Shown here: one piece after another, positions 1 to 32,000 of the stretch
Position numbering within the stretch: the first letter of the stretch is position 1
Layout of the letters: each line of letters starts with the position of its first letter
Origin: Schaalia odontolytica
GTDB lineage: Bacteria > Actinomycetota > Actinomycetes > Actinomycetales > Actinomycetaceae
DNA length: 32,000 bases
Direction: 5' to 3'
NCBI RefSeq assembly: GCF_005696695.1
Contig: NZ_CP040006.1
Location: 1,830,001 to 1,862,000, forward strand
Position numbers and translations under genes: made by a program
The notes under the pieces: model-generated
Told to the model about the DNA's origin: nothing
Database searches by the model: none
What the model saw: the letters and a program-made list of their open reading frames with translations, nothing else

Positions 1-90
1 ACTAATTCGCTGCTTACCAAGCCTTTGCACGCTGGCGTTCCGGGCGCCGGAGGCACCGGCCATTCACGGGCACCTCAGCGCACACACGAA

Positions 91-127
91 AGGCCGCGGC
101 CCGGGAAGGACTCCCAGGCCGCGGCCT
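91..127 (-). terminator. GC-rich hairpin just downstream of the exonuclease III gene (possible intrinsic terminator)
   Basis: AGGCCGCGGCC (91-101) is the exact reverse complement of GGCCGCGGCCT (117-127). It lies about 14 nt past the stop of the minus-strand CDS. There is no clear U-tract on the minus strand. Confidence 0.4.
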
Positions 128-140
128 CGTCGATAAAACG

Positions 141-968
141 TCAGATCTCGTAGGTCACGGAGACCGGCGCGTGATCCGAGAAGCGCTCCGCGTACTCGTC
201 GGCGCGGCCGATCTCGAAGGAACGCGCGCGCTCGCCCAGGGCGGGCGTCGCGTACTGGTAGTCGATGCGCCAGCCCGCGTTGTTGACGAAGGCCTGACCT
301 CGCCATGACCACCACGAGTAGGGGCCCTGCACGTCGCCGGCCAGGTCGCGCACGGTATCGCGCCACCCCTCCTCCACCCACTGGTTGAGGAAAGCAATCT
401 CCTCGTCGAGGACGCCGGCGCGCTTGTTGTGGTTCGGCTTCCAGTTCTTGATGTCGGCCTCCGAGCGCACGACGTTGAAGTCGCCGCACACGAGGGAAGA
501 GATGCCACCGGCGGCCTCTTCAGCAATCAGCTCTGCCATGCGTGCGCCGATGCGGGGCAGGTGCGCCATCTTGGCCTCCTGCTTGGGGGTATCCTTCTCG
601 CCCGAGTGGAAGTATGCGGAGACGACGCGCACGGGGGTGTCGCCGCCCTCGGGACGCACGACGGCCTCGAGCCAGCGGCCCGAATCCACGTCCGTCTCGG
701 CCTCGTCGAGAATCAGGCGCGGCTCACCCTCCAGGACCGCGCGCCCGCGTCGCACTGCTACGCCCACGCCCGCGCGCCCCTTGATGCGGCAGGGAACCCA
801 CACGCTCTCCCAGTCCTCGCCCATGATCTCGCGGGAGATCTCCTCGGGCGCACGCACCTCCTGCATGAGCAGCACATCCGTATCGCTCGCCTCCAGCCAG
901 TCGAGGAAGCCGCGCTTGTGGGCGGCTCGGATGCCGTTCAGGTTCACGGTGGTCACCGTCAGAGTCAT
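141..968 (-). CDS. xthA: Exodeoxyribonuclease III / AP endonuclease (EEP superfamily)
   Basis: 275-aa ORF. N-terminus TVNLNGIRAA..GFLDWL....DVLLMQEVR and C-terminal SDHAPV are typical of ExoIII-family nucleases. AAGGAG sits about 6 nt upstream of the ATG. Confidence 0.9.
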   Translation of the reverse strand: MTLTVTTVNLNGIRAAHKRGFLDWLEASDTDVLLMQEVRAPEEISREIMGEDWESVWVPCRIKGRAGVGVAVRRGRAVLEGEPRLILDEAETDVDSGRWLEAVVRPEGGDTPVRVVSAYFHSGEKDTPKQEAKMAHLPRIGARMAELIAEEAAGGISSLVCGDFNVVRSEADIKNWKPNHNKRAGVLDEEIAFLNQWVEEGWRDTVRDLAGDVQGPYSWWSWRGQAFVNNAGWRIDYQYATPALGERARSFEIGRADEYAERFSDHAPVSVTYEI

Positions 969-1003
969 CGTTTTCTCCTTACGCGAGTTTTCTTCAGTCT
1001 AGA

Positions 1004-1059
1004 GGAACGAGGAGGCGCGGCGAGGAATGGACATCCTCACCGCGCCTCCTCTTCGTTCC
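1004..1059 (-). terminator. Long imperfect hairpin between folD and xthA (terminator-like, no U-tail)
   Basis: GGAACGA+GGAGGCGCGG (1004-1020) pairs with CCGCGCCTCC (1040-1049) and TCGTTCC (1053-1059), with a 3-nt bulge. An inner GAGGA/TCCTC pair extends the stem. Confidence 0.35.
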
Positions 1060-1097
1060 CGCGCTCACGCGTCGTTTGCCGAGGCCACGCGCACCTG

Positions 1098-2006
1098 TCA
1101 GTTCGCGCTAATTCCCGCCTGGCGTTCGGCCGCCTCGACGACGTTCGTCACGAGGAGTGCCCGAGTCATCGGGCCAACGCCGCCGGGGTTGGGGCTCAGC
1201 CAGCTGGCCACCTCATCCACGCCGTCCGCGACGTCGCCCATCAGTCGAGCCTTGCCATCCTCGCCCTGCACGCGGCTCACGCCGACGTCGAGGACGATGG
1301 CGCCGGGGGCGACCATGTCACGAGTGATGATCCCAGCGGATCCCGCCGCGGCCACGATGACGTCCGCACGACGCACGTGATCGGCCAGGTCGGTCGTGCC
1401 CGTGTGGCACACGTCGACCGTCGCGTTCACTTCCTTGCGCATGAGCAGGAGGCCGATCGAACGCCCCACGGTCACGCCTCGACCGATAACGCACACGTTC
1501 TTGCCGGCCAGGTCGATCCCATGGCGTTCCATGAGCTCGATGACCGCGCGCGGCGTGCACGGCAGAGGCGAATCGATGGGACCCGAGCCTCGCAGCACGA
1601 GACGCCCGAGGTTCATCGGATGCAGGCCATCCGCATCCTTCGCGGGGTCGATACGCTCCAGAACGGCGTTCGTATCGATGCCGCGAGGCAGCGGCAGCTG
1701 CACGATGTAGCCCGTGCAAGCAGGATCCGCGTTGAGCTGGTCGATCGCGGCCTCCACCTGTTCCTGCGTCGCGTCAGCGGGCAGGTCCACGCGGATCGAC
1801 TCAGCGCCGATCTGAGCGCAATCGCGGTGCTTGCCGGCGACGTAGGCGACGGACCCGGGGTCCTCTCCCACGAGGATCGTGCCGAGGCCCGGGACAACCC
1901 CAGCCTCGCGCAGACGATCGACGCGCTCCTTCAGCTCCGCCTTAATGGCGGCAGCGGTCGCCTTGCCATCCAGGACCCCGGCGGGGCCCTCCCAGGGAGC
2001 CCTCAC
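1098..2006 (-). CDS. folD: Bifunctional 5,10-methylene-THF dehydrogenase / 5,10-methenyl-THF cyclohydrolase
   Basis: 302-aa [15 protein letters not shown] near the N-terminus and the Rossmann segment [11 protein letters not shown] are typical FolD. The GTG start lies 2 nt after the glyA stop, so the exact start is uncertain. Confidence 0.9.
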
Positions 2007-2008
2007 GA

Positions 2009-3292
2009 TCAGAGCCCGGCGTACAGCGGGTGCTTGTCCGTCAGCTTCTTGACGCGGGCGCGCAGGGCGTCCACCTCAACATTGCCGCCGGACGCACCCT
2101 GCGACAGGGTCGTGCCGATGATGTCCGCAACCTCGGCGAAGTCCTCGGCGTCGAAGCCACGCGTCGCGAGTGCGGGGGTGCCGATGCGCAGGCCCGAGGT
2201 GACGGCCGGCGGACGGGGGTCGAAGGGAACGGCGTTACGGTTGACGGTAATACCGACCTCATGCAGCAGATCCTCGGCCTGCTGACCGTTGAGCTCGGAG
2301 TCGACCAGGTCAACGAGGACGAGGTGCACGTCGGTGCCACCCGTGACCAGCTTGATACCGGCCTTCTTCGCGTCGTCAGCGCCCAGGCGCTCGGCAATGA
2401 TCTGCGCGCCCTCGAGGGTGCGGCGCTGGCGGTCCTTGAATTCGTCGGTCTGCGCGACCTTCATGGCGATGGCCTTCGCGGCAATCGCGTGCATGAGAGG
2501 GCCGCCCTGCTGGCCGGGGAACACGGCAGTGTTGAGCTTCTTGCCCCACTGCTCGCCGCGCGAGGACAAGATCATGCCGGAACGAGGACCACCCAGGGTC
2601 TTGTGGACCGTCGTCGTCACCACGTCAGCGAAGGGGACGGGGTTCGGGTGCAGGCCCGCGGCCACGAGGCCCGCGAAGTGAGCCATATCCACCCAGAGGG
2701 CGGCACCGACCTCGTCCGCGATGTCACGGAAGGCCTGGAAGTCAAGGTGACGCGGGTAGGCGGACCAACCGGCGATGATGACGCGCGGACGCTCGGCGAG
2801 AGCAGCCTCACGAACCTTCTCAGGCTCGATGCGCATGGTCTCACGGTCAACCTCGTAGGCGACGGCCTTGTAGTTCTTGCCCGAGAAGTTCAGGCGCATG
2901 CCGTGGGTCAAGTGACCGCCGTGGGCCAGCGACAGGCCGAGGATCGGGTCGCCGACATTCGCCATAGCCATGAGCGCGGCAGCGTTGGCCTGCGCACCGG
3001 CGTGGGGCTGAACGTTCACGTAGTCGCCGCCGAAAACCTGCTTCGCACGTTCGATGGCGAGCGACTCTGCGACATCCACGAACTCGCAGCCACCGTAGTA
3101 GCGGCGGCCCGGGTAGCCCTCGGCGTACTTATTAGTCAGGACCGAGCCCTGCGCCTCGAGGACGGCGCGCGGGACAAAGTTCTCCGAGGCGATCATCTCG
3201 AGAGTGTCACGCTGGCGACCAAGCTCGGCGTCCAGAACGGCCTGAATCTCAGGATCCAGCTGCGCAAGTGTCATGTCATTGAGGGAATCCAT
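2009..3292 (-). CDS. glyA: Serine hydroxymethyltransferase
   Basis: 427-aa ORF with SHMT hallmarks: [24 protein letters not shown], and [14 protein letters not shown] containing the PLP lysine. AGGAGA sits upstream of the ATG. Confidence 0.95.
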
Positions 3293-3338
3293 GGGGTTCT
3301 CCTATTGATCATCCGATGATGGTTGGCAGTGGCCTCTA

Positions 3339-3413
3339 GCCCAGGCGGGCGGCTATCGATGCCGACGCGTCGCTCCCCGGTGGTGGCCCACCTATTCGCC
3401 AGTCACGACACGC
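3339..3413 (-). promoter_or_regulatory. ZTP (pfl-motif) riboswitch aptamer in the glyA-folD leader
   Basis: The minus strand reads CGUGUCGUGACUGGCGAAUAGGUGGGCCACCACCGGGGAGCGACGCGUCGGCAUCGAUAGCCGCCCGCCUGGGC. This contains the conserved GACUGGCG, GGUGG..CCACC helix, CCGGGGAGC and 3' CCGCCUGGGC pseudoknot strand of the ZTP class. P1 forms from CGUGUCG and CGACGCG. It sits 46 nt upstream of the glyA ATG, a classic ZTP-regulated gene. Confidence 0.85.
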
Positions 3414-3549
3414 TGACCAGTCTATCGCTCAGCGGTTTTCCGCGCATTCTGCCAAGGTGTCAGCAAGCTACCAGCTGGTCACGCAACGTTCAGATCTGAC
3501 TTGCACAACTCGTCAGGTGCACGAAATCACAGCCTTTTTTCGCTTGTAC

Positions 3550-3600
3550 TTAACCCTTTGGTTAGCAACCAAGCTAACCATATGGATAGACTAGGGTTAA
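3550..3600. promoter_or_regulatory. Nested inverted repeats in the glyA / sugar-transferase divergent region (candidate operator)
   Basis: Outer arms are TTAACCCT (3550-3557) and AGGGTTAA (3593-3600). Inner perfect 8-bp arms are TGGTTAGC (3559-3566) and GCTAACCA (3573-3580), separated by AACCAA. Confidence 0.3.
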
Positions 3601-3725
3601 CACCTAACGGTGACTGAGTTGCGCCAGGGACGTTTACCTAGTAAACATCCCAGTCCAGAGCGGATTTTCCGCCTCTAACCGACATGCAGCATTTGAGTTT
3701 GATGAAGTAGAAGGAAGACGCACAG

Positions 3726-4421
3726 ATGACAACTTTGACGAAGCCCACCGCACGAGCCGCATCCACGGCTCTCGCATTCGAGCACGCGTCGGATCTTGCC
3801 GCCTCCGCCGACAACGCCATCAAGCGCATGTGCGACATTTTCGCAGCTCTTTTCGGCATTATCCTGCTGACCCCGCTGTGGATTATTGTCGCCGCGATGG
3901 TGCGCCTGAACGACGGCGGCCCCGCTCTCTTCACTCAGGAGCGCGTCGGCCTCGACGGCAAGACTTTTACCATGTTTAAGTTCCGCACCATGCGCGTGGA
4001 CGCCGAAGAGCTCAAAGCCTCCCTCATGGAGGCCAACGAGGCCGACTCCTCCGCCGGAAATTCGATCATGTTCAAAATGGCCAACGATCCGCGCATTACG
4101 CGCATCGGAGCCTTCCTGCGCAAGACGTCGATCGACGAGCTGCCCCAGCTGTTCAACGTCCTGCGTGGCGACATGTCCCTCGTGGGCCCGCGCCCCCCAC
4201 TCCCCAGCGAGGTCGCACAGTACGAACCCCGCGTGATGGGCAAGTTCGCCGTCCGCCCCGGCATCACCGGTCTCTGGCAGATCTCCGGCCGCTCGAACCT
4301 CTCCTGGGATGAGACCGTCCACCTGGACCTCTCCTACGCCCAGCACCGCTCCCTCACCCTCGACGCGTGGATCATGCTTCAGACCATCCCCGCGCTCCTG
4401 CGTCACGAGGGCGCCTACTAA
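3726..4421 (+). CDS. Small monotopic phosphoglycosyl transferase (bacterial sugar transferase family, PglC / WbaP C-terminal-like); initiating enzyme
   Basis: 231-aa ORF. One N-terminal hydrophobic helix (IFAALFGIILLTPLWIIVAAMV), then PALFTQERVG..GK.F.MFKFRTM, DELPQLFNVLRGDMSLVGPRP and GITGLWQISGRS, the signature blocks of this family. Confidence 0.85.
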   Translation: MTTLTKPTARAASTALAFEHASDLAASADNAIKRMCDIFAALFGIILLTPLWIIVAAMVRLNDGGPALFTQERVGLDGKTFTMFKFRTMRVDAEELKASLMEANEADSSAGNSIMFKMANDPRITRIGAFLRKTSIDELPQLFNVLRGDMSLVGPRPPLPSEVAQYEPRVMGKFAVRPGITGLWQISGRSNLSWDETVHLDLSYAQHRSLTLDAWIMLQTIPALLRHEGAY

Positions 4422-4446
4422 GCCTTTCCTCTCTGTGTGTGATTGG

Positions 4447-4488
4447 GTGTGGCCCGAGCCGATTGGCTCGGGCCACACCTTTATCTTC
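4447..4488 (+). terminator. Rho-independent terminator after the sugar transferase gene
   Basis: Perfect 14-bp stem GTGTGGCCCGAGCC / GGCTCGGGCCACAC with a GATT loop (4447-4478), followed by the T-rich CTTTATCTTC. Confidence 0.75.
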
Positions 4489-5125
4489 AACGCCCCACCA
4501 CGGCCTCAAATCCCCGCAACCACAAGGCAATTCACATCGGCTTGGACAGCGCGGCGAGGCCCCATCGCAGTACCTCACGGCAGTGATCACCGCACCACTT
4601 CCACCCCTCAGCCACACGTCAGGACCGGATCAACGAGGCTCACGTAGGCCACCCCACCCATTTGAAGATTGAGTCGTCAAACTCGCACATTGCGCTAGCG
4701 ATCGATTCACATTGCACGGAAGCGCGCATACAGAGAGCAGCTCATCAGCCTCAAGAGAGTTTGACACCTACGCATAAGAGCACCCTTTGCCACCCACATC
4801 ACAGGGAGGCATCACACCCTCATAATGTTTTGTGTGGGCTACGCCATTCACTGCATAACCCTTTTTAAGCATCTATCCGGAAGCATTTTGAGACACGCTC
4901 AGCGCCGCTCCCCCTCCCCCACGCTCGCCCCTTGTGTGCTCCCAAAAGCCGACCAGGGCACTCACACGAAAGAGCCCCTGACCTGCGAGCACACACCTTC
5001 ACGCGAACCCTGTTGGTGGCCATTCTTCGAGACGTAGAACCGTCCGAAAACAGCCTTGCGCCCCACTTACCGCGGGCACGGGCCCGGAAGACATCTGGCA
5101 GGCCGCAGAACATCCGCACCGCAAA

Positions 5126-5207
5126 CTGGATAGGAAGCGACGATCTGGATAGGTTGGAGCGATCTGGATAGGAAAATAACCTATCCCGAAGCGCCGTTCC
5201 TATCCAG
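5126..5207. repeat. Phased 9-mer array: 3 direct CTGGATAGG plus 2 inverted copies at 19-bp spacing
   Basis: CTGGATAGG occurs at 5126, 5145 and 5164. The second and third copies extend to GATCTGGATAGG. The inverted copies are CCTATCCCG at 5180 and CCTATCCAG at 5199. The third direct copy and first inverted copy form a dyad around AAAATAA. Confidence 0.8.
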
Positions 5208-5371
5208 AACCCCCATCGCAGCCGCCTGGAGCGTACGTCGCCGGATACAGGGGCGTGGCCACACTGGCCGCACACATTGCCAGATGACAGCAGGTACGAG
5301 CAACCGTCCCTACGCGCCAGTAGCCGTCACCACCTACCATCGGGCAGCACCAGCCCATCTGGCGATGCAAA

Positions 5372-5400
5372 GGAGGCCGGACCCCGCAGGGCCGGCCTCC
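5372..5400 (-). terminator. Intrinsic terminator downstream of the tagA-like gene
   Basis: GGAGGCCGG (5372-5380) pairs with CCGGCCTCC (5392-5400). On the minus strand the hairpin is followed by TTTGCATC. It lies about 27 nt past the stop at 5427. Confidence 0.6.
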
Positions 5401-5426
5401 TTCACAACGACTAGCGTCAACCTCGG

Positions 5427-6206
5427 TCAGCGAAGCGTCACGCCACCGACCAGTCCGAGATCGTCGAAGCTACCCATTGCCTCGAGCCGCGAGATGAGCT
5501 CGGGCGCGTGAGCGACGAAGTCGAGGGCTTCGACGGTGTAGCGCTTGGTGAGCCGCTTGGGCTCGTGCGCGATGCGCCAGGCCCACCCGAGGCGGGCGGC
5601 GTGCACCCAGTTCGGGAAATAGTCGTCGGCAGCGCGTGCGTACTGGTCGATCCAACCGCCCGCGGTGCACACGGACGCCTCGGGCAGGAGGCCGAGAACG
5701 AAGGACGCGACGACCTCCTGGAGACCGGCCCCCAGGCCGACGATCACGAGGCGTGGATCGAAGGCAGTGAGCACCGAGGGATCGACCTTCAGCCGACGAA
5801 GCCCCTCGTACCCGTCGATGACCTGCACATCGAAGCGGTGCAGGCGCTCGGCTGCGGCCTGACCAGCCTCGGGAACAGCCCCGATGAGGGTGATGCGGGT
5901 GCCATCCTCGAGGCGTTCAAAGACGTGCGGCAGGACGAGGTCCGCGGAGGTGCGGGCGACCTCGTGGCCTGCTGCGCGCAGACGCATCTGCAGGAGGGTC
6001 CCGTCGAAGCCGACGGTGTGCATGCGGGCAAGCGCACGGAAGTCGGCGTGCAGGAGGGACCAGTGGTTGAGCCACGTGGTCGTGTGCCCTCGGGTGAGCA
6101 CGCGCTGCGCCATCGCGTCGAACGCGGGGTCGGTCGCGGGGGCGCCGACCGCGCCGGCGGCCTCGGCCTCTTCCGAGCCGCCGGCGGGGGTTGACGTCAC
6201 GGTCAT
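5427..6206 (-). CDS. WecG/TagA/CpsF-family glycosyltransferase (GT26-like)
   Basis: The ORF contains GFDGTLL, LIGAVPE, IVGLGAGLQE and the C-terminal RLGWAWRIAHEPKRL.KRY block typical of TagA/WecG enzymes. The ATG at 6206 is preferred because GAGGTG sits 6 nt upstream. A GTG at 6215 is an alternative. Confidence 0.85.
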   Translation of the reverse strand: MTVTSTPAGGSEEAEAAGAVGAPATDPAFDAMAQRVLTRGHTTTWLNHWSLLHADFRALARMHTVGFDGTLLQMRLRAAGHEVARTSADLVLPHVFERLEDGTRITLIGAVPEAGQAAAERLHRFDVQVIDGYEGLRRLKVDPSVLTAFDPRLVIVGLGAGLQEVVASFVLGLLPEASVCTAGGWIDQYARAADDYFPNWVHAARLGWAWRIAHEPKRLTKRYTVEALDFVAHAPELISRLEAMGSFDDLGLVGGVTLR

Positions 6207-6211
6207 GGAGA

Positions 6212-9200
6212 TCACCTCACCAGGCTTGCCGTGAGATCAAAGGTCACGGACGATGCTTTCGCGTAGTTGGCGTGAGACTCAACGGCGATACGGTTGACGC
6301 CATCCTTGAGCAGCTTGCGGGGCACCGTGATGCGCACGAGCTTGTTCTTCGCCGTAGTGAGGCCCACGTTGGAGGAGGCTCGCGTGTTGGCGTCGATCGT
6401 GCCCTCGGGCATGTTCACGCGCTTAATTTCGGTGCCGTTCACGTAGATGACTGCACCATCGTCAACGCGGACATCGAGGGTGACCTCGAAGTCGGCGCTG
6501 AGGGTACCGAAGTTGACGTCACGCACGAAGTAGTTCGTGATGGCTCGGTCCGCCGCAGGCATCGTGAAGGGCGTACCGGCGTCGCGGTCGCCCCAGCCGA
6601 GCGGGCTGGCGCCGTGCTTCCACGAGGACAGGTCGGCGGTGGAGTTCCACTTGGCGTCGGGCGCTTCCTTGGAGTTCCAGTAGTTCCAGTACATGCCCGA
6701 GAACAGGAAGGGTCCGAAGTTAAGCGCAGACACGTCGAGGACCTCGAGGGGCTTGTCCGGGTCAGGCGTGAGCGGAACATCCGGCTGCGGCTGGGGTGCC
6801 GGCTCCGGTTCGGGCGCGGGAGCGGGTGCCGGCTCGTTGCCCTTAGTGACGACCTGTACCATGCCGTCGATGGTCATCGACGAGCTGGAGCGGTAGTTCA
6901 GGTGTGTTTCGACGGCCAGCGTGTTCGCGCCGGCGACCAGCTTGTCCGCGGGGACGAAGACCAGCTGTCGGTCGGCTCGCGCAGAGGGCGTCGAGACAGA
7001 GGCGGATGCGAATGTAGACGCGTCAACCGTTCCATCGCCCATGCGCTGGCGAGCCACCTCGTTGCCGTTGACGTACACCACGGCACCATCGTCAGCCGTC
7101 ACGGCGACGTTGACGCCGCCGATGGCGGTGGGATCAGCGACCGTGAAGTTGATTCGCGCGTAGGTGGTGACGGGGCGGGTCTTGGCCGTGCCCGGGGTCA
7201 GCTTCGTGTTGAGGCCGGGGCCGCCGTAGCCGATCGGGGATGCACCGCGGCTCCATGCAGAGTCGTCGAACGAGGTCTGGGCCCAGTTCTCGGCGACCGG
7301 ATCGGTCGACCAGTGGTACGCCCAGGTGTCGTCCTCGTCGACGAGCAGCGAAGAATCGTCGGGCTGCGCGGGCTTACCGTTGGAGTCGACCACGTAGGCG
7401 TGCGTGGACGCGCCGCGCAGGCCGTCGGAGGCGACAGCGCGCACGAAGAAGCGGTTCTTGCCGCCCAGGGGCACGGTCACGGAGTTCGAGGTCGTGGTGG
7501 CGATCGGACGATCGTCACGCAGGATGTCGTAGGAGACGGCACCGGGCACGGAGGACCACTTGAGGGTCACCTGCTGGGAGTTGCCGTCGGAGGCGCGCAG
7601 GTTGGCGGGCACGGCGGGTGCGGTAGCGTTGCGCGCAGGCATGCGCACGAAGCCGCCGGACCACTGTCCCGAGGTGAGCGACGTGTAGGAGTAGTTGAAG
7701 TCGCCGCCTGCCCACAGCGCGCCGTCGTCGCCCATTTCGAGGGCCCACGCGCCGGTGAAACGCTGGGAGGACAGGCGGTAGGGGGTCCAGCCGAGCTGGC
7801 GGCCCGTGGCCTCGTCCCAGCCGCCGACCCACTGGATTTCGTCGGCACGCGTCCAGGAGGTGCCCAGCGTCAGGTAGTGGTAGGCGTCCTGGAAGGCGAA
7901 GTCGGAGCAGTGGCACGAGGCGTAGACGACACCCGTGGCGGAGCGGGTGCTCGCCTGAACGTCTCCGCCGTTCTGCATGGTGATGGAACCCGAGGTGCGG
8001 GTCATCGAGTCGGAGTTGTATCCGAAGAGCGAGTGCTGCGAGCCGCCGAAGTACACGCGGCCGTTGCGCGCGGTGACGGTCTGCTGGTACTTGCCGATCA
8101 GGTAGGAGTGCTGGAAGGTCCAGGACGAGTCCAGCGCAGCGCCGGTGGCTGTGGACAGTCGACCCGCATTTTCGACGACCAGGTTGTGCGCGCGCGTGAA
8201 GTAGCCGGCAGCGTAGTAGTAGGTCTCGTTTTCGTCAACGTCGATATCAATGACGGTGCCGTTGAACTCGGGGTTCCACGAGCGGTCGGGCTTGCCGTTG
8301 ATATCGAGGCGCGCGCCGTTACGGGCATAGGTCCACGACGCACCGTTGCCCTGGAAGTGCGTGAAGATACCGCCCAGGTAGATGTGGTCGTTGATGATCT
8401 TGATGGACTTCACCGAGACGCGGCCACCGTTGGCGCCGGTGCGCGCCTGCAGGGTCCACGACGGGTCGATCTGGCCGGTCGCGGGGTCGATCAGAACCGT
8501 GCCGACGTGGGTCTCACCGTTGACCCGGGTGAAGTCGCCGGCCACGAGGAGCTTGCCGTTAGGCAGCTCAGCGAGGTCCTTGACCTGGTTGTTGAAGGAG
8601 AAGGTCTGTCCGTTCCACTCCCCCGTCGTCGCGTCGAAGCCGGCGAGACCACTGGAGGCGATTTCCTGGCCGTTCTTACCCTTCTGCACGCCGGTGAAGT
8701 TACCGCCGACGTACATGGTCGAGCCGATCTGCTCGAAGGCCTGGACCTGGATATTGCCTTCCTTGTAGGAACCGTTGAGGTTGCCGGTCACGCCCCAAGA
8801 CATCGGCGAGGCGAACTCAGAAGCGGTGTCCTTCTGCTTTTCGGCGGGCGTGCCGCCGTCGCCGATGGCGCGGAAGCTGGCATCCGTCGAGCGCAGCTGC
8901 GGGCGGATGTAGGCCTCGGCGTAGGGGTTAATGATCGAGCCGTTGTAGTGGAAGTACGACGTCGAGGAGGACGTGTCGGCCCACGACGTGGCGAGAGGGC
9001 CGTAACCCCAGCCCATCGTGTACTTGTTCTGCGCGGAGGCCGTCAGGTTGACGTATCCCCAGCCAGTGTTCGTGCCGAAGCCCGACCAGACGATGCCGCC
9101 GTTGACCCACCACTCGCGGTTGAACTTCACGTCCACGGGGTGGGCGCTCTTAAAGGGCCAGATGAAGTCGCGCATCTTCGGGAAGCGCATGCGTACCGTC

Positions 9201-9676
9201 TGGTAGGCGGTGCCCCTGTGGTTCCAGGCGCGCTGGACCATGATGCCGTCATCGAGGTCGGAGACCGCGGTGCCGCCGAGCAGGCCGTTGACGGTTTCGT
9301 GCGAGGCCTGGACGACGTCGAAGTCGCCGGCCGTACGCGGACGGGTCTTGAGCTTCTCCTGGTCGCCCTTCCCTTGGCTCCACGTCTCCCAGCCTTCGCG
9401 GCCGCGACCGATGAGGACCCAGCCGCCGCCGTCCGTGGTCTGGTCGCAGAAGAACTGGCCGGGGGCCTCCATGGTGGAGGTCTGCAGCCAGTACGTTCCG
9501 TTCTGAGAACGCGGGTCGTTCTGCTTGATTTCCCAGCACGAGGCCGCAGCGGTGGCCTCGCTCAGGCCATCGTGGAGCGGGTCGGCGGCTGCGTGGGCAG
9601 CCGGGGAAAATGCAAGCACGCTCAGGCCGGTCACTGATGCCAGTCCGAGCGCCAAGCAACGGCGCATAAAACTCAT
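6212..9676 (-). CDS. Secreted multidomain protein (FReD1): signal peptide, fibrinogen-like YCDxxxxGGGW-type domain, beta-propeller-like repeats, FN3, two galactose-binding-like jelly-roll domains
   Basis: 1154-aa ORF. The signal peptide ends in AHA. SCWEIKQ..GTYWLQT..FFCDQTTDGGGWVLIGRGREGW resembles the fibrinogen C-terminal signature. There are about 6-7 G(G/D)xFT..V.G units and an FN3-like block (VTLKWSSVPGAVSYDILRDDRPIA). Two FDDSAW..G.SP(I/L)G(Y/W)G...DDGAV(V/I)YVNG domains are separated by a PAPAPEPEP linker. There is no LPXTG or C-terminal TM. GAGGA sits upstream of the ATG. Confidence 0.85.
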   Translation of the reverse strand: MSFMRRCLALGLASVTGLSVLAFSPAAHAAADPLHDGLSEATAAASCWEIKQNDPRSQNGTYWLQTSTMEAPGQFFCDQTTDGGGWVLIGRGREGWETWSQGKGDQEKLKTRPRTAGDFDVVQASHETVNGLLGGTAVSDLDDGIMVQRAWNHRGTAYQTVRMRFPKMRDFIWPFKSAHPVDVKFNREWWVNGGIVWSGFGTNTGWGYVNLTASAQNKYTMGWGYGPLATSWADTSSSTSYFHYNGSIINPYAEAYIRPQLRSTDASFRAIGDGGTPAEKQKDTASEFASPMSWGVTGNLNGSYKEGNIQVQAFEQIGSTMYVGGNFTGVQKGKNGQEIASSGLAGFDATTGEWNGQTFSFNNQVKDLAELPNGKLLVAGDFTRVNGETHVGTVLIDPATGQIDPSWTLQARTGANGGRVSVKSIKIINDHIYLGGIFTHFQGNGASWTYARNGARLDINGKPDRSWNPEFNGTVIDIDVDENETYYYAAGYFTRAHNLVVENAGRLSTATGAALDSSWTFQHSYLIGKYQQTVTARNGRVYFGGSQHSLFGYNSDSMTRTSGSITMQNGGDVQASTRSATGVVYASCHCSDFAFQDAYHYLTLGTSWTRADEIQWVGGWDEATGRQLGWTPYRLSSQRFTGAWALEMGDDGALWAGGDFNYSYTSLTSGQWSGGFVRMPARNATAPAVPANLRASDGNSQQVTLKWSSVPGAVSYDILRDDRPIATTTSNSVTVPLGGKNRFFVRAVASDGLRGASTHAYVVDSNGKPAQPDDSSLLVDEDDTWAYHWSTDPVAENWAQTSFDDSAWSRGASPIGYGGPGLNTKLTPGTAKTRPVTTYARINFTVADPTAIGGVNVAVTADDGAVVYVNGNEVARQRMGDGTVDASTFASASVSTPSARADRQLVFVPADKLVAGANTLAVETHLNYRSSSSMTIDGMVQVVTKGNEPAPAPAPEPEPAPQPQPDVPLTPDPDKPLEVLDVSALNFGPFLFSGMYWNYWNSKEAPDAKWNSTADLSSWKHGASPLGWGDRDAGTPFTMPAADRAITNYFVRDVNFGTLSADFEVTLDVRVDDGAVIYVNGTEIKRVNMPEGTIDANTRASSNVGLTTAKNKLVRITVPRKLLKDGVNRIAVESHANYAKASSVTFDLTASLVR

Positions 9677-9737
9677 GGGGTCCTCACAGGTATCGCGTAA
9701 ATGGTTACTTCTATAGTGTCACGATAATTGCCAGCGC

Positions 9738-9752
9738 TCAACCACTTGGTTA
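9738..9752 (-). promoter_or_regulatory. Conserved 15-bp element upstream of FReD1 (TCAACC-N3-TGGTTA on the plus strand)
   Basis: TCAACCACTTGGTTA lies 62-76 nt upstream of the FReD1 ATG. The same pattern, TCAACCGAATGGTTA, lies 65-79 nt upstream of the FReD2 ATG. On the coding strand its 3' end reads TTGA(G/T)C, which is -35-like. Confidence 0.35.
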
Positions 9753-9785
9753 GGAGGAGGTGGGAGTCGTTTACCACATACAAGT

Positions 9786-9812
9786 CAACCCCTGCCAAAA
9801 CGGCAGGGGTTG
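9786..9812 (-). terminator. Hairpin between the two FReD paralogs (terminator-like)
   Basis: CAACCCCTGCC (9786-9796) pairs with GGCAGGGGTTG (9802-9812) around a 5-nt loop. It lies about 90 nt past the FReD2 stop. The T-tail on the minus strand is weak (ACTTGTATGT). Confidence 0.4.
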
Positions 9813-9902
9813 GACCTGTCAACACGATTCACGAGCTGGATCGAACCATTTTCACTGGCTCACACCTCGCGCGAACTCGAGCGGAGAAGAACGATTCTTC
9901 CC

Positions 9903-12900
9903 TTATTTCACAAGAGTTGCGTTCAGATCGAAGGTCATCGAGGGCGAGCCCTTGTAGTTGAGGTGTTCCTCAACGCCGATGCGGTTCACGCCGCTTGTCA
10001 AGAGGCTGGCGGGGATGGTGACCTCGAGCAGATCGGAGGCTGCCTTGGCGGCACTCACGGCCGAGTTCGCGTAGGTGGTGTGAGTAATGTTTCCATCGGA
10101 CATACGTTTCGTGTCGATGACCTTGCCATTGACTCGTAGAACGACACCGTCATCCGCGCGCACCTTGACGGTCAGCGAGGTGTTCGGGGTGATCGCGCCC
10201 AGGTCAATGTCGCGCGCGAAGTAGTACGTGATCGCACGATCCTTCTTGGCAATGTCGAGGGCGGTCGCCGCACCGGAGTCTCCCCAGCCGATCGGGCCGG
10301 AACCGCGGTTCCAGCTCTGGAAGGAGCCGGTCGTGGCCCAGTCGGAGGCGGGGGCTTCCGTCGAGGTCCAGTAGTTCCACTCGTCGCCGGTCTGGATGAC
10401 CGTGCCGGACTTGACGGAGGCCGCGTTGATCGGCTGCGTCGCGTCGGTCGGCTGGGTGCTGCGATCGGCGGGAACAGAGCTGTTGTCGTCCGGGGTGCCA
10501 TCCACGCGGAAGATGGAGGCCTGCATGGACACGGTCGCGGTGCGCAAGTAGTTGACGTGGGTTTCCACGGCGATCACGTTGTCACCGGTCTTCAGCGCCG
10601 ATGCGGGGACGAAGATCTCGGACTGGGAGGCGGAAGCCGCAGCGAAGTTGGGAGCGGCGTCGGCGCGGGTCGTGTAGCTGACCGTGCCGGCACCCATGCG
10701 GGTGCGGTCCACCTCGACGCCGTTGATGTAGACGACGGCGCCATCGTCGGCCAGGTACTTGACGTTGATACCCTTGAGGCCCTTCGCGTCAGCCACCTGG
10801 AAGTGCGTGCGGTAGTAGGTCGTCACGGGGCGCGAGCCCTTGGTGGCGATCTGGGTCGTGATCGCAGAGTCACCGTAGCCCAGGGGGGCTGCGCCGGTCG
10901 GCCACGCGGAGTCGTCGAACGAGGCCTGGGCCCAGTTCTCGGGGGCAGCGCTGGCGTCAGCGCGGTAGTTCCACGTCGCATCGGCCTCGAGGAGGAACGG
11001 GTTGGAGGCGTCCACCTGGCCCGGAGCCGGAGCGGCGTAGACCGCGGTGGTCGCGGAGCGGTTGCCCTCGGCGTCGACGGCGCGCACGAAGTAGCGGTTC
11101 TCGCCGCCGCGCGGCACCTCGACAGTGGTGGTCTCGGAGGTGGCGATCGGACGATCGTCGCGCAGGATCTCGTAGGACACGGCGTCGGCGACGCCTTCCC
11201 AGGCGAGGGTCACGGTGGAGTCGTTGGACGCGGAGGAACGCAGGTAGGAGGGCGCCTCGGGCGCGACGTTGTCGCGGTTGTCGTAGCGGGCGAAGCCGCC
11301 GTTCCACTGGGTGCGCGTGGCGTCGGTGTGGGAGAGCGTGAAGTCGCCACCCACCCACAGGTTGCCGTAGTTATCGCTCGTCAGCGCCCAGGCGCCGGTC
11401 TTGCGGCGCGAGGAGAGCTCGAAGGGGGTCCACTTCAGGCTCTCGCCGGTAGCGGCATCCCACGCACCGACCCACTTGATCTCGTCGACGCGCGACCAAG
11501 AGCCGTTCATCGACCAGACGTACATGTCCTGGTAGGTGCTGTCGGAGCAGTGGCAAGAACCGTAGATAACACCCTTGGCGGACACGGTCGTAGCCTGGAG
11601 GTCGCCACCGTTGCTGAAGGTCATGGCGCCGGAGACGCGCTGGTTGGTGGCGGTGTCGTAGCCGAACAGGGAGTGCTCGGAACCGCCGACGTAGACGCGG
11701 TTGCCCGCCGTGGCGATGGTCTGCTGGTACTTACCGGCAGTGGCGCTAGAAGGCTCGAAGTTGAAGCCCGCGTCCAGGGCAGCACCCGGCTCGGTGGAGA
11801 ACTTGGCGGCGTACCAGGCACGCTGATTACCGTGCGCGGTGGTGAAGTGGCCGCCCGCGTAGAAGGCGCTGTTCGCCTCGGAGACGCCGACCGCCTGGAC
11901 GGAGCCACTGATCTCGGGGTTCCACGAACGGTCGGGGCGCGCATCAAGACCAACGCGGCCGGCGTTGCGTGCGTAGACCTTAGTGCGGCCGCCGCCGGAC
12001 AGGTGGGTGAACGATCCGCCCATGTAGACGTTGCCGTCGTAGTAGGCCAGGGCGCGCACGCTCACGGCACCGCCGCGCAGCGCGTTGATGACCTGCAGGT
12101 CCCACGAGGGGTCGATCTGGCCCGTCGAGGGGTTGATAACGACGGTGCCGGAGTGGGCCTCGCCGTTGACGCGGGTGAAGTCACCGCCGACGAGGAGGCG
12201 ACCGTCGGGCAGGGCGAGGAGGGCCTTGACCTGCGCGTTGAAGTCGAAGGTCTGGCCGGTGAAGTCGCCGGTGGCCACGTCGAAGGCCGCAAGGCCGCGC
12301 GAGGAGATCTCGGCGCCCTTCTCACCCTGCTTCACACCGGTGAAGTTGCCGCCCACGTACATGGTGGAGCCGACCTGGGCGAAGGCCTGGACCTGGATGT
12401 TGCCCTCACGGACGGAGCCGTTGAGGTTGCCGCTCACGCCCCACGAGGTCTTGGCGGCGTACTGCGAGACGACACCTGAAACCGTCGAGGCGCTCAGGCC
12501 CTCGTCTGGGATGCGGGCGAAGGCAGCCGAGTCCGAGGAGATGCGCGGACGCACGTAGGCCTCGGCGTAGGGGAAGACCGTCAGGCCCGACTTGTGGAAG
12601 TAGGAGGTTGCGGAGGTGACGTCACCGGTCCAGTTGGCGGTGAGAGCACCGTAGCCCCAGCCCGTCTTCCAGCCCGTGATACGGGCGGAGGGGTAGGTCT
12701 GCAGGCCGTTCCACTCGTTGTCGTAGCCGGTCAGGCCCCACATGAGGCCAGAGCGCCAGCCGCCCTTGTCGAGCTGGATGTTGACCGGGTGGGCCATCTT
12801 GAAGGGCCAGACGAAGTCCGTCATCTTCGGGAACTGAAGATCCACCGTCTGGTAGGAGCGGCCCGACGCGCTCCACGAGCGCATGACGCGCACGCCGTCG

Positions 12901-13358
12901 GCCTGGTCCTTGACCGGCTCGTTGTTGAGGAGCTCGGTGACGGACTTGTTGGAGAGCTGAACGACCTCGAAGTCATCGGAGGTCCGCGAGCGAGAGGTCA
13001 ACTTCGCAGGATCGCCCTTGCCGCCGCTCCAGGATTCCCATCCTTCACGGCCGCGGCCGATCAGGACCCAGCCGCCGCCATCTGTCGTCTGGTCACAAAA
13101 GAACTGGGCGGGGTGATCCATCGCAGGAGTCTGGAGCCAGTAGGCGCCATCCGCTGCCTCAGGATTCCGCTGCTTAATGTCCCAGCACGACGCGGCTGCA
13201 GTCGCGGCGCTCGAACCGTCGCGAACAATAGCCTGACCGGGTGCCGAATCTCCCTGACCTGCACCAACAGCGTGAGCCATCGGAGCGAGCGCGAGGGAAG
13301 CGCAGGCGACAATCGGCGCAGTTGCAAGGATTGCAAGGCGCGAAATCGCAGAAGCCAT
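9903..13358 (-). CDS. Secreted multidomain protein (FReD2), paralog of 6212-9676 with the same architecture
   Basis: The ORF is colinear with FReD1. Shared blocks include an identical FFCDQTTDGGGWVLIGRGREGWE, GNIQVQAF.Q.GSTMYVGGNFTGV, SCHCSD, ILRDDRPIAT and DDGAVVY(V/I)NG. The start is set at the ATG at 13358 (MASAISRLAIL..., signal peptide ending AHA, GAAAGG upstream) rather than the ORF-track Met at 13394, which has no SD. Confidence 0.85.
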   Translation of the reverse strand: MASAISRLAILATAPIVACASLALAPMAHAVGAGQGDSAPGQAIVRDGSSAATAAASCWDIKQRNPEAADGAYWLQTPAMDHPAQFFCDQTTDGGGWVLIGRGREGWESWSGGKGDPAKLTSRSRTSDDFEVVQLSNKSVTELLNNEPVKDQADGVRVMRSWSASGRSYQTVDLQFPKMTDFVWPFKMAHPVNIQLDKGGWRSGLMWGLTGYDNEWNGLQTYPSARITGWKTGWGYGALTANWTGDVTSATSYFHKSGLTVFPYAEAYVRPRISSDSAAFARIPDEGLSASTVSGVVSQYAAKTSWGVSGNLNGSVREGNIQVQAFAQVGSTMYVGGNFTGVKQGEKGAEISSRGLAAFDVATGDFTGQTFDFNAQVKALLALPDGRLLVGGDFTRVNGEAHSGTVVINPSTGQIDPSWDLQVINALRGGAVSVRALAYYDGNVYMGGSFTHLSGGGRTKVYARNAGRVGLDARPDRSWNPEISGSVQAVGVSEANSAFYAGGHFTTAHGNQRAWYAAKFSTEPGAALDAGFNFEPSSATAGKYQQTIATAGNRVYVGGSEHSLFGYDTATNQRVSGAMTFSNGGDLQATTVSAKGVIYGSCHCSDSTYQDMYVWSMNGSWSRVDEIKWVGAWDAATGESLKWTPFELSSRRKTGAWALTSDNYGNLWVGGDFTLSHTDATRTQWNGGFARYDNRDNVAPEAPSYLRSSASNDSTVTLAWEGVADAVSYEILRDDRPIATSETTTVEVPRGGENRYFVRAVDAEGNRSATTAVYAAPAPGQVDASNPFLLEADATWNYRADASAAPENWAQASFDDSAWPTGAAPLGYGDSAITTQIATKGSRPVTTYYRTHFQVADAKGLKGINVKYLADDGAVVYINGVEVDRTRMGAGTVSYTTRADAAPNFAAASASQSEIFVPASALKTGDNVIAVETHVNYLRTATVSMQASIFRVDGTPDDNSSVPADRSTQPTDATQPINAASVKSGTVIQTGDEWNYWTSTEAPASDWATTGSFQSWNRGSGPIGWGDSGAATALDIAKKDRAITYYFARDIDLGAITPNTSLTVKVRADDGVVLRVNGKVIDTKRMSDGNITHTTYANSAVSAAKAASDLLEVTIPASLLTSGVNRIGVEEHLNYKGSPSMTFDLNATLVK

Positions 13359-13422
13359 GACACGACCTTTCGGAGGAACGGAAACTTGTTGCATAAATAA
13401 TTACACAACAATCCCCATCAGA

Positions 13423-13437
13423 TCAACCGAATGGTTA
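13423..13437 (-). promoter_or_regulatory. Conserved 15-bp element upstream of FReD2 (partner of 9738-9752)
   Basis: TCAACCGAATGGTTA. It has the same TCAACC-N3-TGGTTA pattern and nearly the same distance to the start codon as the copy upstream of FReD1. Confidence 0.35.
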
Positions 13438-13473
13438 ACTCAAACTTTCACAGGTGCACCACGCACCGCATTC

Positions 13474-14961
13474 CTACCCCCGATGACGCCTCGCCAGGGA
13501 CCCAAGTCCCGACAGGTGCAGACGATCCCTAAACGCCCAGCAAACACAGGCGAAAACCAGGACCGAGAGCGCCGAGCCACCAATGGTCGCAACGAAAGAA
13601 TCGCGCCCCAGCCACCATGCTATACACCCGCCCGGAATCACCGCAGATACGCCCACAACCAGAATCGGCTTGACCACTTCCGACAATTTCGGTGTCACAC
13701 CGATAAACCGCGAGACCTGAACGGTCGCCATGGTCGCGTCAAGCACCATGCACACGGCCCAGACGATCGCCGCAGCGACCATTCCTCCGCGAGGAATAAA
13801 GATGACGTTACCCACAACGTTGAGGGTAAGGACCACGATCTTGTTGACCGCTGCCCACCCGGAGCGTCCACTCATGATGAGCAGAGAGTGAATGTTTCCC
13901 GCCATGAAAGTCACGATGGAGCCGATGCACAGGACCACGAGGACGTTCGCGCCGGGAGCGAAGCCGTCACCGAGGATGCGCATGAGCGCGGGCGCGTAGA
14001 TCGCCATGAGGGCGTAGATCGGGGCGGCGAACAGGACAAGCCAGATCGAGGCCGTGCTGTAGAGGTCACGCAGCTCCTTCGTCTTACCCTGGTGCAGGAG
14101 TTTGGAGAACTGCGGGGAGACGACGACCCGCAAAGCCGTGTCGACGACCATGCCCGCCTGAATGAAGCGAATGGCGCCACCGTAGATGCCCGAGGCCGCA
14201 TCGCCCGCCAGGAGACCGACGAGGAGGACGTCGAGCCACTGCAGCGCCTGCTCGAGGCCGGCGGTGAGGGTGCGAGGAAGCGCGAAGGACACGACCTGAC
14301 GACGCCGCTGCGCACTTGGCCAGCGGCCCACCGAGTCGGCCGCCGAGGGCATGTGTCGCAGCAGCAGCCACCACGCGGCGACGAGGACAACGACGAAGGG
14401 CAGCGCCCAGGCGACCGAGACGAAGGCCAGCGACCCGGTGAACGCAGCCGCGAGCGCAACGAGGAGCGGGCGCAGGCCGGGCAGCAGCAGGTTCTGAATG
14501 AGGACGTACTCGCGCATGTTGCCGAGCGCCCGCAGGGCGGCGGATGCGACCAGGGTGAGGGCGCCGATCGGCACGAACCACAGGACGGCCCGGGTGGATG
14601 CCGCCACCTCGGCGTTCCAGATCAGGGGGGCCACGGCCTCGAGAATGAGGACGCACACGGTGGATACGCCCACCGTCAGGGAGGCCATGAAGGACAGGGT
14701 CGCGCGGATCTCTTCGGGAGCATCCAGGGACAGGCGAGGCATCAGGTAGATGGCGGTGGAGTCGAGGCCCACCTTGGCCAGGGCCATGACGATCGCGAAG
14801 ACGCCGGTCGCCTGGGTGACGATACCGGCTCCCTCGGCGCCCAGCATGCGCGACAGGATGATCGTGAACGCGAAGCCCAGGACCGCCGAGGCGGCCGCTC
14901 CGACGAAGCCAACGATGCCCCCGCGCGCGAGGGAACGCCTGGCTTGATTTGCCTCACTCAT
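13474..14961 (-). CDS. Polysaccharide/oligosaccharide flippase (Wzx, MOP superfamily)
   Basis: 495-aa ORF, highly hydrophobic with about 12-14 predicted helices. The N-terminus (..ARGGIVGFVGAAASAVLGFAFTIILSRMLGAEGAGI) is typical of polysaccharide biosynthesis (Wzx-type) proteins. GGGAAGG sits upstream of the ATG. Confidence 0.8.
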   Translation of the reverse strand: MSEANQARRSLARGGIVGFVGAAASAVLGFAFTIILSRMLGAEGAGIVTQATGVFAIVMALAKVGLDSTAIYLMPRLSLDAPEEIRATLSFMASLTVGVSTVCVLILEAVAPLIWNAEVAASTRAVLWFVPIGALTLVASAALRALGNMREYVLIQNLLLPGLRPLLVALAAAFTGSLAFVSVAWALPFVVVLVAAWWLLLRHMPSAADSVGRWPSAQRRRQVVSFALPRTLTAGLEQALQWLDVLLVGLLAGDAASGIYGGAIRFIQAGMVVDTALRVVVSPQFSKLLHQGKTKELRDLYSTASIWLVLFAAPIYALMAIYAPALMRILGDGFAPGANVLVVLCIGSIVTFMAGNIHSLLIMSGRSGWAAVNKIVVLTLNVVGNVIFIPRGGMVAAAIVWAVCMVLDATMATVQVSRFIGVTPKLSEVVKPILVVGVSAVIPGGCIAWWLGRDSFVATIGGSALSVLVFACVCWAFRDRLHLSGLGSLARRHRG

Positions 14962-14974
14962 GATTAACCTTCCC

Positions 14975-14990
14975 GCTACCGCGCGGTAGC
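14975..14990. promoter_or_regulatory. Perfect 16-bp palindrome in the 59-bp divergent wzx / 15021 intergenic region (candidate operator)
   Basis: GCTACCGCGCGGTAGC is its own reverse complement. It is flanked by direct TAACCT copies at 14964 and 14999. Confidence 0.35.
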
Positions 14991-15020
14991 CTTTCTCTAT
15001 AACCTACCGATGGGATACAC

Positions 15021-15674
15021 ATGGACTTCATCAACTCGCTCTCCCCTGCCCGCAAGAAGAGCCTGCTGGCAGCCGCAATTCTCCTCATCATCGCGCTCGT
15101 CATCGCCGGCTTCCTGCGCCTGACGGGCTCCTCTGAGACGGATGCGGCCGCCTCCGCGGCGTCCGGCGCGCAGAGCGCCGAGGAGGACCCGCAGTCCGAC
15201 ATCCCACAGTCCGTCGCGAAGACCATCACCCCGCAGTCGGGCGGGCCCGCAAACGAATCCGGTTCGCTGGCCACGGACGCCGAGGCCGCCGGACAGGCCA
15301 CCTTCGTCATGAACACCCTGTGGGACGCGTACACGGACCCCGAGCAGGCTCGTGCGACCGACCTGTCCTCCGTACTCACCGCCTCGGCGCTGGAGGAGTT
15401 CGACGCGCAGGCTCTCGAGTGGACGAGGGACGGCACCCACACCACCGGCTCACCCACCCTCGAGGACGTGCACATCCTCAGCGATGACGGTGCCGGAAAC
15501 GTCACGGTCTCGGCGTGCGTCGATTCTTCCAACGTTCGCGTCCTCAACGACGCGGGAACTGCGCTGACGGACGACACGACCATGACCCGCGCCCTCACCT
15601 ATTTTCTGTTTGTGAAGGACGGCGGCGCGTGGAAGCTGTCCGGCTTCTCGTTCCCCGACGACCCGACTTGTTGA
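15021..15674 (+). CDS. Hypothetical membrane-anchored extracytoplasmic protein
   Basis: 217-aa ORF. One N-terminal TM (LLAAAILLIIALVIAGFL), a low-complexity acidic/Ser-Ala linker, and a ~130-aa C-terminal globular region. No family was recognised. It is the only plus-strand gene inside the locus, and its SD is weak. Confidence 0.55.
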   Translation: MDFINSLSPARKKSLLAAAILLIIALVIAGFLRLTGSSETDAAASAASGAQSAEEDPQSDIPQSVAKTITPQSGGPANESGSLATDAEAAGQATFVMNTLWDAYTDPEQARATDLSSVLTASALEEFDAQALEWTRDGTHTTGSPTLEDVHILSDDGAGNVTVSACVDSSNVRVLNDAGTALTDDTTMTRALTYFLFVKDGGAWKLSGFSFPDDPTC

Positions 15675-17112
15675 GTCGAGCAAGCATGTGAGTGGCAAAA
15701 GCCCCGTCGTTCGCGGCGGGGCTTGTCCATTGCCCCATGCGCACCGCGCGCTGGGCGCGGACGGTCCCGGCGACGCTACCGGCGCTCGCGCGGCCGTCGC
15801 GCTCGACCTCGGCGCGCTTGATCGGATCGCTCTCCTCCTCCAGGTGGCGCGACAGGAGCGCCACCGCGACAACGGAGATCATGAGGCCGGTGTTCATGCC
15901 GTAGTAGAACTGCTCCACCAGGGTCGCCAGGATGATGCCGCCCAGGATCGAGCCGTACACGTCCGTGGCGCGCCAGATGCGCGGGAACATGCGCAGGAAG
16001 AAGGCGAGGAACAGCGCCAGGCCAACCAGGCCGTAGGAGAAGATGACCGTCCAGAACTGGCCCTGCGTGCCGAGAGACGGCAGCCACGGCGAGGCCGAGG
16101 GGCGCGGGGCGCCGAAGCCCAGGAGCGGGGACTGCTGGAGCTCATAGAGCGTCTCGAGGTAGTTGGAGGCGCGGTCTTCCGTCGAGGAGGAGGCCGCGAC
16201 GCGCTCAAGGAGCGACTGGGAGGCCGGCGTGGCCAGCCACGCGATCACGCCCACGACGATGGCCGCAACGATACCCAGGACGGTACGCCAGGCTCCCGCG
16301 CGCAGGCGCTGGAAACCCACCCACACGACGATAACAATGAGGCCGATGTACATGCCGCGGTTGAGCGTCGCGGCTGCCGGAATGACCGACAGAGCGCACA
16401 CGGCGGCCACGATGAAACGCCACTTGGAGCGCTCGCGCCACAGCACGTACGCGAAGACGAGCGCGAGCGGGAAGATCAGCGAGTAGACGTTACCGTAGGT
16501 GTTGGAGTAGATGAAGGGGGCCGACGGGCGCGGGTCGGAGAGGATCCACGACGACGGGTTCCACTGGGTGGTCGCGCGCTTCGTGAACTCTTTGACGAAG
16601 TCGTTGGAGTGCAGGGCGCGCGGCACCAGGTAGTACATGAGCGTCTTGAAGCGCAGCGTCGGCGCCGCCATGGCGATGAAGCCGCCGATGGTGGTCGACG
16701 CCAGGAAGCCCCACATCGTGCCGGTAATCGTGCGCACGCTCAGGGACTTGCGTGCGTTGAAGGCGTAGACCGCGAAAATAGCTGGCGAGAGCTCCAGCAG
16801 GAAGCGATAGAACGCGCCGATGACGCGCCCGCCCGTGTCGAGCATGGTCATCGAGGCCAGCACCCACGCCAGGAAGAACACCCACAGGATGGATCCGGGC
16901 GGGAAGCGCAGGCCGTGTCGGCCGATCATGAACACGAGCATGATCGATGCGAACAGCGGCCACATCAGATCACCGGAGCCGAGAACCCACCACAGGAAGT
17001 ACGCCGAATAGGCCACGACGAAGGGCCACGCAGGCAGATCCTGCGCGTCCTCTCGTAGCGGCCCAATTTGGGCGGGGGCGGGTTTGGCCCAGAGTCCTCG
17101 GCGTGGGCTCAC
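15595..17112 (-). CDS. O-antigen polymerase/ligase-like polytopic membrane protein (Wzy-type)
   Basis: 505-aa ORF with about 10-12 hydrophobic helices and a larger loop, in the Wzy position of a Wzx/Wzy locus. Its start ATG overlaps the upstream GT2 stop (ATGA). The basic, non-hydrophobic C-terminal ~90 aa overlaps the convergent gene. Confidence 0.7.
   Translation of the reverse strand: MSPRRGLWAKPAPAQIGPLREDAQDLPAWPFVVAYSAYFLWWVLGSGDLMWPLFASIMLVFMIGRHGLRFPPGSILWVFFLAWVLASMTMLDTGGRVIGAFYRFLLELSPAIFAVYAFNARKSLSVRTITGTMWGFLASTTIGGFIAMAAPTLRFKTLMYYLVPRALHSNDFVKEFTKRATTQWNPSSWILSDPRPSAPFIYSNTYGNVYSLIFPLALVFAYVLWRERSKWRFIVAAVCALSVIPAAATLNRGMYIGLIVIVVWVGFQRLRAGAWRTVLGIVAAIVVGVIAWLATPASQSLLERVAASSSTEDRASNYLETLYELQQSPLLGFGAPRPSASPWLPSLGTQGQFWTVIFSYGLVGLALFLAFFLRMFPRIWRATDVYGSILGGIILATLVEQFYYGMNTGLMISVVAVALLSRHLEEESDPIKRAEVERDGRASAGSVAGTVRAQRAVRMGQWTSPAANDGAFATHMLARLNKSGRRGTRSRTASTRRRPSQTENR
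15699..15724. terminator. Bidirectional-looking terminator hairpin just after the 15021-15674 CDS
   Basis: AAGCCCCG (15699-15706) pairs with CGGGGCTT (15717-15724). An A-tract lies upstream and TTGTCC downstream on the plus strand. On the minus strand it is followed by TTTTGCC. It lies inside the 3' end of the Wzy-like ORF. Confidence 0.45.
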
Positions 17113-18452
17113 GCGTTGCCGTTCCCTTCGCCGGTCGTCTCCGTCGCGGACGAGGCCTGGGCCTCCTCAGCGCTGCTCGGTGCGGTCACGCTATCCTGCG
17201 CGGGGGCCGGCTCGGCCTGGCGCGGGGCGCCAAGCTTGTTGCGCTTGCGCGACGACAGGTAGAGGAAGGGACCCTCGAGGAAGCCCTTGATCTCGGACTT
17301 GGTGAGCGAGCCGGGCACGTCCTCGTCGGTGCCGGCGACGCGAGCGCCACCGAGCTTGACGCGGTTGAGGACGCCGGGCACACGGGTCGCCAGCGTGCCG
17401 AGCACGGAGGGTTTGGCGATGATCGCCTTCGTCAGGAGCGCCGCCATACCCGAGCCGTTGCCGCGGATCTGCTTGTCCAGGCCGGCCTCGTCGACGCGGT
17501 GACGGTGGTGCACGAGAGCGTCGGGCGTGTGGACGATGACGTCACCCGTGGCCAGGATGCGCGCGAACATGTCGAGGTCCTCGCCGCCGCGCGTCGAGGT
17601 GCCGGCGCCCAGCGCCGGATCGAAGGGACCGACCTCCATGAGGACGTCGCGACGCATGGCCATGCACACGCCCGCACCCACGCGGGCCGTCGTGATCGGG
17701 AACAGCGGGCCGCCGTCCCCCTTCTCGCCCAGGACCTCCAGGCCCTCGGGGATATCGCCGACGCACCACACGCGCGGGGACATGTCCTTGGGGAAGCCGC
17801 CGCGCGACTCGAACCACCGCTGGGGCGCGTAGCGCTGCTCCAGGGGCAGCGCGATACCCGTCGTGGCGGCCACGTACGGCGAGGCCGTGAACGGGTCGAT
17901 CATGGCGGTCAGCCAGTGCGGGTCGACGATCGCGTCGTCATCCGTGAAGACGATGACTTCGCCGCGAGCAGCCAGCACGCCGCGGTTGCGGGCGCGAGAC
18001 AGGCCCGGACGGGAGGCAGAGACGATGCTCAGGCGCGTATCGTCGATACCCGCGAGCTTCTCCCGAGTCAGGCCCGTGTGCGGAGCGTTATCCACCACGA
18101 CGAGCGTGAAACGCTGGTGATCCTGGGCCAGGATGGCGCGCACGGCATCCTCGAGCATGTCGCACGAGCCGACCGTGCACATGACGACGGTCGCGTCCAC
18201 GTCGGCGCCAGCGCCCTCTTCCCAGCCGCGCGCAGGGGCCGGTTCGACCTCGAGCACGCGCGGATCGGTCTCCGGATGGTCCGTGCCCTCGATCTCGACG
18301 AACGCCGAGTTACGGCCGTTATCGCGCACGAGCACGAGCGCTCGCGGATCCGACGGGTCGCCCGAAATCAGCTGGGAGACGCGCGCAGTGCGGTCAACGT
18401 GCCAGATCGAGGCGGCCTTGTGGTCGGCTGCGGTGGTCTCCTCGGCGGTCAT
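17109..18452 (-). CDS. Family 2 glycosyltransferase with an N-terminal ~95-aa extension
   Basis: VVMCTVGSCDMLEDAVRAILAQ....LVVVDNAP, SRARNRGV and VIVFTDDDAIV (DxD) are GT2 hallmarks. ATGA overlaps occur at both ends. Confidence 0.85.
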   Translation of the reverse strand: MTAEETTAADHKAASIWHVDRTARVSQLISGDPSDPRALVLVRDNGRNSAFVEIEGTDHPETDPRVLEVEPAPARGWEEGAGADVDATVVMCTVGSCDMLEDAVRAILAQDHQRFTLVVVDNAPHTGLTREKLAGIDDTRLSIVSASRPGLSRARNRGVLAARGEVIVFTDDDAIVDPHWLTAMIDPFTASPYVAATTGIALPLEQRYAPQRWFESRGGFPKDMSPRVWCVGDIPEGLEVLGEKGDGGPLFPITTARVGAGVCMAMRRDVLMEVGPFDPALGAGTSTRGGEDLDMFARILATGDVIVHTPDALVHHRHRVDEAGLDKQIRGNGSGMAALLTKAIIAKPSVLGTLATRVPGVLNRVKLGGARVAGTDEDVPGSLTKSEIKGFLEGPFLYLSSRKRNKLGAPRQAEPAPAQDSVTAPSSAEEAQASSATETTGEGNGNA

Positions 18453-19831
18453 TTCTTGCCCTTCTTCGAGGAAGCCTTGGCGTCCGACTTCTTGGAATCG
18501 GACGTGTCTTCCGTTTCCTTGGTAGGCGTGGATTCAGCGGCATCGACCTCAGGTTCCGAGGTCTGGGCGGACCCAGCCGGTGCCTCGTCCTTGGGGACAA
18601 TGACCTCGGCAGACTGAGCGGGAGCGGTCGGAGCGGAGGCGGGCGCGGCCACCTGGTCGCCCAGGTAGATCATGCCGTTCACCTCGCGGTTGATGATCGC
18701 GAGCTCGTCGAGCAGGTGGTGCAGCTTCTTCAGATCGTGACCCTTACGCACGGCGACGAGGACGTGGCGCGAGGGGCGGACCTCGTCGAGGAGCGAGGCG
18801 AGGGGCTGGTTGATGTCGATGAGGCGCGGCGCGGGCACACGGGTCTCAGCCAGCGAGGCGGACAGGACGCGATGCAGGTCGCGGGCCTGCGGGTCAGATG
18901 CGTCGACGATCAGGTCAACCCAGTGATCGCGGTCGATCGCCATCGCGAGCATGCGGGTGGGGGCGAGCCACGGCTCGGGGGCACCCTCCTCGGCACTCCA
19001 CACGGGCAGCGCCGTCAGGTCGGCGAGCTGCGTGGGCGAGATCAGGGAGCGCGAGCGGGTCTCACGGATGAGGACCAGGACCAGGCCCGCGAAGACGCCA
19101 ACGACGGTCGAGATCAGGATCAGTCGCACCTTCGAGGGCGAGACCTCGTCGCTCGAGGCCGCGGCCGGGGTGATCACGCGGCCGGCGGTGGCGTGGTAGG
19201 GGGCAAGCTGCTCGGCATCCTTCGCAAGCTTCGTCAGCTCGGTGCGAATCTCGGAGGCGCGCGGGTTGTCCTTCGTGTTGCCGTCCTCGTCGACCAGGGG
19301 GGTCAGGCCGGCGAGCTCGGTCTCCAGAGCCTGGATCTGCTCGTTGATGCCGGCGGCCATCTCGTCGGCGCGCTGCTCGACGAGGGCGGTGCGCTCGGTC
19401 AGGTAGGCGTTGGCGATCGCGTCCGCGGCGTCAACGGCCTGCTGGCGCGTGGGAGCCACGTACTCGATCTTGACGATCGTGCCGTTCGTGTCGCCGGACA
19501 CCTCCATGTTGGAGCGAAGCTCCTCGGCGGTGACGCCATTGCCGAGGCGCGCGGCTGCGACGTCGAGGACGGCGGCGGACTTCGCGATACCCTGCTCGGT
19601 CACCATGTCCGTCGTATTCGACAGGGAGGCGCGCACGGCGGGAGCCGGGGTGATCGACGGAGACGTCACGGTCATCGACACGGCCGCCGAGTGCGACGTG
19701 GGGACACCAAAGGCGGCTGCGACACCTACGACCAGGCCGGCCACGGTCCCCGCAACGATCGAGGTCCAGCGGCGTGCCAGCGCGTGACGAAGGATCTGCT
19801 GGCCGCCCGTGGGCGGAGGGGTCAGGATCAT
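18449..19831 (-). CDS. Wzz-like polysaccharide co-polymerase fused to a degenerate (P-loop-less) BY-kinase-like domain with a Lys-rich tail
   Basis: TM1 (IVAGTVAGLVVGVAAAFGV), a periplasmic coiled-coil region, and TM2 (LILISTVVGVFAGLVLVLI). This is followed by a ~150-aa domain (LIVDASD ... VLVAVRKGHDLKKL..LLDEL......NGMIYL) with no GxxxxGK[ST] seen by eye. The start is set at the ATG at 19831, which has AAGGAG 8 nt upstream and an ATGA overlap with the GT2 stop. Confidence 0.7.
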   Translation of the reverse strand: MILTPPPTGGQQILRHALARRWTSIVAGTVAGLVVGVAAAFGVPTSHSAAVSMTVTSPSITPAPAVRASLSNTTDMVTEQGIAKSAAVLDVAAARLGNGVTAEELRSNMEVSGDTNGTIVKIEYVAPTRQQAVDAADAIANAYLTERTALVEQRADEMAAGINEQIQALETELAGLTPLVDEDGNTKDNPRASEIRTELTKLAKDAEQLAPYHATAGRVITPAAASSDEVSPSKVRLILISTVVGVFAGLVLVLIRETRSRSLISPTQLADLTALPVWSAEEGAPEPWLAPTRMLAMAIDRDHWVDLIVDASDPQARDLHRVLSASLAETRVPAPRLIDINQPLASLLDEVRPSRHVLVAVRKGHDLKKLHHLLDELAIINREVNGMIYLGDQVAAPASAPTAPAQSAEVIVPKDEAPAGSAQTSEPEVDAAESTPTKETEDTSDSKKSDAKASSKKGKK

Positions 19832-20736
19832 GACTGTTCTCCTTGGAGGTGAGAGCGCACCCACGCGGCGCGCGCATTGAGCCGGCGCTCGAGAGCGCGG
19901 CGAGACGATGCGGGTCGAGACGCGACCCCCTGAGTGTAGACCTGCACGAAGCGGTCGAGCTCACGCTCGGCCTCGTCGCGAGGAAGCGAAACGAGCGAGA
20001 CCAGGCGCGGCAGCTCCTGGCCCGTCAGAGATACCGACAGGTCAGCGAAGGCCTGGGCCTGCTCGGGATTCTTCCACGAATCCGAGCGCCACGAGGCGTT
20101 TCCGGTGACCTGGCCCGGGTGGATGCGGTACAGCAGACCCCAGGGCGCAATACGGCGAATGCGACCGCCCGCGGATGCCACGCGCATCCACAGGTCGTAG
20201 TCCTCGGCGGGAACGCTGCGGTAGCCGCCGACGCGGTCCATGATCTCGCGGGTGGCGAGCATGGTCGGGTGGCACACGGGGTTGGTGAGCAGCAGATGCC
20301 AGCCCATGTCCTCGGGCGTGATCTCGTAAGGCATGCGGGGCACCGGGCGGGAGCCACGCAGCTCGATCATCTGCGTGAAGACCATGTCGTCGCCGCGCTC
20401 GATGGCACGCATCGTGCGCTTGAAGCGGCCCTTGAGAGACACGTCGTCGGCGTCCATACGCCCCACGAGGCGCGAGTCGGTGCGCTCCATGAGCTGAGTG
20501 AGGACGCGAGAGACGCCGCCCTCGCCCGGGGTGATGTCCTCGATGCGCAGGCGAGGATCGACCACTCCCCCACGCGACGCGCCGCGGATCGCCTCGCCGA
20601 CCGTCGAATCCGACGACGAGTCGTTGCCGACGACCAGCTCGGCGTCACGCGGCATGGCCGCCAGCGTCGAGGCCACGGCGCGTGTGATCGTGCCCGCCGC
20701 GTTGCGCGCGGGCAGCAGGACGGACAGCTCAGGCAC
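19828..20736 (-). CDS. Family 2 glycosyltransferase
   Basis: LSVLLPARNAAGTI..AV.S, LVVGNDSSSD and RMDADDVS (DxD). The start is set at the GTG at 20736 (GGGGAG upstream), overlapping the upstream stop by 8 nt. The ORF-track Met at 20910 lies inside the upstream gene. Confidence 0.8.
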   Translation of the reverse strand: MPELSVLLPARNAAGTITRAVASTLAAMPRDAELVVGNDSSSDSTVGEAIRGASRGGVVDPRLRIEDITPGEGGVSRVLTQLMERTDSRLVGRMDADDVSLKGRFKRTMRAIERGDDMVFTQMIELRGSRPVPRMPYEITPEDMGWHLLLTNPVCHPTMLATREIMDRVGGYRSVPAEDYDLWMRVASAGGRIRRIAPWGLLYRIHPGQVTGNASWRSDSWKNPEQAQAFADLSVSLTGQELPRLVSLVSLPRDEAERELDRFVQVYTQGVASRPASSRRALERRLNARAAWVRSHLQGEQS

Positions 20737-21511
20737 GGGACTCCCCCTGCGTGGCGGCCTGCTTAGCGGCCGCGTCCAGGGCGCGCAGGTCGCGGAACCG
20801 GCGACGCAGCGAAATCGAGGAGTGCGCGACCGCGATAACTGCGAGGAACGTGTAGAGCACCATGAAAGGAACGCCGAAGCCCCACAGCACGAAGGACCAG
20901 CACAGCACACCCGGGTCGGTGGGCAGCAGCACGAAGGAACGCAGGTTCCCGCCGCGCGTCTGCTTGCGGCCCGCCGCGCGCACGAACTGCTCGGCGAGGA
21001 TCTGGCTCATGAACTGGCCCGACGTTACCCATCCGTAGACGAGCGCGACGACGGCCAGCCACCACGACTCGGGGCGGTAGATCATGACTGCGGCGGCGGT
21101 GCAGAAGTGGATCGCGGGGGAACGGAACGCGTCGGCGACGTGGTCCACCCACTCGCCCGTCTTCGACGAAGCGCCCGTGACACGCGAGACCTGGCCATCC
21201 GCGGAGTCGAACATGAAGCCGACCGCAAGAGCCGTGCCGACGATGAGGCCCGTCCACCACGCGGGTTCGAGCGCGACGAGGACGATGAGGCCGAGCGTCG
21301 AGAAGCACACGGAGATGAAACTGACGAAGTTCGGGGTCCAGCCAAAAGCCGCGCAGGCGGCTGCCACGACGCGCGCAGCGCCGCGGTTCACCCAGCGCAT
21401 GTACGCGGGGACGCCCGCGCCCGGCTTCTGCGCGGCAGCCAGCGCGGAGCGGTAAGCGCTAAAACGAGTCCCCCACGAGGAACCCGGCTCGAGCACGACG
21501 GGCAGGCTCAC
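20729..21511 (-). CDS. CDP-alcohol phosphatidyltransferase-family membrane protein
   Basis: DSADGQVSRVTGASSKTGEWVDHVAD fits D-x2-D-G-x2-(A/S)-R-x8-G-x3-D-x3-D. There are multiple TM helices. An ATGA overlap links it to the upstream cytidylyltransferase. Confidence 0.85.
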   Translation of the reverse strand: MSLPVVLEPGSSWGTRFSAYRSALAAAQKPGAGVPAYMRWVNRGAARVVAAACAAFGWTPNFVSFISVCFSTLGLIVLVALEPAWWTGLIVGTALAVGFMFDSADGQVSRVTGASSKTGEWVDHVADAFRSPAIHFCTAAAVMIYRPESWWLAVVALVYGWVTSGQFMSQILAEQFVRAAGRKQTRGGNLRSFVLLPTDPGVLCWSFVLWGFGVPFMVLYTFLAVIAVAHSSISLRRRFRDLRALDAAAKQAATQGESRA

Positions 21512-22005
21512 TGCGCCTCCCCTTCCGCCGCCTGGTCCGCTTCCTTCGCTGGGGCCTCGTCGGAGAAGTCCTCGGGGGCGATGAAACGGCGCAGCTTCGT
21601 CGACGACGTCGACGGCGTGTACGGCAGGTAAACGACGCGCGCGCCGACCTCGGCCATCTCGGCCTCGAGCGCGGCGCCCTTCGGAGTGTCCTTCCAGTCG
21701 TCACCCTTGAAGAGGACGTCGAAAGGCTGGAGACGCCACGCGAGGCGCTTGTCCTGGTCCAGGTCGACGACAACCGCATCCACGAAACGCAGCGACGACA
21801 CGAGGTCGCAGCGCTCCTTGAGCGGGATGACGGGGGCGCGGCCCTTCATACGGATGAGGGCCTCGTCCGAGGTCACGCCGACGACGAGGCGATCGCAGCG
21901 CTCACGCGCGGCGCGCAGAATGTTGAGGTGTCCCTGGTGGAACATGTCAAAACCCCCGGGCACGTAGCCGGTGATGGGGGTGCGTTGCTGAGTCGTTTCG
22001 TCCAC
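21508..22005 (-). CDS. Cytidylyltransferase, TagD-like (glycerol-3-phosphate cytidylyltransferase family)
   Basis: 165-aa ORF. GYVPGGFDMFHQGHLNILRAA (HxGH nucleotidyltransferase motif) with a TagD-like size and layout. Confidence 0.8.
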   Translation of the reverse strand: MDETTQQRTPITGYVPGGFDMFHQGHLNILRAARERCDRLVVGVTSDEALIRMKGRAPVIPLKERCDLVSSLRFVDAVVVDLDQDKRLAWRLQPFDVLFKGDDWKDTPKGAALEAEMAEVGARVVYLPYTPSTSSTKLRRFIAPEDFSDEAPAKEADQAAEGEAQ

Positions 22006-22116
22006 GTAACAAGTGTGCCATTTATCAGGCGGTCAATGCGACACTTACCCACTAAATGACCGAAAGATCACGTCCCAGCGTTCCCCACCAAGTGACAAGA
22101 CGCTCCACACAGGGCC

Positions 22117-22137
22117 GTCATATCGCGCAAATATGAC
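22117..22137. promoter_or_regulatory. 7-bp-arm palindrome upstream of the tagD-like operon (candidate operator)
   Basis: GTCATAT-CGCGCAA-ATATGAC, located 112-132 nt upstream of the 22005 start codon in an AT-richer intergenic patch. Confidence 0.3.
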
Positions 22138-22275
22138 CAGATGGCCGCACGTTACCTTGTTACAGGTTGCGACATGCCAGCCGGGTGTCACGAGGCCGGC
22201 GCGCCGGTCGGGCGGTCAGGCTCGGCGTGTGCGCGGACCGCGCTCCGGCCTCGTTACTGCGTGCGCGAGGGGACC

Positions 22276-23130
22276 TCAGCGCGAGAAGACGACCGTTCGG
22301 TTGCCATTCATGAGAACGCGACGCTCCGCGTGGAAGCGGACGGCCTGCGCGAGGACGCGGCGCTCCACGTCCTGGCCGAGGGCCACCATGTCAGGCGTGG
22401 AGTCGGCGTGGGAGACGCGGGTGACGTCCTGCTCGATAATCGGGCCCTCATCGAGGTCGGCGGTCACGTAGTGGGCGGTCGCGCCAATCAGCTTCACGCC
22501 GCGCTCGTGGGCCTGCGCGTAGGGGCGCGCGCCCTTGAAGGAGGGCAGGAAGGAGTGGTGAATGTTGATGACGCGGCCCTGCATGGCGCGGCAGACCTCG
22601 TCGGAGAGGATCTGCATGTAGCGCGCCAGGACGACGAGCTCAACATTTTCGGAGGCGATGAGGTCGAGGAGCTGGCGCTCCGCCTGGGCCTTCGTGTCCT
22701 TCGTGACGGGGATGTTGAGGAAGGGGACGCCGTAGAACTGGGCGACGGGCGCCAGGTCCGGGTGGTTGCCGACGACCGCGATGACGTCGATGGGCAGGCC
22801 CTGCGTCTGCTGGCGATACAGGAGGTCGGTGAGGCAGTGGCCCTCGCGGGAGACCATGATGATGGTGCGCAGCTTGCGGCCCAGGTCGTCGACGCGGTAG
22901 GTTGCGGCGAATTCCTCGGCGACGCGGGCAAGGCCCTCGTCGATGGGGGTGCGGCCCTTCGGGGAGTCGACCTCGACGCGCATGAAGAAGGTACCCGTGT
23001 CGGAGTCGCCGAACTGCTGGGACTGGATGACGTTGCCGCCGGACTCGCCGATCACACCGGTCACGGCGTGCACGATACCGGGGCGGTCCGGGCAGGACAG
23101 AGTCACAACAAGCTGCGCGTTTTCAGTCAT
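22276..23130 (-). CDS. purU: Formyltetrahydrofolate deformylase
   Basis: An ACT-like N-terminus (LVVTLSCPDRPGIVHAVTGVI) is followed by a formyltransferase core (VGNHPDL, IINIHHSFLPSFKGA.PY.QA). The start at 23130 gives 284 aa, the usual PurU size. The ORF-track extension to 23280 encodes P/A/T low complexity. Confidence 0.9.
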   Translation of the reverse strand: MTENAQLVVTLSCPDRPGIVHAVTGVIGESGGNVIQSQQFGDSDTGTFFMRVEVDSPKGRTPIDEGLARVAEEFAATYRVDDLGRKLRTIIMVSREGHCLTDLLYRQQTQGLPIDVIAVVGNHPDLAPVAQFYGVPFLNIPVTKDTKAQAERQLLDLIASENVELVVLARYMQILSDEVCRAMQGRVINIHHSFLPSFKGARPYAQAHERGVKLIGATAHYVTADLDEGPIIEQDVTRVSHADSTPDMVALGQDVERRVLAQAVRFHAERRVLMNGNRTVVFSR

Positions 23131-23592
23131 GCGTTCCAGTCTAACTAGGTTCATACCCGCGAACGAGGCAGGGGCAGGGTTTGCGGGAGATGCCACGGGG
23201 TTACGGGGTGGGGTTGTTGCTGGGCGGGGTTGCGTTGCTACATTGCTGCGGTCGGGGTTGCGGTTTCGCGCTCGTTTCATGAGCCGCCGAGGCTAGCACC
23301 CTAGTTTCACGCGCGTTTCACGCACGCCTAGCCTGCTCCTCCCCCAAACGCCTGTGGCCACGCACCCAAGCCGGAGCCAAACTACGCCGGCTGATACAAC
23401 CGCTGGCACGTCGCCCCACTGAGCGATACCCATCGACCTCTCCTATCGCACTCCACGCTGCAGAACTGCGACACCAGGCACCCGCATGAACATTAGCTTG
23501 ACACCAAAGCCCCACAAGCTTTCATCTCGGGACCAATTCCCTGGACAGGCTGCTACGATGCGAAGCAGTGACCCCAGAGCAAAGGAGCCAGC

Positions 23593-25326
23593 ATGGTCCC
23601 CGCCGACGATGACCCCAAGGACACCCCCGAGGTCGACAGCAGCGCATCCACGAAAGAGTGCAAGAGCAGTCATCTCACCCCCATGCCCGGCTGCCTGATG
23701 CACTGGTGGATACCGTTCGTATTAGCCGCCTTTTTGTTCTTAGGCAGCATGTTCATCACCTCCATCTGGGGCTCAGCGACTTTCGACGAGATCATGCATG
23801 CGATACAAGACTGCCCCAAGCGCTGGCCATTCCACATGCGCACACCATCTCGCGAGGAAATCGAAGTATGCCTAACCATCACGGCGGCCGGCTTCGCATT
23901 CTCGGCTTGGCAGCAGCGGAGCCACGACAACGCCATCAGGGAAGAAGAACGAACGAAGGCGCAGCAGCAAGCCGAAAAGGAACAAAAGAGACAAGAGCAT
24001 AATCGCCTCGAACAGATTGAGCGCGACGAATACTGGAAGCGCCGCGAACATATTCTTCACACACTCGACAGCAACAATCCAGGTATCCGCCTTGCAGCGG
24101 TAAGCCTTCTAGCGGAACTTGCCGATTCAGCCGCACACAGCGGCCAACTCAATCACACTGCACAGCAACAACTCCAACAGCACATCATCAGCACACTTTG
24201 TCTCCAGATGCGCCATGAGGGCCAACTAATCGAATCAGAAGGAACCAAAGAAGATCACATTGGGATTCAGAGCGAAATTCTAGAGGTGATTTTCAGACGA
24301 GTAGATCCTGCCGACCAAAAAGACCTTCTAGCAAATTGGTCTATGGAAGTTTTAAACTTCAGGAACGTTAACTTCTATACCGAATTTAAAATGATCGACC
24401 GTAAGACACAATGTACCATTGTACTAACGGGAGCAGTATTTCACGAAAACGCAACCTTCAGCGGATGCACAATACATAAGCTCGTGTGGCACAAGAGCAG
24501 CTTCATGAAGCAACTCACGTTCCACTCACAACGCAAAGAAAATACACCTGGGACGATAGTTTCACACGACAATTTTCCGAAATATATTAGCTACGGGGAC
24601 TTCAAAGGAATCGCGTTCTGCAAGGACGAGTCCACGGAAGGGATTGACCACAGAATCAACATTCGCGCATCTAACAAATCAGACAGCTCTGACTACGACG
24701 ATATAAATTATCTCAATTTCTCGGAATGCACTTTCCTCCACACAATTAGCACATTTCATAAAGCCTCAAATAGCCCTGTTGCATACCGGAGAACAGAAGG
24801 TAAATCCATATTAGACAAGACACAGCTTCCAGAAAATTACACATGGGGCATACTCCGCATCGAACAAATCAACTACAGCAGCACACCGACGCATGAACGC
24901 GACACAGGCTTAAGATTTGACCGGTGCACATTCGAAAAAGTAACCGTTGACTCAGGACTAACACACTCGAACACGGAATTCACATCATGCTACTTCGCAT
25001 CGCTGGCCTTCATTGCCATCATGACAGCAAATCGATCATCTTCATTCGAGGATCAAGACCACATCATCTTCGAAGATTGCATTTTCGCAATGTCCAGCAA
25101 TTTTAACACCCCAATCAAACTAGTACATGTAACCAACGGCAACAGCGGTCTCATACCACGTACATTCTTTCGACTGAGGGACAATCAGGCACACATTCAA
25201 AATGAGAACGGACAACCAATTTTTCAAACACTAGAATTAACTGGCACCACTATTGGCGAAAGATACTTAAAGATTGGCACAGAAACAAATCACATACCTT
25301 TCGAAGAAAGAAACCCCAGCATATAA
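23593..25326 (+). CDS. Orphan membrane-anchored protein: 1-2 N-terminal TM helices, charged coiled coil, helical segment, degenerate pentapeptide-repeat-like (beta-helix) C-terminal half
   Basis: 577-aa ORF with AAGGAG 7 nt upstream of the ATG. TM at WWIPFVLAAFLFLGSMFITSIWG. Coiled coil at REEERTKAQQQAEKEQKRQEHNRLEQIERDEYWKRRE. IRLAAVSLLAELADS resembles the helix that precedes the repeats in many pentapeptide-repeat proteins. C-terminal units include LNFRNVNF, LTGAVFHENATFSGCTI, LNFSECTF, LRFDRCTF, TEFTSCYF and IIFEDCIF. GC falls to about 40%. Confidence 0.7.
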   Translation: MVPADDDPKDTPEVDSSASTKECKSSHLTPMPGCLMHWWIPFVLAAFLFLGSMFITSIWGSATFDEIMHAIQDCPKRWPFHMRTPSREEIEVCLTITAAGFAFSAWQQRSHDNAIREEERTKAQQQAEKEQKRQEHNRLEQIERDEYWKRREHILHTLDSNNPGIRLAAVSLLAELADSAAHSGQLNHTAQQQLQQHIISTLCLQMRHEGQLIESEGTKEDHIGIQSEILEVIFRRVDPADQKDLLANWSMEVLNFRNVNFYTEFKMIDRKTQCTIVLTGAVFHENATFSGCTIHKLVWHKSSFMKQLTFHSQRKENTPGTIVSHDNFPKYISYGDFKGIAFCKDESTEGIDHRINIRASNKSDSSDYDDINYLNFSECTFLHTISTFHKASNSPVAYRRTEGKSILDKTQLPENYTWGILRIEQINYSSTPTHERDTGLRFDRCTFEKVTVDSGLTHSNTEFTSCYFASLAFIAIMTANRSSSFEDQDHIIFEDCIFAMSSNFNTPIKLVHVTNGNSGLIPRTFFRLRDNQAHIQNENGQPIFQTLELTGTTIGERYLKIGTETNHIPFEERNPSI

Positions 25327-25668
25327 CGCGCACTAAGAGATTAACGATTACACTTCACAATCGCGACAGACACCAACTGCTCCATCTTTACGCTGCACCA
25401 ACCGACGAGCAGCAAGTTGAGCATCTGCAGATTTCAATTGAGAACGATTGAACCAATCACCTTAAGGCACAACTTTCACATTTTCAGATTTGACCATCAT
25501 ATCAATCACTGCCCACTCCGACACTGTTCGTACACAACAATATGATGCGGTTACACATCACCGCATGCACTTCGATTGCATTAAGTCGAAGTAAACGCAT
25601 CTTAGGTCCCACATACAATATTTTTCGCCTTTCGCAAAAGACGAATAGTTTGCGTGTACGATTTCAGG

Positions 25669-26175
25669 ATGCAGATTCGAATCGCATCCCCTGGCGACAT
25701 CGCATTCATCGGGAGCGCGTATGTGCATGCCCGCGCGTTTATGCAGGCGAATGGGAATGCGACTCAGTGGCCCTTCGGATACCCGAGCCACATTGACGCT
25801 GAGGAAGACATCGCGCACGGGCACTGTTTCCTTGTGGCTGACGATGAGGGGCCACTTGCTGTTTTCACCCTCGCTCCAGGACCGGATGAGACGTATGCCG
25901 AGATCGACGGCGCATGGCATTTCGAGGCTGAGTACCACGTGATTCACCGCGTGGCAGCAGTGCGCGGGCATGGGGTCGCGCGGGCAATTTTCAACTTTGC
26001 GGCTGAGCACGCTAACTACCTGCGTTGCGACACCCACGAGAACAACGCCCCGATGCGGCGCGCGCTCGAATCCTTCGGATTCCAAGAGTGCGGCACAATC
26101 ACCGTTACCAACGACACGGAGCGCGTTGCCTATGACTGGATCAAGGACAGCTCTACCGGCGCAGCAGCCAACTAG
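25669..26175 (+). CDS. GNAT-family N-acetyltransferase
   Basis: MQIRIASPGDI..., HRVAAVRGHGVARAIFNFAAEH (acetyl-CoA binding region) and LRCDTHENNAPMRRALESFGFQECG are typical of small GNATs. The start is ambiguous: ATG at 25669 is preferred over GTG at 25654. Confidence 0.8.
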   Translation: MQIRIASPGDIAFIGSAYVHARAFMQANGNATQWPFGYPSHIDAEEDIAHGHCFLVADDEGPLAVFTLAPGPDETYAEIDGAWHFEAEYHVIHRVAAVRGHGVARAIFNFAAEHANYLRCDTHENNAPMRRALESFGFQECGTITVTNDTERVAYDWIKDSSTGAAAN

Positions 26176-26212
26176 TTCCACCTCCTCGACCACACTGAGC
26201 TACCGAACAATC

Positions 26213-26318
26213 TCGCACGTAATTCCTAGACACCACAAATTTGCGATACCCCAGAAAGCGCGGAATTTCAACGTTCTGATTTCAAATTCTGAAGGACTCT
26301 GAATAGAATTACGTGCGA
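26213..26318. repeat. 106-bp AT-rich unit bounded by 12-bp perfect inverted repeats (MITE-like or large hairpin)
   Basis: TCGCACGTAATT (26213-26224) is the exact reverse complement of AATTACGTGCGA (26307-26318). The line 26261-26320 within it counts about 37% GC. Confidence 0.4.
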
Positions 26319-26330
26319 AATTTTGAGAGC

Positions 26331-26392
26331 TGCACCCGTTATGGAGCATTGCACCCGATCAGAACGGGTGCAATGCTCACTGATCGGGTGCA
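26331..26392. repeat. Compound nested hairpin built from four TGCACCCG/CGGGTGCA units
   Basis: TGCACCCG (26331-38) -ttatg- GAGCATTGCACCCG (26344-57) -atcagaa- CGGGTGCAATGCTC (26365-78) -actgat- CGGGTGCA (26385-92). The inner 14-bp stem is perfect and the outer 8-bp stem is perfect. Confidence 0.6.
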
Positions 26393-26657
26393 CGCCCTCA
26401 TCGACGACAAGCTCTATCGCGGATGCGCTTCCTACGCGGAACGGACACCACGACTAAACCCCCTCCCACACACCAACGCTCCAGCCAAGGCCACTCACGA
26501 TGCCACTCACCGACGCACGGCAGGCATCCGACCGCAATCACACTTGCTCCTAACTGGTGTAATGCTCCCTTACTGGCGCAGGGCTGCCCGGCACGGCTCG
26601 GCTGGAATCTCGTTGGAGTAGCTATGGAGCAGGCCGCGCCGCGCGCAGGCTTGTTGC

Positions 26658-26720
26658 GCGGCAGCATTGCACTACTTAGCGCAGCATTGCACTGGATAGT
26701 AAGCAGTGCATTGCTGCCGC
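26658..26720. repeat. GCAGCATTGCACT repeat group: two direct copies 20 bp apart plus one inverted copy
   Basis: GCAGCATTGCACT occurs at 26661 and 26681. AGTGCATTGCTGCCGC at 26705-26720 matches the reverse complement of GCGGCAGCATTGCACT (26658-26673) at 15 of 16 positions. It shares the GCATTGCAC core with the 26344-26378 hairpin. Confidence 0.6.
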
Positions 26721-26912
26721 ACCTAGTGGATCGCTCCATGCGCAGGGCTGCCGCACGTCACCGAGGCACCACGACCGCGCCACACTCACAGACGAACACC
26801 CCAGCAAGCCCGCGGCCCCAAGCCACGACCACCCCAAGCCACAACCGCAGCCCTCACGCAGGCACACACCGCCCCCGCGGCCATAACCCCCAACAACACC
26901 CCGCATACATGC

Positions 26913-26948
26913 GGGCGCGCGCCCGGCCAATCAGCCGGGCGCGCGCCC
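26913..26948 (-). terminator. Strong GC hairpin downstream of mdh (terminator-like)
   Basis: GGGCGCGCGCCCGGC (26913-27) pairs with GCCGGGCGCGCGCCC (26934-48), a perfect 15-bp stem around a CAATCA loop. It lies 30 nt past the mdh stop. There is no clear U-tract. Confidence 0.5.
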
Positions 26949-26978
26949 TTCCCACCAACCGCCACGAGGGCGGTCGCC

Positions 26979-28055
<1,077 letters not shown>

Positions 28056-28170
28056 TCACACTCAGACCCGGGCACCCAGTCCCAAGAGAACCCACCCAAG
28101 CAGTGATCTGCAACATATCAAAGGAGCGGAGGTCTCCACCGCAGGCCCCATCGGCACGTACAATAGGAGC

Positions 28171-29202
28171 ATGTCCGACAACCGTCCCAGCCCCTCCCCC
28201 AGCGCCGGATCCGCGCGAGAATCGGCCCCCGCCTCGTCCCACGTCGACGAGGCCGTGGCTCACTCCCACGATCACGCGCACTCCCCGAGCGGCGAGCGTG
28301 GAGGCCACTCGCACGATCATTCCCACGCGGGGGCCTCGACCAAGCGCCTGGGGTGGGCGCTCGCGGTCACGGGTGCCGTCGTTGTCGCCGAGCTGGTCGG
28401 CGCCTTCTGGTCCGGATCCCTGTCGCTGGCGGCGGACGCGGGGCACATGGTCGTGGACGCCTCCGGCCTCGTTATCGCGCTGATCGCCGCACGCCTCATG
28501 CGCCGCCCGCGCGACGAGAAGCACACGTGGGGGTGGGCGCGCTCCGAGGTCTTGGCCGCCGCCCTGCAGGCCGGCATGCTCCTCGTCATCTGCGTCATGG
28601 TCGCGTGGGAGGGCGCGTGGCGCCTGGCATCCCCGCCCGAGGTCGAGGCCGGCCCCATGCTCCTCGTCGGCGTCATCGGCCTGGTAGCAAACATCGTGTC
28701 GCTGGCGATCCTCGCGGGCGGGCGCGAGGCGAACCTCAACATGCGTGCCGCGTTCCTCGAGGTCGCGAACGACGCGCTCGGCTCCCTCGCTGTCATCGTT
28801 GCGGCCGGTGCCGAGTGGGCCTTCGGGTGGACGCGCGCCGACGCAATCGCCTCGCTCCTGATCGCCCTCCTCATGGCACCTCGCGCGCTCACGCTCCTGC
28901 GCCGCTCTGTCGCGATCCTCATGGAACAGACACCCGCGAGCGTGGACGTGACCGAGCTGCGCGCGCACATGATGGGCGTCGAGGGCGTCCTCGACGTGCA
29001 CGACCTGCATGTCGCCGCCGTGTCCTCGCACCTCGTGACCGTCACCGCGCACGTGACCGTCACGCACGAGGCCGACGGGCCCTCGCGCGACCGCATCGTC
29101 CACGAGCTCGGCGAATGCGCGTGCCACCACTTCCCCATCGCGCACTCCACGTTCCAGCTCGAATGTCCCGAGCACGCGAGCCACGAGCACATCGAGCACT
29201 AA
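28171..29202 (+). CDS. Cation diffusion facilitator (CDF) divalent-metal efflux transporter with a His-rich N-terminus
   Basis: The start is the ATG at 28171, with AGGAG 2-6 nt upstream. The N-terminal region is His-rich (HSHDHAHSPSGERGGHSHDHSHAG). TM region with SLSLAADAGHMVVD and LEVANDALGS (the HD/ND metal-site pattern of CzcD/ZitB-like CDFs). A C-terminal cytoplasmic domain is present. The ORF-track start at 27922 overlaps mdh. Confidence 0.85.
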   Translation: MSDNRPSPSPSAGSARESAPASSHVDEAVAHSHDHAHSPSGERGGHSHDHSHAGASTKRLGWALAVTGAVVVAELVGAFWSGSLSLAADAGHMVVDASGLVIALIAARLMRRPRDEKHTWGWARSEVLAAALQAGMLLVICVMVAWEGAWRLASPPEVEAGPMLLVGVIGLVANIVSLAILAGGREANLNMRAAFLEVANDALGSLAVIVAAGAEWAFGWTRADAIASLLIALLMAPRALTLLRRSVAILMEQTPASVDVTELRAHMMGVEGVLDVHDLHVAAVSSHLVTVTAHVTVTHEADGPSRDRIVHELGECACHHFPIAHSTFQLECPEHASHEHIEH

Positions 29203-29323
29203 GCGACGCCTCGTCCCCACAAACAGTGAGGCAGCAAGGGCTTCACACTCTCTCGGGGGTCCGACACTCCCCGTCCGTTGAACACCCCCATACGAGCACG
29301 CCAAAACGTGCCCCACATACACG

Positions 29324-29355
29324 TCGGGGGCCGCGCCTTGCGGCGCGGCCCCCGA
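29324..29355. terminator. Hairpin between the convergent CDF and pgi genes (bidirectional terminator candidate)
   Basis: TCGGGGGCCGCGCC (29324-37) pairs with GGCGCGGCCCCCGA (29342-55), a perfect 14-bp stem with a TTGC loop. Confidence 0.6.
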
Positions 29356-29372
29356 GCACAGCTCAGATGCGA

Positions 29373-31052
29373 TTACTTCGTGCGATTCGCGCGGTAGTAC
29401 TCGATGAGAGCGCGGGTGGACTGATCCTGCGCCTCCAGGGCCTCGGACGAGCCCTCGATGGCGGGGAGGATCTGCTTGGCCAGGACCTTGCCCAGCTCGA
29501 CGCCCCACTGGTCGAAGGAGTCGATGCCCCACACGGCACCCTCAACGAAGGTGATGTGCTCGTACAGGGCGATCAGCTGGCCCAGGACCGAGGGGGTCAG
29601 GGCGGGGGCCATGATCGAGGTCGTGGGACGGTTGCCGGTGAACACGCGGGCGGAGACGATGGCCTCGGGCGTGCCCTCGGCGCGCACCTCCTCGCTGGTC
29701 TTACCGAAGGCCAGGGCCTTGGTCTGGGCGAAGAAGTTCGACAGGAACAGCTCGTGCATGTCGGCGTCGCCGTCACCCAGCGCCCACGTCGGGTTCGCGA
29801 AGGCAATGAAGTCGGCGGGGACCATGCGGGTGCCCTGGTGGATCAGCTGGTAGAAGGCGTGCTGGCCGTTGGTGCCGGGCTCACCCCAGAAGACCTCGCC
29901 GGTCTCGTAGGTGACGGGGCTGCCGTCGCGGCGCACGGACTTGCCGTTGGACTCCATGGTCAGCTGCTGCAGGTACGCGGGGAAGCGGTGCAGGTACTGG
30001 GAGTAGGGCAGGACGGCGTGCGTGTCGGCGCCCAGGAAGTTCGAGTACCACACGTTGAGCAGGCCCATCAGCAGGGGCACGTTCTTCTCGGGCGCGGCCT
30101 CGGCGAAGTGGCGGTCCATCGCGTGGAAGCCGGCGAGGAAGTCGGAGAAGCCCTCGGGGCCGATCGCGACGGCCAGGGAGGTGCCCACGGCGGAATCCAC
30201 GGAGTAGCGGCCGCCCACCCAGCTCCAGAAGCCGAAGGCGTTGGCCGGGTCGATGCCGAACTCGGCGACCTTGTCCAGGGCGGTGGACACGGCGACGAAG
30301 TGCTTGGCGATTGCTTCCTTCTCGGAGGCCTCGTCGGTGACGATGCCGCGTTCACGCAGGCCGTCGAGCAGCCAGGCGCGCACGACCTTGGCGTTCGTGA
30401 TGGTCTCGAGCGTCGTGAAGGTCTTGGACGCGACGATCACGAGGGTCGTCTCGGGGTCCAGGTCCTTCGTGGTCTCGCCCGCGTCGGTGGGGTCAATGTT
30501 GGAGATGAAGCGGCACTCCAGGCCCTCCTGCACGTAGGGCTTGAGGGCCTCGTACGCCATGACGGGGCCCAGGTCGGAGCCACCGATGCCGACGTTGACG
30601 ACGGTCTTGACGGGCTTGCCGGTGATGCCGACCCACTCGCCGGAGCGGACGCGGCGAGCGAAGGCGTAGACCTTCTCCAGCACCTCGTGCACGTCGGCGA
30701 TCGCGTCCTGGCCGTCGACCGTCAGGGAGTCGGTCGCGGGGCGGCGCAGCGCGGTGTGCAGGACGGCGCGGTCCTCGGTGACGTTGATGTGCTCGCCCGC
30801 GTACATGCGGTCGCGCAGCTCCAGGACGCCGGTCTGCTCAGCGAGGGCGAGGAGGTGGCCCACCAGCGTGGGGCACACGAGGTTCTTCGACAGGTCGACG
30901 TGCAGGTCGGCCGCGTCGAAGGTGAAAGTCTGGGTGCGGTTGGGGTCGTCCGCGAACAGCTTGCGCAGGTCGGGATCGAAGTTGTCGGCCAGCTGGTCGA
31001 GCGTGTCCCACGCGGGGGTCATCGTCGGGTCGATCACGGGGATATCACTCAT
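29373..31052 (-). CDS. pgi: Glucose-6-phosphate isomerase
   Basis: 559-aa [20 protein letters not shown] and other blocks such as [23 protein letters not shown] sits upstream of the ATG. Confidence 0.95.
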
Positions 31053-31139
31053 GGGGTCTCCTGACAGTAGAGATTGGTTCGCACTTTAGTTTAGCGGGGT
31101 CTGCGCCCCTGGTCACCCTCGTTTCTCGCTTCTGAAACG

Positions 31140-31182
31140 ACGAGGCCGTGGCCCGCAAGTGCTCACGGAACCACGGCCTCGT
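31140..31182 (-). terminator. Hairpin downstream of the phosphofructokinase gene
   Basis: ACGAGGCCGTGG (31140-51) pairs with CCACGGCCTCGT (31171-82), a perfect 12-bp stem around a 19-nt loop. On the minus strand it is followed by CGTTTCAG. Confidence 0.5.
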
Positions 31183-31204
31183 ATGCCGTCAGAAGACCCG
31201 GGGT

Positions 31205-32000
31205 TCAGGCGACCGGATCGTCGATGTGGATGGGAGTGGCCTCGATGCCCGGGTTCTGCAGCGACACGATGCGCTGGACGGGGACGAGGTCAAGCCACCA
31301 CTGGTGGAACGGGCGACGATTCTCGATGTCGAGGTCATCGAACATGTTCTTGACCGGGCGCGCCTCGACGGCGTTGCCGACCTGGCCGATGTAGTAGGCG
31401 CCGCGGTCGCCGCGATCGAACTGGTCGAGGAGCTGCTCGAAGGCGCGCGCCACGAGGCGCGTGGCGAGCAGGCGGTCGTACGGCGAGGGCGAGCCGCCCT
31501 GCTGCATGTGGCCGAGGGCCTGGTGCCGCACGTCGTAGATCCCCTCGGACTCGGCGTTGAACACGTCAGCCAGGAACTCGCGGTCGTAGTACTGGGACGC
31601 CGACTCGTTGAGCAACGTGAGGAACAGGCGTCGACCGGACTTGAAGGAGGCGACCATCCGATCGGCATCCGCGGCGATCTGCTCGAGGGAGGGGGACTCC
31701 TCGTTGATGTACATATATTCCGCGCCGCTCGACAGGGCGCTCATGAGAGTCAGGTAGCCGCATCGGCGCCCCATCGTCTCAGCGATGAAGCAGCGCTTGG
31801 ACGCGGCCGCGCTCTCCTTGATGCGGTCGATTGCCCACGTCGCATTGTTGATTGCCGTGTCCGTGCCGATCGCGAGCTCGCAGCCCGGCAGGTTGTTGTC
31901 GATCGAGGCCGGGATGAGCAGAATCGGAATCTGGAACGCCGGGTAGCGGTCCTTCTCCGAGGTGATCGCGTGAACACCCAGGTAAGCATTCATGCCGCCG
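31205..32000 (-). CDS. pfkA: 6-phosphofructokinase (PFK family), C-terminal ~265 codons; the 5' end lies beyond the window
   Basis: IPASIDNNLPG, ETMGRRCGYLTLMSAL and HMQQGGSPSPYDRLLATRL match the PFK catalytic core blocks. The reading frame is open to the window edge. Confidence 0.85.
   Translation of the reverse strand, partial: GGMNAYLGVHAITSEKDRYPAFQIPILLIPASIDNNLPGCELAIGTDTAINNATWAIDRIKESAAASKRCFIAETMGRRCGYLTLMSALSSGAEYMYINEESPSLEQIAADADRMVASFKSGRRLFLTLLNESASQYYDREFLADVFNAESEGIYDVRHQALGHMQQGGSPSPYDRLLATRLVARAFEQLLDQFDRGDRGAYYIGQVGNAVEARPVKNMFDDLDIENRRPFHQWWLDLVPVQRIVSLQNPGIEATPIHIDDPVA

Follow-up and report, generated by a model that had tools for sequence, protein, structure and literature searches.

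What do two large exported proteins with a fibrinogen-related domain (FReD) do within a bacterial glycopolymer locus? The question is raised by a window of Schaalia odontolytica DNA, the whole stretch of 32,000 nucleotides analyzed here, in which two tandem minus-strand open reading frames (ORFs) of common architecture had been recognized from the sequence. Both ORFs, referred to as FReD-A and FReD-B, are present (Table 1), and their GC3 (0.86-0.87) is usual for genuine genes in the window. The FReD-B frame is open to position 13394 (ORF listed as 9903..13394); orthologs of 1151 aa place the true start almost certainly at M13 (position 13358), in agreement with the original prediction.

Table 1. 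Features of the FReD locus (positions in the window)
Feature	Position	Strand	Description
Priming polyprenyl glycosylphosphotransferase (Bac_transf)	3726..4421	+	PF02397 233 bits; TIGR03025 304 vs 295.6
WecG/TagA/CpsF-family glycosyltransferase	5427..6215	-	PF03808 71.3 bits
FReD-A gene	6212..9676	-	1154 aa; ORF and translation
FReD-A galactose-binding-domain-like module 2	6215..6724	-	aa 985-1154; PF14683 CBM-like
FReD-A galactose-binding-domain-like module 1	6842..7354	-	aa 775-945; internal repeat, GBD-clan Pfam matches of orthologs
FReD-A FN3 domain	7382..7618	-	aa 687-765; profile match to 1k85
FReD-A seven-bladed DUF5122-type beta-propeller	7637..8791	-	aa 296-680; blade signatures, PF17164
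FReD-A SCHCSD motif, blade 6	7901..7918	-	aa 587-592; belongs to polar site
FReD-A FReD	8900..9538	-	aa 47-259; C47...C77, GGGW, YIRP strand at end
FReD-A Sec signal peptide	9590..9676	-	aa 1-29, AHA end; read from sequence
GC-rich hairpin, 12-bp	9786..9812	-	in 226-bp FReD-B/FReD-A spacer
FReD-B gene	9903..13358	-	1151 aa from M13; architecture as FReD-A
FReD-B seven-bladed propeller	11280..12437	-	aa about 320-705; alignment with FReD-A
FReD-B FReD	12546..13187	-	aa 70-283, counted from ORF start 13394; aligned with FReD-A
Wzx-type (MOP) flippase	13474..14961	-	PF01943 53.5 bits; directly upstream of FReD-B
Partner gene	15021..15674	+	217 aa; N-terminal TM anchor, Pro/Ser/Ala linker, NTF2-like domain of ~120 aa
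Wzy/O-antigen-ligase-like membrane protein	15595..17112	-	PF04932 31.5 vs 31.7, borderline
GT2 glycosyltransferase, Wzz/PCP-like protein (GNVR), second GT2	17109..20910	-	
CDP-alcohol phosphotransferase-family membrane enzyme and cytidylyltransferase-like enzyme	20729..22005	-	PF01066 40.8, PF01467 59.5 bits

Architecture of the two exported paralogs

Each protein is built, in this order, of a Sec signal, a FReD, a seven-bladed DUF5122 propeller, an FN3 domain and two galactose-binding-like modules, and the two share 49% identity from end to end. As the original prediction had it, both signal peptides end in AHA, and neither sequence contains an LPXTG or other C-terminal anchor. Signal-like N-termini were found throughout the FReD-propeller family, with no consistent Tat motif across it. 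The duplication had been judged old from synonymous divergence within an identical block. This 23-aa block indeed has 10 differences in 69 nucleotides, none of which changes an amino acid, and just 64% of the residues identical between FReD-A and FReD-B share the same codon. Moreover, orthologous A/B pairs in conserved order occur in the S. odontolytica group, ICM47, A. bouchesdurhonensis, P. hongkongensis and S. georgiae, which bears out an old duplication. The FReD gene changes faster than its neighbors in S. meyeri (68% versus 80-92% identity).

The N-terminal block SCW(E/D)IKQ...YWLQT...FFCDQTTDGGGWVLIGRGREGWE, with the cysteine pair of the first FReD disulfide, was found in both proteins. 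Profile searches gave a divided answer: the NCBIfam model NF040941 (GGGWT_bact) matched FReD-A and FReD-B at 70.4 and 72.3 bits (cutoff, 30 bits), whereas Pfam Fibrinogen_C stayed below its gathering threshold of 22 (18.1 and 15.8 bits). Orthologs of both proteins, those of FReD-A at 79-93% identity, bear exactly the RefSeq name given in the original prediction, "fibrinogen-like YCDxxxxGGGW domain-containing protein." An AlphaFold model of the domain (pLDDT, 91.6) was compared with the PDB using Foldseek. All top 50 matches were FReDs (E from 1.3e-6, probability 1.0), among them FIBCD1, ficolins, tenascin, angiopoietins and tachylectin-5A, with TM-scores of 0.40-0.50 and 11-16% identity. By sequence, the nearest solved proteins to the family profile were intelectins (E=7.7e-8 to 4e-6), over a span of about 50 residues. 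As modeled, the N-terminal domain is a true but divergent fibrinogen-related fold.

The parallel drawn earlier with lectins for acetylated sugars did not hold up as well. The likeness is weak because the TM-scores are low, the two cysteines of the domain account for the first disulfide only, the second is missing, and the family-wide invariants include no evident Ca2+ DxD motif. Since the canonical FReD ligand site is thus not evidently conserved, glycan binding by this domain is an extrapolation.

The predicted C-terminal domains were recovered as well. The family profile matches the FnIII domain of chitinase A1 (1k85, E=3.2e-5), and the expected double jelly-roll is seen as an internal repeat in which modules 1 and 2 share 38% identity (E=2e-28). 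The PF14683 match scored 27.3 bits against a cutoff of 27, and orthologs also match BetaGal_gal-bd and BetaGal_ABD2 (up to 46 bits). C-terminal additions in other family members (PKD, LamG_3, GBD-like) are binding or structural modules; known catalytic domains were never found among them.

A polar propeller site and a membrane-anchored partner

Six to seven DUF5122-like units with an SCHCSD motif had been proposed, and we could assign seven blade signatures in FReD-A: 324 GGNFT, 379 AGDFT, 435 GGIFT, 490 AGYFT, 544 GGSQH, 587 SCHCS and 657 GGDFN. With the propeller region scanned alone, DUF5122 (PF17164) scored 27.9 bits against 27, and it reaches 42 bits in orthologs. FReD and propeller occur together in 92 of 94 diverse representatives, and on this co-occurrence they are an obligate pair, the core unit of the family.

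Conservation was assessed in 98 representatives of at most 50% identity. A set of polar residues (H548, D572, Q574, H589, R456 and D659 in FReD-A numbering) is 87-98% conserved: H548, D572 and H589 are each kept in 95/98 and Q574 in 96/98. C588 and C590, which belong to the same set, are each kept in 81/98. These residues are confined to individual blades and do not repeat blade by blade, a pattern of one functional site. Judged by conservation, then, the propeller carries a single asymmetric polar site, which points to more than a passive lectin. To call the propeller catalytic is a guess, because conservation is the sole ground for it and no relative by sequence was detected in the PDB or among enzyme families.

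The locus also encodes a small NTF2-like protein with an N-terminal membrane anchor, here called the partner. Its plus-strand frame fits the codon composition better than the minus-strand ORF, and its invariant cysteines lie in ACxDSS and at the extreme C-terminus (FPDDPxC). Homologs, small and TM- or lipid-anchored, were found in 62 of 70 related loci; the 8 misses are short contigs, so that the partner is present in every locus with coverage. Matches to ARC6-like_IMS were weak (8/19 members, best E=5e-5). In Micrococcales-type loci the partner gene lies directly upstream of the FReD gene in the same direction. In the window it is on the opposite strand and is therefore not cotranscribed with the FReD genes. 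The partner could explain how an anchorless FReD protein stays at the cell. Neither this gene nor the single polar site of the propeller had been noticed earlier.

Linkage to glycopolymer genes

The FReD pair is flanked, as described originally, by a Wzx flippase and a TagA-like transferase. At the junction, the start of wecG overlaps or abuts the FReD-A stop codon. The hairpin in the spacer may be a partial terminator or stabilizer; if so, FReD-A and wecG would make up a suboperon. The GNVR match of the Wzz/PCP-like protein is borderline, and the NCBIfam matches of the CDP-alcohol phosphotransferase/cytidylyltransferase pair lie under equivalog cutoffs, with no substrate assigned. The plus-strand priming phosphoglycosyl transferase was absent from the original prediction; a minus-strand ORF (unk271) was rejected as an antisense frame of this gene. 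The locus had been described as a cell-wall glycopolymer operon; a cell-wall polymer is one candidate product, beside EPS or capsule.

We collected 70 related loci by sequence patterns specific to the FReD-propeller architecture (other architectures may have other contexts). They came from Actinomycetaceae, Propionibacteriaceae, Corynebacterium, Micrococcaceae, Microbacteriaceae, Brachybacterium, Nocardioides and others. Among the 53 loci with at least 6 kb of flank on both sides, all 53 had at least two of the Wzx, Wzy-like and CDP-alcohol transferase genes within 10 kb of the FReD gene. wzx was linked in 51/53, codirectional with the FReD gene in 51/51, and a Wzy-like gene was also linked in 51/53; the CDP-OH transferase is linked throughout the family, and many loci contain a PCP/Wzz-like chain-length protein. 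Gene order is reshuffled between loci, with linkage kept. Since the FReD fold is real and the linkage essentially universal across Actinomycetota, the original prediction holds on both points at which it was open to computational contradiction. Family members are carried by soil and cold-habitat genera (Arthrobacter, Cryobacterium, Microbacterium) besides oral ones, and this distribution argues for a role intrinsic to the bacterial envelope.

Candidate roles and comparison with known systems

The explanation that we favor, at about even odds, is a membrane-tethered module outside the cytoplasm, which binds the polymer encoded by the same locus and probably processes it. FReD-A and FReD-B would be the Sec-exported, anchorless members of this module in a Wzx/Wzy-type pathway of Actinomycetota, and the co-conserved NTF2-like partner would keep them on the outer side of the membrane. 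The divergent FReD and the one or two galactose-binding-like modules would dock on nascent or exported polymer, and the His/Asp/Gln/Arg(/Cys-x-Cys) site of the propeller would then act on it or grip it, for instance to trim, release or modify chains or to order their deposition. Given the cytidylyltransferase and CDP-alcohol phosphotransferase of the pathway, a phospho-alcohol decoration of the polymer is probable, and the polymer may resemble teichoic acid. What we infer for the FReD proteins is that they bind the polymer, that the partner tethers them and that they may have a catalytic activity; a lectin, retention or quality-control function is likewise putative.

Alternatively, the proteins could be purely noncatalytic lectins or matrix proteins, retained noncovalently by their cognate polymer and organizing or cross-linking a surface layer, with the propeller as scaffold or further binding site only. 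This reading is close to the main one proposed originally. It accommodates the FReD fold, the two GBD-like modules, the binding-type accessory domains of the family, the lack of a wall anchor, the universal linkage to polymer genes and the faster evolution of the FReD gene, and we regard it as possible, if doubtful on balance. In known lectin propellers the binding site recurs from blade to blade, unlike the strongly conserved, blade-specific set seen here (two His, with Asp, Gln, Arg and Cys-x-Cys), and a conserved membrane-anchored partner suggests placement at the membrane, not retention by polymer.

It seems unlikely that the proteins serve as adhesins for foreign glycans, whether on host mucins or on the surfaces of other microbes (as in oral coaggregation), and lie in a polysaccharide locus by chance. 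Animal FReDs and intelectins do bind microbial or host glycans, Schaalia is an oral colonizer and the protein diverges relatively fast. However, the same module and neighborhood occur in soil, cold-environment and other non-host Actinomycetota, the LPXTG or wall anchor expected of a Gram-positive adhesin is missing, and the tight operon embedding is kept across very long evolutionary distances.

We consider it improbable that the FReD proteins are themselves the glycosylation substrate of an S-layer-type glycoprotein cluster, with the Wzy_C protein as a PglL/WsfB-like O-oligosaccharyltransferase. The Wzy_C family includes such enzymes, and the borderline match leaves the polymerase identity unproven; in Gram-positive S-layer glycan clusters, moreover, the structural gene adjoins its glycosylation genes. 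Against this, the PCP/Wzz-like protein of many loci fits Wzy polymerization, the proteins have no S-layer anchoring domain, their linkers are short and not Ser/Thr-rich, and the propeller site and the partner would be left unexplained. Oxidation of the glycan by a copper-radical enzyme of the galactose oxidase/GlxA type is very improbable: NCBI or UniRef entries for some homologs read "galactose oxidase," the seven-bladed propeller has conserved His, Tyr and Cys, and Streptomyces GlxA, encoded with a glycan synthase, is a precedent for a propeller oxidase, but Pfam Glyoxal_oxid_N and DUF1929 were unmatched, the single Kelch match was insignificant, the propeller is of the DUF5122 type, Y450 and H440 are kept in just 43/98 and 55/98 representatives, and a Tat signal is lacking.

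We found no literature on FReD-propeller proteins, and the obligate FReD-propeller pairing, the single polar propeller site and the conserved NTF2-like partner are new here. The closest named class, NF040941, is a model of 46 residues with no function assigned; beyond it, we define the whole domain (~213 aa), the obligate propeller, the gene context and the partner gene.

Animal FReD lectins share the A-subdomain disulfide, the CD...GGGW motif and the terminal (V/I)RP strand, and are the best and only PDB fold class matched by the model. They differ in the structural distance and missing second disulfide and DxD noted above, and in position, since the window FReD is N-terminal and fused to a propeller, whereas the animal FReD is C-terminal, after a collagen or coiled-coil region. 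The intelectins (XEEL 4wmo, human ITLN-1 4wmq, lamprey serum lectin 7e1e), the best sequence matches, likewise retain just the N-terminal FReD signature at the sequence level; none is among the top 50 structural matches, and no significant alignment extends to the intelectin-specific Ca2+/diol-binding region.

For the module that we favor, analogies may be drawn at the level of the locus. PslG, ExoK and AlgL are secreted glycanases or lyases encoded in polysaccharide loci, and these, like Streptomyces CslA-GlxA-CslZ, would be comparable in that an exported nontransferase is encoded inside a polymer synthesis cluster and inherited together with it; GlxA is in addition a propeller protein of Actinobacteria. 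None has a sequence or family relationship to the FReD proteins, and domain composition differs. Pneumococcal choline-binding proteins are held on teichoic acid and SLH proteins on pyruvylated SCWP. By analogy, these too are anchorless exported proteins that would correspond in their retention via a decorated wall polymer whose synthesis depends on linked or dedicated genes, but they use other binding modules and lack a conserved membrane-anchored partner such as the one present with the FReD proteins.

Two paralogous genes in a polysaccharide locus

The two tandem minus-strand open reading frames (ORFs) of the original prediction are real, at the predicted positions, and lie between the genes for the Wzx flippase and a TagA-like transferase, as it had stated and as the gene table below bears out. 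We refer to the genes and their products as FReD-A and FReD-B, after the fibrinogen-related domain (FReD) that both proteins carry; residue numbers are those of FReD-A. The GC3 of the pair (0.86 to 0.87) is similar to that of the adjoining genes. For FReD-B, M13 is the likely start, because its orthologs are 1151 aa long. The two proteins are 49% identical from end to end. As anticipated, both begin with a Sec-type signal peptide whose last residues are AHA, and neither carries an LPXTG signal or any other C-terminal anchor. Tat export was rejected, since we found no consistent Tat motif across the FReD-propeller family.

The claim of an old and maintained duplication also held. The stretch FFCDQTTDGGGWVLIGRGREGWE is the same in both proteins, yet 10 of its 69 nt differ, all of them synonymously. 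Moreover, A and B orthologs are found in the same order in several Schaalia/Actinomyces-type lineages (the S. odontolytica group, Actinomyces sp. ICM47, A. bouchesdurhonensis, P. hongkongensis, and S. georgiae), which argues that the duplication is old and that both copies were kept. S. meyeri has the B-type copy only, and independent duplications in other lineages have led to two or three FReD gene copies. The 226-bp spacer separating FReD-B from FReD-A contains a GC-rich hairpin of 12 bp. Among the homologs, P0021 has a B-type N terminus and an overall identity of 86% to FReD-A, and P0164 is equidistant from FReD-A and FReD-B (64% and 63%), a pattern suggesting that the tandem paralogs have recombined or undergone gene conversion in some strains.

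The surrounding locus is of the Wzx/Wzy-dependent polysaccharide type, as a priming phosphoglycosyl transferase (PGT), a flippase, a Wzy-type protein, a Wzz-like chain-length protein (PCP), and glycosyltransferases (GTs) occur together. The partner gene, which codes for a small membrane-anchored protein, and the wzy-like gene are convergent, with a 3' overlap of about 80 nt (15595-15674), and the starts of the partner gene and wzx are divergent and about 60 nt apart. This arrangement implies at least two or three transcription units and not one operon. Minus-strand ORFs at 3675-4490 and 14954-15598 were rejected as genes, being antisense to the PGT and partner genes, respectively, as were those at 4865-5275 and 25558-26193.

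Features of the FReD locus and its flanks, with profile scores against their thresholds
Feature	Position (nt)	Strand	Remarks
folD	1098-2006		
glyA	2009-3292		
ZMP/ZTP riboswitch (RF01750)	3332-3416	-	65.1 bits vs 39; directly upstream of glyA, folD
Priming Bac_transf PGT	3726-4421	+	Bac_transf 233 bits; TIGR03025 over cutoff
WecG/TagA-family GT	5427-6215	-	start overlaps or abuts FReD-A stop
FReD-A	6212-9676	-	1154 aa
FReD-B	9903-13358	-	ORF open up to 13394
Wzx	13474-14961	-	Polysacc_synt 53.5 bits
Partner	15021-15674	+	217 aa; between wzx and wzy
Wzy_C-like	15595-17112	-	Wzy_C 31.5 vs 31.7, just under threshold
GT2, PCP/GNVR-like, GT2	17109-20910	-	GNVR 27.2 vs 27.7, just under threshold
CDP-alcohol phosphotransferase	20729-21511	-	
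Cytidylyltransferase-like enzyme	21508-22005	-	NCBIfam matches far under equivalog cutoffs
purU	22276-23280		
Low-GC island	23500-26300		45-48% GC vs ~67% elsewhere
577-aa ORF in low-GC island	23593-25326	+	N-terminal TM, charged coiled-coil-like stretch
GNAT acetyltransferase ORF in low-GC island	25654-26175	+	

The locus is flanked by folate/one-carbon genes, purU on one side and glyA-folD on the other. In Brachybacterium, the flank of the corresponding locus (L051) holds metE and MTHFR at 1985-5280; these flanks could reflect a conserved chromosomal neighborhood or a coincidence. ZMP/ZTP riboswitches ordinarily precede one-carbon metabolism genes, as the one in the window does. The low-GC island was probably acquired horizontally. 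Its 577-aa ORF has no Pfam match, and PADLOC found nothing among the island's ORFs. The window contains no tRNA genes.

A fibrinogen-related domain followed by a predicted propeller

FReDs are known mainly as innate-immunity and matrix modules of animals. The A-subdomain signature of fibrinogen, which the original prediction had read in the N-terminal domain (N-domain) as a Cys pair and a CD....GGGW motif, was found in both proteins: C47, C77, and FFCDQTTDGGGW occur in FReD-A and FReD-B and are invariant across 51 diverse family sequences. The predicted profile similarity was borne out in part. The NCBIfam model NF040941 (GGGWT_bact) matched at 70.4 and 72.3 bits, well over its cutoff of 30, whereas Pfam Fibrinogen_C (PF00147) scored 18.1 bits for FReD-A and 15.8 bits for FReD-B, under the gathering threshold of 22, with an alignment limited to model positions ~5-56 of 221. 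Two more distant family members exceed that threshold narrowly (23.8 and 23.2 bits). Among proteins of solved structure, the intelectins XEEL, lamprey serum lectin, and human ITLN-1 come closest in sequence (E down to 7.7e-8 with the family profile), followed by tenascin, FIBCD1, angiopoietin, and fibrinogen; all these PDB matches span only about 50 residues.

Structure prediction extended the similarity to the whole domain of about 220 aa, in keeping with the proposed fold. AlphaFold gave a pLDDT of 38 for the N-domain with an alignment of 13 close sequences, and a pLDDT of 91.6 (pTM 0.86) when the alignment was built from 51 diverse sequences that an exhaustive profile search had supplied. 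A Foldseek search of the PDB with the latter model returned 121 matches at E<=1e-3, of which the first 50 were exclusively FReDs. The best included FIBCD1 (1.3e-6), L- and M-ficolin, tenascin-C and -R, angiopoietins, tachylectin-5A, and fibrinogen, with a probability of 1.0 over about 250 columns. Judged by this model, the N-domain is a genuine FReD, and the TM scores of 0.40 to 0.50 and rmsd of 7 to 8 A make it a divergent one. It spans residues 47 to 259, opening with the A-subdomain disulfide pair and closing with ...Y(V/I)RP, which we take to resemble the C-terminal "...IRP" strand of animal FReDs. The second disulfide, which adjoins the ligand pocket in the P-subdomain, is absent: the N-domains in the window have two Cys, and C47 and C77 are the only Cys among the family invariants. 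The C-terminal third of the FReD has no conserved acidic pair among the family-wide invariants, as judged by sequence comparison. With two Cys and no such pair, the acetyl-binding, Ca2+-dependent pocket of animal FReDs cannot be assumed.

Behind the FReD lies a predicted propeller (residues 296 to 680) with seven regularly spaced blade signatures: GGNFT, AGDFT, GGIFT, AGYFT, GGSQH, SCHCS, and GGDFN. Together with a match to Pfam DUF5122 (PF17164), these agree with the DUF5122-like repeats that had been proposed. The propeller of FReD-A, scanned alone, scored 27.9 bits against a threshold of 27, and orthologs reached 40 to 42 bits; matches to Rax2 and Reg_prop repeats were sub-threshold. The propeller matched no enzyme family in Pfam and no PDB sequence, and weak deaminase matches close to the CHC motif (E ~0.3) were set aside as noise. 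Counted over 98 representatives, a set of polar residues stands out: Q574 (96/98), H548, D572, and H589 (95/98 each), D659 (87/98), R456 (85/98, with Lys in 8 more), and C588 and C590 (81/98 each). These occur in single blades (4 to 7) and do not recur blade by blade, which is the signature of one functional site. The putative site would be either catalytic or a specific pocket for a ligand or metal.

The propeller is followed by an FN3 domain, which matches the FnIII domain of chitinase A1 (E=3.2e-5), and by two homologous C-terminal modules of about 170 aa (38% mutual identity, E=2e-28). PF14683 matched these modules at 27.3 bits in FReD-A (threshold 27), 24.4 bits in FReD-B, and up to 46 bits in orthologs, which also match BetaGal_gal-bd (42 bits) and BetaGal_ABD2 (30 bits). 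By these profiles, the modules belong to the galactose-binding-domain-like clan (PF14683, PF21467, and PF13364), matching the galactose-binding-like pattern originally described.

With an HMM of the 261-aa N-domain, an exhaustive search yielded 1,906 clusters (50% identity) at E<=1e-3, 436 at E<=1e-10, and 167 at E<=1e-30. The domain sits directly behind the signal peptide in almost all members, and the propeller directly follows the FReD in 92 of 94 diverse representatives, each 750 aa or longer. The region behind the propeller is variable and holds PKD, LamG_3, or galactose-binding-domain (GBD)-like modules. Five giant proteins of 2,000 to 4,500 aa (P0227, P0271, P0316, P0328, and P0329) carry 6 to 15 tandem copies of the ~55-aa GGGW N-terminal unit alone; one of them, P0271, belongs to the amoebozoan Phalansterium solitarium. 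This short unit is thus also an independent repeat module outside Actinobacteria.

A membrane-anchored partner and a conserved neighborhood

The original prediction had missed the partner gene. Its plus-strand ORF fits in codon-position GC and is far better conserved at distance than the antisense ORF. The product begins with a TM helix, continues with a linker rich in Pro, Ser, and Ala, and ends in a domain of about 120 aa; in some genera, a lipobox takes the place of the helix. Within this C-terminal domain, one Cys in "ACxDSS" is invariant, and so is another that forms the last residue ("FPDDPxC"). The partner has no NCBIfam match and no PDB relative. Weak ARC6-like_IMS matches in 8 of 19 members (best E=5e-5) are taken to indicate an NTF2-like fold.

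Scanning a genome collection with architecture-specific patterns, we obtained 70 related loci, whose full-length matches are as low as 35% in identity. They belong to Actinomycetaceae, Propionibacteriaceae, Corynebacterium, Micrococcaceae, Microbacteriaceae, Brachybacterium, Nocardioides, Ornithinimicrobium, and further taxa. The window itself matches Schaalia odontolytica / Pauljensenia sp. UMB0018 at 99% identity. A profile of the partner domain found the partner in 62 of the 70 loci, the 8 misses being short contigs, and in Micrococcales-type loci the partner gene ends immediately upstream of the co-directional FReD gene. These observations define a conserved two-gene module. The expected linkage to glycopolymer genes was seen in every locus whose flanks reach 6 kb or more on each side: in all 53 of these, two or more of the wzx, wzy-like, and CDP-OH transferase genes lay inside 10 kb, and wzx was present in 51, co-directional every time. 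Gene order varies between orders and the linkage persists. An independently annotated Brachybacterium locus shares the core and adds Alg14-like and GT14 enzymes. The set of FReD-propeller, partner, Wzx/Wzy, and CDP-alcohol genes thus occurs in at least four Actinomycetota orders, and the carriers include genera of the human mouth and skin (Schaalia, Actinomyces, Rothia, Corynebacterium, and Arachnia). Two assemblies, labeled Xylanimonas cellulosilytica strain 352_XCEL and Sanguibacter keddieii strain 250_SKED, contain the locus with its Schaalia-type synteny complete and with protein identities of 98% and 91%, respectively; both look taxonomically mislabeled and seem in reality to be Schaalia or Actinomyces.

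Our literature search, which covered bacterial FReDs and their RefSeq name, DUF5122, glycopolymer clusters of Actinobacteria, and homologs of intelectins, found nothing on the family, architecture, locus, or partner; a paper on an Actinoplanes EPS proved unrelated. The short GGGW domain is already cataloged at NCBI (NF040941, "fibrinogen-like YCDxxxxGGGW domain"), and Doolittle and colleagues reportedly noted bacterial FReDs earlier, in 2012.

Proposed role and relation to known systems

The pairing of a cytidylyltransferase with a CDP-alcohol transferase suggests a phospho-alcohol-decorated, teichoic-acid-like polymer; all NCBIfam matches of these two enzymes lie far under the equivalog cutoffs. 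We propose that the anchored partner would keep the anchorless FReD-propeller protein on the outside of the membrane, beside the Wzx/Wzy machinery. The FReD and GBD-like modules would dock onto the exported polymer, and the conserved propeller site may act on or grip it for trimming, release, modification, or ordered deposition. That the protein is an extracytoplasmic partner of its cognate polymer pathway, and that its propeller site is functional, is a reading we hold with even confidence. A more specific version, which we put forward as doubtful, has the FReD-propeller protein and its partner form an unrecognized extracytoplasmic enzyme module for an outside-membrane step in an ancestral, widespread actinomycetotal teichoic-acid-like Wzx/Wzy pathway; candidate steps would be chain release, trimming, or transfer, or the removal or relocation of the phospho-alcohol decoration. 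The analysis thus raises a putative extracellular step in the assembly of an uncharacterized actinobacterial surface polymer.

The original prediction favored a purely lectin or matrix role, which we consider possible and on balance unlikely. An adhesin for foreign glycans appears improbable, as the module also occurs in non-host soil genera and the FReD proteins have no wall anchor. That the FReD proteins are a glycosylation substrate seems quite improbable: a PCP-like protein is present in the locus, and such a role leaves the partner and the propeller site unexplained. The weakest alternative, a copper-radical oxidase of the galactose oxidase/GlxA kind, is highly improbable and was rejected, as Pfam gave no significant match to Glyoxal_oxid_N, DUF1929, or Kelch repeats and conservation is poor at the candidates for a 2His/2Tyr Cu site, with Y450 kept in 43 of 98 representatives and H440 in 55. 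Some database records call P0161, P0167, and P0334 "galactose oxidase". With no galactose-oxidase or glyoxal-oxidase signature, this name appears over-extended from the generic propeller superfamily, and the misleading annotation is corrected here.

Two known systems differ from the family studied here. Galactose oxidase and GlxA are characterized by Glyoxal_oxid_N and DUF1929 domains or Kelch repeats, by a Cu site of the 2His/2Tyr type, and by a cross-link between Cys and Tyr; the FReD-propeller proteins depart from them in their Pfam profile and in the conservation of the candidate residues. Intelectins, or X-type lectins, have a specific domain with structural and ligand Ca2+ that binds exocyclic 1,2-diols and that the N-domain does not share. 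Significant similarity to them ends at about residue 95, a second stretch, GIVWSGFGTNTGWG, is non-significant (i-E ~1e3), and none is among the top 50 Foldseek matches, which are classical FReDs; an intelectin-like reading was rejected on these grounds. If the enzyme module proposed above is real, the family would be a deep bacterial FReD-fold lineage, not a recent acquisition from animals. Such a lineage would bear on the origin of metazoan FReD and intelectin lectins, for whose evolutionary origin the FReD-propeller family offers a bacterial reference point.

Follow-up and report, generated by a model that had tools for sequence, protein, structure and literature searches.

The window, a stretch of 32,000 nucleotides of DNA from the oral bacterium Schaalia odontolytica, matches strain XH001, the host of Saccharibacteria TM7x. 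Between purU and mdh it contains two genes: an open reading frame of 577 aa with an ATG start, here called gene X, which an earlier note on this DNA had described and which was found as described, and a gene for a GNAT acetyltransferase. The features of the locus are listed in Table 1.

Table 1. Features of the gene X locus (positions in the window)
Feature	Position	Strand	Remarks
TTGACA hexamer, possible -35 or second promoter element	23498..23503	+	Upstream of gene X
TGCTACGAT, putative extended -10 promoter element (TGn-TAnnnT type)	23551..23559	+	Invariant columns in the 13-locus alignment
Shine-Dalgarno sequence AAGGAG	23582..23587	+	Kept in 12/13 loci
Gene X	23593..25326	+	Predicted membrane-tethered; conserved N-terminal module, hypervariable C-terminal predicted beta-solenoid
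TM helix 1, aa 38-60	23704..23772	+	Kyte-Doolittle up to 2.18; AF2 helix 40-59
Second hydrophobic segment, aa 91-106, CxTIxxAGxAFSxWQQ	23863..23910	+	Putative short TM2 or re-entrant helix
Antisense ORF, 62 aa, nested in gene X, probably spurious	23872..24060	-	NCBI record of the XH001 locus (L001) only
Charged E/K/R/Q-rich helical spacer, aa 107-158	23911..24066	+	Within continuous AF2 helix 87-158
Three-helix adaptor, aa 159-237, NPGxRLAAVxLLAELADSA...LCLQxRHEG...EH.xIQ	24067..24303	+	Lowest entropy in X
Exchangeable variable cassette (C-terminal coding sequence and AT-rich spacer)	24225..25655	+	Blastn homology break
Predicted beta-solenoid domain, aa ~250-562, ~14 coils	24340..25278	+	AF2 domain model, all-beta
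AT-rich spacer, GC 0.44, allele-specific	25327..25668	+	IS landing pad in other strains
GNAT acetyltransferase, APY09_00555, 168 aa from ATG	25669..26175	+	Present in all loci

The strong Shine-Dalgarno sequence claimed for X was located 5 nt upstream of the ATG. Alignment of 13 loci showed that the ~30-nt leader which follows TGCTACGAT is as invariant as TGCTACGAT itself; by the actinobacterial -10 consensus TGCTACGAT is probably the -10 element of the promoter. The sequence around the TTGACA hexamer ('GCTTGACACC') is near-invariant in 12 of the 13 species loci. An Rfam scan for riboswitch or sRNA control of the locus gave no match. GC content drops from ~0.68 in the surroundings to 0.43-0.46 at gene X, and amounts to 0.477 over the entire gene and 0.429 over its cassette; the foreign-looking composition remarked on earlier (0.43-0.48 in a 0.68 genome) is thus real. 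The frame is long despite this low GC, again as remarked: at its own base composition the 338-codon cassette frame would be open by chance with P ~7e-9 and the full gene with ~1e-12, and the frame stays open in 139 (about 140) full-length relatives. Because the promoter and the leader are invariant, the Shine-Dalgarno sequence is conserved and within a cassette type omega stays below 1, we judge gene X to be functional, in agreement with the earlier note.

The reference annotation of XH001 apparently lacks gene X. In its place the GenBank record apparently carries the 62-aa antisense ORF as feature APY09_00550, 'hypothetical protein'. A supplementary table of published XH001 data has one reverse-strand hypothetical as the sole entry between purU and the GNAT gene, and the Prokka and PATRIC numbering in that table skips one gene there (PMC10768705). 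The published XH001 Tn-seq tables have no entries matching gene X. Through its apparent absence from the annotation X would have been invisible to published omics screens.

X had been called an orphan, a description that could not be maintained: it has 498 relatives at E<=1e-3, which form 70 clusters at 50% identity and all belong to the Schaalia/Pauljensenia odontolytica group. Wherever context was available the order purU / X / GNAT / mdh was identical, down to relatives with 30% identity, and the GNAT gene always adjoins X on the same strand. Neither the site nor the base composition of X differs among 17 species-level genomes and all the metagenomic loci. X is not a recent acquisition, contrary to the earlier suggestion, since its low GC recurs at one and the same syntenic site in all alleles of all species; being common to all alleles, the low GC is an old property. 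Nor was there any association of X with defence islands, prophages, phages or plasmids, which the earlier note had raised as a possibility; the flanks are core genes.

An origin of X from phage or plasmid was rejected, as neither has homologs of X. An origin from Saccharibacteria, brought up by similar GC and by one MAG match, was also rejected: the match lies on a 3.6-kb contig (L012) which carries the end of a Schaalia purU, the GNAT gene and the start of mdh, so the contig must have been misbinned. One frameshifted copy of X exists. It might be argued from the GC contrast, the lack of a Pfam domain in X, the IS insertions at the locus and the frameshifted copy that X is a recently acquired foreign single-gene island, or else a decaying, irrelevant and fast-evolving ORF. 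The constancy of site and composition, the absence of phage or plasmid relatives, omega below 1, the conserved regulatory region and the frame kept open against chance make this very unlikely.

The conserved part of X, residues 1-235, consists of a TM anchor, then a charged spacer helix, then an adaptor of three helices; no relatives of the N-terminal module were found beyond the Schaalia clade. The strong TM helix proposed earlier is evident in WWIPFVLAAFLFLGSMFITSIWG, with a Kyte-Doolittle score of up to 2.18 over 19 aa, and its N-terminal flank is net positive (K+R 2.3 vs D+E 1.1). The proposal of a second TM helix was only partly upheld. There is a highly conserved hydrophobic segment at aa 91-106, at the beginning of AF2 helix 87-158, with C93, T95, A102, S104, W106, Q107 and Q108 invariant among 97 sequences, but its hydrophobic stretch is ~15 residues long and scores below 1.2 in 19-aa Kyte-Doolittle windows. 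The spacer contains 12 K+R, 12 D+E and 8 Q in 52 aa, and its length differs by about -30 to +70 residues among homologs. It had been taken for a coiled coil; the highly charged helix is there, but its few hydrophobic positions and its widely varying length between homologs seem to suit a charged single-helix spacer better than a heptad coiled coil.

After the charged helix come the helical segment NPGIRLAAVSLLAELADS and a beta-rich C-terminal part of ~330 aa, both of which had been recognized earlier. In the AF2 model the adaptor helices extend over residues 163-181, 188-210 and 219-237 (pLDDT >90). The adaptor is weakly HEAT-like (Pfam HEAT 12.5 bits vs cutoff 23.5, E 0.19), and two of 44 X types match Pfam HEAT at E<=0.01; for membership in the HEAT family the score is below the Pfam threshold, and AF2 shows only three helices. 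When a profile of the conserved helical module was used to look for a wider TM-HEAT-pentapeptide family ('RLGAIYALERIA'-type), only fragments of the X family were returned.

The AF2 model of the C-terminal domain alone (pLDDT 82, pTM 0.86) is all-beta and supports a beta-solenoid of the right-handed beta-helix class, the fold with which the repeats had been called compatible. The modelled coils have ~22 residues each, with degenerate pentapeptide-like faces of the LNFSE-CTFLH type. Structure matches served as fold-class evidence only: the full and the domain-only models had no match at E<=1e-3 among PDB and BFVD structures, and the Foldseek top matches, though none was significant (best E 0.06, TM <=0.26), were of the same fold class. 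Right-handed parallel beta-helix proteins fill nearly all of the top 50, with three-sided parallel beta-helices at the top. To proteins of this kind (CAP/CARP domain, pectin methylesterases, tailspikes, WceF, autotransporter passengers) the X model is alike in fold class, whereas it lacks a conserved catalytic constellation, no polar catalytic residues being conserved in the solenoid across the family, and is predicted to be cytoplasmic and membrane-tethered rather than secreted or virion-borne. Scans of X against Pfam, NCBIfam, PADLOC and PHROGs yielded nothing significant, and neither did PDB sequence searches with the single X protein and with family profiles A2 and A5. Weak matches to M11L, E1B-19K, HalA, QcrA, Takeout and CD226 were regarded as noise.

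The pentapeptide-like repeats reported earlier hold up as local units and as a remote signal in related proteins, with four of 44 related cassette types passing the Pentapeptide_3 cutoff (best E 1.3e-7). The window protein itself, however, remains under the Pfam cutoff (aa 279-304, E 0.11, 13.1 bits vs 27), and none of the lags in its hydrophobic autocorrelation is significant. For the family as a whole there are peaks at lags 2, 5, 11 and 21-22 and negative values at 10 and 15; strict 5-residue tandem periodicity (lags 5, 10, 15, 20) is present neither in X nor in the family. For PF00805, PF13576 and PF13599 X does not reach the Pfam gathering threshold, and its solenoid is only remotely pentapeptide-like. 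Anabaena HglK is a membrane-anchored pentapeptide-repeat protein. With HglK and the Pentapeptide_3 (PF13576) proteins X has in common a right-handed beta-solenoid, in X a predicted one, behind one or more membrane segments at the N-terminus, as well as A(D/N)LXX-like local units (LNFSE-CTFLH), but of the faces of each ~22-residue coil of X only about two are pentapeptide-like. We know of no report of a GNAT partner, or of hypervariability at the population level, in the pentapeptide-repeat family.

These data bear on the idea that X is a canonical pentapeptide DNA mimic which protects or regulates DNA gyrase in the manner of Qnr, MfpA or McbG. The local units, the Pentapeptide_3 matches of the four types and the appearance of QnrB1 and SV2 luminal domains in the Foldseek list are what could be expected of such a protein, but QnrB1 ranks only 32 (E 1.6), no structural match to Qnr or MfpA is significant, the Pentapeptide_3 score of the window protein is below the cutoff and the periodicity is missing. 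A membrane tether and extreme allelic diversity are also unlike a conserved gyrase-binding surface. Mimicry of DNA by a membrane-tethered, hypervariable and irregular solenoid is unlikely, and we give the canonical gyrase-directed role hardly any credence.

Residues 240-577 of X are hypervariable and fall into at least 42 C-types (at least 40 versions). Amid this variation a few core residues are kept (W299, F304, P329, C379, F381), which argues that the variable part is one hyper-diverged fold. Blastn homology of the window to all other alleles ends at ~24221-24290 and resumes at ~25657-25669; the cassette thus delimited has a GC content of 0.42-0.44 in all alleles. Cassette type and strain relatedness are uncoupled (Spearman 0.15, p 0.13), strain pairs with 96-97% purU identity carry unrelated cassettes, and comparison of the window with P0009 revealed a mosaic, with dS of 0.64 in the N-terminal module and 0.12 in the cassette. 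X cassettes are exchanged by recombination, irrespective of strain relatedness. Pairwise, region-averaged dN/dS within one type gave omega values of 0.26-0.71 for the cassette, indicating purifying selection within types; by this measure pervasive positive selection was not detected. Diversification of X by a DGR or by silent cassettes was rejected, as no direct or inverted repeat touches the gene in the 32-kb window, and the variation spans whole domains between alleles and is not adenine-specific. The spacer region between X and the GNAT gene harbours IS elements in other strains, ISL3 in L023 and IS30 in L016.

Only in its evolutionary mode does X resemble the target-recognition domains of type I restriction hsdS and the CT/immunity cassettes of polymorphic toxins, where a conserved 5' module and a downstream gene likewise enclose a diverged, swappable cassette uncoupled from strain phylogeny. 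X has no sequence or domain relation to these systems and no methylase or restriction partner, secretion domain or co-varying immunity gene; its partner is a conserved GNAT. It is highly improbable that X is a polymorphic toxin itself, delivered by its conserved N-terminal module and toxic through its variable C-terminal part, with the GNAT as immunity or neutralising protein. The conserved-N/variable-C pattern with recombination would fit, S. odontolytica is known to deploy Esx effectors against epibionts (PMC13622651), and in strain L005 a T7SS polymorphic toxin is inserted near the X locus. However, Pfam revealed no secretion or trafficking domain in X (no WXG/LXG/T7SS signal), the variable parts share a single homologous solenoid fold instead of being unrelated toxin domains, the spacer (170-340 bp) has no ORF and no co-varying immunity gene, and the GNAT is conserved whichever cassette type is present.

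Judged by its sequence, the product of the partner gene is a bona fide GNAT. It matches Pfam Acetyltransf_1 with 23.0 bits (cutoff 20.7), PDB 2pc1 with E 6.6e-19 and phrog_36270 with E 1.6e-31, and contains the acetyl-CoA motif RGHGVA at aa 99-104 (Q/RxxGxG/A form). The likeness to GNATs of the 2pc1 / phrog_36270 type lies in the GNAT domain and the motif, and no characterised member was found among them. Phage relatives of the GNAT were limited to two matches, both distant. A GNAT/RHH toxin-antitoxin module (TacAT, AtaRT) was rejected: there were no TacT, AtaT or KacT chains among the PDB matches at E<=1, and no small RHH ORF beside the GNAT gene at the locus.

X had been described as a single-gene module, which is at odds with its relation to this downstream gene. 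In 29 of 181 proteins, representing 11 of the 42 cassette types, a second GNAT copy is fused to the C-terminus of X; with the C-terminus of P0045 the window GNAT shares 50% identity (E 7e-55). X and the GNAT gene also have atypical GC3 in common (0.70 vs 0.86-0.92). As far as our searches show, the fusion of a GNAT to a beta-solenoid membrane protein has no previous description. The fusions imply a functional link between X and the GNAT, and they also suggest that the solenoid is cytoplasmic, because no TM-like segment lies between solenoid and fused GNAT (maximum Kyte-Doolittle 1.51) and a GNAT requires acetyl-CoA.

X lies two genes from the cell-wall polysaccharide (CWP) cluster, with purU in between. 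This cluster is the receptor cluster for phage LC001 in XH001, governs LC001 binding and is repressed by TM7x (PMC11032452). Its genes keep their order and size across the compared loci and are 84-95% identical in the part aligned by blastn. If only TM1 spanned the membrane, the spacer and the beta-helix could face outward as a variable surface protein (phage or epibiont receptor, decoy or adhesin). Alternatively, the module could tailor or process CWP, the beta-helix binding the glycan and the GNAT acetylating a sugar. In both cases phages and Saccharibacteria would meet a cell surface of varying chemistry. GNATs are commonly sugar N-acetyltransferases, and Actinomyces forms disulfides in exported proteins; a Cys-rich CxC insert is present in 23 of the 42 X types. 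The weakness of TM2, the position near the CWP cluster, and low GC with allelic hypervariability, which are typical of surface-polysaccharide genes, also speak for an envelope function, as do the top structural matches, nearly all of them carbohydrate-active or tailspike-type parallel beta-helices including WceF, none of which is significant. In the 11 types with a GNAT straight after the solenoid, however, an extracellular acetyl-CoA enzyme would be implausible. X has neither a signal peptide nor a sortase motif, the solenoid has no conserved polar catalytic residues and the neighbouring CWP genes are conserved while X varies. An envelope function is, on balance, rather unlikely.

Allelic hypervariability is typical of immune sensors as well, and X could by analogy be the sensor-effector of an abortive infection system, in which the solenoid would sense an invader protein and the TM hairpin would oligomerise and damage the membrane, the GNAT being a bystander or only a regulator. 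The hairpin is conserved and has a motif of small-xxx-small type (A99, G100, S104); a spacer and then a variable binding domain come after it, an order that invites comparison with CBASS-like 2-TM effectors. In isolate L016 IS30 truncates the GNAT gene but X is intact. Against this, PADLOC gave 0 matches with the window X protein and a single match (HEAT-ARM_XIII, E 0.0035) over 44 X types, and the match to the NCBIfam model HalA (E 0.016, 14 bits vs cutoff 250) is noise. X occupies a fixed core site in all recovered loci, not a sporadic or mobile one, it has no phage or plasmid homologs, and the recurrent GNAT fusion would be unexplained. We consider this explanation improbable.

Our preferred interpretation, which we put forward tentatively, is that X works with the GNAT as an exchangeable ligand-recognition subunit whose diversity is maintained under pressure from phages or epibionts. 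In this view X and the GNAT would be the two parts of an old module, specific to the S. odontolytica group and fixed there between purU and mdh. The N-terminal hydrophobic hairpin would tether X to the cytoplasmic membrane, and the charged spacer of variable length would lead to the three-helix adaptor, which would hold the ~320-residue beta-solenoid in the cytoplasm. This solenoid would serve as an exchangeable recognition cassette. The population maintains at least 40 versions of it, all deeply diverged, and homologous recombination, anchored in the N-terminal coding sequence and in the GNAT gene, would move them between strains. Each version may bind an allele-specific ligand and present it to the GNAT, or regulate the GNAT, at the membrane. 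Frequency-dependent pressure from phages or Saccharibacteria epibionts could maintain the diversity.

A beta-solenoid, as modelled by AF2, is a typical binding scaffold, the positive flank before TM1 agrees with the proposed topology, and the recurrent fusion, the constant adjacency and the common atypical GC3 point to cooperation of X with the GNAT. Several observations are at variance with this model. The stand-alone GNAT is 77-82% identical to the window at the nucleotide level in all loci and does not follow the cassette type, eight of the 11 fused GNAT types are without the strict Q/RxxGxG/A acetyl-CoA motif, and L016 retains X with a truncated GNAT. The second hydrophobic segment is short, which leaves the topology a prediction, no defence family was matched, the locus is not an island, and dN/dS within one type gives no sign of pervasive positive selection. 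The proximity of the CWP cluster may be coincidental, as purU intervenes and the CWP genes are not variable. A role of X in conflict, be it phage exclusion or envelope sensing, is speculative; allelic hypervariability and the nearby CWP cluster speak for it indirectly. There is some chance, which we rate as low, that X and the GNAT make up a system for immunity or specificity in oral Actinomycetaceae which has so far gone unrecognised, is fixed in the chromosome and is hypervariable between alleles; in it the solenoid would sense phage or Saccharibacteria molecules at the inner membrane face and couple this to acetylation.

Whatever the function of X, the finding corrects the annotation of XH001, a genetically tractable strain which serves as model host of phage LC001 and of cultivated Saccharibacteria (TM7x). 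It links X to an acetyltransferase whose transcript responds to TM7x, being lower in TM7x-associated XH001 (log2 -0.74, FDR 2e-4; PMC10768705). X represents a protein family that is new, confined to one lineage and clear in its domain plan, and with at least 40 ancient types at one fixed position its locus is among the most polymorphic protein-coding sites to be expected in the species group. It also illustrates that base composition which looks 'foreign' need not mark a recent transfer but can be ancient and stable in a resident hypervariable gene. If X and the GNAT do form an immunity or specificity system, the X allele would contribute to the strain-level host range of epibionts and phages.

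Gene X, an ORF of 577 codons at 23593..25326 (+), starts with ATG 5 nt after a Shine-Dalgarno sequence (AAGGAG), as the earlier note had claimed. GC content drops from ~0.68 in the surroundings to 0.43-0.46 across the gene (0.477 for the whole gene, 0.429 over the last 338 codons). At the composition of the hypervariable C-terminal part (the cassette, ~aa 240-577), chance would leave the frame of that part free of stops with P ~7e-9, and the frame of the entire gene with P ~1e-12. Upstream, the sequence TGCTACGAT (23551-23559), a putative promoter element read as an extended -10 of actinobacterial type, is invariant across species loci and is followed by an invariant leader and the Shine-Dalgarno sequence; a conserved TTGACA is located at 23498. 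This non-coding block is more conserved than the coding sequence of X, which argues for expression of X in all species. No Rfam family matched near the locus.

X is not an orphan. Among 5.8 billion proteins a word-indexed search recovered 498 relatives, and an exhaustive phmmer search of 1.84 billion cluster representatives matched only 70 clusters, all through the N-terminal ~340 residues. Scanning one genome per species detected X in 17 genomes, all Schaalia, Pauljensenia or 'Actinomyces sp.' of the odontolytica group except for one contig of a 'Candidatus Saccharibacteria' MAG (locus L012, CAUTLS010000056.1). We rejected this occurrence: the 3.6-kb contig carries the end of a Schaalia purU, an X allele, a GNAT acetyltransferase gene and the start of mdh, and these Schaalia flanks indicate misbinning, plausibly caused by low GC and co-abundance. 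No relatives were found among 50,697 phage and 72,556 plasmid records. Wherever a locus offers enough context, X has the divergent purU on one side and the small GNAT gene on the other, with mdh and a CDF transporter gene next in line, and this order holds for relatives at 30% identity.

The composition, previously taken as foreign and recently acquired, stays the same at this locus from species to species. In 17/17 alleles measured, GC is ~0.53 (GC3 0.58) in the N-terminal module (aa 1-235) and ~0.42 (GC3 0.46) in the cassette; the flanks have 0.65-0.67 (GC3 0.86-0.92 for purU and mdh), and GNAT is intermediate (0.60, GC3 0.70). The same low GC in all alleles contradicts recent acquisition. 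Within the window's cassette type omega is 0.19-0.39 in the N-terminal module and 0.26-0.71 in the cassette, and reaches ~1 only when the closest pair is compared over its final 177 residues; values below 1 indicate functional, constrained alleles, as had been proposed. Recent transfer or a functionless ORF, to which the low GC had pointed, is thus very improbable.

The first TM helix of X is strong (KD 2.18). The second segment is among the most conserved stretches but has only ~15 hydrophobic residues. The presumed coiled coil, a helix rich in E/K/R/Q in which hydrophobic positions are few, differs in length by up to ~100 residues between homologs (~20 to >120 residues, e.g. in the relative P0010), and from its sequence is probably better described as a charged helical spacer. 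Even the conserved N-terminal module is dimorphic: in the loop between the two hydrophobic segments (aa 61-90) a long form, SATFDEIMHAIQDCPKRWPFHMRTPSREEIE, alternates with a short form, GGHFHWPSADGIS.

Column entropy, in 20-residue blocks of a 97-sequence alignment, was 0.5-1.7 bits over aa 1-235 (lowest at aa 141-180) and 2.1-3.0 bits over aa 240-577. A few tail positions are near-invariant (W299, F304, P329, C379, F381), so the tail is a single, extremely diverged fold instead of several unrelated domains. A polymorphic toxin, which a conserved head with a variable tail might recall, has very little probability given such a tail. DNA homology of the window's X to all other alleles is lost at ~24221-24290 and regained at ~25657-25669, the GNAT start; across the same loci purU and mdh are 85-96% identical. 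Clustering at >=50% identity divided the tails of 139 full-length relatives into ~42 types. Cassette type does not follow strain relatedness (Spearman 0.15, p 0.13): genomes with 96-97% identical purU can have tails only 20-28% identical, and genomes at 94-95% share a type. Between the window's X and the relative P0009, dS is 0.64 in the N-terminal module versus 0.12 in the cassette, which reads as a clear recombination mosaic. The diversity resides between old allelic classes and is not a product of ongoing hypermutation; the window has neither a template repeat nor a silent cassette, and no signature of a reverse transcriptase.

AlphaFold2, run on full X with the family alignment (pLDDT 76, pTM 0.70), predicted a helix at 40-59, a short helix at 64-73, a single long helix at 87-158 that runs from the second hydrophobic segment through the charged spacer, three helices within 163-237 (pLDDT >90) and an all-beta region at 253-561 with short, regularly spaced strands. 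The solenoid domain was modelled better alone (pLDDT 82, pTM 0.86). Strand spacing was ~22 residues in both models, and the family-wide hydrophobic autocorrelation had peaks at lags 2, 5, 11 and 21-22 and was negative at 10 and 15. This indicates a predicted solenoid whose coils span ~22 residues each and have only about two pentapeptide-like faces. Foldseek found no significant neighbour in PDB and BFVD (best E 0.06 and 0.036), and nearly all entries listed were right-handed parallel beta-helices (CAP/CARP domain, pectin methylesterases, tailspikes, WceF, autotransporter passengers); QnrB1 came only at rank 32 (E 1.6). Pfam Pentapeptide_3 was far below cutoff for the window's X, and 4/44 cassette types passed it. 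The models thus support the proposed beta-helix fold class, but pentapeptide membership was not demonstrated for the window's X. The solenoid may plausibly descend from pentapeptide repeats; of the alternatives, a canonical DNA mimic of the pentapeptide family is the least credible.

The gene at 25669..26175 encodes a GNAT (Acetyltransf_1 above cutoff, RGHGVA motif, closest solved structure 2pc1). In relatives of ~750 aa a homologous GNAT domain (50% identity, E 7e-55) is fused to the solenoid end. Such fusions, found in 29/181 proteins and 11/42 cassette types, replace the idea of a single-gene module and, by the Rosetta-stone argument, suggest that X and GNAT are functionally linked. Loci with a fused GNAT still keep the stand-alone copy; the two are 41-48% identical in three loci compared, which makes the duplication an old one. 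Of 11 fused GNATs, 8 do not have the acetyl-CoA motif in its strict Q/RxxGxG/A form. GNATs need acetyl-CoA, and no TM-like segment was found between solenoid and fused GNAT; the solenoid would therefore be cytoplasmic, a placement consistent with the positive charge of the segment preceding TM1. Several findings count against the link: cassette type and the stand-alone GNAT do not co-vary, in the isolate at locus L016 an IS30 insertion left only the last ~70 codons of GNAT, with X intact, and ISL3 copies occupy the spacer at L023. The intact X at L016 would suit a GNAT-independent sensor-effector of abortive-infection type, which the fusions disfavour; X is not a recognisable defence gene, contrary to an earlier idea, and we hold this alternative to be improbable. 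A further finding against the link comes from locus L027 ('Actinomyces sp. ICM47' MAG, 6001-7555), where a frameshift in the charged spacer splits X into 124 + 410 aa and the 5' part of GNAT is missing; either both genes have decayed together or the assembly is faulty there.

Very probably, X and GNAT form a clade-specific, anciently resident two-gene module, in which membrane-tethered X carries an exchangeable beta-solenoid cassette and recombination keeps many allelic types. More tentatively, and somewhat short of an even chance, the solenoid would be a membrane-proximal recognition surface on the cytoplasmic side, its ligand differing from allele to allele, and would work together with GNAT; frequency-dependent selection by phages or epibionts would keep the cassettes diverse.

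Coordinates of features in the window and at compared loci (L005, L016, L023)
Feature	Position	Strand	Remarks
Dimorphic loop and variable spacer, N-terminal module of X	aa 61-90, 107-140 (23773-23862, 23911-24012)		family comparison
Cys-rich insert	equivalent to window aa ~380-420 of X		family alignments A1-A3
Antisense ORF nested in X, 62 aa	23872-24060	-	appears only under NCBI record
IS30-type transposase insertion	L016 7900-8913		AT-rich spacer between X and GNAT
ISL3-type transposases, one full and one partial copy	L023 7592-9683		AT-rich spacer between X and GNAT
Cell-wall glycopolymer cluster (APY09_00485-00540)	~4500-22005	-	
TagA/WecG	5427-6215	-	glycopolymer cluster
Tandem paralogs, 1154 and 1163 aa	6212-9676 and 9903-13394	-	68-81% DNA identity over long stretches
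Wzx	13474-14961	-	glycopolymer cluster
TagD-like	21508-22005	-	glycopolymer cluster
ZMP/ZTP riboswitch	3332-3416	-	Rfam RF01750, 65 bits, E 1.3e-8
GC-rich 800-bp region between GNAT and mdh	26176-26978		no credible gene; conserved across loci
Polymorphic toxin, 1526 aa (T7SS_signal, ADP-ribosyltransferase), and three small ORFs	L005 14565-17608		just after CDF transporter gene, one strain

The riboswitch lies directly upstream of glyA (SHMT, 2009-3292) and folD (1098-2006), the classic arrangement of a folate/purine regulon; purU, another folate gene, stands beside X, 19 kb away. Inverted-repeat self-matches lie at 26324-26400 and 26913-26948 of the GNAT-mdh region, for which Rfam gave no match; the second of them looks like the mdh terminator. 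Where one strain has the toxin, others carry YhfC and Exo_endo_phos genes, so the region downstream of mdh is also variable.

The window's protein is encoded in GCA_001462375.1 / LLVT01, strain XH001, host of the Saccharibacteria epibiont TM7x (PMC4742689). Upstream of purU lies a cell-wall polysaccharide cluster, which ends in XH001 with the TagD-like gene beside purU; TM7x represses it, and its over-expression restores binding of the lytic phage LC001 (PMC11032452). It further contains Wzy, GT2s, GNVR, a CDP-alcohol phosphatidyltransferase and the two ~1150-aa paralogs, which gave no solid Pfam domain, only weak DUF5122 beta-propeller and CBM-like matches, and were named 'galactose oxidases' in a PNAS 2024 paper. 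The cluster may be the one induced by TM7-008 in strain F0309; the S. odontolytica response to Saccharibacteria is envelope- and Esx-based (2026 preprint, PMC13622651). An extracytoplasmic or cell-wall-polysaccharide-related role of X, which this neighbourhood would suit and the cytoplasmic placement would not, is unlikely, although more probable than the other alternatives. In 23/42 cassette types a Cys-rich insert occurs (CxCxxxCxC ... CxC ... CxCxxxC, up to 19 Cys per domain), which might bind metal or form disulfides and bears on topology; the window's type lacks it (7 Cys, no CxC).

The supplementary table of Hendrickson et al. 2023 annotates a single gene between purU (APY09_00545) and the acetyltransferase (APY09_00555), the reverse-strand 'hypothetical protein' APY09_00550, and the Prokka and PATRIC numberings each skip one gene there (PMC10768705). 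The antisense ORF seems to be this GenBank/RefSeq feature (APY09_00550 / APY09_RS00540), annotated instead of X. The master annotation behind the XH001 omics thus seems to lack X, as do published transcriptome tables keyed to these locus tags. With TM7x the APY09_00550 transcript did not change significantly, and that of GNAT was modestly lower (log2 -0.74, FDR 2e-4; PMC10768705). As a membrane-anchored pentapeptide-like beta-solenoid X is of a known kind; its N-terminal module and its partner are new, and its population structure is unusual. Hypervariable and apparently left out of the annotation, the X locus belongs to a model host-epibiont-phage system.
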